A stretch of 64,000 nucleotides of DNA from Gammaproteobacteria bacterium (GCA_024280395.1 JAJRQG010000150.1:2091-66090); one strand, 5' to 3'; counted from the stretch's first letter, positions 1 through 64,000 are shown. Made by a program: numbers and translations. The notes: generated by a model from the letters alone, not told the origin.

Positions 1-402
1 GCGATCGGCAATGGTTTTTTCAATAGCGCCGATTGTGACTGCGCCAAATCCAATATTTAGGGTGCAAGCTTGCTCACACAATCGGTCTTGTGGGCACACT
101 CTGCCACATATTTCTGGTAAGGGATTTGTGGCATGCATCAATGCTGCTGCCTTTTCAAATTGATTGTTGCTGACCATTTCCAACCAATCAGGAATATAAT
201 TGTGCAGTGGGCACTTCCATTCACAATAGGGATTGCCACAATCTAGGCAGCGGTCTGCTTGTACTTTTAAATTGTCATCGTTGTTTTTAAAATATATTTC
301 ATTAAAATCACCCAATCGAGCTTGTGACTCTCTTTTATTGGCCAATTGTCGGTCTTGTTTTAAAAAGCTCAAGTTGTTGCCAGCAATGAATTTGTCACTC
401 AT
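1..402 (-). CDS. gltD: glutamate synthase small subunit (NADPH), N-terminal part; the gene runs off the left edge
   Basis: My translation of the minus strand from ATG 402-400: MSDKFIAGNNLSFLKQDRQLANKRES...DRCLDCGNPYCEWKCPLHNYIPDWL...EICGRVCPQDRLCEQAC. These are the two Cys clusters of the GltD N-terminus. The start overlaps the gltB stop as ATGA. Confidence 0.85.
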   Translation of the reverse strand, partial: MSDKFIAGNNLSFLKQDRQLANKRESQARLGDFNEIYFKNNDDNLKVQADRCLDCGNPYCEWKCPLHNYIPDWLEMVSNNQFEKAAALMHATNPLPEICGRVCPQDRLCEQACTLNIGFGAVTIGAIEKTIADR

Positions 403-3400
403 GAGGCGTTCCTGACTTTTATGGGCAAGGGCTTTTCTAAAGTTAAAGGCGATGCTTTTTTGGGCACAACTACTTTAAACGCATCAATATAATTTTCAAA
501 ATTATTGTTTAATTTACTGGCCCAACGGCTGCCCGTTTTATCAATGTGTTTTTCAATTAATAATTTTAACTCGTTGGCCAAATCGTCGTTTTCTTGTTCA
601 GCGATATCGATAATTTCAACCGTTTCATCATTGATCTGTTGTTGCAAAATATCAAAATCATCAAACACAAAGGCTTTACCACCGGTCATTCCTGCACCAA
701 AATTTTCACCCACAGGCCCCAAAACTACGACCGTACCACCGGTCATATACTCACACCCGTGATCTCCTACTCCTTCAACTACGGTGGTTACTCCAGAATT
801 TCTAACCGCAAATCGTTCGCCAGCCTGGCCTGCAGCAAATAATTCACCGCCAGTTGCACCATACAAACAGGTGTTGCCAATAATAGCCGAACGACTGGGT
901 ATATAACTGATATTTTGGGATGGAAACACGCTGATACACCCGCCACTCATGCCTTTTCCGACATAATCATTGGCATCGCCTTGTAGATTTAATTCAACGC
1001 CTTGAAAATTCCAGACACCAAAACTTTGCCCTGCGATGCCTTCAAAATTCAAAGACAATTGATGATTTTCTTTGTGGTGATGTTTTGCCAGGTATCCTGA
1101 AATTGTAGCACCCACAGAACGGTCGTAATTATTGATTTTGTAGCTCTGGGTCAGTGTTGTATGTTTATTGCAGACTTTAAAATCATCCAATATTCTCTGA
1201 TTCAATACTCCCTTATCAAAAGGATTATTGCGCATACCTTTATAATGTGCAGCTCCGGTTTTTGGGCGCTTGGCAGCATTTAAAATTTTTGATAAATCTA
1301 GGTTCTCGTGTTTACTGGTTGTTCCATTTAACAATTGCAATAAATCTGTTCGACCAATTAAATTATCTAGGCTTTCAACTCCCAAGTTGATTAGCCAATG
1401 CCTGACTTCATTGGCCACAAATTCAAAATAGAGAATCACTTTTTCGGGCAAACCTGTGAAATGTTTATCACGCAATGTTTTGTTTTGAGTAGCAATGCCT
1501 GTTGCACAATTGTTTAAATGACAAATACGCAAGTATTTACAACCCAGAGCCACCATCGGCCCTGTACCAAAACCAAAACTATCAGCTCCCAATATGGCAC
1601 CTTTGATTACATCTAAGCCTGTTTTTAATCCACCATCCACTTGCAAACAAATTTTATCGCGTAAGTTGTTTTCTATTAATGCTTGATGGGTTTCTGCCAA
1701 ACCCAATTCCCAAGGATTGCCGGCATATTTAACCGAAGTTAATGGGCTAGCACCCGTTCCGCCATCATGACCGGCAATGGTAATCATATCGGCATTGGCC
1801 TTTGCCACACCTGCGGCAATGGTTCCCACTCCAGGACCTGAGACCAGTTTGACTGAAATTAAGGCATCGGGGTTGACTTGTTTTAAATCGAAAATTAACT
1901 GGGACAAATCTTCGATTGAATAAATATCGTGGTGTGGTGGTGGTGAGATTAAAGTTGTGCCTGGAATGGCATTGCGCAATTTGGCAATTTCTACCGTGAC
2001 TTTTTTTCCTGGTAGTTGTCCACCTTCTCCGGGTTTTGCCCCTTGGGCAACTTTGATTTGCAATACTTCTGCATTCACCAAATAACGTGCATTCACCCCA
2101 AAACGTCCAGAGGCAACTTGTTTTATTTTTGAGTTTCTGTCTGTATTAAAGCGCTTGGTGTCCTCTCCTCCTTCTCCAGAGTTTGATCGGCCACCTATGT
2201 GATTCATGGCAATGGCCAATGATTCATGAGCCTCAGGGCTCAATGCACCAATAGACATGGCTGCAGAATCAAAACGTTTTAATATTTTGGTCGTGGGTTC
2301 AACCAATGATTCATTTATAGGCTCTTTGGCCAATTTTAATTGCATCAAATCTCGTAAGGTTGCCACTTGGCGATTATTCACAGCACGGGAAAATTGATCA
2401 TAATCGGCTTGTTCACCACTGTTGACTGCTTGTTGTAAGAGACTGACGACGTCTGGATTGTAACAGTGGTATTCTCCACCATGTACATATTTGAATTGAC
2501 CACCGCGTTGCATATCAACCTGACCACGCCATGCTCGGTTGTGGCATTTTAACGCATCATTGTGCAAATCCTCAAATGTCGCTCCACCAATGCGTGACTC
2601 TAATTGACCAAAGCATAAGTCCATAACCGTTTGGTGAATGCCAAGGATTTCAAATAAACGAGAATTTCGATAACTGCCAATGGTTGAAATGCCCATTTTG
2701 GATAAGATTTTTAACAAACCCTTCTCCAAACTTTTGAAATAATTTTCTCTGGCAGTAATTAAGCCATCTTTTAAACTGCCTTCAAGCGACAATTGATTGA
2801 TAGTCTGCATAGCCAAATAAGGGTAAATCGCTGTTGCACCCAAGCCAATTAGGACCGCAAAATGATGCGCGTCGCGTGCTGTTGCTGTTTCAACAATAAT
2901 ATTAACATTTAAACGCAATCCTTCATCAATCATACGCGAGTTGACCGCGCCTACTGCCAATGCAGCATGAATCGGCAAAGTGGTTTCGTTAATATCTCTA
3001 TCAGTTAATTTCAAAATCACACAACCCTTATTGACCAAATCTACCGCATCATCACAAAGTTTTTTGATGGCTTTTTCCAGAGATTCATAAATAGGATAAT
3101 TAATAGACAGTGCTTGATATTGATAATATTTTTGGTCCAAGGCTTTGATTTGCTGTAGTTTGGCGAAATTGATAATGGGCTGTGAAATAATTGCCCTATA
3201 TGCCAAACCATTGGTTTCTTGAAATAAATTGTGCTCTCGGCCAAAACAGGTTTCCAAGGACATCACCGATTTTTCTCGCAATGAGTCAATCGGTGGATTG
3301 GTTACTTGGGCAAATTGCTGACGGAAATAATCAAACAAATTGCGGCTTTTCTGCGACAATACTGCCACGGGCGTATCATCTCCCATCGAACTGGTGGCTT

Positions 3401-4844
3401 CTTGAGAGTTATCTGCCATCACTTTGATGACCTGCAAGGTTTCTTCTGTGCTTAAATTGAATAATTTTTGATACGAAGCAATATTTTTCATATCGGTGGC
3501 AATATAATTGTTCGCTCCTTCTCTTTCTAATTTTCTGTTTGAACGCAGACGCAAAGTATTCTCACGCAACCATTGGCGATAAGGCTGACGATTCTTTAGC
3601 ATATCATCTATCTTATTGGTTCTCCAAATTTCACCACTGACAATATCTGCTGCCAACATTTCTCCAGGGCCAACTCTACCCTTTTCCACCACATCTTGTT
3701 CTTTGTAATCCCAAACACCAACCTCGGATGCTACTGTTAAAATATCATCGTTGGTAATCACGTATCGAGCTGGTCGCAACCCATTTCTGTCTAAGGTACA
3801 AGCAATTTTATCGCCATTGGTCATGACTATGCCTGCAGGCCCATCCCAAGCTTCCATGTGCATGGAGTTAAATTCATAAAATGCGCGCAAATCGGCATCC
3901 ATATTTTTGCGTTTTTTCCAAGCAGGTGGAATCAACAAGCGCAAAGCCCGGAATATATCCATACCACCAACCAACAATACTTCTAACATATTGTCTAAAG
4001 AAGAAGAATCCGATCCCTGCTCATTGACCAAATGACTCAATTGAGGCAAATCGGGTATAAGCGGTGTAAATAATCGATTGCTCCGTGCTTTTGCCCATGT
4101 TCGGTTGGCATTGATGGTATTGATTTCACCATTGTGTGCTAAATAACGGAAGGGTTGAGCAAATTTCCAAAGTGGTGCTGTATTGGTTGAAAATCGTTGA
4201 TGAAACAAACAAATAGCTGATTGCATTTTTTCATCCGCCAAATCAGGATAAAACTGACTGAGATTCGCAGGAATGACTAACCCCTTATAAATAATCAACT
4301 TTGTGGATAAGGAGCACACGTAGTACTCTTCGTCATCAATTAAGTCTGATGCTCTCCTACGAGCCATAAACAACCGACGCTCCATATCATCGGCACTCCA
4401 ACCCACTGGAGATTTGACATAAACTTGTTCAATTTTGGGCAATGAGTCTTTGGCTGTCTCGCCACAAACCGAAACATCAATAGGAACATTGCGCCAGCCC
4501 AATATAGTTAACGTTTCACGTCTTAATTCTTTCTCTAATATATGACGTGCCTTTTTGGCTTTGACTTCATCAGAATTGAGAAAAATTTGCCCTACAGCCA
4601 ATTCCGCATCAATAGGATAGCCGAATTCCTTAGCAATAGGTTTAAAGAAAGCACTGGAAATCTGAATAGTAATACCACAACCATCCCCGGTCTTTCCATC
4701 TTCATTGACCACACCGCGGTGTGTCATCCGCGTCAGTGCATTGATGGCTGTACGTATCAATTGTTGGCTGGGTTTGCCCTTTAACTGAGCAATCAACCCA
4801 AAACCGCAACTGTCTTTTGCTTGAGAATGATGGTATAAACTCAT
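399..4844 (-). CDS. gltB: glutamate synthase large subunit
   Basis: 1481-aa ORF. It has an N-terminal Ntn-amidotransferase start (..DSCGFGLIAQL), a central FMN/Fe-S region and a C-terminal GXGXG-type region (GDHGCEYMTGG). It is followed directly by gltD. Confidence 0.95.
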   Translation of the reverse strand: MSLYHHSQAKDSCGFGLIAQLKGKPSQQLIRTAINALTRMTHRGVVNEDGKTGDGCGITIQISSAFFKPIAKEFGYPIDAELAVGQIFLNSDEVKAKKARHILEKELRRETLTILGWRNVPIDVSVCGETAKDSLPKIEQVYVKSPVGWSADDMERRLFMARRRASDLIDDEEYYVCSLSTKLIIYKGLVIPANLSQFYPDLADEKMQSAICLFHQRFSTNTAPLWKFAQPFRYLAHNGEINTINANRTWAKARSNRLFTPLIPDLPQLSHLVNEQGSDSSSLDNMLEVLLVGGMDIFRALRLLIPPAWKKRKNMDADLRAFYEFNSMHMEAWDGPAGIVMTNGDKIACTLDRNGLRPARYVITNDDILTVASEVGVWDYKEQDVVEKGRVGPGEMLAADIVSGEIWRTNKIDDMLKNRQPYRQWLRENTLRLRSNRKLEREGANNYIATDMKNIASYQKLFNLSTEETLQVIKVMADNSQEATSSMGDDTPVAVLSQKSRNLFDYFRQQFAQVTNPPIDSLREKSVMSLETCFGREHNLFQETNGLAYRAIISQPIINFAKLQQIKALDQKYYQYQALSINYPIYESLEKAIKKLCDDAVDLVNKGCVILKLTDRDINETTLPIHAALAVGAVNSRMIDEGLRLNVNIIVETATARDAHHFAVLIGLGATAIYPYLAMQTINQLSLEGSLKDGLITARENYFKSLEKGLLKILSKMGISTIGSYRNSRLFEILGIHQTVMDLCFGQLESRIGGATFEDLHNDALKCHNRAWRGQVDMQRGGQFKYVHGGEYHCYNPDVVSLLQQAVNSGEQADYDQFSRAVNNRQVATLRDLMQLKLAKEPINESLVEPTTKILKRFDSAAMSIGALSPEAHESLAIAMNHIGGRSNSGEGGEDTKRFNTDRNSKIKQVASGRFGVNARYLVNAEVLQIKVAQGAKPGEGGQLPGKKVTVEIAKLRNAIPGTTLISPPPHHDIYSIEDLSQLIFDLKQVNPDALISVKLVSGPGVGTIAAGVAKANADMITIAGHDGGTGASPLTSVKYAGNPWELGLAETHQALIENNLRDKICLQVDGGLKTGLDVIKGAILGADSFGFGTGPMVALGCKYLRICHLNNCATGIATQNKTLRDKHFTGLPEKVILYFEFVANEVRHWLINLGVESLDNLIGRTDLLQLLNGTTSKHENLDLSKILNAAKRPKTGAAHYKGMRNNPFDKGVLNQRILDDFKVCNKHTTLTQSYKINNYDRSVGATISGYLAKHHHKENHQLSLNFEGIAGQSFGVWNFQGVELNLQGDANDYVGKGMSGGCISVFPSQNISYIPSRSAIIGNTCLYGATGGELFAAGQAGERFAVRNSGVTTVVEGVGDHGCEYMTGGTVVVLGPVGENFGAGMTGGKAFVFDDFDILQQQINDETVEIIDIAEQENDDLANELKLLIEKHIDKTGSRWASKLNNNFENYIDAFKVVVPKKASPLTLEKPLPIKVRNAS

Positions 4845-4956
4845 GTCTTATCCTATTGTTATTCCTTATCATAGCAGAATTTAAACAATCGATTGATTGA
4901 TAGTTTTTATAAGATACATAAGATGTTTTTATGTTTCTTAAGGTAACGCATTGAAG

Positions 4957-5385
4957 CTATTTGTAATTTAGCTCCCTAAACCTTTCGCATATAGTTCTAA
5001 TATCGGGATTTTCTACAGCAAAGACAATATCATTCATCAGGCGATTTAATTCGTCAAAGTCCAATACTGACAGAACCTTACCCATGATTTCTTGGTCTGT
5101 TTGAGCATAAACTTTGGTTCCATTTTTTAAAGTTATTTCAACAGCAGCAGCGCCATATTCCCCTTCGATTTCAGGATTTTCTTTTTCATACATTTCTTGA
5201 TCTTGATCAAATAATTCATCGTAATAAGCACTGATATTTCCCTCTATTTCATCTTCTATATCTTCAGATAAATGCACTTCCCAGGCCGGTTCGTCGGCCA
5301 CCAACAAAGTTTCTATATCCAATGAACGGGCATATCTAGCAAATTTGTCTGCCAATACTTTATGAAAAAAAACATATTCAAGCAT
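4957..5385 (-). CDS. hypothetical acidic protein, about 142 aa from the internal ATG
   Basis: ORF track 4957..5409. The ATG at 5385 overlaps the stop of the upstream gene by 1 nt (TAATG). Very D/E-rich centre, no recognisable motif. Confidence 0.5.
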   Translation of the reverse strand: MLEYVFFHKVLADKFARYARSLDIETLLVADEPAWEVHLSEDIEDEIEGNISAYYDELFDQDQEMYEKENPEIEGEYGAAAVEITLKNGTKVYAQTDQEIMGKVLSVLDFDELNRLMNDIVFAVENPDIRTICERFRELNYK

Positions 5386-6305
5386 TAAAATATCTCCCCA
5401 ACCATGCAACGCAATGAACCACCCGCTTTCTCTAATTCAGAAACTTGCACATGGTGTAAATTAAACCCCCAAGATTCTAGCTTGTCTTTTTTATCTTGTG
5501 ACAAAGTTTCAAAAGCCGTGGTACTTAAAAACAAATCATTTTCTGTAATGGTAATGCCATTCCCTGCAAATGCCAATTTTTCTTCATCTGTCAAGAAAAC
5601 AGTTTTGCCTTTATAAAATTCTGCTATCGCTTTTGGTACATCTGGATCTGCAAATGAATCAGCGTGAATCATACAGGCTTTTCCTGCCAAACAAGCCAAT
5701 ACCACATTGGTGTGATATTCACCTTCTGCCAAATCAAACTGAAACATCAGCTCCAAATCAAACATCTCATGCATGGCTTCTGCACCGGCATCATCAACTC
5801 GTTCGGTCATGCCGCAAAACCCAATATTTCGTGCTCTGTCTGGAACCAGAACACCCGTTAGTTCGGCAATTCCCTCATTGCGCTTGATGTGATGCCTTTT
5901 ATAACCCAGCATTTCATCAAAGAACATATTGATGTCTTTGCGCTCAGTCTCTTTCTGTCGATTAGAATGCAACATAGCACCAACAATATATTTATTGCCA
6001 TGTGCGGTGGCAAATGCATTGTTAGGAAAAACCGCATCAGGCGTTTCCTCTGAACCAGGAAAAGTCATCACAGGAATACCACAATCAGAAATTTTGCGTG
6101 CCAAATTCATCTGTTGAACTATCGCCAAATCAGCATCGGTTTCTTGGTCCATTTGCATATATTCATTGTCCGAGGCAGTTTGTTCATCCAATGAAAATCC
6201 AACCGGTGAAACCATAAATGCAGCTTTCATCGCACTCGCTTGCTTGATGGGGTATTGGTTTTCAGTGATGGCTTTTAAAAATTCTTCGGGTGTTTTAACT
6301 ATCAT
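5385..6305 (-). CDS. amidinotransferase / guanidino-group-modifying enzyme superfamily protein (arginine deiminase/DDAH/citrullinase-like)
   Basis: C-terminal ...AGGSLRCMVGEIF with the catalytic-type Cys characteristic of this pentein fold, plus length. The track start at 6314 is TTG; the first ATG is at 6305. Confidence 0.7.
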   Translation of the reverse strand: MIVKTPEEFLKAITENQYPIKQASAMKAAFMVSPVGFSLDEQTASDNEYMQMDQETDADLAIVQQMNLARKISDCGIPVMTFPGSEETPDAVFPNNAFATAHGNKYIVGAMLHSNRQKETERKDINMFFDEMLGYKRHHIKRNEGIAELTGVLVPDRARNIGFCGMTERVDDAGAEAMHEMFDLELMFQFDLAEGEYHTNVVLACLAGKACMIHADSFADPDVPKAIAEFYKGKTVFLTDEEKLAFAGNGITITENDLFLSTTAFETLSQDKKDKLESWGFNLHHVQVSELEKAGGSLRCMVGEIF

Positions 6306-6379
6306 GATTAACAATCAATTAAATAAAAGACTATTATGCGCTATTCATTTGTGCAAATAAAGTAGAATTCAATTAGCTA

Positions 6380-7336
6380 TTACAATTTATCCCGGTGTTT
6401 CTTTCCAAATGCCAACAATGACCAAGAATCAGGAGGTTTTGTAACAAAAGTTCCTGCATTGATTTTAAAACCAGATTGCTCATTTGGATTAAGACTTGAG
6501 TTGCTGACAAAACTATCAGCTAATCCAATGGTGTTTCCTTGTTGGTCTTTTGCAATTGCTACCACTCTGATGAAATCTACTTGAAAATCATGGGTATTTT
6601 TAACATCTCCAATGATTTCAACATTAATCTTGCTGTTGTTTTTTGGCTTAACTATAAACTCAACCACTTCAATGTTTTGTTGGTCTGCTTTTAAATAGCT
6701 AGAAAGACTGCCCATGCCTTTTATTTCATGTTTGTAATTCACTTTTGGTGGATTGGCAACATATACCAGTACTTCTGTTTGCATACCTGGTTCTAGATGA
6801 ATGATTTTAGCCCAGCCTTTTTGTTCTTCAATGCGTTTATTGCTTTCATCAAATAGACTGACAATTACTCCTGGACGAAATACAGTTTGCTTGCTATCGT
6901 TGCGGATCGTGACTATCCAATATAACCCGCCAATGATTGTTTTTCCTTGAACTTGACGAACGATTGAAACTTTGGGAGTTTCAGTCGTTCTTTTTTGAGT
7001 TAAATCTCCTTTAGTAATTGTTATCGCCTTACTATTTATTTTTGGTAGATTGAAGTTAACATTGGGTACACCAATTTTGGGCAGTTTAATCCTGGTAACG
7101 ATTGGAGAATCATTTTTGTTCTGTTGAATAAAATAGAATCCCAAAACACCACCCACTAAAATCAACACCAATAAGGACACAATTAATCTTGAATACGGAA
7201 AAACTCTTGTTGGGTTGTTCTTGGATTTTAATAACAACTTGGAACCACAGTGACTGCATTCTGCTAATTCTTCGTTCTCAGTTTCTACTACTGATGAACC
7301 GCAAGAAGGACATTTTAGTATTTTAAAATCTAGCAT
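6380..7336 (-). CDS. zinc-ribbon membrane protein with duplicated periplasmic beta-sandwich (FxLYD/DUF3426-like) region
   Basis: N-terminal CPSCGS...CSHCGS ribbon, one TM segment (LIVSLLVLILVGGVLGFYFI), then two similar modules (..VIVSLFDESNKRI.. and ..VVAIAKDQQGNTI..). Confidence 0.6.
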   Translation of the reverse strand: MLDFKILKCPSCGSSVVETENEELAECSHCGSKLLLKSKNNPTRVFPYSRLIVSLLVLILVGGVLGFYFIQQNKNDSPIVTRIKLPKIGVPNVNFNLPKINSKAITITKGDLTQKRTTETPKVSIVRQVQGKTIIGGLYWIVTIRNDSKQTVFRPGVIVSLFDESNKRIEEQKGWAKIIHLEPGMQTEVLVYVANPPKVNYKHEIKGMGSLSSYLKADQQNIEVVEFIVKPKNNSKINVEIIGDVKNTHDFQVDFIRVVAIAKDQQGNTIGLADSFVSNSSLNPNEQSGFKINAGTFVTKPPDSWSLLAFGKKHRDKL

Positions 7337-7344
7337 AAATAAAC

Positions 7345-7722
7345 TTACCTAAAAAAACTAGACAATATCCCTGTAAAAATAGAAATAATCACATACCATT
7401 TTAAAATAGAAAACCAAATGGGCTTATTTGATTTCTTTAAGGGTGTCTTTTCGCTTTTTGTTATATTTTTAGTCTTGGTTCTTGATGTATGGATTGTGCC
7501 TGTTTCATGAGATAATTTTTGAGTTTTCAATTGTCTGAGTTTACTTAGCAAAGTGGTTAATTCTGGCGTGGAATCTAGTTTTCGAGTAATAGCATTCCCA
7601 CTTTGCTTTGTGTTGATGCTAAATTGATAGCCACATTGCACACATTTTCTCAGTTTTTCACCCTCTAATTCTGTCAAGGATGCATTGCATTTTTTACACT
7701 TTACTATTCTAAATTCACTCAC
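7345..7722 (-). CDS. zinc-ribbon, C-terminally membrane-anchored small protein
   Basis: CKKCNA...CVQCG ribbon, a K/S/T-rich linker and a C-terminal TM (WFSILKWYVIISIFTGILSSFF). GTG start overlaps the dusA stop by 8 nt. Confidence 0.5.
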   Translation of the reverse strand: MSEFRIVKCKKCNASLTELEGEKLRKCVQCGYQFSINTKQSGNAITRKLDSTPELTTLLSKLRQLKTQKLSHETGTIHTSRTKTKNITKSEKTPLKKSNKPIWFSILKWYVIISIFTGILSSFFR

Positions 7723-8674
7723 AAATTAATCCCCTTGCTTCTTCAAATACCATCAAATCTTTGTCTCTTTTGGGTGCATGTGTCACCAAATGGCTTTTCC
7801 ACTTTTTATTGCCAGGGATACCATGATAAAGATTCAACACTGGCGGTAACAACCAATGTAGTTTAACACCTTTACTTAATTGGGATTCACAATATTGAAT
7901 ATATTTTTTTAATACGCGGTCACGACTATTTGCACCTTTGGTATTGAACAATTGATTCTGTAATTCATACAACATCCAAGGATTGTTCCAAATTGCCCTA
8001 CCCAACATAACACCATCGACTTGTTTTAAATGTTGTTGTGTTTCTTGTAGACTGTTAATACCACCATTAATCACAATGGTCAATTCAGGAAAATATTGTT
8101 TAATGCGATAGACAAAATCATAATTGAGCGGCGGAATACTTCTGTTTTGTTTTGGGCTCAATCCTTTTAACAATGCCTTTCGTGCATGAATAATAAGCGT
8201 TTTCATGCCCGTATCGGCAAGGACTTCTACAAAACCCTTTAGATTCTCAAAACTATCATTGTTATCAACGCCTATGCGGCATTTCACAGTTATAGGGATA
8301 TCAACCACATTCATCATAGCAGAAATGCACTCTGCTACCAATGGTGGCTCATTCATCAGACATGCACCAAACCGCCCTTTTTGTACCCTATCACTGGGAC
8401 AGCCCACATTTAAATTCACCTCGTCATAACCAAATTCTTCAGCTATCACACAGCTTTTTGCCAAGTCACTGGCATTTGAACCGCCCAATTGTAAGACCAA
8501 CGGATGCTCCGATGAGTTGTACCCTATATACTTTTGTTTGTCCCCCTGTAAAATTGCAGGAGTGGTAATCATTTCTGAATACAACAGCACATCTTTTGAT
8601 ATCAACCGGTGTAAATACCGACAATGTTTATCTGTCCAATCTAACATCGGTGCAACTGAAAGCGTATGGTTCAT
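7715..8674 (-). CDS. dusA: tRNA-dihydrouridine synthase A
   Basis: N-terminus MNHTLSVAPMLDWTDKHCRYLHRLIS and TIM-barrel Dus motifs (LNVGCPSDRVQ.GRFGACLM). Confidence 0.9.
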   Translation of the reverse strand: MNHTLSVAPMLDWTDKHCRYLHRLISKDVLLYSEMITTPAILQGDKQKYIGYNSSEHPLVLQLGGSNASDLAKSCVIAEEFGYDEVNLNVGCPSDRVQKGRFGACLMNEPPLVAECISAMMNVVDIPITVKCRIGVDNNDSFENLKGFVEVLADTGMKTLIIHARKALLKGLSPKQNRSIPPLNYDFVYRIKQYFPELTIVINGGINSLQETQQHLKQVDGVMLGRAIWNNPWMLYELQNQLFNTKGANSRDRVLKKYIQYCESQLSKGVKLHWLLPPVLNLYHGIPGNKKWKSHLVTHAPKRDKDLMVFEEARGLICE

Positions 8675-8783
8675 GAATTAAAGAATAAAAAAACAGTATT
8701 GTAAGACATTTTGAATAATTTAAGTTCACAGAAAGCCAAGTTATCTGTAAAATTGATGTTTTATTAGATTTGAGAGTCGCACA

Positions 8784-9512
8784 ATGGGAAGAGCCTACCA
8801 AAACCGCAAAGAATCCATGGCAAAAACATCAGACATGAATGCCAGAATATACAGTAAACATTCTCGTGGCATCTATGTTTGTGCAAAATCTGGAGGAACT
8901 GATCCTGATGGAAATTTGGCACTTAGAACCTTAATAGAACGTGCAAAACGTGACCAAGTTCCCGCACATGTCATAAAAAAAGCCGTTGATAAAGCATTAG
9001 GTGGTGGCGGTGAAGATTTTGCTGTTGCACGTTATGAAGGTTATGGCCCTGGAAAGTGTATGGTCATTGTTGATTGTTTAACGGACAATCCAAACCGTAC
9101 TTTTGGCGATGTACGTTTGGCTTTTACCAAAACCAATTGCAATATCGGCACTCAAGGCAGTGTCTCACACATGTTTGATCACGATGCCATCTTTGTCTTT
9201 AATGCTGATGGCAAAAATGATGAAGATATTTTAGAAATATTAATGGAAGCCGATGTTGATGTTACTGATGTTGAGTGCGAAGATGGTAAGATCAGCGTGT
9301 TTTCTCCCAATACAGAGTATTTCAACACCAAAAACGCCTTGATTGATACATTGGGTGAAATTGAATTTGAGGTGGATGAAATTCAATTTATACCTCAATC
9401 AACTGTTGAGATTACAGACGAAGAAGATTTGGCCATGTTTGAGAAATTCAATGACATGCTAGAAGATTTAGAAGATGTACAACATGTTTTCCACAACGCA
9501 ATTATTGCTTAG
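8784..9512 (+). CDS. YebC/PmpR family DNA-binding transcriptional regulator
   Basis: [25 protein letters not shown].. and overall YebC-like layout, 242 aa. Confidence 0.85.
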
Positions 9513-9569
9513 ACAAAGTTAATAGAGGTATATTCATCACTAAAACGGTTAGAATCTAACCCACACTGA

Positions 9570-10478
9570 CTATTTTTTGAATAAATATGAGGACACAAAA
9601 TCTAATGCTACCTCCATGTTGTCCTCTGCTGTATTGATGTGAATAATTCCCAAATCTGCGTAGTCACCAGTAATTGCATCAATCATCACAAATGGATCAT
9701 GTTGTGCATGATTTTCATGCAAGAAAGCCACTAAAATATAGGTGTTCTGCATATTGTGTTTCTCAAGCATTGTCATATATTGAGCGAACTCATCTAACGG
9801 ATCATTTGAGTCCAGGCTAAGATAAATAACAACGGCCTTAACATCTTGTAGGTTGTTTCTAACAATGTTCTCTATACTATGACCATGACTTGATCCTACG
9901 ATATTAATTGTGCTTAATTTTGTTCCATATTTATAAGAATCAAATTGATGATCATACTTATTTCCCTTAAGAGGGATGGACTTTACATCACTAGAATTAT
10001 CAATAACGATTGCCTGACAATCGCGGCCTTGTCCCAAGACCATCACATTGTATTTTTTTTGAAATTGACGTTTTATTTTTTTTCCCATCTCAATAAATGG
10101 CTCTGTACCTAGGCCCGTGTACTCAACTTTTAGATTCACATCTTGGTTAAGTTTCTCTTTTACTGATAACGTGTGTTTTTTTATGTGTTTTTTTAAACCA
10201 ACTAAATAGCTTTTTTCACCGGACATATCACCTAAATCAGTAAGGGCAATTTCTTTGATTTTACTCCCCAGTTTAATATAAGGCTCTGTCCCAATGCCTG
10301 TATACTCTACTTTAAAATTAACATCTTCATTGAACTTGTCTTTCACTTTAGACCAGTGATTGTTTAACTGGCGTTTTAAACCAATCAAATAGCTTTCTTC
10401 ACCTGACATATCGTCCAAGTCTAGTTCTCTTATACTTTTGGTGACATCTTCGGTGGTTAAATTGTGTAAATCTTTCAT
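9570..10478 (-). CDS. hypothetical protein with a tandem ~58-aa duplication and a C-terminal alpha/beta domain
   Basis: aa ~18-76 (DLDDMSGEESYLIGLKRQL...VEYTGIGTEPYIKLGSKIKE) repeats at aa ~79-137 (DLGDMSGEKSYLVGLKKHI...VEYTGLGTEPFIEMGKKIKR). ATG start confirmed. No family recognised. Confidence 0.6.
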   Translation of the reverse strand: MKDLHNLTTEDVTKSIRELDLDDMSGEESYLIGLKRQLNNHWSKVKDKFNEDVNFKVEYTGIGTEPYIKLGSKIKEIALTDLGDMSGEKSYLVGLKKHIKKHTLSVKEKLNQDVNLKVEYTGLGTEPFIEMGKKIKRQFQKKYNVMVLGQGRDCQAIVIDNSSDVKSIPLKGNKYDHQFDSYKYGTKLSTINIVGSSHGHSIENIVRNNLQDVKAVVIYLSLDSNDPLDEFAQYMTMLEKHNMQNTYILVAFLHENHAQHDPFVMIDAITGDYADLGIIHINTAEDNMEVALDFVSSYLFKK

Positions 10479-10782
10479 AGTGGTTATATTATTGTTTTAT
10501 CTACCCCATGGTTTCTCAGGAAGAGCAAGGAGTTTCTTTACCAATATAATAGGCAGTTAATTTTTAATTCTCAATGAAAACAATAACGGCAACAATATAA
10601 TCCAACTTAATGCGACTATTCAGGTCAGTGAATCATGATAGCTAAGAAAAGTTGACAATAATTTACAAAGGGAGCTTTGGAGATATATCTTTTACATTCT
10701 CGAGATGAAAAGGTTGGTTTCATAGATAGTGCTTGATAGAAAAAGTATTCGTAGCGAAGGAAAATATGGTTTTAGGCAATAG

Positions 10783-10818
10783 ATAACACCTTGAATCATT
10801 GATTATTCAAGGTGTTAT
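10783..10818 (-). terminator. hairpin downstream of the sortilin-like gene
   Basis: ataacaccttgaat / attcaaggtgttat: 14-bp perfect stem with an 8-nt loop, about 27 nt past the stop at 10845. The T-run is better on the + strand. Confidence 0.4.
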
Positions 10819-10844
10819 TATTTTCAATAACAATCAGACTGTGT

Positions 10845-13800
10845 TTAATTCACAAAGTCATCAAATGATTTGATGTTAACCTGATGTCCAGTAGCTAGAA
10901 AACCTTTAATTTCTTTCTTACTGATTTTATTAAATGTTTTATTGGCTTGATTAAACCTTTCTTTAATAAGCTTTAAGTTGGCCATTTCTGGCTTAGAAGG
11001 CGGTGCAAACCCTCCAGCTACTTTGCTATACAAATCTGATAGGTCTTCTCTAAGTTGAGGATCAACTGTACCCACATAATTATCACCTGTTGTAATCACC
11101 AAAGTTTCTTTTAGAGCATTCAATTTATCCAACATGGCTTTATTTGCTGTATCTTTTCCAGCATCAATATAGCTGTCAATCTGATAGACTAAATACGCCA
11201 ATTGCTCAGTCATGTCATAGAGTTTCATAGTGGCTTCATGCAGTTGCGCACGTTGTTTATCGGTATAAGGCGACTCTGGATCATTTTTTAGAACCACTTG
11301 CGTTTCATAACTTTCTTTGCCCTTAGTAAAAACAACTTTATAGGTTCCTGCTGGCACTCTGGGTGTTGTGAAACCACCAAAAGCAAAAGTTTTTGCCTTA
11401 GCAATTCTAGGACGTTTTAATCGACCATTCCAACTCACCGTATTGATTCCTTTTGCCTTACTTACGGGCAAATCTGCTATAACCTTGCCCTGTTCATCAA
11501 ATACTTGCATTTTGGTTTTTCCAAATATATGTCTCTTTTGTAGATAATAGACAATCTTTGCATTGCGATCTGGATTGGGTCCGACGTATTCCATTTCAGA
11601 ACTTCTTCCACCAAAGCCACTTTCTTCATTAATTGTCATCGGTTTGGGTTTAAAGAAATAAACCTTTTTGGCCAAAACTTCAGGGGTAATCTGACGCAAT
11701 GGACTGATATCATCAAGAATGATTACACCACGACCATGGGTTCCCATAACCAAATCACTGGTTTGTGCTTGTAGTTCAATGTAATGAACCGCAACTTGTG
11801 GCATATTTTTGGTGAAATGGCTCCAGTTTTTACCACCATTGATTGTGATGAACAAACCCCGCTCAGTACCAACAAAAAGCAAATCTGGATTTTCATAGTC
11901 TTCTTGTAAATTCCTACTGAATCCTATAATTTCATCAGTAACAATTGATTTCCAGGTTTTACCATAATCACTGGTTTTATAAATATAGGGTTTTGCATCA
12001 TTGGCAGTGTGCCCATCAAAAACCGCATATGCCGTGGCTTTGTCATGAACACTGGCTTCGATATGATAGACCCAAGTGTTGGCGGGAAGGTTGGGGATGT
12101 TCTTTACTACATTTTTCCATTTTTTTCCGCCATTTTCAGTGACTTGTACTTGCCCATCATCGGTACCCACCCAAATGACCTTTTCGTCTAAGGGAGATTC
12201 AGCAATGGTAAATATGGTTTCATAGTTTTCGGCGCCTGAGTTGTCTTTTGATAGTCCACCAGAATCTTGTTGATTTTGTTTGGATGGGTCATTGGTGGTT
12301 AAGTCAGGAGAAATCTTTTTCCAAGTATCACCTGTATCATTTGATCGATACAAGAATTGACTGCCCATATAGATTCTATCTGGGTTATTTGCACTCAACA
12401 CAATAGGAGCATTCCAGTTAAATCTCAACTTAGGATCACCTTTTTCAGGCAGAGGTTGAATAGTTTTCACCTCATCTCGATCGAGATTGTAACGCCAAAC
12501 ATTTTCCGCGCCCTGCATTTCTGAATAAATAATTTTCTTGGTTGGGTGTCTTAACACTCTAAAACCATCACCATATCCAATGCTTTCCCAATCGCGTGCT
12601 TCAATACCACCAGGTGAGTATGACGGTCCATACCAAGATCCATTGTCCTGTAATCCGCCATAAATATTGTAAGGCGTTTCATTGTCAACACTGATATGAT
12701 AGAACTGAGAAAGAGGTAAATTCGCCACTATTTCCATGGTAGTTGCACCATCCCAACTTCTGTACAATCCACCATCTGTTCCAACATACATGCGATCTGA
12801 GTCATTGATATCAAATACAATATCATGAATATCACCATGCATATTGCCTAAGTTTTTAAAGGTCTTTCCGCCATCGCGACTGATTGAGCCTTGCAGCCCT
12901 GCTTTTACCAAAACATTTGGATTTTTTGGGTCAACAACAATTCTTGAAAAGTAAAATGGCCTAACCACTAAACCAAAATCACCATTTAGATGTTGCCAAC
13001 TTTCACCTGCATCATCAGAACGGTACAACCCGTTGTCTTGTGCATTTTCTGTTTCCAACACTGAATATACTATATTGCTATCAGATGGAGCTACTGCAAC
13101 AGCAATTCTGCCCAGTTTGCCTTCAGGAAAACCATTGTGTATTTTATTCCAGGTTTTGCCTGAATCACTGGATTTGTACAAAGCACTTTTCTTACCGCCC
13201 GAATTAAATGACCAAGCGGTTCTTCTAAATTCCCACATGGAAGCATACAGCACCTCTGGATTATTGGGGTCCATAATTAAATCCGAACAACCTGTACCTG
13301 CATCAACATACAATACTTGCTCCCAAGTCTTACCACCATCCAATGTTTTATAAACACCTCGTTCCTCACTGTCACCCCAAAGAGCTCCAAGAATGCCAAC
13401 ATAAACTTCATCGCGGTTGTTGGGATTGATTTCAATGCTACTGATGCGTTCAGAATGTTCAAAACCTATCTTTTTCCAGTTAATTCCTCCATCGTCTGAA
13501 CGAAATAAACCATCGCCTGTAGATACAGAGTTACGGGTCCATGTTTCACCCGTTCCCACCCAAATGGTTTTATCGGGTTGCACTGGATCAACTGCAATCA
13601 CACCTATGGATTGCACATGATCGTCAAAAATTGGCTCAAACGATGCACCACCATTTTTTGATCTCCAAACTCCCCCACCAGCTGCTCCAAGATAGATCAC
13701 TTTGTTGTTTGTTGGATGAGACTCCAAATCATTGATTCGTCCACTCATCAGTGCTGGGCCAATTTGTCTGGCTTTCATATCACCAAACAATGCCTTGCCT

Positions 13801-13892
13801 TTTAGTTCAGCATCGGCTGCGTGAACAGATCCGACAACTGCAATACTGGCAACCAGTGCCAGTAAAGATTTTTTTATTTTTAGTGTATTCAT
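10845..13892 (-). CDS. secreted Asp-box (BNR) / sortilin-Vps10-like beta-propeller protein
   Basis: Signal peptide MNTLKIKKSLLALVASIAVVGSVHA. About 10 SxDxGxTW-type motifs (SDDGGINW, TLDGGKTW, SSDSGKTW, SDDAGESW, SRDGGKTF, SNDTGDTW, TENGGKKW, TSDYGKTW, TINGGKNW). The track start at 13904 is TTG; the ATG is at 13892. Confidence 0.85.
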   Translation of the reverse strand: MNTLKIKKSLLALVASIAVVGSVHAADAELKGKALFGDMKARQIGPALMSGRINDLESHPTNNKVIYLGAAGGGVWRSKNGGASFEPIFDDHVQSIGVIAVDPVQPDKTIWVGTGETWTRNSVSTGDGLFRSDDGGINWKKIGFEHSERISSIEINPNNRDEVYVGILGALWGDSEERGVYKTLDGGKTWEQVLYVDAGTGCSDLIMDPNNPEVLYASMWEFRRTAWSFNSGGKKSALYKSSDSGKTWNKIHNGFPEGKLGRIAVAVAPSDSNIVYSVLETENAQDNGLYRSDDAGESWQHLNGDFGLVVRPFYFSRIVVDPKNPNVLVKAGLQGSISRDGGKTFKNLGNMHGDIHDIVFDINDSDRMYVGTDGGLYRSWDGATTMEIVANLPLSQFYHISVDNETPYNIYGGLQDNGSWYGPSYSPGGIEARDWESIGYGDGFRVLRHPTKKIIYSEMQGAENVWRYNLDRDEVKTIQPLPEKGDPKLRFNWNAPIVLSANNPDRIYMGSQFLYRSNDTGDTWKKISPDLTTNDPSKQNQQDSGGLSKDNSGAENYETIFTIAESPLDEKVIWVGTDDGQVQVTENGGKKWKNVVKNIPNLPANTWVYHIEASVHDKATAYAVFDGHTANDAKPYIYKTSDYGKTWKSIVTDEIIGFSRNLQEDYENPDLLFVGTERGLFITINGGKNWSHFTKNMPQVAVHYIELQAQTSDLVMGTHGRGVIILDDISPLRQITPEVLAKKVYFFKPKPMTINEESGFGGRSSEMEYVGPNPDRNAKIVYYLQKRHIFGKTKMQVFDEQGKVIADLPVSKAKGINTVSWNGRLKRPRIAKAKTFAFGGFTTPRVPAGTYKVVFTKGKESYETQVVLKNDPESPYTDKQRAQLHEATMKLYDMTEQLAYLVYQIDSYIDAGKDTANKAMLDKLNALKETLVITTGDNYVGTVDPQLREDLSDLYSKVAGGFAPPSKPEMANLKLIKERFNQANKTFNKISKKEIKGFLATGHQVNIKSFDDFVN

Positions 13893-13908
13893 TGTAGTTC
13901 TCAATCAG

Positions 13909-14700
13909 TTATTTTGCTTTTTCAGTAGAGGCTTCTTTTTTAGGTTCTGCTTCAACTACTGGCATATCAAATTCACTGTTATCAATTGTTGGATTGAGTT
14001 CGATTTTATTAATAACCATAGTAACTCCAGGTCCATCTTTCATGCCTTGAGTTAATGAAAAAGGAAAGTATAACCCATCTACTTCTTGGTAGTCACCTAA
14101 TTTACTTTCACCCATTTTCCCTTTCATCGGTCCTTCTTTAACTTCCGATTCAGTTACTAAAGGCACCAATGAATCTACTTCAAAATAGTAATAGCTGATG
14201 TCGTCTACTTTTTTGCCATCCACTGTTTTTGGTTCTCTTGTCAATTTAAGCTTATAAGTATCAGCCCCATCTTTTTCTTCATTGCCTAATAACTCTAAAT
14301 CGTATCCCTTTTGCTTGTAGTTAAACAAAGGGAATGGAAAATCATTCATTTCCAATTTTTGATTGGCAGTGGCTTCTGCATCTGATTTTTCAGCTTTCAT
14401 GGTCATGAAATTGGTATTCCACATGGTTTCTCCATCGAAAACACCTTGCTTGAGTTCCTTGCCTTGAAAACTGAATTTCATGAATTGTTTGCCACCTTTT
14501 AAGCTAACAATTTCAAAAGGAAACTTCATTCCCCCTTGATTCATTTCACCAATCATTTTAATGCCGTTAATATTCCCCCAGGCCTCTATTCCACCGGTGT
14601 TTTCCATATAACCTGATATAATTTCATCAGCTGTTATGGCATTGGCAGAACCCATAGCTAGAAAAGAAAGAAGTACAATTTTTAATCTGTTGTTTTTCAT
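13909..14700 (-). CDS. LolA-fold outer-membrane-lipoprotein-sorting-like periplasmic protein
   Basis: Signal peptide MKNNRLKIVLLSFLAMGSANA. Size and beta-rich sequence (..DTYKLKLT..YYYFEVDS..) resemble the protein usually annotated outer membrane lipoprotein-sorting protein. It lies 5 nt upstream of the propeller gene. Confidence 0.65.
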   Translation of the reverse strand: MKNNRLKIVLLSFLAMGSANAITADEIISGYMENTGGIEAWGNINGIKMIGEMNQGGMKFPFEIVSLKGGKQFMKFSFQGKELKQGVFDGETMWNTNFMTMKAEKSDAEATANQKLEMNDFPFPLFNYKQKGYDLELLGNEEKDGADTYKLKLTREPKTVDGKKVDDISYYYFEVDSLVPLVTESEVKEGPMKGKMGESKLGDYQEVDGLYFPFSLTQGMKDGPGVTMVINKIELNPTIDNSEFDMPVVEAEPKKEASTEKAK

Positions 14701-14850
14701 TTGATTATCCTGTTTAAAAAAATTATGTCTATATTACAGACAAGGACGATTAAATACTATATGCCAATCGTCACAAAAAACAGTTACCCTTTGGTTGCAT
14801 TGATTCTTAATGTCATTCAAGGTAAACTACTTACAAATAAAATTTTAAGG

Positions 14851-15948
14851 ATGTTGATGAAAAATAATATTGGCTTTGATGTATATTTGGTTTTAGGTAT
14901 CTTAATTTTCTTTGCCTTGTTGGAAATTATTGTCGGTCATTTGAGAAAATCAAAACGTTCTAAAGGAGAATGGATACAAGAAGCCGGTGGATTTTTAGCC
15001 TTGTCTTTATTGATCAAGCCCTTGATTGTTTTAACCGCGGTGACATTGGGTTATCGTTTTTTTCCACAATTCCAACATGTTCTAGGTAATTGGAATATCT
15101 GGCTATTGCTGCCTTTTTATATTTTGATCGATGACCTGTTGCAATATTGGTACCACCGCTCAGGCCATGAATACGAATTCCTATGGAAACTTCACCGTTC
15201 CCACCACCAAGCCGAGCAAATGGGGTTCTTTATCTCCTATCGAAATGCAGGACTATACTATGTAATGATGCCCAATCTATGGTGGTTAGCAATCATCACT
15301 TTTCTCGGCGGTGGTTATGCTGTAGCCATAGGACTTGTGGCCAAACAATTGGTCATTATTGGTTCACACAGTACATTGAGTTGGGACAAACCTTTGTACA
15401 AAAACAAATTAACCTCAGCATTGATGTCAATTATTGAGCGCATAATTGTTACTCCTGCCTTTCACCATGGGCATCACGGAAAATCAAAATTGGATGGCAT
15501 CAGTGACCCCAATGGAAATTTTGGCAATATGTTTTCTATTTGGGACCAATTATTTGGCTCTGCGGTCTTTAGCCGACAATTTCCATCGCAATATGGTTTA
15601 CAAACCGCCACCAATGAAAGCTGGACAGCTTCTTATTTCTACCCTTTAATGAAATCCAAAGACAACAAAAACATTCTATCAAAAGGTTTTGTTAAAGAAA
15701 AAACCGCTTCATTTAAACCCATTTCAATTGAGTTAAATAAAGGAGAAAAATACCTTTGGTGCAAATGTGGAAAAAGTCAAACCCAACCTTTCTGCGATGG
15801 GTCCCATCATGGTTCAAAAGTAAAACCGTTATTATTTGAAGCTGATAAAGATGGAAAAACTAGATTGTGCAATTGTAAGGCAACCAAAAACCCACCCTAT
15901 TGCGATGGCAGTCATGTTGAACTTCAAAAACAACAGCAAACTGACTGA
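14851..15948 (+). CDS. membrane fatty-acid hydroxylase/sterol-desaturase family protein fused to two CDGSH [2Fe-2S] motifs
   Basis: His boxes HRSGHEYEFLWKLHRSHHQ and HHGHHG. The C-terminus has CKCGKSQTQPFCDGSHH and CNCKATKNPPYCDGSHV. The first 50 codons of the track ORF abut the divergent gene and are probably not translated; ATGs at 14851/14857 follow taagg. Confidence 0.8.
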   Translation: MLMKNNIGFDVYLVLGILIFFALLEIIVGHLRKSKRSKGEWIQEAGGFLALSLLIKPLIVLTAVTLGYRFFPQFQHVLGNWNIWLLLPFYILIDDLLQYWYHRSGHEYEFLWKLHRSHHQAEQMGFFISYRNAGLYYVMMPNLWWLAIITFLGGGYAVAIGLVAKQLVIIGSHSTLSWDKPLYKNKLTSALMSIIERIIVTPAFHHGHHGKSKLDGISDPNGNFGNMFSIWDQLFGSAVFSRQFPSQYGLQTATNESWTASYFYPLMKSKDNKNILSKGFVKEKTASFKPISIELNKGEKYLWCKCGKSQTQPFCDGSHHGSKVKPLLFEADKDGKTRLCNCKATKNPPYCDGSHVELQKQQQTD

Positions 15949-15989
15949 TATTTTATTCTTCTTAAATATATTTTACTCGGAAAAACCTT

Positions 15990-18374
15990 ATGCTTAGAAA
16001 ATCTCAATTTGTCCTACTCCTACTATGCTTTATAACAGCCTCCCATGCTGTTTCTATTTCAGAATACACAAAAGGCATGCAAAAAAGTGCTGGGTTTTTT
16101 GATTTTTATTGGGACCAGAAGAATGGCAAAATACTTCTAAAAGTCGAAGAACTTGACAAAGATTTCCTCTATGTTAATTATTTACAATCAGGAGTTGGTT
16201 CCAATGATATTGGATTGGATAGAGGTCAGATTGGTGGGCAGAAGCTGGTTAAATTCCAAAGATTCGGCAACAAAGTTTTGCTCATTCAACCCAATTTAGA
16301 TTATAGGGCAATCAGCAACAACCCACTGGAAGTTAAAGCCGTCTCAGATGGCTTTGCGCAATCGGTAATCTGGGGCGCTGAAATCCTAGCCGAAACCAAA
16401 AACTCCATCTTGCTTGATGTCACCTCTTTCTTATTGCGAGATTCTCACGCCATCAACAATAGATTAAACCAATTGGAGCAAGGCAACTATTCAATAGATA
16501 CGAATCGTTCGGTAATATTCATGGATAACAGCAAGAGTTTCCCTGATAACACTGAATTTGAAGCGATGATTACTTTTAAAGGCAAGAATCCAGGGAATCA
16601 CCTCAGAACAGTTATTCCTTCTTCTGAAAGTTTCTCGGTTCGCACCCACCATTCATTTATTCGTTTACCTGAAGAGCCTTATCAGGTGCGCCAATTTGAC
16701 CCGCGTTCGGGAGCTATTTCTATGAACTACCAAGATTATGCTGCACCCTTGGGCCAATCATTAACCCAACAAATCATCATTCGTCATCGCTTAGAAAAAA
16801 AGAACCCTGAATTGGCAGTAAGTGATCCCATCAAACCGATTATTTACTATCTTGACCCTGGTACTCCAGAACCCATGCGTTCGGCTTTGTTGGAAGGAGC
16901 CAGTTGGTGGGCTGAAGGTTTTCTTGCTGCCGGTTTTAGCCATGCTTTTCAAGTCAAATTATTGCCAGAGGGCGCTGATGCACTTGATGTGCGTTACAAC
17001 ACCATACAATGGGTGCACCGTTCAACCAGAGGTTGGTCTTATGGTGCCAATATATCCGACCCCAGAACCGGTGAAATACTTAAGGGCCATGTTAGTCTTG
17101 GGTCATTACGCATAAGGCAGGACATGTTAATAGCACAAGGGTTGTTGTCGCCTTTTAAAGAGGGCATTAATGCCGATAAACGCATACAAAGCATGGCATT
17201 GGCTAGATTACGACAATTGGCAGCACATGAAGTCGGACACACTTTGGGCTTTACCCACAATTTCGCCGCCAGTACTGTTAACCGTGATTCGGTAATGGAT
17301 TATCCCCACCCTTTGGTTAAATTAACACCCAACAATACCATCGACCTAACAGATTCTTATGCTGTTGGACTGGGTGAATGGGACAAAATTGCCTTGAAAT
17401 ACAGCTATCAACAATTTGAAGACAATGAGAACACACACCTAAACAAGATTCTCTCCGATTCAGCCGCCAACGGGCACCTGTTTATTTCTGATCGAGATGC
17501 ACGAATGCAAGGAGGTAGTCATCCAAGCGCCCATCTGTGGGACAATGGTTCTGACCCTATTCAAGGCCTACAAGATGTATTGAAAGTAAGAAAAATCGCC
17601 TTAGAAAACTTTGGTTTAAATACCTTAAAAGATGGCGAAACCTTGTTTTCTTTGGAACAAATTCTAACACCTATTTATTTGTTTCATCGATATCAAGTAG
17701 AAGCTGTCAGCAAATTAATTGCGGGAATCGATTACCGATATGCGATTAAAGGCGAAACAAATGGTGAAAATAAAATCATTAATGGCAAACGCCAAAATCA
17801 AGCACTAACAATGCTGATGAAAACCTTGCATGCGGATCAATTGGCAGTACCCGAAAACATTCTACAGCTATTGTTACCACCCCCTGATGGAAGTTACCGT
17901 CACAGAGAGCATTTTAAACACCGCACCGGATTAAATTTTGATGCGCTTGGAGCAGCAGAAACCGCTGCACAAATAACATTGAAACTCATACTAAACCCAC
18001 AACGCGCCAACCGTTTAATCGAACAACATGCCCGCATAGAAACCATTCCAAGCTTATCTCAGGTTGTTGATACTCTCGTTAATAATACTTGGAATAAACG
18101 GTGGAACAATGACTACTACACAGAAGTACAAAATAGCATTAATGCATCAGTTCTAAAGGAGTTAATGAGCTTAGCAGTTAACCCAACGTCTTCACCTCAA
18201 GTCAAAGCCATAACCACAGAAAAACTCATTCAATTAAAGAAATCACTGTCCAAACACAAAACCCCAATGGCCAAACAAGCCGTTCGTGATATTGAAAGAT
18301 TTATCCAAAAGGGAATGCCAAAAACATCAAAGCCATTATCTATTCCGCCTGGATCGCCTATTGGGTCTTATTGA
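15990..18374 (+). CDS. secreted zinc metalloprotease (DUF5117/DUF4953-type)
   Basis: Signal peptide. HEXXH in AAHEVGHTLGFTHNF, followed by SVMDYP. 794 aa. Confidence 0.8.
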   Translation: MLRKSQFVLLLLCFITASHAVSISEYTKGMQKSAGFFDFYWDQKNGKILLKVEELDKDFLYVNYLQSGVGSNDIGLDRGQIGGQKLVKFQRFGNKVLLIQPNLDYRAISNNPLEVKAVSDGFAQSVIWGAEILAETKNSILLDVTSFLLRDSHAINNRLNQLEQGNYSIDTNRSVIFMDNSKSFPDNTEFEAMITFKGKNPGNHLRTVIPSSESFSVRTHHSFIRLPEEPYQVRQFDPRSGAISMNYQDYAAPLGQSLTQQIIIRHRLEKKNPELAVSDPIKPIIYYLDPGTPEPMRSALLEGASWWAEGFLAAGFSHAFQVKLLPEGADALDVRYNTIQWVHRSTRGWSYGANISDPRTGEILKGHVSLGSLRIRQDMLIAQGLLSPFKEGINADKRIQSMALARLRQLAAHEVGHTLGFTHNFAASTVNRDSVMDYPHPLVKLTPNNTIDLTDSYAVGLGEWDKIALKYSYQQFEDNENTHLNKILSDSAANGHLFISDRDARMQGGSHPSAHLWDNGSDPIQGLQDVLKVRKIALENFGLNTLKDGETLFSLEQILTPIYLFHRYQVEAVSKLIAGIDYRYAIKGETNGENKIINGKRQNQALTMLMKTLHADQLAVPENILQLLLPPPDGSYRHREHFKHRTGLNFDALGAAETAAQITLKLILNPQRANRLIEQHARIETIPSLSQVVDTLVNNTWNKRWNNDYYTEVQNSINASVLKELMSLAVNPTSSPQVKAITTEKLIQLKKSLSKHKTPMAKQAVRDIERFIQKGMPKTSKPLSIPPGSPIGSY

Positions 18375-18406
18375 ATAGGTTCTTACTAAAGAGATTATTA
18401 ACATAT

Positions 18407-18436
18407 AAAAAAAGGGCCCAAATTTGAGCCCTTTCA
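18407..18436. terminator. bidirectional hairpin between convergent genes
   Basis: aaaaagggc-ccaaatttga-gcccttt sits between the protease stop (18374) and the nrdB stop (18471). The stem is short. Confidence 0.4.
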
Positions 18437-18470
18437 TTAATAATTTACCATTGATAATTAATAATTATTT

Positions 18471-19655
18471 TCAGTCCCAACTTAACGCACCACCAGTTTG
18501 GTACTCAGTTACTCGGGTCTCAAAGAAATTTTTCTCTTTGCGTAGGTTTGATTGTTCGTCTAACCAACCCAGTGAACATTGTGCGCCTGGGAATGGTTCT
18601 TCCATGCCAAGTTGACGTGCGCGTCTGTTTGCGATGTAACGAAATTGTTCGCTGTGGTCTTGAGCGTTGTAACCTAAAATTGGGCTGCGTAAAATATATT
18701 TGGCATAATTCGATTCCGCTGCCTCTGACTCATCCCACATGTCTCTGATTGCTTTTGGATCTAAGCTGATGTCATTTTCTGCAAAGATTTGTTTAACGAC
18801 ACGAATACCAAATGAGGCATGCATCACTTCGTCACGCATAATATACTGTAATTGCTCTGCTGTGCCTTTCATCAAACCACGTCTTTGTAGTGAGAAGATG
18901 GGTGAGAAACCATTATAGAACCAACAGCCTTCAAAGATGCCTGCAAAGAAAATATATGCCATGATGAATTCATGCAAATCGTCTTTGTTGCCCAAATCCA
19001 TATCGGTGCGCAATACTGAGTCCAGTCTGCGATTGGCGATTTGGATTTTTTGGTTTATTTCAGGAACTACACGGTAACGGTTATAAATTTCGCCTTGATC
19101 CAATCCAATAGTCTCAATGCAGTGCTGATATGTCCATGTGTGCAAGGCTTCTTCATACACTTGGCGTGCTTGATAAATCTGCAACTCAGGCGCACTCATT
19201 TTTTCCATTACTGCCAAACCAATATTGCGCATGGCCAGAATGTCTGAGGTGGTTAAATAGGAAAGTACGTTGGTATAAACATGACGTTCATCATCATTGA
19301 GCTTATGGTGGAAATCATGTACATCACTGGTCATATTGACATCCAATGGAGTCCAATGATTTTTGTTGGCGTTTAAGAAATATTTCCAAGCCCAAGGATA
19401 TTTAAAAGGGGCTAATTGATTAATATCAGTTTGGCCATTAACAACACGTTTATCATCAGCCCTTACTGGTTCAACTGCCATGCGGGCATTTTCTTCAATA
19501 TTTTCCGGTGTGTGATTGGCAACTGTTGGTTGTTTTATCTCTGCATTTTCATGTATCACCTTTTGGGCTACATGTTCGGTTGCTTCTTTGACAACAACTG
19601 CTTTTTCAACAGTCTCTTTCTTGCCTAGTCCTAATGGGTCATCCCAATTGTACAT
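18471..19655 (-). CDS. nrdB: ribonucleoside-diphosphate reductase beta subunit (class Ia)
   Basis: Diiron/tyrosyl-radical fold motifs (..EEALHTWTY.., ..RDEVMHASFG..). Paired with nrdA. Confidence 0.95.
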   Translation of the reverse strand: MYNWDDPLGLGKKETVEKAVVVKEATEHVAQKVIHENAEIKQPTVANHTPENIEENARMAVEPVRADDKRVVNGQTDINQLAPFKYPWAWKYFLNANKNHWTPLDVNMTSDVHDFHHKLNDDERHVYTNVLSYLTTSDILAMRNIGLAVMEKMSAPELQIYQARQVYEEALHTWTYQHCIETIGLDQGEIYNRYRVVPEINQKIQIANRRLDSVLRTDMDLGNKDDLHEFIMAYIFFAGIFEGCWFYNGFSPIFSLQRRGLMKGTAEQLQYIMRDEVMHASFGIRVVKQIFAENDISLDPKAIRDMWDESEAAESNYAKYILRSPILGYNAQDHSEQFRYIANRRARQLGMEEPFPGAQCSLGWLDEQSNLRKEKNFFETRVTEYQTGGALSWD

Positions 19656-19796
19656 TTACTACTACTCCCACAGTAATTTTACGTTGATTATACTAACACT
19701 TATTCTCAAAAAGTGATAGTACCAATTTTATTTTTTTATTTGATTTTAATCTTCGACAGAATTCACATTCTGTAAATATAATGATTAAACTTATTT

Positions 19797-19928
19797 GTAA
19801 CTACTCGCCCTGTCATTCCCGCGAAGGCGGGAATCCATTTTGTAATTTATATCATTTCAAATGATATTTATAATACTTTAGAATAGATTACCGCCTGCGC
19901 GGTAATGACGACTGGTGTGAGCAGTTAC
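19797..19928. mobile_element. 132-bp REP/MITE-like palindromic element in the nrdA-nrdB spacer
   Basis: The ends gtaactactc... and ...gagcagttac are inverted. Each arm carries its own hairpin (attcccgcgaaggcgggaat at 19815-19834; attaccgcctgcgcggtaat at 19887-19906). There is a central atatcattt/aaatgatat palindrome. Confidence 0.6.
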
Positions 19929-20063
19929 AATTTGTTTTCTAAAGCTTCTTTTAATTGATATTTAGATTGCCTAAGAAATGAAGTCAATTTGCCACACTTA
20001 AATATGAGTTTACAAAAATCTATTTAACTCGGTAAAATAATTCGTACCTATTAACTTAACACT

Positions 20064-20190
20064 ATAATTATCGGTTAGATTGCTTGAGAGGTTTTTCAGT
20101 TCAAGGCGAAAAATATGAGTTTGCAAGTGCAAATGATTATTTTTTAACGCAGAAATGGTAAACCTATCAAGTAATATCACCGATAATTAT
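20064..20190. repeat. 31-nt inverted repeats (27/31 complementary) forming a long stem-loop immediately after nrdA
   Basis: Left arm 20064-20094 is ataattatcggttagattgcttgagaggttt. Right arm 20160-20190 is aaacctatcaagtaatatcaccgataattat. The right arm overlaps the nrdA stop codon (20187-20189). Confidence 0.6.
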
Positions 20191-23066
20191 TGGCAAGCAT
20201 CGCAATCGGGGTCTAGAATCGAGCATGCTGCAGGTGCAGCAGAACTTGATTTATTGGTTTTTTCACCTTCCCCCTCAACATCTACGCCTTTTTCAGCTTG
20301 AGTTGCGCCAAGAGAACGCAGATAATAAGTTGTTTTCAATCCTTTTACCCATGCCAATTTATAAATGGCATCCAATTTTTTTCCCGACGGCTCTTCCATA
20401 TACAGATTCAAGGATTGTCCTTGATCTATCCATTTTTGTCTGCGAGATGCTGATTCAATTAACCAACCTGCATCAACTTCAAAAGCTGTTGCATATTTGG
20501 CTTTTAAATGTTCAGGAACCCTGTCAATCTTTTGTACACTGCCATCAAAATATTTCAGGTCATTAATCATGACATCGTCCCATATGTCTAATTTCTTAAA
20601 ATCTTCAACCAGGTATTTATTAACAATGGTAAACTCACCAGAAAGATTGGATTTTACAAATAAGTTTTGATAAATAGGTTCAATGGATTGAGACACCCCT
20701 GTAATATTTGAGATAGTTGCTGTTGGTGCAATTGCCATGGTATTTGAATTACGCATGCCTTGAGACTGTATCTTCTTGCGCAATTTATTCCAATCCAAAG
20801 TAGAAGACTTGTCTACATTGATAAAATCTCCTCGCTCTTGCTCTAACATCTCTATTGAATCAATGGGCAATATTCCTTGAGACCATAAAGATCCTTCATA
20901 ACTCGGATAAGATCCTCGATCATTGGCTAAATCCGATGATGCTTGAATCGCAAAATAAGATACAGCTTCCATTGATTCATCAGCAAACTGCACAGCAGCT
21001 TGTGAAGTATAAGCCATGTCTTGAATATACAACGAATCTTGAAAACCCATTAAGCCGATGCCTACTGGGCGATGTCTTAGATTTGAACGGCGCGCTTGTG
21101 GCACGCTATAGAAATTATAATCAATGACATTGTCCAACATGCGCATGGCTGTTGTGACAGTTTTTTCTAATTTAACCATATCCAAACCATTTTCAGTGGT
21201 GTGTTGAGGTAAATTAACAGAGCCCAGATTACACACGGCAATTTCTTCGTCCGAAGTATTCAAAGTAATTTCTGTACACAAATTGGAACTGTGAATCACG
21301 CCAACATGTTGCTGTGGTGAACGAATATTGCACGGGTCTTTGAATGTAATCCAAGGGTGACCAGTTTCAAACAACATGCCCAACATTTTGCGCCAGATAT
21401 CTTTTGCATTAACTTTTTTGGTATTAACCAGTTCACCAGCATTGGCCAGTTTTTCATAATGCTCATATTTTTCACGAAAGGCTTTGCCATACAAATCATG
21501 CAATTCAGGTGTTTCCTCAGGAGAAAACAGTGTCCATTTCCCTTCTTTGGCTACACGTTCCATAAACAAATCAGGAATCCAGTTTGCAGTATTCATGTCA
21601 TGGGTACGGCGGCGTTCGTCACCGGTATTTTTACGCAGGTCTAAAAACTCTTCTATATCAATGTGCCAAGTTTCAAGATAAGCACACATCGCTCCTTTGC
21701 GTTTTCCACCTTGATTCACTGCCACTGCTGTATCATTGGCCACTTTCAAAAAAGGCACCACACCTTGTGATTCTCCATTGGTGCCTTTAATGCGAGAACC
21801 CAATCCACGCACACGTGTCCAATCATTGCCCAAACCACCTGCATATTTTGAGAGCATTGCATCGTCTTTTATGGCATCAAAGATTCCTGCCAAATCATCG
21901 GGTACTGTGGTTAAATAACAACTAGACAACTGAGGACGCAATGTTCCTGAGTTAAACAATGTCGGTGTTGAACTCATAAAATCAAATGAACTCAATAGGT
22001 TATAAAACTCTATGGCTCTTTCTTCTCGATTGACTTCGTTTATAGCTAAGCCCATGGATACACGCATATAAAAGTTTTGTGGTAATTCAATTTTGCTGTC
22101 GCCCGAATGAATAAAATACCTGTCATACAATGTTTGGAAACCCAAATAAGTGAAATTTTGATCGCGTTCAGGCTTAATCGCTGCGCCCAACATGTCCAAA
22201 TCATAATTAGCTAACTCTGGAGTCAACAATTCTAAATCAATGGCTTTGTGAATGTATTTTTTAAAACTTTTCGGGTACAGATCAACCATCTGTGATTGTG
22301 TAGCTGTTGTCGGTTTGTCAAATAAGAAACTCAACACTTCTGTTCGCAAACCATCCAATAACAACCTAGCCGCGGCTTTTGAATAATTTGGGTCTTTTTC
22401 AATATACTGTCTGGCGCACATAACAATAGCTGAGCTAAAGTCTTTTTCAGCAATGCCATCAAAAACATTTCTATAGGCTTGTTTTAAAATCAAATCTTTG
22501 TCAACACCAGACAATCCATCTACCGACTCAGATATGATTAAATTTAATCGCTCACTGTCCAATAAGTTTTTGCTGCCATCCTTGGCTGTGACATGAATTT
22601 TCGGCCCTTTGTCTTTGTTCTTTCTTCGGGCTTTATTGCGTGCTTCATTTTTGGCTCTTTTTTCGCTTTGTTTGGCACGATAAATAACATAATCTCTGGC
22701 TACTTTGTGTTCTCCCGAACGCATCAATGCCAATTCCACTTGGTCTTGAATGTCTTCTATGTGAATGGTGCCGCCATCATTCAAATGTCTAAACAAACCC
22801 AATTGTACTTCTTCAGTCAATAGTTCAACTTTTTCACGTATACGCCTTGATGCTGCTGCTTGGCCTCCTTCAACGGCCAAAAACGCCTTGGTCATTGCCA
22901 CTGAAATCTTGGATACATCAAAGCCAGTAATCTTGCCATTTCTGCGAATAACTCGATACTCACCAGGAGCAGTAGTTTTCACATTTTTTGTTTCATTTGA
23001 ATCTATCAATACTTGTTGATCTTTTTGATCTTTTTGATCAGAACCGTGCGTTTCGGTTTGTTGCAT
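20187..23066 (-). CDS. nrdA: ribonucleoside-diphosphate reductase alpha subunit (class Ia)
   Basis: 959 aa. ATP-cone (YRVIRRNGKITGFDVSKI), catalytic NLCTEI, C-terminal Cys pair (..CSILDPDCDACQ). Confidence 0.95.
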   Translation of the reverse strand: MQQTETHGSDQKDQKDQQVLIDSNETKNVKTTAPGEYRVIRRNGKITGFDVSKISVAMTKAFLAVEGGQAAASRRIREKVELLTEEVQLGLFRHLNDGGTIHIEDIQDQVELALMRSGEHKVARDYVIYRAKQSEKRAKNEARNKARRKNKDKGPKIHVTAKDGSKNLLDSERLNLIISESVDGLSGVDKDLILKQAYRNVFDGIAEKDFSSAIVMCARQYIEKDPNYSKAAARLLLDGLRTEVLSFLFDKPTTATQSQMVDLYPKSFKKYIHKAIDLELLTPELANYDLDMLGAAIKPERDQNFTYLGFQTLYDRYFIHSGDSKIELPQNFYMRVSMGLAINEVNREERAIEFYNLLSSFDFMSSTPTLFNSGTLRPQLSSCYLTTVPDDLAGIFDAIKDDAMLSKYAGGLGNDWTRVRGLGSRIKGTNGESQGVVPFLKVANDTAVAVNQGGKRKGAMCAYLETWHIDIEEFLDLRKNTGDERRRTHDMNTANWIPDLFMERVAKEGKWTLFSPEETPELHDLYGKAFREKYEHYEKLANAGELVNTKKVNAKDIWRKMLGMLFETGHPWITFKDPCNIRSPQQHVGVIHSSNLCTEITLNTSDEEIAVCNLGSVNLPQHTTENGLDMVKLEKTVTTAMRMLDNVIDYNFYSVPQARRSNLRHRPVGIGLMGFQDSLYIQDMAYTSQAAVQFADESMEAVSYFAIQASSDLANDRGSYPSYEGSLWSQGILPIDSIEMLEQERGDFINVDKSSTLDWNKLRKKIQSQGMRNSNTMAIAPTATISNITGVSQSIEPIYQNLFVKSNLSGEFTIVNKYLVEDFKKLDIWDDVMINDLKYFDGSVQKIDRVPEHLKAKYATAFEVDAGWLIESASRRQKWIDQGQSLNLYMEEPSGKKLDAIYKLAWVKGLKTTYYLRSLGATQAEKGVDVEGEGEKTNKSSSAAPAACSILDPDCDACQ

Positions 23067-23075
23067 GTCTACTCC

Positions 23076-23091
23076 AGACTATATATAGTTA
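23076..23091 (-). promoter_or_regulatory. candidate NrdR box
   Basis: agaCTATATATAGtta has a palindromic core matching the remembered NrdR-box consensus acaCwAtATaTwGtgt. It lies 10-25 nt upstream of the nrdA ATG. No convincing second box was found. Confidence 0.35.
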
Positions 23092-23395
23092 CGTTTTAAC
23101 TCAAATTTATGGTGATTTTATCAATTTTTGCAAAGCCATTTTCGGGGCAGGATTGTATCAACTGGGAAAAACCGTTGATAACTTTATTGTTGTATTTTTT
23201 TAAACGACAGTTTGCGAAATCTGCGTCTATCTTATAGGATAATACCTATTTAAATCAAGCGGATTTTGTGATTATTTAAATTAAATTTTTATCCCTATAA
23301 AAAGGTTTTTTTTGTTAAAAAATGTAAACAAATTAATTCAAATTACTATCAATAACTTAGCTTGTTTATCTCATGTGTTTTAATCAAGATTCACT

Positions 23396-24739
23396 CTAAA
23401 TTACACTTTGTAATTTGGTTTTTTGGTTGAACCGAATAAAGTTCAAAACAGCAGCCACAGACAAACCAAAAATCAGCCCTATCCACAACCCAACTGCACC
23501 TAAGTTTTTCTCAAAGCAAAACCACCACGATGCCCCAAAACCAAACCCCCAAAATGCTATGGTTGTCCCATACATAAGAAACTTTGTATCTTTAATGCCC
23601 CGCAACGCGCCTGCAGCCGCTACTTGAACACCATCCGATAATTGAAATATAGCCGCAAAGAACAACAGCTGAATAGCAATTTCCTGAACTTTAATATCTG
23701 TTGTATATAACCTAACCACCATTTCTGGAAATGCGAACATAAAACCAGCCAACAATATTTGCACCAAGAATATCAAACCAATGCCAATCATTCCTGCTCT
23801 ACGCGTATCAATAGCTGACTTTCTACCCAATGCATTGCCTACCCGTATAGTGATAGCCATTGACATACCCAATGGAACCATAAAAAGTACCGAAGCAAAA
23901 TTGAGTGATATTTGATGGGCCGCAATAACCTCTGGCGAAAGCCTGGAGGCTAGCATAGTAACAACGGAGAAAAATCCACCCTCGGCAAACAAGGCCATAC
24001 CTATGGGTAAACCAATCGACAAGACTTGAACGATTGTTGCTTTGTCTATTTTTTCAATGTGCGAAAAAATCTGCAACGGCTTAAACCATCTGTGTTTAGC
24101 CAAAACCAATCCGAAAATTAGCGCTTGAATGAAAATCACAATGGCTGATGCATAACCACAACCGGCAACACCCAAGGCAGGAAACCCAAAATGGCCAAAC
24201 ATCATGATGTAATTCAGAGGAATATTTAATGCTAGCCCTAAGAAACTAATATACATGGTCATACGCGTATGTGATAAACCATCGGCCACATAACGGAAAA
24301 CCAAAAACATGGGAAAACTCAATATACCCCAGGAAATAGCCTGTAAATAGCCGATTGCATAAGGAATGACTTCAGGCCTGGTCCCAAAAAACGTAAATAG
24401 CGGCGTTAAATTTCTGATCAGTATAAAAAATATAAGCCCTATAATTAAGGCCAACCACATCAACTGTCTAACCAACGGGCCTATTTTTTTACGCTCATCG
24501 GCTCCATCTAGTTCTGAAATCATCGGTGGTGTTGCCATCAAAATACCCAGTACAAACATCACACCAATGGCCCATATTGCCCCGCCAATTGAAACCGCTG
24601 CCAATGGCACAGTACCCAATCGTCCTGACATAATGGTATCAACCACACCTATCATCATTACTGTTAATTGAGATATAACCAGCGGAATTGATAACTTTAT
24701 GGTTTGTTGGATGTGATATTTTTTACTTTGCTCTGACAT
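23396..24739 (-). CDS. MATE family multidrug efflux transporter (NorM-like)
   Basis: 12-TM profile and an N-terminal ..IKLSIPLVISQLTVMMIGVVDTIMSGRLG motif typical of MATE. ATG at 24739. Confidence 0.9.
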   Translation of the reverse strand: MSEQSKKYHIQQTIKLSIPLVISQLTVMMIGVVDTIMSGRLGTVPLAAVSIGGAIWAIGVMFVLGILMATPPMISELDGADERKKIGPLVRQLMWLALIIGLIFFILIRNLTPLFTFFGTRPEVIPYAIGYLQAISWGILSFPMFLVFRYVADGLSHTRMTMYISFLGLALNIPLNYIMMFGHFGFPALGVAGCGYASAIVIFIQALIFGLVLAKHRWFKPLQIFSHIEKIDKATIVQVLSIGLPIGMALFAEGGFFSVVTMLASRLSPEVIAAHQISLNFASVLFMVPLGMSMAITIRVGNALGRKSAIDTRRAGMIGIGLIFLVQILLAGFMFAFPEMVVRLYTTDIKVQEIAIQLLFFAAIFQLSDGVQVAAAGALRGIKDTKFLMYGTTIAFWGFGFGASWWFCFEKNLGAVGLWIGLIFGLSVAAVLNFIRFNQKTKLQSVI

Positions 24740-24788
24740 CAATGTATCATCTATAAATCAACCACCAATGTAAAACAAATAATCGCTA

Positions 24789-25784
24789 ATGAATAACAAT
24801 AATTCACAAACCGCTTTAGTAACAGGTGCAACTGGTTTTTTAGGTCAACACCTGTGTCAACAATTAGTCAAACAAGGATGGCAAGTTTATGCCCTGTGTC
24901 GCAGTCACCAAAAAGCCCAAGAGTTAGATGACAACATTAATGTTGTTTTGGGCGATATATTAGATACTGAATCCTTTAAAAAACAGCTGCCGAATAACAT
25001 TGACGCCCTATTTCACACAGCTGCCAGCACCAATACGTGGTTCAAGAACAACTCAATGCAAACCAAAACCAATTTACAAGGCACACAAAATATGCTTAAT
25101 TTGGTTAAAGAATTAAACATTAAACGATACATTCACATCTCTTCTGTGGTGGTTTTTGGTATTCACAGCATCCTGAAAAACATCACAGAAGACATGCCCA
25201 AAGATGGGAAAGACAGCTGGATAAACTATGTGAAAACAAAAACCGCTTCTGAAAAACTGGTATTAGATTCAAAAGAATTGGATTGTGTCATTGTTAACCC
25301 TACCCACATTATCGGCCCAGGCGACAAACACAATTGGGCTCGGTTGATTAAAATGATTGCCGAAAATAAATTACCCAGTATCCCCAATGGTACCGGTTCC
25401 TTTGTAGATGTCAGAGATGTGGCGGCTGGAATTATTGCAGCTTATCATCAGGGTAAAAAAGGTGAAAACTACTTACTGGGCGGAATCGATATGGACTTTA
25501 AGCAATTTGTTCACAAAGTAGCCAATAAATTAAATGTTAAACCACCCAAAGTACAACTTCCTAATTTCTTCTTAAAGGCACTGGCAAAAACAAAGAACTT
25601 AATTTCGAGGATAACCAACAAAGAACCCGATATTACACCCGAGTCAGTGACACTAATTTCAGACCTTTATGGTTGTGATTCTGCCAAAGCCAAGGCTGAA
25701 TTGAACTATCAGAACCGTGATTTTGATGAAACTTTGGATGAAACCATTCAGTTTTTAAAGATTGAAAATATCATTACCCTATAA
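24789..25784 (+). CDS. NAD-dependent epimerase/dehydratase (extended SDR) family protein
   Basis: ALVTGATGFLGQHL Rossmann motif; YxxxK-type region (YVKTKTASEK). Confidence 0.85.
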   Translation: MNNNNSQTALVTGATGFLGQHLCQQLVKQGWQVYALCRSHQKAQELDDNINVVLGDILDTESFKKQLPNNIDALFHTAASTNTWFKNNSMQTKTNLQGTQNMLNLVKELNIKRYIHISSVVVFGIHSILKNITEDMPKDGKDSWINYVKTKTASEKLVLDSKELDCVIVNPTHIIGPGDKHNWARLIKMIAENKLPSIPNGTGSFVDVRDVAAGIIAAYHQGKKGENYLLGGIDMDFKQFVHKVANKLNVKPPKVQLPNFFLKALAKTKNLISRITNKEPDITPESVTLISDLYGCDSAKAKAELNYQNRDFDETLDETIQFLKIENIITL

Positions 25785-25829
25785 CCCATTGAATCAAATC
25801 TTGAACAATCTAGTGCCTAACTGATGCCA

Positions 25830-26465
25830 TTAGAAAGACAAGTCCAAGTCTTTAAATTCAACACCGCCAATGGCAATCACGGCAAAGATACAATCAGAAT
25901 CTTGACCTGAGACCAATGTATGAGAAGAGCCTTTTGAACTAACCGCAACTTCTCCTACCTGATAGGTGTTGCCATCACTGGTGGTCACCTCACCTTGGAT
26001 AATCAACATATATTCTTTGCCCATGTGTTCATGCTCTGTGATTTTTGTGCCTGGTTTTAAATAGATTAAGCCACAATGTGCATCAGCCATATCTCCACCT
26101 GCTTGGAAGTGGTTCAAATAGGCTCCTTCAATTTTTGCTTTTTCCCAAACGGGCAGAGTAAGGTCTTTGGTTGTTTCTAATATTTCTTCAATTGTTTGAA
26201 TAGGCAATTTAAAAAACTTGGCAATACGCTGGGTTAAACCGACAAACTTTTTAGTACCTGATTGTTCGATGTGTGCAAAAATTGATTGTTTCAATTGCTT
26301 TGAGGGCTCCAATTCTGGAGCAGCTTGCGCTATATTTTCAAGTTGACTTGAAATGGTTGCCAATTTAACATCAATGTCATGGGTCATTAGCATTTCTTGT
26401 AATTCCGTGTCATCATCCGGACATATATTTCCCATCAAGTATTCAACTAATTTACTTTCATTCAT
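25830..26465 (-). CDS. ChrR-like soluble anti-sigma factor with C-terminal cupin
   Basis: Start overlaps the stop of the ECF sigma gene by 1 nt. No TM. Cupin motif GTKITEHEHMGKEYMLIIQGEV. The N-terminal anti-sigma helix region lacks the usual H-x3-C-x2-C zinc site. Confidence 0.65.
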   Translation of the reverse strand: MNESKLVEYLMGNICPDDDTELQEMLMTHDIDVKLATISSQLENIAQAAPELEPSKQLKQSIFAHIEQSGTKKFVGLTQRIAKFFKLPIQTIEEILETTKDLTLPVWEKAKIEGAYLNHFQAGGDMADAHCGLIYLKPGTKITEHEHMGKEYMLIIQGEVTTSDGNTYQVGEVAVSSKGSSHTLVSGQDSDCIFAVIAIGGVEFKDLDLSF

Positions 26466-27031
26466 TATAAGCCTCTCTTGATGTGTGAAGACGATGATTG
26501 CATTTTTTTCATGGCTGTTAATAACCGTGTTTTTACAGTGCCCAAAGCAATACCATAATCTTGAGCAATTTCAGCGCAGGTAAAACCCTTAAAGTAAGAT
26601 AACTCAATCACCAATCGTTGATTTTCTGACAATGTATTCAATGCTTTATTTAAAAATTTATGGTCTGTATACGCATCAATACAATTTACGGATTGAATTT
26701 TTTCTTCATTGTTTTGTTTTTCTGCATATTTTCTTATGGTTTGTTGTTTTCGAATTCTGTCTAAACAACGGCTTCTTACCCTTAACAACAACCAACCCAA
26801 CACGGAAGCCTTATTAGAATCATAGGCCTTGGCTTTATTCCAAACTTCAATTATCACATCATGAATAATGTCTTCTGCATCTGACTTTGACTTAAGAATT
26901 TGCGTAGCCAAACCCAACATTTTTCCCACATTGCGCTCATACAATTGTTCTAAAGCGCCTTTGTCCTTGGCACATATTTTGACAATCAACTCATTGTCAT
27001 CTTCTTCAAAATTATTGTATTTTAAGGGCAT
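26465..27031 (-). CDS. RNA polymerase ECF-type sigma-70 factor
   Basis: Region 2 (..AEDIIHDVIIEVWNKA..) and region 4 HTH (..FTCAEIAQDYGIALGTVKTRL..), 188 aa. Confidence 0.9.
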   Translation of the reverse strand: MPLKYNNFEEDDNELIVKICAKDKGALEQLYERNVGKMLGLATQILKSKSDAEDIIHDVIIEVWNKAKAYDSNKASVLGWLLLRVRSRCLDRIRKQQTIRKYAEKQNNEEKIQSVNCIDAYTDHKFLNKALNTLSENQRLVIELSYFKGFTCAEIAQDYGIALGTVKTRLLTAMKKMQSSSSHIKRGL

Positions 27032-27226
27032 ATTGCAATTTTTTGTGCGATTCTATGGTTCAATTATTAACTACGGTTAATTAAAGCACAAGCTAATCAT
27101 TAATTAATCACCATTGATTCACAAAATCTCTGTGCGCATAAATCTTTCGAAAAAAAATTGAAAAAATTTAAAGCCAAACTTTTGTTTCATGCGTATTGAT
27201 GGTACTTAACAACAAAAGGCAACAAC

Positions 27227-28651
27227 ATGAAATTAAACAAACTACTCATAACTGGCTTACTAAGCTTCTCAATAAACACAGGCTTTGCAGCCGATCACAA
27301 CGAAGCACCACAAGTAAGAATTGATCCAGCTGCAGATATCAATGACCTATACACATTCATCAACCCAAATGATTCAGATGAATTGATATTGGCCGCTACC
27401 TATGTTCCATTTGCAGGCTCAGGGTCGAAATTTTCTGATGCGGTAGAGTACAATTTTAACATCAGTAATGATGCAAACAATTACAAAGTGCTTACTTGTA
27501 CTTTTGATGTGGATGACATGGTCAGTTGTGCTTTCGATGGTGGAACACCAGTTACAGGGAATATTGGAGATACCATTCAAGGAGATTCCATGAGGGTCTA
27601 TACTGGGCTGCGTGATGATCCATTTTTCTTTGATGCTGTTGCATTTGGTCAAACGGTTGCCACCTTACAACCACAGTTCACCAACCCTGGTTCCAATACT
27701 TTCTTGGGCTTAGACACATTGGCAATCGTCATTGGAATTGATAAATCTGTACTCACCAATAACAATGCTGACCCAACACTCAGTATCTATTCAACGACCA
27801 ATCGTTTAAGTGGCGAATCATTAAATGGCAGCATTACCGGTTCATTTTATAATACGGATCAATCCGGTCATGGCTTTATGGTTGAAATTTTGCCCAACAA
27901 TCGGGTATTTGCAACCTGGTATGTGTTTGACAACCAAGGAAACCCATTGTGGCTCGTTGGAACTGGAACTTATCAGGGATTAACCATTAATCTGCCATTG
28001 CAACGATTAGATGGTGGCATGTTTCCGCCAAATTTTAATGCCGATGATGTGGTTAGAACCGATGTAGGTACATTGAGTTTTGATTTTACGGGTTGTAACA
28101 ATGCCAATGTTGATTTTCAATCCAGCAATGAAGCCGACCTTAATTCAACTTCTTTACAAGTGTCTCGACTGACTTCAATCGAAGGAAATCCCTGTGGAAT
28201 TGTAAAAAATGGTCAGATTGATCGCATGGGCAGGCCAGCAATCAATACCGCATTGATTAACTTGTTGAATGATACGGGATTAAAAGACCAGTACAACAGC
28301 GCACAAGACCCAAGCACATGGGCAGGTTTGTTTCAAGCTGAAATATCGGCAAACTTGGCCGCATTAGATACATTAGATGGTGTAACAGGGAATGCATTAT
28401 TGGATGCCGATACTTTGGCTTCAGTTCTTGTCAATGACGTGTTACTTATCAATACCAGTATTGCCACTTGTGATGCTTATTTGGCAGTTGAGTTGAATGT
28501 TGCAGGCCAATGTGGTGGTAGAACTCTTGCTCGTGATGTGATTGACGATACTCTGGGAGCAGTTGTAGGTCCTGGTGTCATCGATGGTGTGGACAACGAC
28601 AGTGCTTTCTTACAAGAATTTCCTTTCTTGGGATTGCCCAATTCACAATAA
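27227..28651 (+). CDS. secreted DUF4331 family protein with an inserted ~130-aa domain
   Basis: Signal peptide, then ADHNEAPQVRIDPAADINDLYTF (DUF4331-like start) and later IDRMGRPAINTALI. Extra segment at aa ~195-324. Confidence 0.7.
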   Translation: MKLNKLLITGLLSFSINTGFAADHNEAPQVRIDPAADINDLYTFINPNDSDELILAATYVPFAGSGSKFSDAVEYNFNISNDANNYKVLTCTFDVDDMVSCAFDGGTPVTGNIGDTIQGDSMRVYTGLRDDPFFFDAVAFGQTVATLQPQFTNPGSNTFLGLDTLAIVIGIDKSVLTNNNADPTLSIYSTTNRLSGESLNGSITGSFYNTDQSGHGFMVEILPNNRVFATWYVFDNQGNPLWLVGTGTYQGLTINLPLQRLDGGMFPPNFNADDVVRTDVGTLSFDFTGCNNANVDFQSSNEADLNSTSLQVSRLTSIEGNPCGIVKNGQIDRMGRPAINTALINLLNDTGLKDQYNSAQDPSTWAGLFQAEISANLAALDTLDGVTGNALLDADTLASVLVNDVLLINTSIATCDAYLAVELNVAGQCGGRTLARDVIDDTLGAVVGPGVIDGVDNDSAFLQEFPFLGLPNSQ

Positions 28652-28721
28652 TACTTTAACTCAATCTAAATGTGCCTATTTTAAGTGATAGGCGCATTTT
28701 AATAACTTTTTGGAGAATATT

Positions 28722-30008
28722 ATGAACAAAAAAACAGTCCTTAACTTTATTGTTTTATTCCTGTATTTCGGTTTGATTATAGGTGTGGTTTTACAGCTTA
28801 TTTCATGCAAAAGCACTGGAAACAACCTCATCACAGAGAATTCACAAAAGGAATCACAAGAACTTCAATCTGTTAAAAACTGGATCTCAAAACAATGGCC
28901 AGGGAATGCAGCAACATATAAAACCACAAACAGCTCTGTTTATTTGGCCAATTTAAATTCATCCATTGAGGTTTTTAACAGGCTGTACAACAATCAAAAC
29001 AAAACCAGTTATGGTGCACAACTTGCATCAAAACTGTATTTAAGATATAGAATTTTGGGCGATTTTAACGATGCCACAAAAGCATTAGAAACCATACAAA
29101 CCGCTAGCCAATTGTCACATACTGATGCAAATATTCATTATACCCTGGCAATCATTCAATCAGGTTTTCATCAATTCAAATCAGCGCTAAGTTCACTAGA
29201 AACAGCAATGGCAATGGGCGGTAATAACAAGCAAATTGCATTGTTGAAAAATGAAATCAGATACTCACTTGGACTGTATCAGCCTTATGATTTCATCATC
29301 AAAGAGCCAGGAACCAATAACTTAACCAAGGCGAAATATGCTTTATTGAACAACCATTTTGAACAGGCCAGTCATTTCTACAAAAACTCTATGGATAACT
29401 ACAATGACACCGATCCTTTTAAACTCTCATGGTTGCAACTACAACAAGGCATTGCTTTTTTACGTTATGGCGATCCAAAGACGGCCAATTTATTTTTCCA
29501 AGCTGCACACAATCGCTTTCCTGAATATTATCTGGTTACCGAACACTTGGCAGAAACTGAATTTCTTTTGGGTCATTTAGAAAGGGCAAAGAACCTTTAT
29601 CAATTGGTTATTCAACAAACCAACAATCCAGAATTTTATGCACAATTGGCAAAAATAGAATCTTTATTGGGCAATCACCAATCTAGTAGTAAAGCCCTAT
29701 TAATGGCCGAAACTGAATTCGATCAGCTCATTGAACTCTATCCCAAAGCATTGGGTGATCATGCCATCCAATTTTACATCGACAACCAACACTTCTCAAC
29801 AGCATTGAATTTGGCCAAAATAAATTTAGACAACAGAAAAAACATAGAAAGTTATGAGTTGCTCATCAAAACTGCATTGGCCAATAACGATGTCAAGCTG
29901 GCCTGTGATACCTATATGCTGGCACTGAATTACAAAGTCAGGCCTTTAGAATTCATTCACCTTTCTAATGAGTTATCTTGCGAAAACAGTCCAACCAACA
30001 CCCAATGA
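28722..30008 (+). CDS. TPR-repeat lipoprotein
   Basis: GGAG 7 nt before the ATG at 28722. Lipobox LQLISC. The remainder is helical TPR-like repeats. Confidence 0.65.
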   Translation: MNKKTVLNFIVLFLYFGLIIGVVLQLISCKSTGNNLITENSQKESQELQSVKNWISKQWPGNAATYKTTNSSVYLANLNSSIEVFNRLYNNQNKTSYGAQLASKLYLRYRILGDFNDATKALETIQTASQLSHTDANIHYTLAIIQSGFHQFKSALSSLETAMAMGGNNKQIALLKNEIRYSLGLYQPYDFIIKEPGTNNLTKAKYALLNNHFEQASHFYKNSMDNYNDTDPFKLSWLQLQQGIAFLRYGDPKTANLFFQAAHNRFPEYYLVTEHLAETEFLLGHLERAKNLYQLVIQQTNNPEFYAQLAKIESLLGNHQSSSKALLMAETEFDQLIELYPKALGDHAIQFYIDNQHFSTALNLAKINLDNRKNIESYELLIKTALANNDVKLACDTYMLALNYKVRPLEFIHLSNELSCENSPTNTQ

Positions 30009-31771
30009 ACAGGCACTTTGAAGGTATTGTCCTGATAAAATATTTTCACTGATTTGGTTTTAGGAGAAATAGCAAACATAGGTATCACTTGTGATCCATA
30101 TTTTTCCAAGTACATTTTGAAGGTGAATTCTTCGGTCATCAAGGTGGATTTGACCACTCCACCATTGGCCAAAATACTAGCCAACTGTCCATAGGTTTTA
30201 CCACCAAATAAAATTCTACCGCGAAAATCGATCGAACTGAGATGCTTTTCTGAATCCTTATTTTTGTCCTCTGAGGGCTTTAAAGTGTAGATATTCTGTT
30301 TACCAAATTCTGCTGCGTATTTTTTTGCTGCCAAGGTGTTTAAATGTCGATTCATTGACATCCCCAATAAGTGGCCTATGCCAATCAAATGTAAATGTTG
30401 ATCGGCGTGTTTTGAAACAGGGTTGCCATAGTAGGTTTTGAATCCTTGCATCCGCGCTTGTTTAATTTGTTGCCAATAACTGTCAGCAATCACAATATTA
30501 ACCCCTTCTTTCTGTAAAACCAAGGCAATGGCTTGTACCACTGGGTTTGCCCCAACAATCAGCATGCCCAAAGCTTCGGGTTCTGCCACACCCAATGCTT
30601 TAGCCAGTGGTCGGGCTGTTGCGCTTTGAAAAACAACGGTGGTGATGATAATGATAAATGTCAGCGATACCAACAAATCGGCATTGGGATAATTAATCGC
30701 TTCCAATTTAATGGCGAAAAGTGCTGAAACAGCTGCAGCCACAATACCACGCGGGGCAATCCATGACACCATCACCTTTTCTTGCCACTTTAGATTTGAG
30801 CCCAAAGTTGATGCCCACACTTTGATCGGTCGAGCAAAAAACTGTATCATTAAAAATATACCAATTGAACCCCAACCCAAGGATTGGATTTGTTCAAAAT
30901 CAATGCGCGATGCCAAGATAATAAACAAACCCGATATCAACAAGATACTCAACGACTCTTTAAAGTTTAAGATTTCTTCAATGTGCACACCTTTCATATT
31001 CGCCAACCATATTCCCATAAGGGTTACAGCCAACAAACCCGATTCATGCTCCAAGTGATTGGACAACCCAAATACGCCAAACACCAAAGTCAGGGTGAAA
31101 ATATTGTGCAAATACTCAGGCAACAAATGGTATTTAAGAATAAGGCCCAAAGCCTGACCGGCCACGATACCCAACAAAGAACCAATCAAAATTAACTTGG
31201 CAAATACAATAAATACATGTGAAAATTCATTGCTGCCATTTTGACTGGCGATCATAAATGTAAACACCAATACTGCCAGCAATGCCCCAATGGGATCAAT
31301 GATAATTCCCTCCCAGCGTAAAATATTTGAGATTTTACTGTTGACCCGCACCGTGCGCAACATGGGTACAATCACGGTGGGCCCTGTAACTACTACTAAT
31401 GCCCCAAATAGAAATGACATTTGCCAAGCAAACCCAATCATATAATGGGTAGAAACCGCGATGATAATCCAACAAATAATGGTACCACCCGAAATCAAAC
31501 GTCGAATCACTTGTTGCAAACCTTTGATTTCCTGAAAACTCAAGGTCAACGCCCCTTCAAACAAAATCACAGAAACAGCCAATGAAACCATAGGAAACAA
31601 CATATCCCCGAATACTTCATCTGGGTTTAAATAGCCCGTGATTGGCCCCACCAAAAAACCCAATAATAGCAGGAATAAAATAGATGGAAGCTTCACCCAC
31701 CACGAAAACCACTGTGCCAGAGAGCCCAAGACGCCTATGACGGCCAGCTTTATTAGGATTTCTTCTTGCAT
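29957..31771 (-). CDS. CPA1-family Na+/H+ (cation:proton) antiporter with C-terminal RCK/TrkA-N-like domain
   Basis: About 12 TM segments and a C-terminal Rossmann-like GMLIVGANPVVQAIALVLQKEGVNIVIAD. Confidence 0.85.
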   Translation of the reverse strand: MQEEILIKLAVIGVLGSLAQWFSWWVKLPSILFLLLLGFLVGPITGYLNPDEVFGDMLFPMVSLAVSVILFEGALTLSFQEIKGLQQVIRRLISGGTIICWIIIAVSTHYMIGFAWQMSFLFGALVVVTGPTVIVPMLRTVRVNSKISNILRWEGIIIDPIGALLAVLVFTFMIASQNGSNEFSHVFIVFAKLILIGSLLGIVAGQALGLILKYHLLPEYLHNIFTLTLVFGVFGLSNHLEHESGLLAVTLMGIWLANMKGVHIEEILNFKESLSILLISGLFIILASRIDFEQIQSLGWGSIGIFLMIQFFARPIKVWASTLGSNLKWQEKVMVSWIAPRGIVAAAVSALFAIKLEAINYPNADLLVSLTFIIIITTVVFQSATARPLAKALGVAEPEALGMLIVGANPVVQAIALVLQKEGVNIVIADSYWQQIKQARMQGFKTYYGNPVSKHADQHLHLIGIGHLLGMSMNRHLNTLAAKKYAAEFGKQNIYTLKPSEDKNKDSEKHLSSIDFRGRILFGGKTYGQLASILANGGVVKSTLMTEEFTFKMYLEKYGSQVIPMFAISPKTKSVKIFYQDNTFKVPVHWVLVGLFSQDNSLER

Positions 31772-31780
31772 TTACTTGGA

Positions 31781-32563
31781 TTAATCCTGATGCTCTTCAA
31801 TCTTTAACTTAGATAACTTCTTGGCATACTTACTTTGTACCACTTCGACAATCACCAAGATTGCTAGGATAAAATAGAAAGTGGTTTTACTCATTGGCGT
31901 AATCGGAAAAGTAAAGAATTTAAGGTGTGCTAGATGTCCTCCTTCACTGATTAGCATGATGCCAACAATAAATAACACGAATAATCCAAGCACCTCATAC
32001 ATGCGATTTTTTTGTAAAAATGCCGCCACTCCATCGGCCATCCAAATCATTAAACCACTGCTAATTATGATAGCAATCGCCATAATCACATAATTGTCAG
32101 TTAACGCCATGGCACTCAAAATTGAATCAAAAGAAAACACCAAGTTCATAATAACCACCATGGTCAATATTTTATTAAATGATTGTGGTTTAGTTTTTAA
32201 ATGCATTTCATCTTCTAAGGACAACATGTGCCAAATTTCTTTCATCGCCGTGTACATGATAAACACGCCGCCGAGTAAAACAATCAAACTGTGGATGTTA
32301 AAATTCCCCTGAGCGATTCCTTCCCAGTTGAATTGAAGAATAGGATCTTGAAAATACTGGATAAGTTTCATCAAAACAAACAACAACACCAAACGCAAAA
32401 CCACAGCAATACCTATACCCAATTTGCGCAAACTGGCTTGCCTGCTTTTTTCAACCCGTTGTGATTCCAATGAAATGTACAACAAATTATCAAAACCCAA
32501 AACCGCTTGCAACAAAGTCAACATCATCAAAGTCAACAAATTTTCAATCGTAAATAAATCCAT
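31781..32563 (-). CDS. TerC family integral membrane protein
   Basis: Multi-TM, 260 aa, with an N-terminal ..LQAVLGFDNLLYISL.. TerC-type motif. Confidence 0.8.
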   Translation of the reverse strand: MDLFTIENLLTLMMLTLLQAVLGFDNLLYISLESQRVEKSRQASLRKLGIGIAVVLRLVLLFVLMKLIQYFQDPILQFNWEGIAQGNFNIHSLIVLLGGVFIMYTAMKEIWHMLSLEDEMHLKTKPQSFNKILTMVVIMNLVFSFDSILSAMALTDNYVIMAIAIIISSGLMIWMADGVAAFLQKNRMYEVLGLFVLFIVGIMLISEGGHLAHLKFFTFPITPMSKTTFYFILAILVIVEVVQSKYAKKLSKLKIEEHQD

Positions 32564-32798
32564 AATGCATCACATAATATAGTTTAAAAAATCATTATAC
32601 ATGATAACGTCAACATCTCAAATTTAGATAAAATGACTATATTGGAAGTATGTCCAATTCCTTGGACTTGCCATAACATTGCTTCTTGAGCTCTTTACAA
32701 TCAAACAACAACTCTTTTTCTTTGCTTTTAATTTACATGTCACATTTTCCCAGTATTTCACGAATAGAAAGTTAACATACCATTATTAGAGCAAAACC

Positions 32799-34172
32799 AT
32801 GAAAAAAATTCATTTATTATTTAGCTTAGGAGCTTGTCCGAGAATAGAAAACATACTCCAGAAAATCTGGATTTGGCCAGATTTTTCACTAATTCTCGTT
32901 AAATATGCCTATATTCTCCTCAAATTAGTGAAAAACCTGACTCAAACCAGCTTTCCTTCGCTACGATTCCTATTCTCGGACAAGCTCCTAATCATTACTA
33001 TTGCCGTTACTTTAAATACCAAAGCCATTGATTTTGTTGTTGACGTCAACGATGACGTTTTCCTTTCAGGGGATATTAACCCTGGAGATGGACTTTGCCA
33101 GACACCATTTACATTAGAATGTAGCCTACGCGCAGCAATAGTAGAAACCAATGCACTGCCTGGATCTCATCGAATAATCTTGAGCAATACTAACTATGTG
33201 CTAAATCAACCACTTCTAATCACCAACAGTGATGTACAAATTATTGGGACTGGCATGAATCAGACAACAATAGATGGAAACATGAATGATCAAATATTCA
33301 ACATGTTTGAATCAAATGTTACTGTTAAAGAATTAAGCCTTATTAATGGTAAAGCAACAGTGGCGAATGGAGCAGGTGGCGCTATATATGCCAATGGAGG
33401 TTCTCTACCTACGGCATCTCTAACAATAGAACGCGTTAAATTTAGAAATAATAGTGCCAATACGGGCGGCGCACTTCGTACATTAGATATAACTGTCAAT
33501 ATTAACACCAGTATTTTTGAAAACAACTCATTGGAAGACTTGGGGATATCTAGCTTGTACGGTTCAGCCATTTCTGCTCGTCGCAGCAACATGAACATTT
33601 ATGATTCTAGCATTTATTTAAATAGCAACGGATCCAATACAATATATAGTACTAAGGGCAATATATTTATGCAAAATACCACTGTAAGTGCCAACAGTAG
33701 CATTGGACTCAGAACTGAGAACTCAACATCAAGAATAAACTTCAGTACTTTCAACAATAACCCAACAAACTTTTCACGATTTAGCTTTGATGGCAGCCAG
33801 CAAATGTATATTGGTCATTCAATCATACAAAATGCAACAACTCTAAATTGCGGTTCTATAGATAAACCCATTTCCTTGGGGCACAATGTTAGTGATGATG
33901 TTTCATGCGAACTAATAGATTCTACTGATTTGGAATCAACAGATGCACAACTCGCAGGCCTAACAGACAATGGAGGCCTAGCGCTAACTCACGAGCCAGC
34001 CCTGACAAGTCCGGCTATTGACAATGTTCCCATTGTAGACTGTCTTGAGATTGACGGCTCCACATCTTTATCCCATGATCAACGAGGCTTAACTCGTCCC
34101 TTTGGTTCGGCGTGTGATAGTGGGTCGATAGAATACATGTCTGCTCTCATATTTGAAAATGGTTTCGAATGA
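32799..34172 (+). CDS. secreted right-handed beta-helix protein with CSLREA-type N-terminal motif; signal peptide interrupted in frame by a MITE
   Basis: LECSLRAAIVETNALPG motif; degenerate ~23-aa N-rich repeats; ends ...ALIFENGFE. Codons 11-64 derive from the inserted element listed next. Confidence 0.7.
   Translation: MKKIHLLFSLGACPRIENILQKIWIWPDFSLILVKYAYILLKLVKNLTQTSFPSLRFLFSDKLLIITIAVTLNTKAIDFVVDVNDDVFLSGDINPGDGLCQTPFTLECSLRAAIVETNALPGSHRIILSNTNYVLNQPLLITNSDVQIIGTGMNQTTIDGNMNDQIFNMFESNVTVKELSLINGKATVANGAGGAIYANGGSLPTASLTIERVKFRNNSANTGGALRTLDITVNINTSIFENNSLEDLGISSLYGSAISARRSNMNIYDSSIYLNSNGSNTIYSTKGNIFMQNTTVSANSSIGLRTENSTSRINFSTFNNNPTNFSRFSFDGSQQMYIGHSIIQNATTLNCGSIDKPISLGHNVSDDVSCELIDSTDLESTDAQLAGLTDNGGLALTHEPALTSPAIDNVPIVDCLEIDGSTSLSHDQRGLTRPFGSACDSGSIEYMSALIFENGFE
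32829..32988. mobile_element. 160-bp MITE with perfect terminal inverted repeats and TA target duplication
   Basis: The 22-nt ttaggagcttgtccgagaatag (32826-32847) is the exact reverse complement of ctattctcggacaagctcctaa (32970-32991). TA is on both sides (32827-28 and 32989-90). No ORF of its own. Confidence 0.75.
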
Positions 34173-34185
34173 GATAAGATAGAAA

Positions 34186-34209
34186 AAAAGGGGCAAGTTA
34201 ACCCCTTTT
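34186..34209. terminator. bidirectional rho-independent terminator
   Basis: aaaagggg-caagttaa-cccctttt, with an A-run and a T-run on either side, between convergent stops 34172 and 34249. Confidence 0.65.
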
Positions 34210-34248
34210 ATGACTGTCAATGAGCATCAAGAAAAATTTCTTGTTAAA

Positions 34249-36519
34249 TCACTCAAAACCGTTTTTAAACAGTATATCAGTAATTGTACATTCTAAAGGT
34301 ACATCGAAAGCCTCTGTTTCATCACCTAAAGTATTGCTGTTTCCAGAACTGGCACTCAACCCTAGACCTCTTTTTGCAAAGCCTTTCCAAATAGCACATT
34401 GATTCACGCTTGCATTATTCGCTACATCAGCTGCTAAAATCGCATCCCTTCCTTGAATAAAACTGGGAGAACAAGATTGTAATTTAAGACCATCAATAAC
34501 CAACTGCATGGCAATATTGTTACCCCCAGTTCCATGATAAATATCTGAATCAAAACCATAAACTTCAATTAAATTCCAATATACCTCCCATAACATTTCA
34601 GCCCAAACCGACCCCACACCATGTGGAATGGAAACCGATTGTATGTCAGCAAATGTATGTAAATTTATTGTCATATCCGTGGTATAAGGATATTCACGAA
34701 TACCAGAGGTATTGTTGCCAGCATAGGTACCCATCGCTCTTAAAGTTGTAGCAGTCTCACTACTTTGAGCGGTCAAAACCAAGGCGAAAAAGTCACTCCA
34801 ACCTTCTCCCATTTGTTCATCATTACCTAAACAACTGGCATTTGAGGGTCCTCCTGTTAATCGATTCGAAATGCCATGACCATATTCATGTATAATAATA
34901 CCGTTATCAAGATCACCGTCTCTATTTTTTTTCAATACAGCCATTGTAATATCCACACTATTAACCAGTTCGGCCCTGATTGTATTGCCATTGGTCTGAC
35001 CAATGAATATTGAAGGGATGGTTACTGACCCTCCATTTACACCCCCTCCCATACTCAGCAATCCATCGCCTTGATTATTAATTACCATAGCAGCAATAGC
35101 TCCTGCTTGTTGTGCATTCAATACTTTAAGACCAAATTCACAACCTCCTCTATCAATGAGTGCAATCTCCCCAGCTGTAAATCCAATCAGTGGTTGGCAT
35201 GCGTCTGAAAATGATCCTCCATTTATATTATCATTGTCATTTACTTGCTCTAAAACTCCAGTAATGCCGACCGAATCTAATGTACCTCCAAAAGAAGCGC
35301 CATTTATCATATAGGATCCAGCAATTGATGCTGGTGTATTAACCAGTAGCCCAGGTGCCGCTAAAAACGTGAACATCTGCATCCTTGGTTGAAACCCATC
35401 TGGTGGTGTAGAAAAATTGGCATTATTGTTACCTGAACCATCTTGGGCATCCGCATTAACTGCATCATTTCCCGAACCACCATTTCCATAATTGTTTGAT
35501 TGGAAATTACCTGCAACTTCATCAAAACCATACTGATACAAAATATCATGAATAACATTATTCCAATAAAACAAATTAACAATGCCAACTTCAAGATTTG
35601 TTCCTTCAGTGGGTTGTAGATTTTCATCAAACGCAAAATCAAAATTTAACAATGCACCTCCATCAGGTCTAAACCCGCCTGTATTATTTGCATCCAAATC
35701 GTCTTGTGCATTAACATTGTTTCCCCGCGTATCAGTAAATTCTGCACCAGCGCTTCCATCGGTGTCATGCCATCCAAATGGTGATGCCACGGGATCTGCA
35801 ACATTACTAACCAATTGATGGCTCGACCCATTTGCTGTAGGGCTTTCATAGGGTTGAGGGAACACCCGGTAGTCCTCGTTGACTGTCCAATTATCCGAAG
35901 CTATCACATCTCCATTTCCAGCATCAACACGTATATTCCACCAAGCATCTGGTAATTGAATATGCATATCCCAAGCCAATATTAGTTGGTTTTTTTCATT
36001 CAATTCATAGACAAGTTTAACTGGAATTTCTTTACCAGACAATGATGAATCAATAAACACGGCTGCTTGATTAGATGATGGACCATTTGACCTCAATAAA
36101 TGTACGCTTCGATTCATTGAATTAAGGCTATTCAAGGCTTTATGAATCGCATCTATGACTTTAATTTTTGGTCTGACTTGCAATCCTTTCGCTGAAACAT
36201 TAGGAATGAAATTATTGTTTATAAGAAATATTGAATTGTCTTTATTCAAGTGTATTTGCAAATCATGATTGTGAACTTCTATACCTGAGTAGAACTGTCT
36301 CATGTAGATATGTGTTAATCCATTATTTTTGCTGATATAACTGTTCTGAATAACAGCATCATTAATATCATTTTCTGTAATCCCTAACTCACTCAAATGA
36401 TCCAACAAATAGTTTCTAGCTATGTTGTTTTTTTCATTTAATTGAGTTTGTAATTCTGAAGAAAATGCCGAAAAAATAAAAAACATTTGGATAAATAGCA
36501 CAAAATATTTTAAACGCAT
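34249..36519 (-). CDS. secreted M36 (fungalysin-type) zinc metalloprotease with FTP propeptide and PA domain
   Basis: Signal peptide. HEYGHGISNRLTGG HEXXH motif and ..GEGWSDFF... Ends ...DILFKNGFE. Confidence 0.85.
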   Translation of the reverse strand: MRLKYFVLFIQMFFIFSAFSSELQTQLNEKNNIARNYLLDHLSELGITENDINDAVIQNSYISKNNGLTHIYMRQFYSGIEVHNHDLQIHLNKDNSIFLINNNFIPNVSAKGLQVRPKIKVIDAIHKALNSLNSMNRSVHLLRSNGPSSNQAAVFIDSSLSGKEIPVKLVYELNEKNQLILAWDMHIQLPDAWWNIRVDAGNGDVIASDNWTVNEDYRVFPQPYESPTANGSSHQLVSNVADPVASPFGWHDTDGSAGAEFTDTRGNNVNAQDDLDANNTGGFRPDGGALLNFDFAFDENLQPTEGTNLEVGIVNLFYWNNVIHDILYQYGFDEVAGNFQSNNYGNGGSGNDAVNADAQDGSGNNNANFSTPPDGFQPRMQMFTFLAAPGLLVNTPASIAGSYMINGASFGGTLDSVGITGVLEQVNDNDNINGGSFSDACQPLIGFTAGEIALIDRGGCEFGLKVLNAQQAGAIAAMVINNQGDGLLSMGGGVNGGSVTIPSIFIGQTNGNTIRAELVNSVDITMAVLKKNRDGDLDNGIIIHEYGHGISNRLTGGPSNASCLGNDEQMGEGWSDFFALVLTAQSSETATTLRAMGTYAGNNTSGIREYPYTTDMTINLHTFADIQSVSIPHGVGSVWAEMLWEVYWNLIEVYGFDSDIYHGTGGNNIAMQLVIDGLKLQSCSPSFIQGRDAILAADVANNASVNQCAIWKGFAKRGLGLSASSGNSNTLGDETEAFDVPLECTITDILFKNGFE

Positions 36520-36678
36520 TAGAAAACTCTAGTATAAAAAAGATTTAGAATCATATCAGCATTTGGATAATATAACAATATTCGAATGCTGTTGGATCCA
36601 GCTTTTTTCTGCGGCCTTAAACATTGGCCCAATGAATCAATTCTTCCTGGTAATCGAATTATCATTTATAATACAAAC

Positions 36679-37650
36679 ATGACTAACTCAGAACTACACC
36701 CATTTGAACATTTAACACCAGAACTCATCATGGATGCCATTGAAGAGCAAGGACACTTGTGCAGTGGCAGTGTGTTTGCCATGAACAGTTATGAAAATCG
36801 TGTATATCAAATTGGTATTGAGGATGAAGCACAACCGATTATTGCTAAGTTTTACCGACCCAATCGTTGGAGCAAAGAACAAATCCAAGAAGAGCATGAT
36901 TTTAGTTTTGAATTGGCCGAACATGATATCCCGGTAGTAACCCCTTTAAGAGATACCGATGGGAATAGCTTGTTTGAGCATGAAGAGTTTCTATTTACTT
37001 TGTTTCCTCGCAAAGGTGGACATGCACCCGAACTTGACCACAAAGAAAATTTACAAATCATGGGTCGCATGTTGGCACGGTTGCATTTAATTGGCGAAAA
37101 AAAACTATTCAAGCACCGCCCTACACTGGATGTCGTAACTTTTGGCAAAGATTCAATCGATTTTGTCAGCAATGAATTTATCCCTTTCGAACACAAAACC
37201 AATTATGATAGGGTTTGCAAAGAACTGATGGAATTGATGCGACCCAAACTAGAAAACTGCAAAAACATCCGTGTTCACGGCGATTTACATATTGGCAATA
37301 TTCTGATGCGAGATGAAATTCCATACTTAGTTGATTTTGATGACTCACGATTAGCACCTGCCATTCAAGATATTTGGATGTTGTTATCAGGAGAGGAGGA
37401 GGAACAAAAAATCCAATTAGAAAAAGTAAAATTAGCCTATCAAGAATTTCGTGATTTTCCCTACAATGAAATTCCCATGATAGAATCATTGCGCACATTA
37501 AGAATTCTGCACCATTGTGCTTGGCTGGCCAGACGATTTGATGACCCTGCTTTTGAATCCGCTTTCCCTTGGTTTGACCAAAGCAGTTATTGGCTACAAC
37601 ACATTAACGATCTAAAAAATCAAGTTACGCAATTGAAAATAGAAAGTTGA
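36679..37650 (+). CDS. srkA: stress-response serine/threonine kinase (YihE/RdoA family)
   Basis: MTNSELHPFEHLTPELIMDAIEEQG..NSYENRVYQIG...AKFYRPNRW closely parallels the remembered E. coli YihE N-terminus. The track start at 36586 is probably too far upstream. Confidence 0.85.
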   Translation: MTNSELHPFEHLTPELIMDAIEEQGHLCSGSVFAMNSYENRVYQIGIEDEAQPIIAKFYRPNRWSKEQIQEEHDFSFELAEHDIPVVTPLRDTDGNSLFEHEEFLFTLFPRKGGHAPELDHKENLQIMGRMLARLHLIGEKKLFKHRPTLDVVTFGKDSIDFVSNEFIPFEHKTNYDRVCKELMELMRPKLENCKNIRVHGDLHIGNILMRDEIPYLVDFDDSRLAPAIQDIWMLLSGEEEEQKIQLEKVKLAYQEFRDFPYNEIPMIESLRTLRILHHCAWLARRFDDPAFESAFPWFDQSSYWLQHINDLKNQVTQLKIES

Positions 37651-37656
37651 AAATAA

Positions 37657-37704
37657 CAAAAGATCAAAAGATCAAAAGATCAAAAGATCAAAAGATCAAA
37701 AGAC
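37657..37704. repeat. tandem octamer (CAAAAGAT) x5 plus one imperfect copy
   Basis: Read directly: caaaagat at 37657, 37665, 37673, 37681 and 37689, then caaaagac at 37697. This creates five GATC sites 8 bp apart. Confidence 0.95.
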
Positions 37705-37707
37705 CTT

Positions 37708-37737
37708 CTCGCACAGCGACACGAAGACACGGCGAAA
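37708..37737. repeat. left arm of GC-rich 30-nt inverted repeat flanking the GxxExxY gene
   Basis: ctcgcacagcgacacgaagacacggcgaaa is 25/30 complementary to 38142-38171. Confidence 0.8.
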
Positions 37738-37741
37738 AAAT

Positions 37742-38116
37742 ATGACTGAAAATGAAATTGGTACAAAAATATTAGATTGCGCGTTTAGCATTCATAAAGA
37801 AATAGGTAACGGGCTTTATGAAAACGTATATGAGGTCATATTAACCCATGAGTTAAGGCAACTGGGGCTCACCGTAGAACGTCAAGTTTCAATTCCTATT
37901 AAATATAAAAACATTAAATTTGATGAAGGCTTTAAAGCAGATATTATTGTTAATAATAAAGTTATTATAGAGCTGAAATCCGTAGAGAAAACAATCCCAG
38001 TACATAAAAAACAAGTCATAACATATCTCAAACTTACAGGTCTTAAATTAGGTTATCTACTAAATTTTGGAGATGCCTTATTAAAAAATGGAATTACAAG
38101 GTTGCTAAATGACTAA
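37742..38116 (+). CDS. GxxExxY protein (PD-(D/E)XK nuclease-like superfamily)
   Basis: GNGLYENVY signature (G-x-x-E-x-x-Y), 124 aa, typical family length and C-terminal ..LLNFG... Confidence 0.85.
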   Translation: MTENEIGTKILDCAFSIHKEIGNGLYENVYEVILTHELRQLGLTVERQVSIPIKYKNIKFDEGFKADIIVNNKVIIELKSVEKTIPVHKKQVITYLKLTGLKLGYLLNFGDALLKNGITRLLND

Positions 38117-38141
38117 ACACATAAAACATTCTATTAATCTA

Positions 38142-38171
38142 TTTCGCTGTGCCGTCGTGCCGCTGTGCAAG
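38142..38171. repeat. right arm of the inverted repeat flanking the GxxExxY gene
   Basis: tttcgctgtgccgtcgtgccgctgtgcaag; its reverse complement is cttgcacagcggcacgacggcacagcgaaa. Confidence 0.8.
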
Positions 38172-38176
38172 ACCAA

Positions 38177-39124
38177 ATGAACCACGAGGGCCTCTTATCA
38201 AAGATAAACACTTGGGCATTAGAACTCGGATTCTCTCAAGTGGGGATATCGGATGTTGATTTATCTGAGGCCGAAGGCCATTTACAAGATTGGATTGCCA
38301 AAGGCTTTCATGGGCAGATGGATTTCATGCACAAACACGGTTCTATGCGCACTCATCCTGAAGAACTGGTGGAAGATACCGTTAGAATTATTTCTTTGCG
38401 CTTCGATTACTCATACAAAACAACCATACCTTATGAAGACGTCTTAAAACAACCCAGTAAAGCCGCTATTTCAAGATATGCTATGGGCAGAGACTACCAC
38501 AAACTCATTCGAAGAAAACTTAAAACACTGTCAGAAAAAATCAAAACTGAGGTCAAAGACTTTAACTACCGCGTCTTTACTGACTCAGCACCGGTGATGG
38601 AAAAAGCCATTGCCGAAAAAGCCGGTTTGGGTTGGATTGGCAAACACAGTAACTTACTCAATTCAAAAGCGGGCAGTTATTTTTTCTTGGGGGAAATTTA
38701 CACCAATATTCCCTTACCGATTAGTAAAAAATCCACATTTCACTGCGGAACCTGCACAAAATGCATTGATATTTGCCCCACTCAAGCCATTGTAGACCCA
38801 TTCCAAGTCGATGCCAGAAGGTGTATTTCTTATCTCACCATAGAACACAAAGGTCCGATTCCCAAAGAGTTCCACAAAGCCATAGGCAACCGCATCTATG
38901 GTTGCGATGATTGCCAAATGGTCTGTCCTTGGAATAAATTTGCCACCGATTCTAAAGTTACTGATTTCTTACCCAGAAATCAATTTGACGAACCTGATTT
39001 ACAAGAGTTAATGACTTGGGATGAAGTCACTTTTTTAAAGAAAACAGAAGGCTCTCCGATTAGACGAATTGGTTTTGAATCTTGGCAAAGAAATTTAAAA
39101 ATAGCACTAAATAACCAGCTCTGA
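38177..39124 (+). CDS. queG: tRNA epoxyqueuosine(34) reductase
   Basis: CGTCTKCIDICPTQA and CDDCQMVCPWN ferredoxin-type clusters with the QueG layout. The track start at 38165 is a GTG inside the repeat arm; the ATG is at 38177. Confidence 0.9.
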   Translation: MNHEGLLSKINTWALELGFSQVGISDVDLSEAEGHLQDWIAKGFHGQMDFMHKHGSMRTHPEELVEDTVRIISLRFDYSYKTTIPYEDVLKQPSKAAISRYAMGRDYHKLIRRKLKTLSEKIKTEVKDFNYRVFTDSAPVMEKAIAEKAGLGWIGKHSNLLNSKAGSYFFLGEIYTNIPLPISKKSTFHCGTCTKCIDICPTQAIVDPFQVDARRCISYLTIEHKGPIPKEFHKAIGNRIYGCDDCQMVCPWNKFATDSKVTDFLPRNQFDEPDLQELMTWDEVTFLKKTEGSPIRRIGFESWQRNLKIALNNQL

Positions 39125-39234
39125 TAATTTACCTTGCTACAGTTTTAATGAACAACCCCATGCGAAGTTTTACCTATTGGGTTTTATCTATTGTGCTTCA
39201 ACCTTTTGATATTAAACCTATAGAATTATATCCC

Positions 39235-39684
39235 CTATTTAGGGCATGGATTATAGGCAACCGCAGCAGGAACATATGTACAAGCCCACTGTAAAGAAGC
39301 TCCACTAGTAACACCAACAATTGGTGTCCAAGTAAGTACGCCAGCATCAACATCGGTGTTTGCTTGTCCTTTTGAGCCCAATGCACAATTATAGCGAACA
39401 ACAATGACGCCATCTGTTACAGTTATGGTATCTACACATAAGCCTGTAGCATCTGCGGCGGGTATATGGCCAGTACTATTCGTGATCCCAGCCAAGGTAT
39501 CTATTTCCGCATAGGAGACTGTGACTCCTGTCTTATAGGCGGCTGCCATAGCATTGCCTTCATTTGCTAAGGTCCGTTTGGTATAATCTTGGTAGGCAGG
39601 AATCGCATAGGCCATTAAAATGCCAATGATTGCAATGACAATCATTAATTCAATTAGGGTGAATCCCATTTGTTTATTTTTCAT
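39235..39684 (-). CDS. type IVa pilin (major-pilin type), paralogue 1
   Basis: MKNKQMG|[16 protein letters not shown] prepilin leader and N-methylation motif. C-terminal disulfide loop C-x11-C-PK. Confidence 0.9.
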
Positions 39685-39867
39685 CTCGATCAACTCTGTT
39701 TATAAATTAGGAAAACAACAACATTGTCATCCTTTGTTAATTACTAATAATAGCCTAATCAATAATATACTTTGAAACCATAAATGCCCGCATGAACTGA
39801 GCAAAATCTATACAAATCACAGAATAATGAAAACTCTGTCACAAAATGCCAACTAACCACAATTTTA

Positions 39868-39886
39868 AATGACAATAATTGTCATT
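39868..39886. promoter_or_regulatory. 19-bp palindrome AATGACAAT-a-ATTGTCATT upstream of pilin 1
   Basis: Perfect 9+9 palindrome about 185 nt upstream of the ATG. The same palindrome recurs upstream of pilin 2. Confidence 0.4.
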
Positions 39887-40256
39887 GACTAAACCAATAT
39901 TAATCCATATGAAATGCAGATGAACTTATGCAGCTATAGTGTTTGACAGGAGCTTTATACCATTGAAAAACACCCCTTTAATATTTTTTTCATACAATTG
40001 AACAGGAAATTAAAAAGAAAATATTATCACTGGCTTGTTGTTGCTACATTACAAAAGGATGAAAAGAATACTGATTAACGAACATTGTTTTTAAATGGCT
40101 ATACAACTATCGTAAATGGATTAAAAAGAAATGATTGGAATTTGGTGTGGTTCTTTTTATAGAAGATTAAGAGGCTGAAGTTGAGTGTATTTTGTTTATT
40201 TATTACGTTTATCTTATCTTAAATACACGAGATATAAAGGATGAATTTTATGAAAA

Positions 40257-40295
40257 CAAAAAAACCCGTTAAGAAATTATTCCTAACGGGTTTTT
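40257..40295 (-). terminator. rho-independent terminator of pilin 2
   Basis: On the minus strand: aaaacccgtta-(12 nt)-taacgggtttt followed by a T-run. About 40 nt after the stop at 40333. Confidence 0.7.
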
Positions 40296-40332
40296 ATCTG
40301 ACTATATTGTATAATCAATTATGTACTAAATA

Positions 40333-40785
40333 TTATTTAGGACATGGATTATAAGCAGCTGCAGCAGGAGCATATCCACAAGTCCATTGTAAAGAGGCTC
40401 CACCAGCTCCAACAACAGGAGTCCAAGTAAGTACACCCGCATCTACATCGGTGTTAGCTCGGCCATTTGAGCCTGTAGCACAATTATAAGCAACTACAAT
40501 TACACCATCGGTTACAGTTATAGAGTGTACACATAAACCAATAGCAGCTGCGCCACCAATACCAGCTAAACCATTGCTTAATCCTGTCAATGTATCAGTT
40601 TCTGCATAAGCAGTACTTACTGCCAATTTATAACCTGCAGCCATGGCATTTCCTTCATTGGCAAGAGTACGTTTTGTGTAATCTTGGTATGCAGGAATTG
40701 CATAAGCCATTAAAATACCGATAATCGCGATTACGATCATTAGTTCGATTAGTGTAAAACCTGCCTGTCTTCTTTGATTTTTCAT
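40333..40785 (-). CDS. type IVa pilin (major-pilin type), paralogue 2
   Basis: MKNQRRQAG|[16 protein letters not shown]. The next ~40 aa are identical to paralogue 1, and the C-terminus is conserved ([13 protein letters not shown]...[17 protein letters not shown]). Confidence 0.9.
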
Positions 40786-40921
40786 TTTATTTACCTCATT
40801 AAATTAAAATTATTTGATTAAGAAGGGGGTCAGATTCAATTTCTTAAAAACCTTCTTGTTTTCCTTTGATTGCTAGAATAGTTGCTGTTGGGTATAAAAA
40901 CAACTACATCTTTATTTATAT

Positions 40922-40937
40922 TGCCTCAATATAGCCA
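40922..40937 (-). promoter_or_regulatory. candidate sigma-54 promoter for pilin 2
   Basis: Minus strand reads TGGCTATATTGAGGCA, with GG and GC separated by 10 nt as in the -24/-12 consensus TGGCAC-N5-TTGC. The -12 TT is not conserved. Confidence 0.3.
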
Positions 40938-40990
40938 TTTATCCTATTTTTTGTGAACCAATTAACAATTGTTAATTTGTGTTGTCTATT

Positions 40991-41009
40991 AATGACAATT
41001 ATTGTCATT
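40991..41009. promoter_or_regulatory. 19-bp palindrome AATGACAAT-t-ATTGTCATT upstream of pilin 2
   Basis: Perfect 9+9 palindrome about 215 nt upstream of the ATG; second copy of 39868-39886. Confidence 0.4.
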
Positions 41010-41068
41010 TGCATTGTTTGGATTTTAAATCATGATAGACTTGCCAATAATTTATATCTGACACAACA

Positions 41069-41590
41069 GTGAACTTAACAAAAGACAAACACATAGTACT
41101 AATCGGCCCTATGGGCGCGGGTAAATCTACTGTGGGATCGATTTTGGCACACAAATTGGGGATAGGCTTTTTTGATATCGACACAGAGCTGGAAACAAAG
41201 TGCGGGGTAAGTGTTAATTTAATCTTTGAAATTGAAAAAGAAGCAGGTTTTCGTAAAAGAGAAACTTGTATGTTAAAAGAGCTATTAAACAAACCACCTT
41301 GTATTATTGCTACAGGCGGTGGCATTGTAGTCACGAAAGAAAATACAGCTTTATTAAAAAAGAGCCCTTCTGAAATCATTTACTTGCGTACAGATGTCAA
41401 ACAGCAGTTATATAGATTGCGCAAGGACAAGAAAAGACCTTTGTTACAATGCAACGATAGAAAGAAAAGATTAACTGAAATGGCTTCCATTAGAAATCCA
41501 TTGTATGAATCCCTAGCCACCAAAGTAGTGAAAACGGGACACCAGTCTGCACACAAGATGGCAACCATCATAATTAAACACTACCTATGA
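41069..41590 (+). CDS. aroK: shikimate kinase
   Basis: LIGPMGAGKSTVG Walker A. 173 aa. GTG start. Followed by aroB. Confidence 0.9.
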   Translation: MNLTKDKHIVLIGPMGAGKSTVGSILAHKLGIGFFDIDTELETKCGVSVNLIFEIEKEAGFRKRETCMLKELLNKPPCIIATGGGIVVTKENTALLKKSPSEIIYLRTDVKQQLYRLRKDKKRPLLQCNDRKKRLTEMASIRNPLYESLATKVVKTGHQSAHKMATIIIKHYL

Positions 41591-41632
41591 AAATTGTTCA
41601 TAGACAATTATCCACTTACTAAATATAATCTG

Positions 41633-42715
41633 ATGATGAAAATTATTAATGTTAAATTAAGCCATTGTGAATATGATATTTTTATCAATGACAGTGGGTT
41701 TAACTTTGAAGCGATTCAATCAAAACTAATCAATCGCAAAATAGCCATCATCTCCAACGATGTGGTTGCGCCTTTGTATTTAGATTCCGTACAATCAGAG
41801 TTGTCGCCATTCAATTCTGAAATTTTTTCACATATTTTACCCGATGGAGAACAGTTTAAGAATCAGGATTCTTGGTTAAGTATACTGGATTTCTTAGCTG
41901 AGAATAATTTCAACCGCTCAGATTTGTTAATCAGTCTTGGTGGTGGTGTGATTTGTGATATGACAGGTTTTGCTGCCGCCTCTTGGATGCGTGGCATTGA
42001 TTTCATTCAAGTGCCAACCAGTCTATTGGCACAAGTGGATGCTTCAGTTGGTGGCAAAACAGGAATCAACCATCTAAAAGGCAAAAACTTGATTGGCGCA
42101 TTTCATCAACCCAAAGCAGTTATCATCAATACTTCCACGTTAACGACCTTGCCCAACAGGGAGTTTAAATCTGGTTTGGGTGAAGCCATTAAATACGGGT
42201 TTATTAATCAACCTAATTTTATCCAGTGGATGGATGCAAATTCCTATGGTATAAAACAATTAGACTTGGCTTTAATCTCTGAGCTTATTTCTCAATGTTG
42301 TCAGTTTAAAACAGAAATTGTTCAACAAGACGAAAAAGAATCTGGTATCAGGGCCTTGTTAAATTTAGGCCACACTTTTGGACATGCCATTGAAACAATC
42401 ACCCAATACAAACAATACTCCCATGGTGAGGCAGTAGCAATTGGTATGGTAATGGCTGCGGAATTATCGGTTATTTTAAATTTATCCAACAAGAATCTAC
42501 GAAAAGAACTGGAAAACCACTTGCAAGATTTCAATTTGCAGACTAAGCTATCTAAAAAAATAGAAGCCAGTAGCTTAGTTGAGTTAATGAGACTTGATAA
42601 AAAAGTAATTAACCGCAAACACAGGCTTATCCTCATGAAATCCATTGGCAAAGCCTTTATCCAAAAAAACGTATGCGAAGAAAAAATATTAAAAGCCATT
42701 ACTCAATGCCAATAA
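41633..42715 (+). CDS. aroB: 3-dehydroquinate synthase
   Basis: ..LGGGVICDMTGFAAA.., ..VGGKTGINH.., ..LNLGHTFGHAIE.. motifs. The track start at 41594 is TTG; the ATG is at 41633. Confidence 0.9.
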   Translation: MMKIINVKLSHCEYDIFINDSGFNFEAIQSKLINRKIAIISNDVVAPLYLDSVQSELSPFNSEIFSHILPDGEQFKNQDSWLSILDFLAENNFNRSDLLISLGGGVICDMTGFAAASWMRGIDFIQVPTSLLAQVDASVGGKTGINHLKGKNLIGAFHQPKAVIINTSTLTTLPNREFKSGLGEAIKYGFINQPNFIQWMDANSYGIKQLDLALISELISQCCQFKTEIVQQDEKESGIRALLNLGHTFGHAIETITQYKQYSHGEAVAIGMVMAAELSVILNLSNKNLRKELENHLQDFNLQTKLSKKIEASSLVELMRLDKKVINRKHRLILMKSIGKAFIQKNVCEEKILKAITQCQ

Positions 42716-43344
42716 CGCTTTTTATTTTATTTTTTTCTACCATTGTTTTTTCAAAAGATAAGCCCAAAGAAACCAACATTGTTTGTTTTGCCGCAAAGAA
42801 TAAATGGGTCTGCGCACCTGAGGATCAACAAGAAATTGCCAGTGAAAAAGCCAACAAATTATTAGAGAACAAACATTCCGAGTTAGAAACTTCAGAGGTT
42901 GTTATTAAATCCATTAACATACCCAAATTCGATTCTCCACCTGCACGTATTGAGCAAAAAATACAGACTCCTGATGTGATTACGGAGAATACCACAGTTT
43001 CCAAAAAAGAATTAAACAACAGCAAAGAAAGCCTCAGCCCTAAAGTCACCAAATACAAGGAAAATACAAATCCATACGCTGAATTGTGGTCCCATCAGTT
43101 GATTGGTGTTAGCACACCACAAAATGCCATTAATTATGTTAGGAAACATAACTTGAACAAAGATGATATTCTTATTATTCAGTCAGTGAGAAATGGCATG
43201 GACTGGTGGATAATTTTATTCGGTCTATACCAAGACAAACAAACTGGCTTAGACAGCGTGAGTAATCTGCCAGAAAACATCAACAAACCGTGGTTGCGGC
43301 CACTTAAAAATTTGCAAGTTAATGGTTTTATAGAGAAATTTTAA
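42706..43344 (+). CDS. SPOR-domain membrane protein (DamX-like position)
   Basis: N-terminal TM. C-terminal ~75 aa is SPOR-like (..WSHQLIGVSTPQNAINYV...DWWIILFGLYQDKQTG..). It sits after aroK-aroB as damX does in E. coli. Confidence 0.65.
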   Translation: MPITLFILFFSTIVFSKDKPKETNIVCFAAKNKWVCAPEDQQEIASEKANKLLENKHSELETSEVVIKSINIPKFDSPPARIEQKIQTPDVITENTTVSKKELNNSKESLSPKVTKYKENTNPYAELWSHQLIGVSTPQNAINYVRKHNLNKDDILIIQSVRNGMDWWIILFGLYQDKQTGLDSVSNLPENINKPWLRPLKNLQVNGFIEKF

Positions 43345-43419
43345 CTTAATCATAACGAAATTTTAATCCTTTCTGGGTTAAACTAACCCCAAACACTAAA
43401 TTATCATATGAGAATCACT

Positions 43420-43677
43420 ATGCCAAAAGTTATCATTTACGGAACATTATTTTGCCCTTATTGTTTTGCGGCAAAGCGCATGTTGAAACAATACAGTATT
43501 GAGTTTAAAGAAATTAGAGTAGACAAAGACCCAGAGTTAAAACAGAAAATGATCAGTAAATCAGGTAGATTCACTGTCCCACAGATATTTATTGATGAAT
43601 ACCATGTTGGCGGATACGATGATTTAGTAGAACATACAAAAAATGGCAAATTGCAAAAATTGATGGTGGCTGCTTAA
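43420..43677 (+). CDS. grxC: glutaredoxin 3
   Basis: MPKVIIYGTLFCPYC CPYC active site, TVPQIFI and GG.DD motifs. Confidence 0.85.
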   Translation: MPKVIIYGTLFCPYCFAAKRMLKQYSIEFKEIRVDKDPELKQKMISKSGRFTVPQIFIDEYHVGGYDDLVEHTKNGKLQKLMVAA

Positions 43678-43679
43678 TA

Positions 43680-44738
43680 TCAGGATGAGCTTTCGTCCTT
43701 TTTCGGCCAAGCATTAATAATAGCATTAACCATTGTCGCCAAAGGAATGGCAAAAAATACGCCCCAAAACCCCCAAATTCCTCCGAAGAACAAAACTGCC
43801 AATATAATTGCAACCGGATGCAAATTGTTGACTTCAGAAAATAGCCATGGCACCAGAACATTACCGTCCAACAACTGAATAACACCATAGCTAATAATCA
43901 GCCATGCAAACTCAGGTGTCCAACCAAATTGAAAATATGAAACCAACGCTATAGGGATGGTCACTAACGCTGCTCCAATATAGGGAATAAGAACAGAAAA
44001 TCCTGTTAAAGTCGCCAATAAGATTGAATACTCTAAATCAAACAATACAAATAAGATATAAGTAATCAAACCAACAATAAATATTTCAATGACCTTTCCA
44101 CGAACATAATTTCCTATTTGTTCATCTACTTCGCCCCAAATTGATAATGTGAGCTTTGAATCCTTTGGAATGAATTTAGCAAACCAAGTAATTATTTCTC
44201 TTTTGTCCTTCAACATGAAAAAAACAAGAATTGGTGTTAATACAATGAATATACCAATAGACATTACACTGAAGAATGATGAAACGGTTATGCTTAAAAC
44301 ATTCTGCCCAAGTTGAGTCAATTCTGATGTTATGGTCGTTGTCAAAGAAGCTGCTTGTTCGCTAGAAATGACCGTTGGGTAATTTTCAGGAAGTTTTCTA
44401 ACAAACTCTAACCCCGTAGATAAATAGGTGGGTAACTGCTGAACCAATTGTGATATTTGTGAAATCAAAATAGGAATGACCCAAAATATCAAAAACATCA
44501 AGAGGGCAACAAATAACATAAATACCAAGATTACGGCCATAATTCTGGGGACATTAAGTTTTTGTAGTCGCACCACTACACTTTCCAGCAAATAGGCCAG
44601 AACAACACTGCTTAAAAATGGTGAAAGTGGTTTACCCAAAAATATGATCACCGCAAAAAGTATGATTAACATACTTATTAATATGACTACTTGGGGGTTG
44701 TCGAAATTTCTTTTAAACCAACTGGATAAAACATTCAT
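43680..44738 (-). CDS. AI-2E family transporter (PerM/UPF0118)
   Basis: 8-TM profile and a ..PYIGAALVTIPIALV.. type motif. 352 aa. Confidence 0.8.
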   Translation of the reverse strand: MNVLSSWFKRNFDNPQVVILISMLIILFAVIIFLGKPLSPFLSSVVLAYLLESVVVRLQKLNVPRIMAVILVFMLFVALLMFLIFWVIPILISQISQLVQQLPTYLSTGLEFVRKLPENYPTVISSEQAASLTTTITSELTQLGQNVLSITVSSFFSVMSIGIFIVLTPILVFFMLKDKREIITWFAKFIPKDSKLTLSIWGEVDEQIGNYVRGKVIEIFIVGLITYILFVLFDLEYSILLATLTGFSVLIPYIGAALVTIPIALVSYFQFGWTPEFAWLIISYGVIQLLDGNVLVPWLFSEVNNLHPVAIILAVLFFGGIWGFWGVFFAIPLATMVNAIINAWPKKDESSS

Positions 44739-44813
44739 GCTAAGTTGTCTCTAAATATAATGGGCATTGATTGAAGCGAGGAAAGCTAATAATTAACCCA
44801 CAGGGTTATGAGT

Positions 44814-44836
44814 TAAAAACTAACCCTGAGGGTTAG
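44814..44836 (-). terminator. rho-independent terminator after the beta-barrel gene
   Basis: Minus strand: ctaaccc-tca-gggttag followed by ttttt. A second similar hairpin taaccc-aca-gggtta lies at 44794-44808. Confidence 0.55.
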
Positions 44837-44845
44837 GATTAATAG

Positions 44846-46171
44846 TTAAAACTGAAAACTCCAAGAAGCAACACCTTCAATATGTTGATCCAATGATGAA
44901 TTAAACCGACCAAAATCTGTTGTTCCAATAAACAGAGGTTTATTAGCAAAACTCGCATAAAAATCGAACTGGCCAATTGGTGCACTGTGCGATACACCCA
45001 ACTTATAACTTACCGATGCAGTATCTTCTGTTAAGATTCTGTCGTAAATTTCTGCAGTTGCCGGAGCTTGTTGCCTTGAAGTGACTTCAAAACTCCAAGA
45101 GAACTCACTGCTTATGTTTTGTTCAAAGCTTACCGAATATACAGTCAAATCTTGTAGTTTATATATAGGAGCAAAAATACCGTTGTAAGCATTTAAAAAT
45201 GCTTCTGAGAATCCCGAATGAACTCTCGAGTCTATATTACTATAAGATATTTTTTCAGCTGAAAAACTCATCTTGTTTGAAAAAACTGGAACTCCTAACG
45301 AAACAGTATATTGACTAGGAATATCAAATTCGCCTTGGTCTGAATAACTGCGTCCGTAAGCATCGAACTCATTCATGTTAATTTGACTTTGGTAATCAAC
45401 ACTTATATCTATATCATTAACCAGTTTTTGAGTAAAATTAAACTGATAACCAGTGCCTCTGTTGGTTAGCCTTTGGATTTTCTCAAAATAAACAAAATTT
45501 CTAGATGAAGTGGCCACAGTCGTAGACCCCAATGAATCATCAAGGAAACTTTGTTGTACCAATATCGCTGCAACACCAAACGAGCTATTGCCGTTAGAGA
45601 TAACATATCCTGGTGTGTAGTATTCTTGTTCTAACAATGTAGGTTTAGAATATTTAGAACCCATGGCCAAAGAATTAAAATTAGACAACGAATTTTCTAG
45701 TATGGGAGACTCAAATTTAACAGTATCTGATGCAAAAGAAAAATAAATATTGCCTTCATCTAAAACTGAAAAAGAATTATCGGTAAAAACAGGAGCAATA
45801 AAATTATTGCCACCATCTGCATAATTGGGCAAGAAATTGATATCCAAAAGATTGCTATTGAACATGCTTCTTTTAAATCTTTTGTTCACCAAGCGATTAA
45901 AATAACGGGGATTAAGCTTACTTGATATTTGATCTCTCCATTGACCTAAATACATAGAATTACCAGTAGAACTTGATACTTGGAAGCCCAAGAGCTTATC
46001 ATCCATACTGTCATCTATTGACATGAGCATATTCGCCGAAGCAGAAGCTGTTCCTGCTAGCAAAATAAACAATGATTTCGATAAAGCTTTATTAATTTTA
46101 ATAGTCCTATTCAAATAAGTTACATATAGTGTTCGATATTGACAAAAAAACAACAATTTGTCAATAGTCAT
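44846..46171 (-). CDS. putative outer-membrane beta-barrel protein
   Basis: Ends ...GVASWSFQF (aromatic C-terminal beta-signal) with an alternating beta-strand pattern. Signal peptide ..KALSKSLFILLAGTASASA. A TTG near 46114 may be the real start. Confidence 0.55.
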   Translation of the reverse strand: MTIDKLLFFCQYRTLYVTYLNRTIKINKALSKSLFILLAGTASASANMLMSIDDSMDDKLLGFQVSSSTGNSMYLGQWRDQISSKLNPRYFNRLVNKRFKRSMFNSNLLDINFLPNYADGGNNFIAPVFTDNSFSVLDEGNIYFSFASDTVKFESPILENSLSNFNSLAMGSKYSKPTLLEQEYYTPGYVISNGNSSFGVAAILVQQSFLDDSLGSTTVATSSRNFVYFEKIQRLTNRGTGYQFNFTQKLVNDIDISVDYQSQINMNEFDAYGRSYSDQGEFDIPSQYTVSLGVPVFSNKMSFSAEKISYSNIDSRVHSGFSEAFLNAYNGIFAPIYKLQDLTVYSVSFEQNISSEFSWSFEVTSRQQAPATAEIYDRILTEDTASVSYKLGVSHSAPIGQFDFYASFANKPLFIGTTDFGRFNSSLDQHIEGVASWSFQF

Positions 46172-46231
46172 AGTTGCCTCGCTACAAATCAATTATTTTG
46201 TTGCACTTTTGCAACATCTAACCCAGGCAGC

Positions 46232-47512
46232 CTATAGTGCCTTAAAACCGATATCGTTTCTATTGTACTTACTCTCCCAAGATATGGTTTGGCAATGGTT
46301 ATATGCCTTAGTTTGTGCTTGCTTAATATCATCACCTAAAGCACATACACACAATACACGACCTCCATTTGTAACCAATTGGCCGCCTATCCGTTTCGTG
46401 CCCGCATGAAAGACTTTTCTGTCTGAGTATTTTTCAGAGGCATCTAACCCATAAATAGGAGTTCCTTTGTTGTATTTCTCAGGGTACCCCTGCTCTGCCA
46501 AGACCACACCCAAACATGCCCTATCATCCCACTTGATGCTTTGTGTATGCAATGTTCCATCGATTGCTGCCAAACAAAGTTCATCTAAATTACTGATTAA
46601 TCGCATCATTATTGGCTGAGTTTCAGGATCTCCAAATCGGACATTGAACTCTAGCACTTTAGGATTTCCTAATTTGTCTATCATTAAACCCGCATACAAA
46701 AATCCCGTAAAAGGACAGCCTTCAGATATCATTCCTTGAATGGTGGGTTTAATCACTGTTTCTATGGCTTTTTTAAAGACTTTTTCATCAACTATCGGTG
46801 CTGGGCTATATGCCCCCATACCACCAGTATTAGGGCCTTTGTCTCCATCGTCTCGGGCCTTGTGATCTTGTGATGTTGCCATTGGGATAAAGTCTTTTCC
46901 ATCTGCTATGACAATGAATGAAGCTTCTTCACCTTCTAAAAATTCTTCAATGACAATTCTATGTCCAGCCTCACCAAAAGCATTGCCAGCCAACATATCT
47001 TCAATGGCCGCAACTGCCACAATTTCATCTTGCGCAATCACCACACCTTTTCCTGCAGCTAAACCATCAGCTTTAATCACAATTGGGTACTGTTGTTTTT
47101 TCAAATAACTTAATGCAGAGGGAATTTCTGTAAAACTGGCATACGCAGCTGTTGGGATATGGTATTTTTGTAAAAATTCTTTACTGTAAGTTTTCGATCC
47201 TTCTAACTGAGCTGCCTTTGCACTGGGTCCAAAACATGTTATTCCCACCTCATTCATTAAATCAACCAATCCATCACAAAGGGGGTGTTCAGGTCCTACT
47301 ACCACCAAATCAATGGACTTCGATTTACTGAATTCAATAAGAGCTGCATAATCATTGGCAGATATATCGATATTACTTACATCGTCTTCACTTGCGGTTC
47401 CTGGATTGCCTGGAGCTACATAAACATGGCCAACTGAACTTGATAAACTTAAGCGCCATGCCAGTGCATGCTCTCGACCACCAGAGCCAACAACCAAAAC
47501 TTTATTTTTCAT
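46232..47512 (-). CDS. purD: phosphoribosylamine--glycine ligase
   Basis: MKNKVLVVGSGGREHALAW start and an ATP-grasp body. Confidence 0.95.
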   Translation of the reverse strand: MKNKVLVVGSGGREHALAWRLSLSSSVGHVYVAPGNPGTASEDDVSNIDISANDYAALIEFSKSKSIDLVVVGPEHPLCDGLVDLMNEVGITCFGPSAKAAQLEGSKTYSKEFLQKYHIPTAAYASFTEIPSALSYLKKQQYPIVIKADGLAAGKGVVIAQDEIVAVAAIEDMLAGNAFGEAGHRIVIEEFLEGEEASFIVIADGKDFIPMATSQDHKARDDGDKGPNTGGMGAYSPAPIVDEKVFKKAIETVIKPTIQGMISEGCPFTGFLYAGLMIDKLGNPKVLEFNVRFGDPETQPIMMRLISNLDELCLAAIDGTLHTQSIKWDDRACLGVVLAEQGYPEKYNKGTPIYGLDASEKYSDRKVFHAGTKRIGGQLVTNGGRVLCVCALGDDIKQAQTKAYNHCQTISWESKYNRNDIGFKAL

Positions 47513-47524
47513 GCCTTTTCTCAA

Positions 47525-49108
47525 TTAATGATTAAAATGTCTGATTCCTGTAAAAACCATCACCATATTGTGCTCATTGGCAGCTTCAATGACTTCCTCA
47601 TCACGGATAGAACCACCTGGTTGAATGACCGCAACAATGCCACTTGCTGCTGCCGCATCTATTCCATCTCTAAAAGGGAAAAAAGCATCCGATGCCATCA
47701 CAGACCCGGTGACTTTCAACCCTGCATCTTGGGCTTTAATTCCCGCAATTTTAGCACTCACTACCCGACTCATTTGCCCTGCTCCAACCCCAATTGTCAT
47801 GAGGTCTTTGCCATAAACTATCGCATTTGACTTTACCCGTTTTGCCACTTTCCAAACAAATTTCATGTCGGCCAACTGTTGTTCTGTGGGTTGCTTTTTG
47901 CTTACCACTGTTAACTGTTCATCATTGAGTCTCAATATGTCTGCATCTTGTACCAAGATACCTCCATTAACACGTTTGAACATTTGCCATGGCTTTTCTG
48001 GTGTCTGCCATTGTCCACAGTTCAACACCCTTAAATTCTTTTTTACTTTTAATGCTTGGATTGCAGATTCGTCATACTCTGGTGCAATAATCACTTCTAC
48101 AAATTGTTTTTCTGTAATCGTTTCTGCTAATTTTTTTGTTACTTTACCATTGAAAGCTATAACACCTCCAAAAGCTGAAGTAGGATCAGTGGAAAAGGCT
48201 TTCAAATAGGCCAACTCTAAATTAGATTCCAAGGCAACACCGCAAGGATTAGCGTGTTTTACAATAACACAAGCAGGCACATCATCAAATTCCTTGACAC
48301 ATTCTAACGCGGCATCGGCATCGGCTATGTTGTTATAACTTAACGCTTTTCCTTGTAACAAATGGGCAAAACCAACAGTGCCTGGTTGCGTATCTTTTTC
48401 GGTATAAAATGCGCCTTTTTGGTGTGGATTTTCACCATATCTCAAATGGCTGCGATGCTTATACTGCATGGTTAAATATCTTGGAAACTCAACTCGGTCA
48501 CCCGTGTCTTTAATCGAACTCAAATAATTGGCAATTATGCCATCATATTTAGCAGTATGGGCAAATGCCTTAGCAGCCAAAATATGTCTATTGGCATGAG
48601 AGATACCACTGTAGGTAATCATTTCATCGATAAATTCTTTGTAATCCTCTGGATCAACCAAAACAGTGACTCTGTCGTGGTTCTTTGAAGCAGCGCGCAC
48701 CATCGCAGGGCCACCAATATCTATGTTTTCTATGGCTTCTTCAAGTGTAACATCCTTTTTATTAATGGTATTTTCAAAAGGGTACAAATTCACCACTAAT
48801 AAATCAATTGCTTCTATTCCATTAGCCTGCATTACCTCAGCATCAATTTCAGTACGCCCAAGTAAAGCACCATGAATTTTAGGATGCAATGTTTTAATAC
48901 GACCATCCATCATTTCTGGGTAACCCGTATAATTAGCAACATCTGTTACTTCATGTCCTTTTTTTCTTAAAAACTCAGCTGTACCGCCAGTGGACAATAT
49001 TTCAACACCCAATTCTTTTAAACCATTCGCTAAAGATTCTAGGTGGGTTTTATCAGACACACTAATCAATGCACGTCGAATAGAAACTCTATTTTGTGTA
49101 GAAGCCAT
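47525..49108 (-). CDS. purH: bifunctional AICAR transformylase / IMP cyclohydrolase
   Basis: ..[10 protein letters not shown].., ..GGTA..L.., C-terminal ..FTGIRHFNH. 527 aa. Confidence 0.95.
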
Positions 49109-49221
49109 AATATTTTATTTTGATATGAGACGGCGCAGTATTATAACCGCGAGTTATCAGCATAACTATACTGGCAATAGAAAAAGGAGAATTTAATGGT
49201 ATGAATGGCTATAAAAGAGCA

Positions 49222-49476
49222 TTAAGAGACCATTAGCTTGTGCTTATTGATTTTATTTCTCAAAGTGGTTCTGGTGATTCCTAATATCTCTGAACTTTGA
49301 GTTCTGTTGCCTTTGGTAAATTCTAGCACCTCTTCAATAATTCCTTTTTCGATTTGATCGATTACAAAATCATACAAATTTTTTGCCTGATGTCCTTTCA
49401 AATCGTTCAAATATTTTCTAACAGTTTGACGAGTGTACTCTTGTAGGTTCATCTTTGCTAACTCATCCCTTTGCAT
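49222..49476 (-). CDS. fis: DNA-binding protein Fis
   Basis: 84 aa. C-terminal HTH GNRTQSSEILGITRTTLRNKINKH. Confidence 0.9.
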   Translation of the reverse strand: MQRDELAKMNLQEYTRQTVRKYLNDLKGHQAKNLYDFVIDQIEKGIIEEVLEFTKGNRTQSSEILGITRTTLRNKINKHKLMVS

Positions 49477-50345
49477 TACCGCTCTCCAAAAGTAGGACTA
49501 AAACCTACTTCAAAAGTCACTGCACTTTTGCCAGGACTTTGTAATTCCAAAGTTACGGGAATTAAAGTATTGGGAATCATTCCCGTTGTTACAGTTTCAT
49601 CATTCATATATTCGCTGGGCAAAAATCTTCTCATGGCGACTATCTCGCCATTCAGATTGGACATCCGCACTTGCAAAGCAGGAAACCCTTGTATTTTTTC
49701 ATCGCTATTAATTATTCCAGTAGTAATAATCAAAGCATTGTCTCTTCCTGGGTGCTGTCTTATACTGCGAGACACCAAGGCTATTGAGTTTAAATTTGAT
49801 TCTTCAACTCCTGTATAACAGGCGATTTGCTCGCAAAGTTTTTGCTTCAACATCCCTTCTGGAAGTTGCAAGCTGCCATTCTTTAAAGCCATATTTGCTT
49901 GCCATAAAAATCCTGCTAATAAAATCAGGGTAAAAACAGACCACAACAGTGCTGGCTTCTTGTTAGTTGGCGAGTCATCGTCTGCAACAAAATCTGGCTT
50001 TACAGCAAAGACGATATTTTCATCTAACTCTTCTACTGTGCTTTCATTTTCTGCTGGTAAATGTTCGCCTTTTTGATCTTGATCTTCTTGTTCAGCTAAA
50101 GAAGTCGAAACGTTTACGCTTTCTTGAATAATACTTTGTTTGAACTCATGAGTTAATAGTGGCGGAGGGTTATCATTTTCATGCAATATCAAGTCAGCAC
50201 TCATTTGAGGTTTATATTCAGACAAAGTATCTAAGGCATTAAAAACAGCACCACAGGAACTGCAACGCACCATAGAACTGGCAGTGGTTAAATCATCAAC
50301 CGCTACTTTAAATATTTCTCCACATCCTCTACACTGGGTGAACAT
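49476..50345 (-). CDS. MJ0042-type zinc-ribbon / DUF3426 membrane protein
   Basis: MFTQCRGCGEIFKV...VRCSSCGAVFNAL ribbon, one TM and a C-terminal beta-sandwich-like domain. Same position as the PA4851-type gene in the remembered Pseudomonas synteny. Confidence 0.7.
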   Translation of the reverse strand: MFTQCRGCGEIFKVAVDDLTTASSMVRCSSCGAVFNALDTLSEYKPQMSADLILHENDNPPPLLTHEFKQSIIQESVNVSTSLAEQEDQDQKGEHLPAENESTVEELDENIVFAVKPDFVADDDSPTNKKPALLWSVFTLILLAGFLWQANMALKNGSLQLPEGMLKQKLCEQIACYTGVEESNLNSIALVSRSIRQHPGRDNALIITTGIINSDEKIQGFPALQVRMSNLNGEIVAMRRFLPSEYMNDETVTTGMIPNTLIPVTLELQSPGKSAVTFEVGFSPTFGER

Positions 50346-50347
50346 TG

Positions 50348-51244
50348 TTAACTACTCTTTTTTCTTGCATAAACAGAAATCCAATCTTCGGTATTATTAA
50401 TTTCAAAGTCAACAAAACGGTGACTAAATTGTGCAACTATTTCATTGGCTTGCTCTGCTAGTATTCCAGACATTATTAATTCACCATTGTCTTTTAACAA
50501 GGTATAAAAAATTTCGACCAATGTTAATAAAGGTGCTGCCAAAATATTGGCCATCACCACATCTAAATTTTCCAATTTAGACACTTTGTTTGAATCAATA
50601 ACAGTAATGCCATCTAACACACTATTACTTTTCGCATTAACCAAAGTTGATTCTATGGCCTGTGGGTCAATATCCGTACAATACACCTTGTTTGCGCCAT
50701 GTTTCAAAGCGGCAATAGCCAATATCCCAGAACCACAACCAAAGTCAATCATCTCTAGATTGTTCAGGTTGTTGCCGTCAATCCACTCTAAACACAATGC
50801 AGTTGTCGCATGGGTTCCTGTTCCAAATGCCAAACCTGGATCTAAATAAATATTAATCGCTTGCTCGTCCACTGCTTCAAACACACTGGGGATGATCCAT
50901 GTATTTTCTCCAAATTGCATGGGTTTAAAATGCTCTAACCAAGTCCTCTCCCAAACTTGATTTTGCAACTTGGCTACTTTTATTGAACGACTCGGGTATT
51001 TTTCTTTGACTAGTTCTGAAACAGTGGTTTCCTGATAATCATCCAAAGTAAACATGGCCGTTATTTCTATGTCTTGCCATAAGGGCATCTTACCTGGAGC
51101 AGGCTCCAATATGGCTACATCTTGAGCATCTCTAAATGTCACCGAACAAGCGCCCAAATCCAATAAATGGGTTTCAATTGAGTCCACTTCTGATTTATTG
51201 CAAGGTATATTAACCTCAAAGTAATCATAAGTTACTTCTGACAT
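50348..51244 (-). CDS. prmA: ribosomal protein L11 methyltransferase
   Basis: ..IYLDPGLAFGTGTHATT.. and DFGCGSGILAIAA SAM motif. Confidence 0.9.
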   Translation of the reverse strand: MSEVTYDYFEVNIPCNKSEVDSIETHLLDLGACSVTFRDAQDVAILEPAPGKMPLWQDIEITAMFTLDDYQETTVSELVKEKYPSRSIKVAKLQNQVWERTWLEHFKPMQFGENTWIIPSVFEAVDEQAINIYLDPGLAFGTGTHATTALCLEWIDGNNLNNLEMIDFGCGSGILAIAALKHGANKVYCTDIDPQAIESTLVNAKSNSVLDGITVIDSNKVSKLENLDVVMANILAAPLLTLVEIFYTLLKDNGELIMSGILAEQANEIVAQFSHRFVDFEINNTEDWISVYARKKSS

Positions 51245-52590
51245 TATTTGTCCTTATCCAGTAACTTCTCTAAGTAATGGATATTCTTACCACCTTCAAC
51301 AAAACCTTGATCTTGCATAATCATTTGTTGCAATGCAATATTAGTTTTGATTCCTGAAACCACCGTTTCTGCCAATGCCAAACGCATGCGTTTAATTGTT
51401 GTTAAGCGATCTTCACCACGAACAATAATCTTGCCAATCATTGAATCATAATTGGGTGGAACCTTATACCCATCATAAACATGCGAATCAACTCTAACGC
51501 CTGGTCCTCCTGGTGCATGAAACACATCAATAGTTCCTGGTGATGGCATGAATGTTTTGGCATCTTCGGCATTCAATCGACATTCAATGGCATGGCCAAC
51601 AATGTTAATATCGCTTTGTTTAATTTGCATGACTTCACCTGAAGCAATCAACAATTGTTGCTTGATTAAATCAACACCAGTTATGGCTTCAGTTACTGGA
51701 TGTTCTACCTGAATACGGGTATTCATCTCAATAAAATAAAATCGTCCTTCATCGTATAAAAATTCAAAAGTGCCAGCACCTTCATACTTAATTCTGTTAC
51801 AAGCATCCACACAGACTTTACCTATTGCTTCACGCTGCTCTGGTGTAATTCCTGGAGCAGGGGCTTCTTCTACTACTTTTTGGTGACGGCGTTGCATTGA
51901 ACAGTCACGCTCACCCAAATGAATTGCATTGCCATGTTTATCAGACAAAATTTGAATCTCAATATGGCGCGGGTTCTGCAAATACTTTTCCATGTACACT
52001 GTTCCATCACCAAATGCTGCTGCTGCTTCGGTTTGGGTCATTTTTATGGCATTGTTCAATGCTGCATCGGTATGTACTACACGCATTCCACGCCCACCGC
52101 CTCCAGATGCGGCTTTAATAATAATAGGGTAACCGATCTTATTGGCAATTTTTAAATTTCTCTCTGCATCATCATTTAGAGGTCCGTCAGAACCTGGCAC
52201 ACAAGGTACTCCCGATTCTCGCATGGCTTCAATCGCCGCCACTTTATCACCCATCAAACGAATGGTGTCCGCCCGGGGACCTATAAAAGTGAACCCAGAA
52301 TTTTCTACACGTTCTGCAAAATCGGCATTTTCCGCCAAAAATCCATAACCTGGATGAATGGCCTCAGCATCGGTCACTTCTGCAGCGGCAATGATTTTCG
52401 GGATATCCAAATAACTGTCTAATGATGGAGGCGGGCCAATACAAACCGATTCGTCAGCCATGCCCACATGTTTTTGATTGCGGTCGGCAGTTGAATGTAC
52501 CGCGACTGTTTTAATACCCATGGTGTGACAAGCACGAAGAATCCTAAGGGCAATTTCACCGCGATTAGCGATAACAACTTTTGAAAACAT
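51244..52590 (-). CDS. accC: acetyl-CoA carboxylase biotin carboxylase subunit
   Basis: [21 protein letters not shown] start and an ATP-grasp body. 448 aa. Confidence 0.95.
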
Positions 52591-52600
52591 AAGCTTATTC

Positions 52601-53056
52601 CTAACTAATCACAAATAAAGGTTCATCAAACTCAATGGGCTGACCATTTTCAACAAGAATTTTTGTTACTGTACCTGAAAATTCCGACTCAATTTGATTG
52701 AACATCTTCATCGCTTCTACCACACAAAGTGTGTCGCCTTCTTTGACTTTTTGACCTACTTTCACAAAGGGCTCCGCATCAGGAGAAGATGCCGTGTAAA
52801 AAGTTCCTACCATCGGACTACGTTGTGTGTTGCCATCTTCAACACTAACCACAGCTTCTGACTTTTCAGCAATGGGTGCGGTAACAGGAGCTACTTGAGC
52901 AGCTACCGCCTGTGGAACAGCATGAAAAGGAGCTGCTACAGTATTTTGTATGTGCCTTGAAAGCTTAACTGACTCCTCACCTTCGTGAATTTCTAATTCT
53001 GTTAATGATGAACTTTCTAAAAGCTCTATAAGTTTTTTGATTTTTCTAATATCCAC
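52601..53056 (-). CDS. accB: acetyl-CoA carboxylase biotin carboxyl carrier protein
   Basis: [16 protein letters not shown] start (GTG codon) and the EAMKM biotinylation motif. Confidence 0.95.
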
Positions 53057-53072
53057 GTGTGTCCCCGTTAAA

Positions 53073-53504
53073 TTAGTAATTGTTTAATATATACATTAGC
53101 GCCAGTAAATAACTCTCTGCCCCAAGACCTGAAATTGTTCCAACAGCAACATCAGAAAAGAAACTTTTTTTGCGAAAATCTTCTCTTGCGTAAATATTGG
53201 ACAAATGGACTTCGATAAAAGGAATTTGAGTAGCTTGTAAAGCATCTCGTATTGCCACTGAAGTATGTGTAAATGCAGCAGGGTTAATGATAATAAATTG
53301 GTCTTGCTTATTCATCAAAGATTGAATTTTTTCAACCAGTTCATACTCTTTGTTAGATTGCATGAAATCAATTGAAAACTTTGAACCTTTAACCTTATCT
53401 AACATCTTATTCTGGATATCGGATAATCCTGTTGTCCCATAAATCTCAGGTTCACGTTGACCTAAAAGATTGAGGTTAGGACCATTTAATACTGTAATAT
53501 TCAT
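53073..53504 (-). CDS. aroQ: type II 3-dehydroquinate dehydratase
   Basis: [19 protein letters not shown] and ..[12 protein letters not shown].. motifs. Confidence 0.95.
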
Positions 53505-53640
53505 GATAAATAACGCTAACTTGCCACTAAAAGTACTAATTTTGCATAAAAAATCCGCAAATGTCTATAAAAACTCTTTTATTAGTCTTTTTAGACATTT
53601 TGTCTCAAACGTTCGTTTTAAACAACTGATAAGATTTCTT

Positions 53641-55920
53641 CTATTCCGCAGAACTTACAAGAGTGGACAAATATCGTTCATCATCAATAGACCACCATTC
53701 ATTGGACAAAAGTTTACACTCATTGGCGAGATCTAAAGCAAGTAATCGTTTACCCAAGGCAAAATTGGCTTTTGATTTTAACAACATCAATGGATAGGAA
53801 AAAGGATCGAACTCGAAAGAATCCTCAAGTACCATCAATGCCTTCTGTGGATTGTCCAAGTCTAGATATTGCTCTGCAAGGAGGTTATTTACTTCAATTA
53901 TCACTTCGCCATCTTGTGTGTTCTTAGCTAATTCTTTGGTCGTTAGCAACAATGTAACGGCTGTTTCTTGCTGGCCTTGCAGCAGATATAGTCTTGCCAA
54001 CTGCTTATTTAAACGTGGCTGCAACCTTACTTCACCAGTCTCATCAATGTGTGCCTGAACTTGGGAAATCAAATCGATCACACCTTCAACTTTATTTTGG
54101 TCAAGAATTAAATCTAAACTTAATAACTTATTGGTCAGTAATGCACTTTTATTTTCTGCCAATTCAGCAAATCGTAAATGTGCTTTCAAACCCATTTCAG
54201 ATTTCACCCATTGTTTTTGAACCCGACTAAGATCCACGGCAAATTGTTTTGAAATTTGCAACATCGCATTGTAACCAATCTCGATGGCAATTTTTTGCAT
54301 TTCTTGATTTAGCAATGATGCCTTTTCGAAATACCCTTGAACCATCAATACATAAATAAGTTCGTTTAAAGTAGCACCAATTCCCAGTTTATAGTCCAGG
54401 GTCTTACATATTGCTAACGATTGCTCCAAATGATGAATGGACTCCATATACTTAGATTGGTGTGTGGCAATTCGTGCCAGAGTCGTGTGAATTTTGGCCT
54501 CACCCAACAAATCTCCCAGTTTAGAATACAATGACAAAGATTTTTGGGCAGATTTTTGAGCTTCTTCAATGTATCCCATTTTTTGTAAGATGCTGGCTTG
54601 TTTTTGATAGGTGCTTGCCAGCAATTCTGGATTTAATCTCTCATCTATACTGCTTTCTAACTCATTGAGCAAGCCTAAAGCTTTTTTAAATTCTGTTAGT
54701 TTGGTGTAAGTAAAACTGAGGTTGAGCTTTATCTTTTTCAATTGAGGATAGTCTTTATTGGCGTATTCACTAAGAACAGATTTATACAAATCACGATTCA
54801 CTTCATCCTTGCCCAAAATATTATAAATCAAACCTTTGATACTCTGAGCTTCGATTTTCAACTGTGGATACGTATCTGTTTTTAACACAGTATCAAGCAA
54901 CGCCAATCCTTGTTGTTGTTTTCCCAGTGCACTTTTCACCCGTGCCAGTTCCAACTTAGCCAATAAAAAGTCTGGTTTTTTCTGTAAACACAGCTGATAA
55001 TAGTTCTCTGCACTATCGAACTCTCCCTGTGCATAGCTCGCCAACCCATGCATATAAAGCTCAATCAAATAAGAATCATTTGGAATCTGTGAGTCAATCG
55101 CACCCAGAGGATTGCTTTCTACAAACACACTAGACAGCCACTTGCTAGCAGCTCTCATGGCCAAAGCTAAATTTTGATTGGTAAAAGAACGACTTTGTTT
55201 CAATTGTGATTTATTAGTGACAGATAATTCAACTGTATATGAATGATCATTCTGAATCGTTTTTGAAGTCACTACTTGCAGGTTTGGAGAAATTCTCCAT
55301 TGTGTACTGATATATTGCTCACGGTTTTGATATTTGGGCCTCTGATCTATGTTTTTCAAATATACATTGTCACTCATGCCAAATACCTGGCCCAAATAAA
55401 CAGCAGCAGATGTATTCAACCATCCTTCATTACCACTTGCATCCGCAGATGAAATAATCAACAACAATGAGTTAGGCTTATTTTCTGTAGACCGTTTATT
55501 TACAACTGCAACAATGAGCACTATAAACAACAACATTGCACCTATCACATAGGCCTTAAATCTTGAAACTTTGGGATTTGAACCTGGTCCTGTTGGCGAC
55601 TCGTCAAGTAACGAAACATCTGAGACAAAAATAAAACCTTTGCCATAAGAAGTTTTGATAAAATCGTCCTGATTGTGCTCTGAAAACAATTTACGCAATT
55701 TTGATATACTTTTATCAATAGAATTTTCAGTCACATATTTTCCTGACCACACTTTTGCTATAATGTCGTCCTTAGAAAAAACTTTATTTGGATTTTGAAC
55801 AAATAAAAACAATAGATCAAAGAGTTGCTTACTTAACGGGATGACTATTCTATTAAAAGTCAATTCTTGCTTGTTGACATCTAAAGAAAATTTATTAAAT
55901 TGATAGTTCATTGATTGCAT
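53641..55920 (-). CDS. ToxR/CadC-like membrane-bound transcriptional regulator with large periplasmic TPR domain
   Basis: N-terminal OmpR/PhoB-type winged helix (..LSKQLFDLLFLFVQNPNKVFSKDDIIAKVW...SIDKSISKLRKLF), one TM (AYVIGAMLLFIVLIVAVV), then ~600 aa of TPR-like repeats. ATG at 55920 or 55911. Confidence 0.75.
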   Translation of the reverse strand: MQSMNYQFNKFSLDVNKQELTFNRIVIPLSKQLFDLLFLFVQNPNKVFSKDDIIAKVWSGKYVTENSIDKSISKLRKLFSEHNQDDFIKTSYGKGFIFVSDVSLLDESPTGPGSNPKVSRFKAYVIGAMLLFIVLIVAVVNKRSTENKPNSLLLIISSADASGNEGWLNTSAAVYLGQVFGMSDNVYLKNIDQRPKYQNREQYISTQWRISPNLQVVTSKTIQNDHSYTVELSVTNKSQLKQSRSFTNQNLALAMRAASKWLSSVFVESNPLGAIDSQIPNDSYLIELYMHGLASYAQGEFDSAENYYQLCLQKKPDFLLAKLELARVKSALGKQQQGLALLDTVLKTDTYPQLKIEAQSIKGLIYNILGKDEVNRDLYKSVLSEYANKDYPQLKKIKLNLSFTYTKLTEFKKALGLLNELESSIDERLNPELLASTYQKQASILQKMGYIEEAQKSAQKSLSLYSKLGDLLGEAKIHTTLARIATHQSKYMESIHHLEQSLAICKTLDYKLGIGATLNELIYVLMVQGYFEKASLLNQEMQKIAIEIGYNAMLQISKQFAVDLSRVQKQWVKSEMGLKAHLRFAELAENKSALLTNKLLSLDLILDQNKVEGVIDLISQVQAHIDETGEVRLQPRLNKQLARLYLLQGQQETAVTLLLTTKELAKNTQDGEVIIEVNNLLAEQYLDLDNPQKALMVLEDSFEFDPFSYPLMLLKSKANFALGKRLLALDLANECKLLSNEWWSIDDERYLSTLVSSAE

Positions 55921-56036
55921 GATAACATTATTTATCAAACTAACTAAACTTTAAATTTCAAATAAATAATCAAGATTGGTTGAACTTCTATGAAAACGAG
56001 ACCTCAAATTATTCATACTAAAATTCCGAAACAAAG

Positions 56037-57248
56037 ATGCTAAAACGATTCATTTTTCCAATCCTAATACTTGCAGTAATCTTGTATTTTTTTAAACATA
56101 CGGAAATAAGCAAAAAGCCGTATAAAAACACAGCGATACAAGACAACAATGTCACACTAAAAATTGACAGCAATGAATCAGACAATGTAGCTTTTAAATC
56201 AATTAGAAAGACACCACATAATGTTAAAGAAAACCAATCCTCAATAGGAATCTCTAATAAAATCGGATTGGACTATGTTAACGCCTATAGAGATTGGCAA
56301 TATTTCGAAAACTGCTATACAGATGTCGAAGATTTTGCCAACAACAATGATCCATTAGACACTTTAAAACAACGGTTTGGCAATAGCACAAGAGAGTCTC
56401 AAACAGAACCGACACCTCAACAAAACATCTACTATCAACACCATGTAGATATCTGCAAAACACTCACCGATGATGTGGGAGGAGACAATTATAATCAAAT
56501 CAGATACAATTTATATCTAAGATTTGCGTCATTGACGCCTAAAACAGAAGAAGAAAAACAACTAAATCAAGCTCTCAAACTGCGAGAACAATTGGCTTCA
56601 TTAAAACTTAAATATTCATATGCCCATTATCCTCAATCGAGTTTAACAGAAAAAGAGCAATCAGCCATCAATTCAGAAATACAACAATTGACTCGATTAA
56701 TGTTGGAGGTTTACGATGGCAATGATGAATTATCTCCTGAACAAGTACAAACAATTAGAACAGTCATCGATGAAATTGAAAGCTTACAAAATCAATTAAA
56801 CCAAACAAGTGCAGTTAATCAAGAAAGAATTGAACTCGCAGGACAGAACATAAATACACACTTAAACACAATGGACAGCTTCTTAATAAATGTCAAATCT
56901 CCAGACGCCTTTTTAATTGTTATTGGTGAGTTATACAAGCCAGAATACTTACAAAAAGATTCGGGCATCATTCGTCAAATTAAGGCACAAACCCACATTT
57001 ACGACAATTATTATCTTGCTATACTCAACAATCTCGTCCATCCATTGGTTGCCTGCTCAATGGATTATCCTTGTGACGCGCAATCAGATTTGGTATTAAG
57101 TTATTGCTTAGGATTGAAAGACAGTATGTTCAATCAGGCATGCGGCCTTGGCTTAGAAGACTTTTACTTTAACTTTTATATCGGAGCCAATCAATTGGAT
57201 GATGTAAACAAGTACTTTAATTATTTGGTCAATAGATATGCGAATTAA
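56037..57248 (+). CDS. hypothetical membrane-anchored Cys-rich protein (paralogue A)
   Basis: N-terminal TM. Conserved Cys pattern shared with the next ORF. No known family recognised. Confidence 0.55.
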   Translation: MLKRFIFPILILAVILYFFKHTEISKKPYKNTAIQDNNVTLKIDSNESDNVAFKSIRKTPHNVKENQSSIGISNKIGLDYVNAYRDWQYFENCYTDVEDFANNNDPLDTLKQRFGNSTRESQTEPTPQQNIYYQHHVDICKTLTDDVGGDNYNQIRYNLYLRFASLTPKTEEEKQLNQALKLREQLASLKLKYSYAHYPQSSLTEKEQSAINSEIQQLTRLMLEVYDGNDELSPEQVQTIRTVIDEIESLQNQLNQTSAVNQERIELAGQNINTHLNTMDSFLINVKSPDAFLIVIGELYKPEYLQKDSGIIRQIKAQTHIYDNYYLAILNNLVHPLVACSMDYPCDAQSDLVLSYCLGLKDSMFNQACGLGLEDFYFNFYIGANQLDDVNKYFNYLVNRYAN

Positions 57249-58101
57249 GCCCGCGATCATTGTTGTTTCAATTCTACTTCTGATAGCTGTTGTCATTAAT
57301 TGGAGAGTTGAAAATAAAACTGACTTAATTGATTTGCCAAAAAACATTATTGTTCAAACCAAAGAAAAACCTATTGAGAACCCATCCACTGAAACAACAT
57401 TTACAACAATAGTTAAAAAAACCGATAAAAACACAATAATCCCAACAGTATTTGATGACGACCCCGTGGTGGACATCCAATTAATCATCAGCAACAATCG
57501 ATTCTGTTATCGTCTTTTGTCAAACATAGCCCAAACCAAAGACTATCTTGAGCAGATTAAAATGAGAGTGAACAATAAGCAGTTTACTTATTTTCAAAAC
57601 TACACACAATATTGCGAAAAATTAAAGCTAGAACATCCAGAATTCCAATTAACCAACAAACAACGCTTATTGGAACAGAACAAAGATAAGAAAGCCACCA
57701 GCCTGTGGGGGCGGATTATTAGCGGAGAACTTGATGTGGATACACTGAATAATTTAGAGATCCAATCGCTACTCAAACAAAACGATGCCAATATTTTAAG
57801 CCTTGCTCCCAAGTACTTAGAAAAATACTATGAAAAAGTCATTCACTGGGGTTTAGAAGATGCATTACAAAACCACCAATATGATTATGTAACTTACATC
57901 AGATATCACGCTCACCATGTTTACATGTGCAATATCGGTGCTGATTGCGGTAAAAATAGCTCAATAATGGCAAGGATCTGTTATCAAAATTCACTGAGTT
58001 GCGGACTCACCTTTCAAGAATACATCAAAACAGTACTTACCCAAGGCCAACAAGCTGACATTCAACTGGCTATGTCATATTTAAGAAACATTTATCAATA
58101 A
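57238..58101 (+). CDS. hypothetical membrane-anchored Cys-rich protein (paralogue B)
   Basis: N-terminal TM. Overlaps the previous ORF by 11 nt. Shares the C-x5-C-x10-C-...-CGL signature. Confidence 0.55.
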   Translation: MRIKPAIIVVSILLLIAVVINWRVENKTDLIDLPKNIIVQTKEKPIENPSTETTFTTIVKKTDKNTIIPTVFDDDPVVDIQLIISNNRFCYRLLSNIAQTKDYLEQIKMRVNNKQFTYFQNYTQYCEKLKLEHPEFQLTNKQRLLEQNKDKKATSLWGRIISGELDVDTLNNLEIQSLLKQNDANILSLAPKYLEKYYEKVIHWGLEDALQNHQYDYVTYIRYHAHHVYMCNIGADCGKNSSIMARICYQNSLSCGLTFQEYIKTVLTQGQQADIQLAMSYLRNIYQ

Positions 58102-58148
58102 GAATTCTTCATCATGTCATGATTTTATGACATTTCTCGTAAGGAGTA

Positions 58149-58416
58149 TTAAGAAAGGTCTGATAAATAGAAAAATCTCAGGCTTACATAGCTTAACAAG
58201 GTCGATTTGAATAATCGTAGGACTGGTCATTCCATTTTAAGGTTATTCAAAGAAGAGATTGTTAAGCTATGAAAGCCCCGCAGGGCAAGGCATCAAGCAT
58301 TCATCTGCTTCGTTGAAATTTTTAAATAGGGAATAACCCTGATTTTTCAAATTTCAACTCGCAGCTAAATACTTGATGACTTGATGAGAATTCTCTATTT
58401 ATCAGGCCTTCCTTAA
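58149..58416. repeat. 268-bp nested inverted-repeat element (MITE-like or structured leader)
   Basis: Outer 31-nt arms are 27/31 complementary (58149-58179 vs 58386-58416). Inside are two long hairpins: 58187-58271 (13-bp perfect catagcttaacaa/ttgttaagctatg plus tttgaataa/ttattcaaa) and 58291-58378. Confidence 0.65.
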
Positions 58417-58486
58417 ATGAGACCTTTGTAGCTCTAGTACAACTGTATCGACAATCTTAAAACTTTACAATATGGAGAAAAGAATC

Positions 58487-61270
58487 ATGTATATTCTTAA
58501 ACGATTCATCGTTTGTTTTTGTGCCATTTTTTCTATTAATGCACTTTCTGGTCCAGGCATATGGACATCGTACGGACCCGATGGCGGGCCTGTCTATGAT
58601 ATCGTAACTGACCCCACTACTGCCGGCGTTTTTTACTCTGCAACCAGAGCTGGCGTTTATAAAACCACTACCGGTGGCAACAATTGGGTTAAAATCAACA
58701 ACGGAATAACCGTTAATTCTATCAAGTCATTGGCTCACCACCAAAGTTCAACAAACATAGTCTATGCTGGCGGACTTGCTTCGGTTTTTAAAACCACGGA
58801 TGGTGGATTGAATTGGGTTAATTCTAGTACTGGATTACCTATAGATTCTTTAATAATCAACCTTTCGTTGGCACCTCTATCCAGTGATACCATATACATT
58901 TCAACTCAACCTAATGGTGTCTATAAAACGATCAATTCAGGAGTAACATGGTCGCCAGCTAATGCTGGACTTACGGCCATAGTCAATGCTGTTCGAGTTA
59001 GCCCTACAAATACAAACCGTGTCTATGCAGCAGTATCAGCCTCTACAACATCTACTCAAGCTGGCTTATTCGAAAGCACCAACGGTGGCTTATCATGGAC
59101 TAATGTCAGTTCTGGCATTGAGGCGCCCTATAACTCTGGCGACGGCGTCACCAATATTCAGTTTACAGGAATTGTCGGTGAAATGTATATCACCACATAT
59201 TCAGGTGTATACAAAAGCGATGATAATGGGCTGACCTGGCAATTCCAAACAGGTCCTAGTGGCAATAATATCGCCGTTAATCCAAGCAACAATAATGAAG
59301 TTATCATTAGTGGTTCAATCGGATTATGGGTTACTACCAATGGCGGTACTAGCTGGACACAAACACTCAGTGGTTTTCAAGGCAATGCTACCGAGGTGGC
59401 CTCTTCAACAATTGTCACCTATGACCCATTTGATCCAACATTTATTTTAGCGGGCTCCGCCGCAAATGGTGTTTACTTGAAAGCTGGTTCGTTTCCTGCT
59501 TGGGTGCCTGTCACAGATGGAATGAATGCGCAGACTATACGAGGATTAGCCATACATCCTGGCGCAAGCAATCGAATCTATGCCGCTGTAGGTGATGTTT
59601 TTTCCCCCAGTTATTTTAACTTCATTAGTACAGATTCAGGAGTCACATGGAATGAATCAAGTATGGGTTTAACTGGATTAAATTTTCGCGACATTGAAGT
59701 TGATCCATTTACAGCCACAACCATTGCTACCACCAGTATTTATGCGGTGGGTCGTGACACACCAGCAACCACCTTTGCTGGCACACTATCAAATGCCGAT
59801 GGTGGCATCTACAAAAGCAACGATGGTGGCAACACCTGGTCAACAATAGATATAGGTATTCCCTTATCACCATTTTCGCCTAATTTAAGCTATTTTGGCA
59901 CAGTTAGAGATATATCCTTAGACTTAAATAGCAGCATAGCTGGAGGACCTGTCCAAACATTATTTGTAGCAGGTTCGGGAAGGTTTCAGAGTGATGGTAC
60001 TGGGGGTTTTACAAAAATAGCGGCACGACTATACAAGTCTATTGATGCTGGGGCTACGTGGAACCCATCCGATACGGGCATCGGTGCTCCGACCACTAGC
60101 AGGTTTCCATATCCTGCTGCCGTCAAAGTTGTGATCGACCCCTCAGATTCGTCTATTATGTATGCAGCAACTTTTCTCTTTGGTTATGATTCTTCAGCCA
60201 CTGCTCCAACAATAAAAAATGGTATTTGGAAATCCACAGACGCAGGGGCAACTTGGACACATGCCAGCATCGGCATACCTACTGTTTCAGGCATTGGGAC
60301 CAGTGCTTTTAACGTTCTTTCTTTGGTAATTGATCCGATTACAACAAACCGATTATATGCATCTGTTCACGATTTAAACACTTTTGAATCACAAATTTAT
60401 AAAAGTGAAGATTCAGGAACAAGTTGGTCATTAGCCAACACAGGCATTGCGACATCCGATGTACGAGATATAATGGTTGATTCCACTGGCGTTGTCTATG
60501 CAGCAGCCGCAGGAAATTCAGGCAACCCTGGTGGAGTATATCAATCTACAGATTTTGGCACCTCTTGGCAATCAATAAGTATTGGTTTAGACAGCACAGT
60601 TAGTGCATTACAATTAAAAATTGATGAATCAGGTGTTAACCCAATACTATATGCTGGAACCACTCAATCCGTTCATTCTTTTGAGATCTTACCAGATGCC
60701 GATACCGATGGCGTTTCTAACACTACAGAATCAAGCTCTCCTAATGCTGGTGATGCTAACAATGACGGAATATCAGATGCCAATCAAAACAACGTTTCTT
60801 CTTTGCCTATGAAGGAGATTGATAATAATGTATATAATAAAATTTTCACAATAGGACTGTCAAATTTCGCCACCATCGAAGTAACACCAATAACAGGAAA
60901 CTGTAACAAACTGGAGGATGTTCAGTCTCTGAGCAATGATGATGTACCCAATGATGCCCCTCGATCCTTTGCTTATGGAATTTTCAGGTTTGAGATTGTC
61001 GATTGCCAAAACGCAGAAGTTACCCTTACATTCCATGCTGCGACTGATTTTATTGACACCGCTTGGTCGATGAGAATTTTCGCACCCGTACAAGCCGGTT
61101 CTACTGAATTTATATGGCAAAATTTTCCAACCACGATTTTGAACAATCAATGGACGATAAACCTCACCGATGGCCAACTAGGAGACATTCGCCCAAATAA
61201 TGGTCGCATCCTGTTCCAAGGAGGGGTTGGGTTTTTTAATGAAAACGTATTCGTCAATGGTTTTGAGTGA
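58487..61270 (+). CDS. secreted Asp-box/sortilin-like double beta-propeller protein with TSP3-like Ca-binding repeats
   Basis: Signal peptide MYILKRFIVCFCAIFSINALSG (GGAG 9 nt upstream; alternative ATG at 58472). 12 motifs of type T/S-x-D/N-G/S-G-x-x-W. DADTDGVSN..GDANNDGISDANQNN. Ends ..NVFVNGFE. Confidence 0.85.
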   Translation: MYILKRFIVCFCAIFSINALSGPGIWTSYGPDGGPVYDIVTDPTTAGVFYSATRAGVYKTTTGGNNWVKINNGITVNSIKSLAHHQSSTNIVYAGGLASVFKTTDGGLNWVNSSTGLPIDSLIINLSLAPLSSDTIYISTQPNGVYKTINSGVTWSPANAGLTAIVNAVRVSPTNTNRVYAAVSASTTSTQAGLFESTNGGLSWTNVSSGIEAPYNSGDGVTNIQFTGIVGEMYITTYSGVYKSDDNGLTWQFQTGPSGNNIAVNPSNNNEVIISGSIGLWVTTNGGTSWTQTLSGFQGNATEVASSTIVTYDPFDPTFILAGSAANGVYLKAGSFPAWVPVTDGMNAQTIRGLAIHPGASNRIYAAVGDVFSPSYFNFISTDSGVTWNESSMGLTGLNFRDIEVDPFTATTIATTSIYAVGRDTPATTFAGTLSNADGGIYKSNDGGNTWSTIDIGIPLSPFSPNLSYFGTVRDISLDLNSSIAGGPVQTLFVAGSGRFQSDGTGGFTKIAARLYKSIDAGATWNPSDTGIGAPTTSRFPYPAAVKVVIDPSDSSIMYAATFLFGYDSSATAPTIKNGIWKSTDAGATWTHASIGIPTVSGIGTSAFNVLSLVIDPITTNRLYASVHDLNTFESQIYKSEDSGTSWSLANTGIATSDVRDIMVDSTGVVYAAAAGNSGNPGGVYQSTDFGTSWQSISIGLDSTVSALQLKIDESGVNPILYAGTTQSVHSFEILPDADTDGVSNTTESSSPNAGDANNDGISDANQNNVSSLPMKEIDNNVYNKIFTIGLSNFATIEVTPITGNCNKLEDVQSLSNDDVPNDAPRSFAYGIFRFEIVDCQNAEVTLTFHAATDFIDTAWSMRIFAPVQAGSTEFIWQNFPTTILNNQWTINLTDGQLGDIRPNNGRILFQGGVGFFNENVFVNGFE

Positions 61271-61428
61271 ATATTTACCTTGCTAGATATTGAAACTTCA
61301 TACAAAAATAGAATTCGCTTGTATTTATTGATTTGTTTAGACTAGTCCACTAGATTCGGCTAAAATACCCTTCCAGCCGTGAATCATTAGTTATTCATTT
61401 ATAAATCAACAAAATTACACTATTTTAT

Positions 61429-62613
61429 ATGAGCAATTCAAAATTAGACTCTGTTCTTTTCGCTGGACAAAAAAAAGCCATTTTAGCCCTTGAAGACGGA
61501 ACTATTTTCAATGGGATTTCAATAGGATATGAAGGAAATTCTACTGGAGAAATCGTTTTCAACACTGCCATGTCTGGTTATCAAGAAATACTTTCAGATC
61601 CTTCTTATGCAGAGCAAATCGTTACACTGACTTACCCTCATATTGGGAATACCGGGTGCAATTCTAGCGACAATGAATCTGCTCAGACACATGTAAAAGG
61701 TCTGGTGATTAAAGATCTACCAAAGTTGGCATCTTCTTGGCGTTTTCAAGAATCACTGCAACAGTATTTAATTAAGAATAAGATTGTAGCGATTGCAGAT
61801 TTAGATACACGCGAATTAACTAAGATTTTGCGCACAAAGGGTGCGATGAAAGCCTGCATTATGACTCAAAACATTGAAGAGTTAGATGCTATCGAACAAG
61901 CCAATAATTTTTCTGGGTTAGAAAACATGGATTTAGCCATTAAAGTCACTTGCGCAAAACCCTATCAATGGCAACAAGCTGAATTCGATTTAAGCGCCAA
62001 TGATTTCAGTGAAAACAACGATAAAAAATACAAAGTAGTGTGTTATGACTATGGTGTCAAATACAATATATTGAGAATATTGGCTTCACTTAATTGTGAC
62101 ATAACAGTTGTACCAGCTGACACTTCCACCAAAGAAGTCTTAGCTATGCAACCAGATGGCATATTTCTATCCAATGGCCCTGGTGATCCAGCGGCTTGTG
62201 GTTATGCAATCCAATCAACCAGAGAAATACTGCAATCAGGTATACCCTTGTTTGGCATTTGTTTGGGGCATCAAATACTGGCACTGGCCAGTGGTGCGAA
62301 AACCACCAAAATGAAGTTTGGACACCATGGAGCCAATCACCCTGTACAAGATTTAGAAACAACAGAGGTAATGATTACTTCGCAGAACCATGGTTTTGCC
62401 GTTGATGAATCCAATATTCCAGACAATCTACAAGTCACTCATAAATCCTTATTTGATGATTCGGTACAAGGCATTAAACGCACGGATTGTTTTGCCTATA
62501 GCTTTCAAGGCCACCCAGAGGCCAGCCCAGGGCCACACGATGCAAAAAAACTATTCCTCCCATTTATACAAAAAATGAAGGACAATAAAAAACAGGAGAG
62601 CTCCAATGCCTAA
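61429..62613 (+). CDS. carA: carbamoyl-phosphate synthase small (glutaminase) subunit
   Basis: ..LFGICLGHQ.. catalytic Cys and ..[13 protein letters not shown]... 394 aa. Confidence 0.95.
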
Positions 62614-64000
62614 ACGTACCGACATTCAAAGCATCCTCGTACTTGGAGCTGGTCCAATCGTCATCGGACAAGCATGTGAATTTGACTACTCTGGAACACA
62701 GGCCTGCAAAGCCCTAAAAGATGAAGGCTACAAAGTGATTTTGGTTAATTCCAATCCAGCTACGATAATGACCGATCCCGAAACTGCGGATCGCATTTTT
62801 ATCGAACCGATTAATTGGCAAACTGTTGCCAAAATCATTGAACAAGAACGACCAGATGCTCTACTTCCTACAATGGGCGGACAAACCGCTTTAAACTGCT
62901 CTCTTGATTTGGTTGCACGTGGTGTATTACAAAAATTCAATGTAGAAATGATTGGCGCCACACGTGAAGCCATTGATATGGCAGAAGACCGTGAATTATT
63001 CAAAAAAGCCATGACAGAAATTGGTTTGGGAACACCGGTATCCTACATGGTTCACAACATCGAAGAAGCGCGCATTGCACAGAAAAAAATTGGCTATCCT
63101 GTCATCATCCGACCCTCATTTACCATGGGCGGAACAGGTGGAGGAATCGCTTACAATTTAGAAGAATTTGAAGACATTACTGCCAATGGGTTAAAAATGT
63201 CTCCCACCTCAGAAGTCTTATTGGAAGAGTCTTTGCTGGGTTGGAAAGAATACGAAATGGAAGTAGTGCGCGATAAAAAAGACAATTGCATTATTATATG
63301 TTCAATTGAGAACTTAGACCCGATGGGCGTGCATACAGGCGATTCAATCACAGTAGCACCAGCACAAACTTTAACCGATAAAGAATACCAAATCTTGAGA
63401 GATGCCTCATTGGCAGTGTTGCGTAAGATTGGTGTAGATACAGGTGGTTCTAATGTGCAATTTTCTATCAACCCAGAAAATGGCCGTGTGATTGTTATTG
63501 AAATGAATCCTCGTGTTTCGCGTTCATCAGCGCTGGCATCAAAAGCAACAGGGTTTCCCATTGCCAAAGTTGCCGCCAAATTGGCGGTCGGTTATACCTT
63601 GGATGAACTGCAAAATGAAATTACTGGCGGTGCAACACCTGCATCGTTTGAGCCAAGTATAGATTATGTCGTCACAAAAATACCACGTTTTGCATTTGAA
63701 AAATTTGCCAAAGCCGATAATCATTTAACCACTCAAATGAAATCCGTTGGCGAAGTAATGGCCATTGGTCGCACCTTTAGTGAATCATTACAAAAAGCCT
63801 TGCGTGGATTAGAAACTGGATTAAATGGATTAGATTCAATAGTTAATCAAGCCGACATTGATGAAGGATTTGATATAAACAAAGAGTTGCGAGAACCCAC
63901 TTCTGATAGACTTTTATATGTAGGTGATGCGTTTAGATTGGGTTACAGCGTGGAGAAACTATTTGAAATTTCTGCCATTGATCCTTGGTTTTTAAAACAA
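62606..64000 (+). CDS. carB: carbamoyl-phosphate synthase large subunit, N-terminal 465 codons; the gene runs off the right edge
   Basis: My translation from ATG 62606: [59 protein letters not shown].. The start overlaps the carA end by 8 nt. Confidence 0.95.

Follow-up and report, generated by a model that had tools for sequence, protein, structure and literature searches.

A short C-terminal GFE tail on unrelated exported proteins of Lysobacterales: a candidate address tag

Eight attributes have been set out for the small C-terminal sorting signals of prokaryotes (Haft, preprint 10.1101/2023.06.07.544157, section 5). Here we describe a C-terminal peptide, the GFE tail, that displays six of these attributes; three of its carriers are encoded within 64 kb of one contig (attribute 2), the 64,000-nucleotide stretch that was analysed as a whole and that we refer to as the window. 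The two attributes absent from the GFE tail are a hydrophobic transmembrane segment after the motif (attribute 4), as the stop codon comes at most five residues past GFE or 12-17 polar residues follow, and a basic cluster at the end (attribute 5), the tail being acidic with no Arg/Lys cluster. A preliminary description of this DNA had reported neither a transmembrane helix nor a basic tail after the motif in the three window proteins, and indeed the stop follows GFE directly in each of them. The transmembrane helix and the basic cluster are the features that mechanistically define all small sorting domains characterised so far, and the GFE tail has neither.

The three tails in the window are ALIFENGFE on a beta-helix / choice-of-anchor Q protein (34143-34169, + strand; stop TGA at 34170-34172), DILFKNGFE on an M36 metallopeptidase (34252-34278, - strand; stop TGA at 34249-34251) and ENVFVNGFE on a BNR/sortilin propeller protein (61241-61267, + strand; stop TGA at 61268-61270). 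With the residue ahead of each tail included, the corresponding ORFs at 32799-34172 (+), 34249-36519 (-) and 58472-61270 (+) terminate in SALIFENGFE, TDILFKNGFE and NENVFVNGFE. Six-frame translation of the window yields [ND]GFE four times, and three of these occurrences are the exact termini of the three long ORFs; the window proteome (46 plausible proteins, 18,986 aa) contains three instances of NGFE, each of them C-terminal, and three or more of the 46 proteins with such a terminus are not expected by chance (P = 2e-11). Synonymous codon positions differ among the three tails, which indicates that conservation is at the level of protein and is not that of a DNA repeat. Pairwise BLASTP of the last 120 residues and of the full proteins aligned only the last 7-8 residues, and the domains upstream are a choice-of-anchor Q/CSLREA beta-helix, an M36 domain with PA and FTP domains, and a BNR/sortilin propeller with a choice-of-anchor U domain. 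Comparison with Pfam and NCBIfam, together with the pairwise BLASTP, gave no sign that the C-terminal ~100 residues of the three proteins are one known domain. The ORFs at 10845-13904, 15990-18374 and 27227-28651, which encode other exported proteins, have no GFE tail; as many exported proteins of the window lack it, the tail is not needed for export as such. The preliminary description was thus right that three exported proteins with unrelated mature domains end in the same peptide, with nothing alike upstream of it, and that other secreted proteins of the window lack it.

The CSLREA / choice-of-anchor Q beta-helix protein (457 aa as annotated; 32799-34172, + strand) matches NCBIfam NF041518 over residues 382-446 of 457 (33942-34136) with 49.3 bits against a cut-off of 25, and is assigned to that family; the match ends no more than ten residues ahead of the GFE tail. 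Its homologues carry GFE, an LPXTG-like LPQTG or other tails after the choice-of-anchor Q domain. In P0145, LPQTG precedes a hydrophobic stretch and basic residues, as judged by eye and with no match to any sortase-signal model. Sec signal peptides had been ascribed to all three tail-bearing proteins of the window; they are clear by eye in the M36 and propeller proteins, but the beta-helix protein has one only when read from GTG 32928, which gives ...LLIITIAVTLNTKA followed by IDF, while the annotated ATG 32799 gives none. In homologues of this protein the signal peptide stands directly ahead of the CSLREA N-terminal motif, and GTG 32928 is probably the true start.

The secreted M36 (fungalysin) metallopeptidase, a 756-aa protein with an FTP propeptide and a PA domain (34249-36519, - strand), matches Pfam PF02128 with 475.6 bits, which places it in the M36 family, and the residues of its HExxH zinc motif (H544, E545 and H548) are invariant in 63 homologues. 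Its nearest relatives are the T9SS, rhombosortase and myxosortase M36 models. The nearest NCBIfam model is that of T9SS-dependent M36, to which the match extends no further than position 781 of the 869 in the profile; the part of the profile that covers the C-terminal domain is replaced by an 11-residue tail region. Among the matches listed, 42 of 120 M36 homologues end in the short form of the tail and another 32 of the 120 bear a longer form, ...DGFESGDTSAWSxxxP; the motif lies within 30 residues of the end in 77 of the 120 listed and is internal in one. Two homologues (P0010 and P0111) have an extra domain inserted after M36, with the tail still at the end. Those M36 carriers that bear organism names belong to Marinicella, Lysobacteraceae and Rhodanobacteraceae.

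The secreted BNR/Asp-box propeller protein (932 aa; 58472-61270, + strand) has a C-terminal choice-of-anchor U-like beta-sandwich at 60965-61228. It scores 31.3 bits against NF041766 (choice-of-anchor U), for which the curated cut-off is 32, and a phmmer search with this region retrieves proteins that pass NF041766 (P0278 at 113 bits and P0282 at 96 bits). About half of the choice-of-anchor U homologues (at least 58 of 134) carry the GFE tail; the alternative after this domain is IPTL-CTERM, for which P0237, P0278, P0280 and P0282 score above the cut-off of model TIGR04174. As far as sequence comparison goes, the tail stands where homologues have an IPTL-CTERM, LPXTG, T9SS or rhombosortase/myxosortase-type signal. 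This had been anticipated in the preliminary description, which expected a tag at a position of interchangeable sorting signals, and it corresponds to attribute 8: homologues bear IPTL-CTERM, the LPXTG-like motif of P0145, a Chloroflexi-type tail, or no signal. AlphaFold2 models of two unrelated, well-predicted proteins leave the tail unstructured, with a pLDDT of 51 over the last six residues of the M36 protein and of 55 over the last five of the propeller protein, whose preceding beta-sandwich exceeds 90. In these models the tail hangs flexible past the last folded domain.

The consensus of the tail is P-[DE]-[LVI]-[ILV]-F-x-[DN]-G-F-E, of which F-x-[DN]-G-F-E is near-invariant in family alignments made without a pattern constraint (attribute 3). 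At position -9, left free in the search pattern, 43 of 63 carriers have D or E, a bias not seen in chance matches; conservation at this position is, on the sequence evidence, a mark of selection beyond the pattern searched. What follows GFE in homologues is 0-5 residues in the short form, an extension of 12-17 residues (...GFESGDTSAWSxxxP) or a Cys-closed loop. The free Glu carboxylate had been proposed as the recognised feature, which does not hold: homologues extend past GFE, so the motif, and not the terminus, is what matters. Given that the residues after GFE vary and that a longer form exists, the GFE tail may be one signal or a family of related signals.

Of 120 metagenome matches sampled with the codon pattern, 59 lie at the end of an ORF of at least 150 aa, compared with none of ten in a matched viral control. 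These 59 carriers, otherwise unrelated (attribute 7), represent at least 32 Pfam families, among them FG-GAP, reprolysin, beta-helix, PD40, GH44, M14, spondin, PEBP and EEP nuclease; S8 and M4-like proteases, propellers and cadherin-like proteins are carriers as well. Choice-of-anchor Q is present in six of the 59, and others are homologous to rhombosortase targets (ExeM, M36). By a crude home-made hydrophobicity rule, 35 of 44 carriers have a signal peptide-like N-terminus (attribute 6) versus 252 of 1171 neighbouring ORFs (P = 2e-15, Fisher's exact test). Consistent with attribute 1, the motif is never internal in ORFs of at least 120 aa in the fetched loci (~1.75 Mb of genome and metagenome sequence from 240 loci, 72 with tail genes and 168 controls). 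A genome scan gave seven genuine matches, all from Lysobacterales (including Marinicella) or an unclassified Pseudomonadota MAG, and 113 others, from all taxa, that were short chance ORFs; these counts need to be read with the scan pattern in mind, as it was mis-specified, and our taxonomic and per-genome statistics are samples of 120 matches listed each. Among the matches listed, all carriers with an organism name are Lysobacterales; the tail is not special to one genome and is widespread in this order. The window itself is Marinicella-like. The tail matches no Pfam or NCBIfam model and we found no paper that describes it, in agreement with the earlier suggestion that it was undescribed. Overall, protein-level conservation of the GFE tail spans dozens of extracytoplasmic families that are unrelated to one another.

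Domains of the LamG, CBM and MAM-like kinds often begin with an FESGxxxxW-type sequence. The long form of the tail, ...DGFESGDTSAWS..., resembles such starts, and in the M36 homologue P0064 some 200 residues continue after the motif; the tail might hence be an evolutionary or structural leftover, either what remains (the first strand) of a C-terminal beta-sandwich that was lost, or a motif that caps or bounds a domain, with nothing acting on it in trans. However, both forms end at tight lengths (0-5 or 12-17 residues past the motif), the motif was not found internally in the fetched loci, and the tail has been kept on at least 32 unrelated families and, in two models, has no structure and stands apart from the fold. 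A decaying remnant, moreover, would not hold near-invariant residues together with D/E at -9. We therefore disfavour this reading, which appears very improbable.

The composition of the consensus (acidic, three hydrophobics, x, acidic/amide, Gly, Phe, acidic) would also suit a peptide that associates with surfaces by itself, with no machine: two aliphatic residues and two Phe flanked by acidic residues could adhere to the outer membrane, to LPS or to vesicles, with divalent-cation bridges as one conceivable means, and keep secreted enzymes and adhesins close to the cell. A flexible and exposed tail, carriers that are typical surface or extracellular proteins, and neighbourhoods in which no dedicated enzyme was found are all consistent with this. 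Nevertheless, the invariant F, G, F and E with D/N at -4 are more stringent than a generic amphipathic anchor would call for, a net-negative nine-residue peptide would bind membrane or LPS weakly, and a tail confined to one clade suggests a protein partner that co-evolved with it, and we consider self-association improbable. The range of carriers bears in turn on whether the tail marks its carrier for processing or turnover (as a pro-peptide or degron), to be trimmed, activated or degraded by a periplasmic or extracellular protease. Many carriers are themselves proteases with propeptides (M36, M4-like, S8, reprolysin, M14), and the tail is exposed; but many others, such as FG-GAP, beta-helix, propeller and cadherin-like proteins, are non-enzymes, and it is unlikely that nine flexible residues could act as inhibitor or chaperone for folds so different. 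Tail-specific proteases known so far, furthermore, prefer non-polar ends. A role in processing thus seems hardly probable.

We give roughly even credence to the reading that the GFE peptide is a modular address tag on soluble Sec-exported proteins of Lysobacterales, bound in trans by an envelope component. After export and folding, the exposed tail would be bound, probably as an extended strand, by an envelope component shared among carriers, which would send each carrier to its final place, either across the outer membrane or retained at the outer membrane or cell surface. As the tail has neither a transmembrane helix nor a basic cluster, its reader would not be an intramembrane sortase-type enzyme and would have to be a receptor, putatively in the periplasm or the outer membrane. 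No genes resembling those of secretion or sorting enzymes were seen in the window or in the neighbourhoods of tail genes. The preliminary description had supposed a dedicated machine encoded elsewhere than in the window; the one recurrent neighbour of tail genes that we saw, a membrane sensor with a periplasmic TPR domain, has a copy inside it.

One gene of the window that could be connected with the tail encodes a ToxR/CadC-like single-pass membrane regulator (53641-55938, - strand) with a winged-helix DNA-binding domain, a transmembrane helix at residues 124-150 and periplasmic TPR repeats (Pfam matches Trans_reg_C and TPR_12). It lies 2.5 kb from the tail-bearing propeller gene, and between the two sits a pair of overlapping genes (56037-58101, + strand) for proteins anchored by N-terminal transmembrane segments (56037-57248, 403 aa; 57238-58101, 287 aa), which match no Pfam or NCBIfam model and have no homologues in other tail loci. 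All-versus-all clustering found one dominant non-carrier family beside the 72 tail genes, with an output domain, one transmembrane helix and TPR_12 or TPR_10 repeats. Homologues of these sensors are present at 15 of the 72 tail loci, plus L267 (~20%), versus 1-2 of 168 control loci (P = 4e-7, Fisher's exact test); however, the control loci come from random taxa, such that a sensor-rich lineage would show the same enrichment. Six sensors are immediate same-strand neighbours of tail genes with gaps of 0-200 bp, sensor and tail genes are close within loci (P about 1e-4 by a crude test), and the tail proteins next to sensors are diverse (PD40, beta-helix, fn3, GH44, reprolysin, FG-GAP and BNR). 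Close homologues of the window regulator (E 1e-125) adjoin tail genes in L290 and L301.

TPR domains are known to bind C-terminal peptides (Hop/EEVD, PEX5/PTS1), and the tail might dock onto the TPR domains that single-pass membrane sensors with Ser/Thr kinase, ToxR/CadC-like winged-helix or TIR outputs expose to the periplasm. It would then serve signalling and not sorting, each exported carrier being a co-sensor or reporter whose presence in the envelope is thereby linked to signalling. Against this, no sensor lies close by in ~80% of tail loci, including the M36 loci L302 and L303, the BNR-family loci L314 and L315 and the M36/beta-helix pair of the window; a generic tail on dozens of proteins cannot alone make a sensor specific for its neighbour; and the sensors may simply regulate the adjoining genes for secreted proteins. 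We regard docking as rather unlikely. Under the address-tag reading, the 53641-55938 regulator is a candidate partner or regulator of the tag system, its link to the tail being suggestive only.

Among known systems, the OMP beta-signal and DegS-activating YxF, the PTS1-PEX5 TPR pair and KDEL use a very short C-terminal peptide as address or ligand, as the GFE tail would. Unlike the OMP beta-signal, which was rejected as a candidate, the GFE tail ends in Glu and not in an aromatic residue, and its carriers are soluble multi-domain proteins (enzymes, propellers and beta-helices) and not beta-barrels. It differs from short receptor-read signals in that its free carboxylate is not conserved, extensions following GFE in many homologues. 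A TPR-read signal of the EEVD/PTS1 type that depends on a free carboxylate was also rejected, and a strict carboxylate clamp is unlikely because these extensions are common; the gene neighbourhoods point to a TPR reader, as in PTS1-PEX5, as one possibility.

The C-terminal domain of T9SS substrates in Bacteroidota is similar to the GFE tail in having no transmembrane segment, in its presence on Sec-exported soluble proteins and, presumably, in being read after export. It is, however, a folded beta-sandwich of ~70-100 aa that is matched by HMMs, whereas the GFE tail is an unstructured nine-residue peptide of Pseudomonadota; no T9SS C-terminal sorting domain model (type A or type B) matched the whole proteins, or the isolated tails at E up to 10. 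With the GlyGly-CTERM/rhombosortase targets of Vibrio and Shewanella the GFE tail shares the families that are tagged (M36 metallopeptidase, ExeM-type nuclease) and hosts that are Gammaproteobacteria with type II secretion, but GlyGly-CTERM combines a transmembrane helix with a basic tail, and an intramembrane rhomboid cleaves it; the GFE tail shows none of these features.

The likeness extends to IPTL-CTERM/PEP-CTERM and other tripartite domains (substrates of exosortase, sortase, rhombosortase and myxosortase). Like these, the GFE tail is C-terminal, occurs in several copies per genome, has a short near-invariant signature and is found on otherwise unrelated carriers with N-terminal signal peptides; the homologues of its carriers in other lineages differ in their signal, IPTL-CTERM taking the place of GFE after choice-of-anchor U. 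Unlike these, it is only about 9-10 residues long and has no transmembrane helix or Arg/Lys cluster. Lacking the helix, the carrier would not be held in the inner membrane, and a mechanism based on an intramembrane or membrane-associated transpeptidase would be inapplicable; if the address-tag reading is true, the GFE tail would be a new sorting or retention tag that works with no membrane anchor.

Three genes in the window encode proteins ending in the short peptide that we refer to as the GFE tail: a beta-helix protein with a choice-of-anchor Q domain (32799-34172, + strand, 457 aa, ending SALIFENGFE), an M36 metallopeptidase (34249-36519, - strand, 756 aa, TDILFKNGFE) and a BNR/sortilin-type propeller protein (58472-61270, + strand, 932 aa, NENVFVNGFE). 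The six-frame translation of the 64 kb contains [ND]GFE four times, three of which are the exact C-termini of these ORFs. Among the 46 plausible window proteins (18,986 residues) NGFE occurs three times, each time as the final four residues; the chance of at least three of 46 proteins ending in NGFE is P = 2e-11. HMM searches identified in the beta-helix protein a choice-of-anchor Q domain (NF041518, 49.3 bits, residues 382-446) and a weak N-terminal CSLREA motif, in the M36 protein an FTP propeptide and a PA domain, and in the propeller protein a C-terminal choice-of-anchor U-like domain. BLASTP, with either the last 120 residues or the full proteins, aligns the last 7-8 residues alone, which bears out the claim of the preliminary description that these are unrelated proteins with only the tail in common; one C-terminal domain common to all three is ruled out by the HMM and BLASTP comparisons. 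The tail codons are ATA TTT GAA AAT GGT TTC GAA in the beta-helix gene, CTG TTT AAA AAC GGT TTT GAG in the M36 gene and GTA TTC GTC AAT GGT TTT GAG in the propeller gene. As synonymous positions differ among the three, the tails are conserved as protein and not as a DNA repeat, and a repeat or cassette is ruled out as their source.

The other exported window proteins lack the tail, as had been stated, including a propeller paralogue at 10845-13904 (- strand). This second BNR / F510_1955-like propeller (1019 aa, with a signal peptide) has neither choice-of-anchor U domain nor tail, and is a natural control inside the same genome: a paralogous fold, no tag. The preliminary description also gave all three tail proteins Sec signal peptides; for the beta-helix protein this holds only from the GTG at 32928, and not from the annotated ATG at 32799. 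Translation from the GTG yields a Sec-type signal peptide (...LLIITIAVTLNTKA|IDF) directly before the CSLREA motif, and homologues have a signal peptide at the corresponding place, immediately preceding that motif. The annotated start (window 32799-32930) adds a 76-residue N-terminal extension that homologues lack, and from sequence comparison the N-terminus of the deposited 457-aa protein (P0121; P-numbers denote retrieved homologous proteins) is probably too long. All three tail genes stop at TGA (34170-34172, 34249-34251 and 61268-61270), and TAA is the stop used most often in the window (TAA 24, TGA 14 and TAG 8 in 46 genes); with three genes only, this is weak evidence of a preference. 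Stop-codon read-through at the tails was rejected, as there is no conserved in-frame extension past the TGA. Just upstream of the tail-bearing gene pair, a block at 25830-30008 encodes a putative anti-sigma factor (25830-26465), an ECF sigma factor (26465-27031), a secreted DUF4331 protein (27227-28651) and a TPR lipoprotein (28710-30008), with only generic TPR matches; searches with the lipoprotein and the other exported window proteins gave generic TPR or propeller matches only. Elsewhere, two tandem type IV pilin genes (39235-39693 and 40333-40785, both - strand) have near-identical N- and C-terminal regions, suggesting a recent duplication or a pair of variable pilins.

Metagenomes were scanned with a codon pattern of two hydrophobic residues followed by F-x-[ND]-G-F-E-TGA, and 59 of the 120 matches listed end ORFs of at least 150 aa (65 counting contig-truncated ORFs); the identical pattern gave 10 matches in viral contigs, of which not one terminates an ORF of more than 30 aa. 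In a genome collection, scanned with the shifted pattern [FLSYCW][FLSYCW]Fx[ND]GFE-TGA, seven of the 120 matches listed end long ORFs. The 120 span all prokaryotic taxa, and the seven true matches come from four Lysobacterales MAGs, a 'Xanthomonas sp.' MAG, Marinicella meishanensis, a member of the same order, and an unclassified Pseudomonadota MAG. The shifted pattern acts as an accidental control, in that the true matches, among those listed, fall in one clade. M36 carriers with an organism name are from Marinicella species, a Lysobacteraceae bacterium and a Rhodanobacteraceae bacterium; the window DNA itself belongs to an uncultured relative of Marinicella, its PurH having 72-74% identity to proteins read as Marinicella and 80-95% to metagenome proteins.

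A consensus built from 63 non-redundant tails has P enriched at position -10, D or E at -9, L, V or I at -8, I, L or V at -7, F at -6, A, R, S or K at -5, D or N at -4 and G-F-E at -3 to -1. Position -9, which the search pattern left free, is D or E in 43 of the 63 tails, a bias that chance matches do not have. The 59 metagenome carriers, that is, proteins ending in the tail among the matches listed, match at least 32 Pfam families, including FG-GAP, reprolysin-type M12B, beta-helix, PD40, GH44, M14, spondin, PEBP, EEP nuclease and cadherin-like families. By NCBIfam, six of them have a choice-of-anchor Q and one a choice-of-anchor D domain, and others are ExeM/NucH nucleases or M36-like, families which elsewhere are rhombosortase or myxosortase targets; the seven genome-scan carriers add ThuA-like, M4-like, S8, FG-GAP and DUF285-repeat proteins. 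Under a crude hydrophobicity rule, a signal-peptide-like N-terminus was found in 35 of 44 complete carriers versus 252 of 1171 neighbouring ORFs (P = 2e-15 by Fisher's exact test), and several of the nine negative carriers resemble signal peptides by eye. Across about 1.75 Mb from 240 fetched genome and metagenome loci, whenever the motif was found in an ORF of at least 120 aa, it lay within three residues of the ORF's end.

AlphaFold2 gave the window M36 protein (63 homologues) a mean pLDDT of 87, falling to 75 at residues 741-750 and 51 over the last six, and gave the C-terminal 125 residues of the propeller (30 homologues) a confident beta-sandwich with pLDDT above 90, the last five residues having 55. 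The tail is thus predicted to lie outside the fold in two unrelated contexts, which fits an exposed recognition peptide. A role as structural cap is disfavoured, as both models leave the tail outside the fold. Two other possible roles for the tail are those of a surface-association peptide acting by itself and of a processing or turnover signal.

Of the best 120 M36 homologues, 77 have the motif close to their C-terminus, with a tight distribution of distances from the end: 18 have no residue after the motif and 24 have 1-5 (both short form), three have 7, and 32 have 12-17 residues in a long form, ...[IL]F.DGFESGDTSAWSxxxP. Only one of these 120 has the motif internally; P0064 has about 200 further residues beyond it. 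P0010 and P0111 have an extra domain behind the M36 domain, yet the tail remains at the very end. The long-form carriers with an organism name in this search are Acidobacteriota, and one choice-of-anchor Q homologue (P0123) also ends in the long form. The nearest NCBIfam model to the window M36 protein, that of T9SS-dependent M36, matches only up to profile position 781 of 869, and therefore the sorting-domain part of the profile is replaced by the tail. That the tail might be the remnant of a lost domain is disfavoured by these tight length classes, by the AlphaFold2 models and because the tail is conserved in at least 32 families that are unrelated.

Other endings take the place of the tail next to choice-of-anchor domains. 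An exhaustive phmmer search, with the C-terminal 125 residues of the propeller as query, returned 134 choice-of-anchor U homologues. The short tail closes at least 58 of them and longer or Cys-bracketed versions a few, while at least 24 have another ending, made up of a motif, a transmembrane segment and then basic residues. By NCBIfam, this alternative ending is IPTL-CTERM (TIGR04174, above cut-off in P0237, P0278, P0280 and P0282), and in the alignment the switch between the two falls exactly behind the end of the choice-of-anchor U domain, ...GGP[AG]. The Cys-bracketed variant, in P0174, P0197, P0211, P0222, P0255 and others, reads ...GGPAC-x-DDR-[LI]-F-x-NGFE-x(8-10)-C-x(1-2)-stop; such brackets suggest a disulfide-closed loop presenting the motif, in which case the motif itself would matter and not a free C-terminus. 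Distant choice-of-anchor Q homologues have a C-D-x-G-A-x-E motif in common and then diverge: P0128, P0129 and P0134 end in the short form, P0145 by eye has an LPXTG-like end (LPQTG, a hydrophobic stretch, then basic residues) with no match to a sortase-signal model, and further homologues have a Chloroflexi-type Y-L-P-L-x-x-R tail or none. In P0133, P0135, P0141, P0144 and P0148 the domain is followed by another short tail, hydrophobic-L-P-[LVI]-x-x-[RK] (...LFLPLTLR, ...IYLPVVIK, ...LYLPLILR), the single homologue with an organism name being from Chloroflexi; this tail, too, may be a C-terminal tag without annotation.

We compared all ORFs flanking 72 tail genes (loci from the matches listed, here given L-numbers) with one another, and one non-carrier family dominates: single-pass membrane proteins with a cytoplasmic output domain, one transmembrane helix and extracytoplasmic TPR_12/TPR_10 repeats. 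The output is a Ser/Thr kinase in L085, L196, L214, L237, L267, L293, L297 and L300 (partial in L192 and L271), a ToxR/CadC-like winged helix in L184, L234, L290 and L301, and TIR in L223. Homologues of these sensors occur in 15 of the 72 tail loci (plus L267) versus 1-2 of 168 control loci (P = 4e-7), the controls being loci from random taxa. Six are immediate same-strand neighbours of tail genes, sensors lie close to tail genes within loci (P ~1e-4 by a crude test), and the adjoining carriers come from different families. In the window, a ToxR/CadC-like regulator (53641-55938, - strand; Trans_reg_C, a transmembrane helix at residues 124-150, then periplasmic TPR repeats) is divergent from two overlapping + strand genes for membrane-anchored proteins without family match (56037-57248 and 57238-58101) and from the tail-bearing propeller gene next to them; in L290 and L301, a tail gene has a close homologue of the regulator (E 1e-125) beside it. 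In the TIR protein (L223:6945-9017, - strand) an N-terminal TIR domain is joined by one transmembrane helix to periplasmic TPR repeats, and 11 bp separate its gene from a tail-bearing gene upstream; TIR is an unusual output for a transmembrane TPR sensor.

TPR domains are known to bind C-terminal peptides in Hop and PEX5, and an alternative role for the tail would be as ligand for these sensors. We regard TPR sensors as readers of the tail as only a lead, however. The control loci come from random taxa, a tail common to dozens of proteins cannot on its own account for the specificity of a sensor, and the sensors may just regulate the adjoining secreted-protein genes. About 20% of metagenome tail loci have a sensor-type neighbour and about 80% do not; it is absent at the window M36/beta-helix pair and in L302, L303, L314 and L315, and around the M36 genes of two relatives (L302 and L303) and two BNR-family carriers (L314 and L315) we found neither a conserved partner nor additional tails.

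The peptide in the window is real and under strong selection, C-terminal, modular and flexible, and it is found on signal-peptide-bearing proteins of many families, concentrated in Lysobacterales, at the position of known sorting signals. In the mechanism that we propose, the tail would be read in trans by an envelope component, and this reading would set the final location of the carrier. A more far-reaching version, which we consider unlikely, is that of a new class of bacterial address signal: a linear, anchorless C-terminal peptide of about nine residues on Sec-exported proteins, read by periplasmic TPR receptors, with the Acidobacteriota long form as a sister signal. The receptors would include the single-pass sensors with kinase, winged-helix or TIR outputs, and one tag would serve both to route surface or secreted proteins and to signal their traffic to gene regulation.

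More than once, work on C-terminal sorting signals has opened the way to new envelope machines: sortases, exosortases, rhombosortases, myxosortases and T9SS. The tail marks dozens of families, among them proteases, nucleases, glycosidases and adhesin-like repeats, in an environmentally abundant order with plant pathogens and biocontrol strains among its members. If it is an address tag, diderm bacteria possess an undiscovered reader with a different recognition logic, a simple sequence rule would predict surface and secreted proteomes, and recombinant proteins could be directed with a nine-residue handle. If it is not, it is still a strongly selected, unannotated motif, for which an HMM or regular-expression rule would better genome annotation.

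The description of the motif as undescribed agrees with our searches: Pfam and NCBIfam have no model for it (whole proteins and isolated 21-40 aa tail peptides, E up to 10), and full-text searches of open-access papers returned nothing relevant. The tail is not a T9SS C-terminal domain, because it is unfolded and without HMM match, nor an OMP beta-signal, since its last residue is Glu and the carriers are soluble. Haft's myxosortase preprint (10.1101/2023.06.07.544157, section 5) lists eight attributes for recognising small C-terminal sorting signals, of which the GFE tail has six: C-terminal location, several copies per genome and at least three near-invariant residues, on carriers that have signal peptides, are otherwise unrelated and have homologues elsewhere with other signals or none. 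The two that it lacks, a transmembrane segment and a basic cluster, are exactly those that define the tripartite design, in agreement with the earlier observation that neither follows the motif. Every characterised small sorting domain has both, whereas the GFE tail has neither, and as it has no membrane anchor an intramembrane sortase-type mechanism is excluded. The tail thus appears to belong to no known signal family, yet to behave like one in all respects that can be assessed from sequence; judged against the open-access literature and two HMM libraries, we rate it as a candidate C-terminal sorting signal without the tripartite design.

Follow-up and report, generated by a model that had tools for sequence, protein, structure and literature searches.

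An uncatalogued MITE in the signal-peptide codons of a beta-helix protein gene: evidence for a long-standing, tolerated insertion

Introduction

What becomes of a secreted protein when a mobile element settles within the codons of its signal peptide? The question is raised by an open reading frame (ORF) of 457 codons at 32799..34172 in a stretch of 64,000 nt from a Gammaproteobacteria bacterium (GCA_024280395.1), in the following called the window. The source is a Pseudomonadota-like MAG with a G+C content of ~38%. A sequence-only reading of the window had described at this place a MITE derived from IS630/Tc1-mariner elements, inserted in frame into the codons for the signal peptide of a secreted beta-helix protein, and had offered three outcomes: the insertion inactivates export, it re-targets the product as a lipoprotein, or it is very recent. 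Here the element, its family, the host gene and the orthologues of this gene were analyzed computationally.

Results

A palindromic element flanked by TA lies in frame in the host gene

The element is a palindrome of 160 bp (32829-32988) with a TA on the left (32827-32828) and on the right (32989-32990). The reverse complement of TTAGGAGCTTGTCCGAGAATAG (32826-32847) recurs without mismatch at 32970-32991, and a repeat search of the window extends the inverted arms inward to 69 nt with 80% complementarity. The 19-mer core GGAGCTTGTCCGAGAATAG forms the left terminal inverted repeat on the plus strand (32829..32847) and returns as its exact reverse complement on the minus strand at the right end (32970..32988). 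In the 64-kb window it occurs twice, once per strand, against 0.01 occurrences expected by chance. Folded as RNA, the element reaches -65 kcal/mol (z = -9.6). The limits of the body were set by full-length matches, the family alignment and the covariation of the hairpin, and those of the duplicated TA by the window sequence and the flanks of other family members.

Together with one TA the element measures 162 nt, which corresponds to 54 codons (codons 11-64 of the ORF, GACPRIEN…FSDKLL), and the ORF stays open throughout without any stop. A transposase-sized ORF is absent from the element, whose sole open frame is that of the host gene. The inverted repeats, the TA flanks and the 54 in-frame codons of the sequence-only reading were thus all reproduced. 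Its repeat length of 22 nt needs correction: the repeat is perfect over 22 nt in the window copy, but the family has a perfect repeat of 19 nt followed by TA, since both orthologues described below carry a C at 32826 and the outermost T:A pair is peculiar to the window copy.

The element belongs to a MITE family found in several marine phyla

In a scan of one genome per species, at least 120 loci had the identical 19-mer; they belong to marine MAGs of Desulfobacterota, Gammaproteobacteria, Bacteroidota, Fermentibacterota and Marinimicrobia. The hosts include Desulfocapsa and other Desulfobulbales, Thiotrichaceae, Alcanivoracaceae, Sedimenticola, Methylophaga, Kangiella, Polaribacter, Fermentibacteria, Neomarinimicrobiota and others. 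Single MAGs often carry the 19-mer on several contigs (e.g., Desulfocapsa JAIPEF01 and Alcanivoracaceae CAZQMH01); the window itself holds one family copy in 64 kb.

In most of the listed loci a partner repeat lies 120-165 bp away, giving size classes of 141 bp and 160-161 bp. Full-length BLAST matches between the window and the listed loci have 75-87% identity and end at 32827 and 32990, and the terminal repeats are nearly invariant across 169 ends. The flanks read TA/TA in 51 of 75 family copies and are mostly one transition away from this in the others. The base outside the TA is C or G in ~90% of the ends, resulting in CTA-GGAG…CTCC-TAG. Where neighboring copies lie 2 nt apart, these two bases were read as one shared TA. 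As expected of a MITE, the element has terminal repeats, a TA duplication, a small size without a transposase gene and many dispersed copies, and the assignment made from the window alone is now backed by a whole family. The element is a member of a real, uncatalogued MITE family. Rfam 15 gave no covariance-model match at the gathering score in the window, only sub-threshold matches to generic hairpins (miRNA precursor), and a literature search retrieved no paper with the terminal-repeat sequence.

Among 78 complete copies, the window locus is the only one within a gene. Two further candidates for in-gene copies (L059 and L116) were rejected, as these elements sit just upstream of the true start codons and represent 5'-UTR cases. 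With respect to the neighboring genes, a hand tally of the context table gave ~30 co-oriented and 18 opposed copies, a difference that is not significant. BLAST against plasmids retrieved a single copy, in an intergenic spacer of the conjugative plasmid pMPC6-328K of Pseudomonas sp. MPC6. A protein search with the MITE-encoded peptide retrieved one 48-aa ORF; the query's own protein was missed by this search.

The host gene encodes a beta-helix protein of the CSLREA class

The ORF encodes 457 aa with a CSLRAA motif at codons 108-113, a choice-of-anchor Q domain at residues 382-446 and the C-terminus …FENGFE. It scores 49 bits against NCBIfam NF041518 (cut-off 25). AlphaFold predicts with a pLDDT of ~90 a confident beta-helix after residue 77 and low-confidence helices for residues 1-76. 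In a Foldseek search of this model the closest solved structure is Rhombotarget A (9cdv, TM 0.60), followed by pectate lyases. As judged from domain match and model, the host protein is confirmed as a CSLREA/choice-of-anchor Q beta-helix protein, and the secreted beta-helix protein named in the sequence-only reading is supported in its fold. The predicted mature part corresponds to 33027..34172 on the plus strand. It shares with Rhombotarget A and other CSLREA and choice-of-anchor Q proteins the C-S-L-R-A-A motif, NF041518 and the beta-helix fold, but differs by the lack of a GlyGly-CTERM tail. Only two close relatives are present in the databases, each of 457 aa and in the same 90% cluster; all others, distant CSLREA/choice-of-anchor Q/beta-helix proteins, have at most 27% identity. 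Upstream of the gene, a weak sigma-70-like match (ATAACA-17-TACAAT, 32673..32701, plus strand, 9 of 12 positions) may be a promoter; such matches are no more frequent than in shuffled sequence.

The insertion split a Sec signal peptide

Conceptual excision of the 162 nt gives MKKIHLLFSLIITIAVTLNTKAIDF, with an N-terminus that reads MKKIHLLFSLIITIAVTLNTKA up to the predicted cleavage site and IDF behind it. The reconstructed signal is a Sec (SPI) signal of 22 aa, composed of the basic n-region MKK, the h-region IHLLFSLIITIAVTL and N-T-K-A before the I, with small residues at -3/-1. It was judged by rule (an h-region of 10-15 residues, -3/-1) and by the position in homologues. Codons 1-9 and the first base of codon 10 (32799..32826, plus strand) supply the start, MKK and the first half of the h-region (IHLLFS-L); joined to 32989 onward, they restore the 22-aa signal. 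The ATG at 32799 is conserved in both orthologues.

In 17 homologues the signal peptide is followed by xFxV(D/N)S…PGDGLC…C(T/S)LR(A/E)A. They lack the 54-residue segment, and their motif falls at residues 46-69. In the window protein the motif lies at 108, which is 54 + 54, and the predicted cleavage NTKA/IDFVVD aligns with the site of the homologues just before xFxV(D/N). The insertion is deduced from these two lines, family membership and homologue architecture. On this comparison, the MITE evidently entered a TA inside codon 10, duplicated it and added exactly 54 codons, thereby cutting the 22-residue Sec signal in the middle of its hydrophobic core. The homologues hence agree with the earlier description of an in-frame insertion whose excision restores a canonical signal. 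The excised junction would read TTTAG(C/T)(C/T)TA followed by ATCATTACT; a search for the junction pattern had zero matches in metagenome contigs. A protein-guided search of metagenome contigs likewise retrieved no uninserted orthologue, and the protein database holds three copies of the gene, all MITE-bearing.

The MITE-bearing allele is old and apparently functional

In two further assemblies, L121 (ENA ERZ23495891; P0033) and L122 (GCA_054016655.1; P0032), the gene likewise lies downstream of TerC and contains this element at an identical position; neither copy has an indel or a stop in the insert. For the mature part, the pairwise comparisons of the three genomes give a dS of 0.16-0.29 and a dN/dS of 0.14-0.20. 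Since the insert occupies an identical position in two other assemblies, its arrival was not a recent event, and given the low dN/dS of the mature part the gene is still in use. Going by this alignment, the insertion clearly predates the divergence of the three known gene copies, which contradicts the very recent event that had been considered.

The surroundings of the gene are far more diverged. Between the window and L121/L122 the neighboring epimerase gene has a dS of 0.76-0.87 and TerC a dS above 1.5. The homology ends at the stop codon, the downstream genes differ, and the window has ~6 kb extra between epimerase and TerC. A segment of ~90% identity shared by the window and L122 begins at ~32702. 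Since the dS of the gene is far below that of its neighbors, gene and MITE are much younger than their surroundings and have probably been exchanged by recombination. We conclude from these rates that the MITE-bearing allele is functional; its transfer between lineages through recombination is probable.

A start codon behind the insertion point was also considered. The GTG within the element (32928, codon 44) is GTA in L121, no Shine-Dalgarno sequence was seen by eye upstream of it, and the next start codon conserved in all three copies is codon 153. As no other conserved start precedes codon 153, translation must begin at 32799 and continue through the element.

The open frame through the element is not exceptional

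According to the sequence-only reading, 54 AT-rich codons would not be expected to stay open by chance. This turned out to be overstated. In the window element 1 of 6 frames is open; among the 78 complete copies 41 have none, 27 one, 9 two and 1 three open frames. This averages ~0.6 open frames per copy, so that finding one open is not improbable. Of 9 other 160-nt copies examined, 3 (L047, L108, and L092) likewise have no stop in the frame used at the host locus (GACPRI…FSDKLL). Neither can the maintenance of the frame be taken as a sign of selection, as the probability of no new stop given 13 substitutions is 0.51. The rare feature is the location inside a gene, not the open frame.

The right end of the element rebuilds a putative signal peptide

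The surviving half of the signal, encoded at 32982..33026 (plus strand), comprises K62, the h-region LLIITIAVTL and the c-region NTKA, with predicted cleavage after A76; it was delimited by hydropathy, the orthologue alignment and the homologues. LLIITIAVTL is the most hydrophobic segment (mean Kyte-Doolittle 2.95) and is identical in the three orthologues, in which T-x-A at -3/-1 is kept as well. The n-h-c unit would have been rebuilt by the insertion itself, because the right terminal repeat encodes …F-S-D-K-L-L in the host frame and supplies K-L-L. In the proposed mechanism, this lysine and the two leucines are placed before IITIAVTL-NTKA and the following I and would form the unit K/LLIITIAVTL/NTKA. 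The preceding 62 residues, basic in net charge, would stay in the cytoplasm and form a long leader similar to that of signal-anchor sequences or extended signal peptides. The rebuilt unit would engage Sec, and signal peptidase I would cut after A76, freeing the normal mature protein. We consider it an even chance or slightly better that export proceeds in this way and leaves the 62-residue leader behind.

The leader carries +9/-3 charges in the window and +11/-3 or +11/-4 in the orthologues, a net charge of +6 to +8. Within it lies another stretch that is partly hydrophobic (ILQKIWIWPDFSLILVKYAYILL in the window copy) and could interfere with targeting. In the orthologues this middle stretch gains R and D and is not conserved as apolar. 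A three-helix membrane topology of the new N-terminus was rejected for this gain of R and D and for the first stretch being 8-9 residues long only.

Taken as a whole, we regard as fairly probable that a MITE sits in the signal codons of an old, tolerated allele whose product would be exported via the rebuilt signal. On the orthologue comparison, the insertion appears tolerated and long-standing and not a fresh knock-out.

The insert diverges slowly

In the three copies 13 of the 160 sites of the insert (8%) are variable and there are no gaps, compared to 38 of 139 four-fold sites of the gene (27%; P ~1e-9) and 19 of 78 sites of the upstream spacer (24%), which has many gaps. Split by codon position, the variable sites are distributed 6:4:3 in the insert and 36:18:77 in the mature part (Fisher p = 0.018). 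Synonymous and non-synonymous sites of the insert are slowed alike, with no third-position excess; it is about three times less variable than neutral sites and has no codon periodicity. A simple picture of a tolerated passenger does not explain this slow divergence. Candidate explanations are a constraint on an mRNA hairpin, conversion from other copies, or a mixed constraint on peptide and RNA.

These rates are an argument for co-option, in which the mRNA hairpin or the encoded peptide would serve the gene, e.g., in mRNA stability, translation rate or as a regulatory extension of the signal, and export may continue. Further observations point the same way. Seven substitutions hit paired positions of the insert, and 5 of them replace a Watson-Crick pair by G·U in the mRNA. 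The sense strand keeps a minimum free energy (MFE) between -58 and -63, while that of the antisense strand weakens from -92 to -71. The family, moreover, keeps its hairpin by compensatory change. In the family alignment pairing extends to 92.8% of the cells, and double changes occur at 41 of 58 pairs, values reached by 0 of 500 shuffles; sliding the partner columns drops the pairing to 34-54%. Read on the strand antisense to the host ORF, the alignment has 187 cells with G·U and 23 with A·C, and the MFE is -92 on this strand vs -63 on the sense strand. This strand-specific covariation points to selection of the family hairpin as a single-stranded form, either RNA or DNA.

At the host locus, however, simulated random substitutions reach a comparable sense-strand MFE with P = 0.05-0.25, so that the simulations yield no significant signal of selection on the hairpin. 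The three orthologues have no compensatory double changes, and their Watson-Crick pairs fall from 55 to 51 to 48. The right arm, which was considered as exceptionally conserved, is matched by equally long invariant runs elsewhere in the gene. Finally, the slow divergence could also stem from gene conversion by other copies of the MITE. We therefore regard co-option as possible but unlikely, and prefer the tolerated allele with export via the rebuilt signal.

Improbable alternatives: lipoprotein, loss of export and an ancestral segment

The re-targeting as a lipoprotein assumes that signal peptidase II cleaves MKKIHLLFSL-GAC ahead of Cys13 and that the product is anchored by a lipid. L-G-A-C indeed resembles a lipobox and is identical in the three orthologues. 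However, GGA-GCT-TGT of the terminal repeat encodes G-A-C in the host frame in every family copy, so that this conservation reflects the repeat and not selection. The PROSITE pattern PS51257, which demands a Cys at 15-35 and no charge in the 6 positions before the box, fails in all three orthologues: the Cys is at 13, K3 (R5 in the orthologues) lies inside the stretch required to be uncharged, and the apolar run measures 7-8 residues. In addition, the downstream h-region and the T-x-A site, needless for a lipoprotein, are perfectly kept. The lipoprotein proposed in the sequence-only reading is thus improbable.

We hold a loss of export to be equally improbable, i.e., a destroyed signal with a cytoplasmic product that is unused or decaying. 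It would fit the split hydrophobic core and its short first half, IHLLFSLGA. Yet the mature part evolved after the insertion with a dN/dS indicating purifying selection in all three pairwise comparisons, none of the copies has a frameshift or a stop in its 457 codons, the cysteine-rich CSLREA/choice-of-anchor class is extracytoplasmic, and the allele was apparently exchanged between diverged genomes. The dead end that had been suggested for export is hard to reconcile with these findings.

That the segment is ancestral or a conserved RNA structure, or that translation starts inside or after the palindrome, is very improbable and largely refuted: it would agree with the failure to find the empty site in metagenome contigs, with the presence of the segment in all known copies of the gene and with a family hairpin that covaries like a structured RNA, but the element with the same ends sits at more than 100 unrelated loci of several phyla, many genomes having more than one copy and both orientations relative to neighboring genes being represented, no Rfam family scores above threshold, homologues lack the segment with an offset of exactly 54 residues, and the GTG within the element is not conserved.

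Discussion

With the insertion into the signal codons and the age of the allele indicated by family and orthologues, the origin of the element can be considered. The sequence-only reading had derived it from IS630/Tc1-mariner. TA duplication, short terminal inverted repeats and CTAG context are indeed shared with IS630/Tc1-mariner elements and their MITEs, and a strong CTAG context is known for IS630 itself. In contrast to these elements, no transposase with such ends was found in the searched loci, plasmids and viral contigs. Descent from IS630 is likely but unproven, as the parent transposase was not found. No IS630-type transposase with matching ends was found in ~700 kb of loci or among the plasmids and viral contigs searched, a scan of viral contigs had zero matches, and inspection of the loci 0.7-3 kb away from unpaired ends, where a second terminal repeat might lie, revealed no parent element. 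An IS1182-like transposase beside a truncated copy in L088, the sole transposase adjoining a family copy, was rejected as parent, having no second repeat end. When 545 ORFs of the loci were clustered for recurrent transposases, the tested clusters proved to be housekeeping genes.

A TA target duplication is made by IS630 and ISY100 (PMC2170065). The comparator is MITEPsy1, an IS5/IS427-like case with a CTAG duplication and GAGC ends (PMC3189936). At CTAG targets, a TA duplication with GGAGC ends and a CTAG duplication with GAGC ends give the identical string, therefore the discrimination rests on the non-CTAG sites. In a hand reading of the flank listing ~8 of these fit TA, among them the window locus with (C/T)TA…TAA, and 1, the degenerate L092, fits 4 bp. 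Applied to the partner ends, a formal test gave no significant result.

A 2024 review (PMC10969869) calls it 'not unusual' for intragenic MITEs to give in-frame fusions. Rickettsia palindromic elements (RPEs) and intragenic MITEs such as ERIC, QMITE1 and those of Anabaena resemble the present case: a palindrome of ~150 bp in frame, a functional gene and a contributed peptide. In difference to RPEs, of which no sequence relation is expected, in-gene copies are rare in the present family (1 of 78). The locus is another in-frame intragenic MITE and as such of a known kind; unusual are the site, the long retention, the lateral spread and the uncatalogued family. A literature search found no MITE in the hydrophobic core of a signal peptide, and to our knowledge none has been described.

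The MITE-like Correia elements of Neisseria and the enterobacterial ERIC elements give transcripts that fold into long hairpins, better on one strand, and Correia is flanked by TA. The present family is like them in its size range of 100-160 bp, the TA flanks (Correia), the hairpin over the whole element and the better folding of one strand. It differs in sequence and hosts, is not in Rfam and has a 19-nt end common to several phyla. For the N-terminus, extended signal peptides and signal anchors offer a parallel, e.g., the autotransporter ESPR, where a long basic extension precedes a normal h-region and SPI site. The proposed working mode of the present N-terminus would be like that of ESPR-type signals, but its extension is of transposon origin and unrelated in sequence to ESPR.

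In its most far-reaching form, the interpretation would be that the MITE has been domesticated at this locus under nucleotide-level selection, with the hairpin and/or the 62-residue leader controlling expression or export. The allele would have spread by recombination between genomes whose flanks are saturated at synonymous sites, and the family would represent an uncatalogued mobile element that occurs across phyla and is structured in a strand-specific way, as RNA or single-stranded DNA. This combination we consider doubtful, somewhat more so than co-option taken by itself.

A fixed insert in the core of a signal, in a gene under purifying selection, represents a natural experiment on stretching a Sec signal: the n-region would grow from 3 to 62 residues and the h-region would be rebuilt from codons of a transposon end, which suggests that such an end can supply usable signal-peptide residues. 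Beyond this gene, an uncatalogued family with identical 19-nt ends across marine phyla and a hairpin maintained through compensatory changes on one strand bears on the movement of such elements and on their possible action as RNA.

Probable exchange of the beta-helix gene between diverged lineages

Two other assemblies, L121 (ENA ERZ23495891) and L122 (GCA_054016655.1), carry the same beta-helix gene with the same MITE insert. Across the three genomes the gene with its MITE (window 32702-34174) shows a dS of 0.16-0.29, whereas for the flanking genes dS between the window and L121/L122 amounts to 0.76-0.87 (epimerase) and to more than 1.5 (TerC). Homology ends at the stop codon of the beta-helix gene, beyond which different genes follow. 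A dS this far below that of the flanks, together with homology that stops at the stop codon, indicates that the beta-helix gene was probably exchanged laterally between diverged lineages. In the window, epimerase and TerC are separated by a segment of about 6 kb (~25800-31780) with five ORFs, one of them encoding a membrane protein of 604 aa (29957..31771). L121 and L122 lack this segment, and in them epimerase lies next to TerC.

The insert itself (32829-32988) is about three times less variable than the four-fold degenerate sites of the beta-helix gene (compared region 33027-34169), and its substitutions lack the third-position excess.

A shared C-terminal ending

The beta-helix protein ends in …IFENGFE (window 34158-34169, plus strand), and x-N-G-F-E-COOH forms the extreme C-terminus of 3 of the 47 long ORFs in the window. 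The other two are the adjoining M36 metallopeptidase, ending in …LFKNGFE (34252-34263, minus strand), and a sortilin/BNR-repeat protein of 932 aa, ending in …VFVNGFE (61256-61267, plus strand). A different neighbouring gene in L121 also encodes such an ending, …IFNNGFE (L121:5202-5213, minus strand). In one of the proteins the ending comes after a choice-of-anchor Q domain, and in the window M36 metallopeptidase it stands in the place of the sortase-type tails found in the best-matching M36 families. The ending x-N-G-F-E-COOH may be a short, undescribed C-terminal tag for sorting or secretion.

Conservation of the hairpin in the MITE family

In an alignment of 35 family copies, the whole-element hairpin is maintained by compensatory substitutions at 41 of 58 pairs, and the observed hairpin values were reached by none of 500 shuffles. 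One strand (the minus strand at window 32829-32988) holds 187 G·U cells versus 23 A·C cells in this alignment, and in almost all copies its fold is more stable by about 20 kcal/mol. The compensatory changes, the G·U excess and the better folding of one strand suggest that the element is under selection as RNA or as single-stranded DNA. A bias of the copies in gene orientation was looked for and none was seen.

Unusual copies

At four loci two elements lie end to end with a gap of exactly 2 nt (L023:871-910, L038:109-148, L039:6922-6961 and L049:6117-6156), the gap being TA according to the flank listings, as would be expected if the second copy had entered the TA flanking the first. Minimal remnants (L037:5097-5125 and L107:~7640-7666) consist of a single 19-nt terminal repeat with G(A/C)(G/T)CC-TAG immediately behind it, which represents the final 5-6 nt of the opposite end. 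They have the appearance of internal deletions or of scars left by excision. At L088:2496-4157 a truncated copy, comprising the left repeat and roughly 65 nt, precedes a transposase of 500 aa that is of the IS1182/IS5 type (DDE_Tnp_1_6, DUF772). The locus has no second repeat that matches, and the transposase probably belongs to an unrelated IS that inserted into the MITE.

Host range and probable spread of the family

Among the matches listed (L001-L120), MAGs assigned to Desulfobacterota, Gammaproteobacteria, Bacteroidota, Fermentibacterota, Marinimicrobia and Myxococcota have the 19-nt terminal repeat in identical form; the samples were mostly from marine sediment, vents or symbionts. Many contigs break off some 33 nt into the element, as is usual when a high-copy repeat interrupts assembly. 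The same repeat across phyla implies a very wide horizontal spread of the family, or else some binning error. A full-length copy with 76.5% identity (L123:4001-4165) was found in an unannotated spacer next to a LuxR-type regulator on pMPC6-328K (NZ_CP034782.1), a conjugative plasmid of 328 kb from Pseudomonas sp. MPC6 of Antarctic origin, and this plasmid is a possible vehicle for the spread of the family between hosts.
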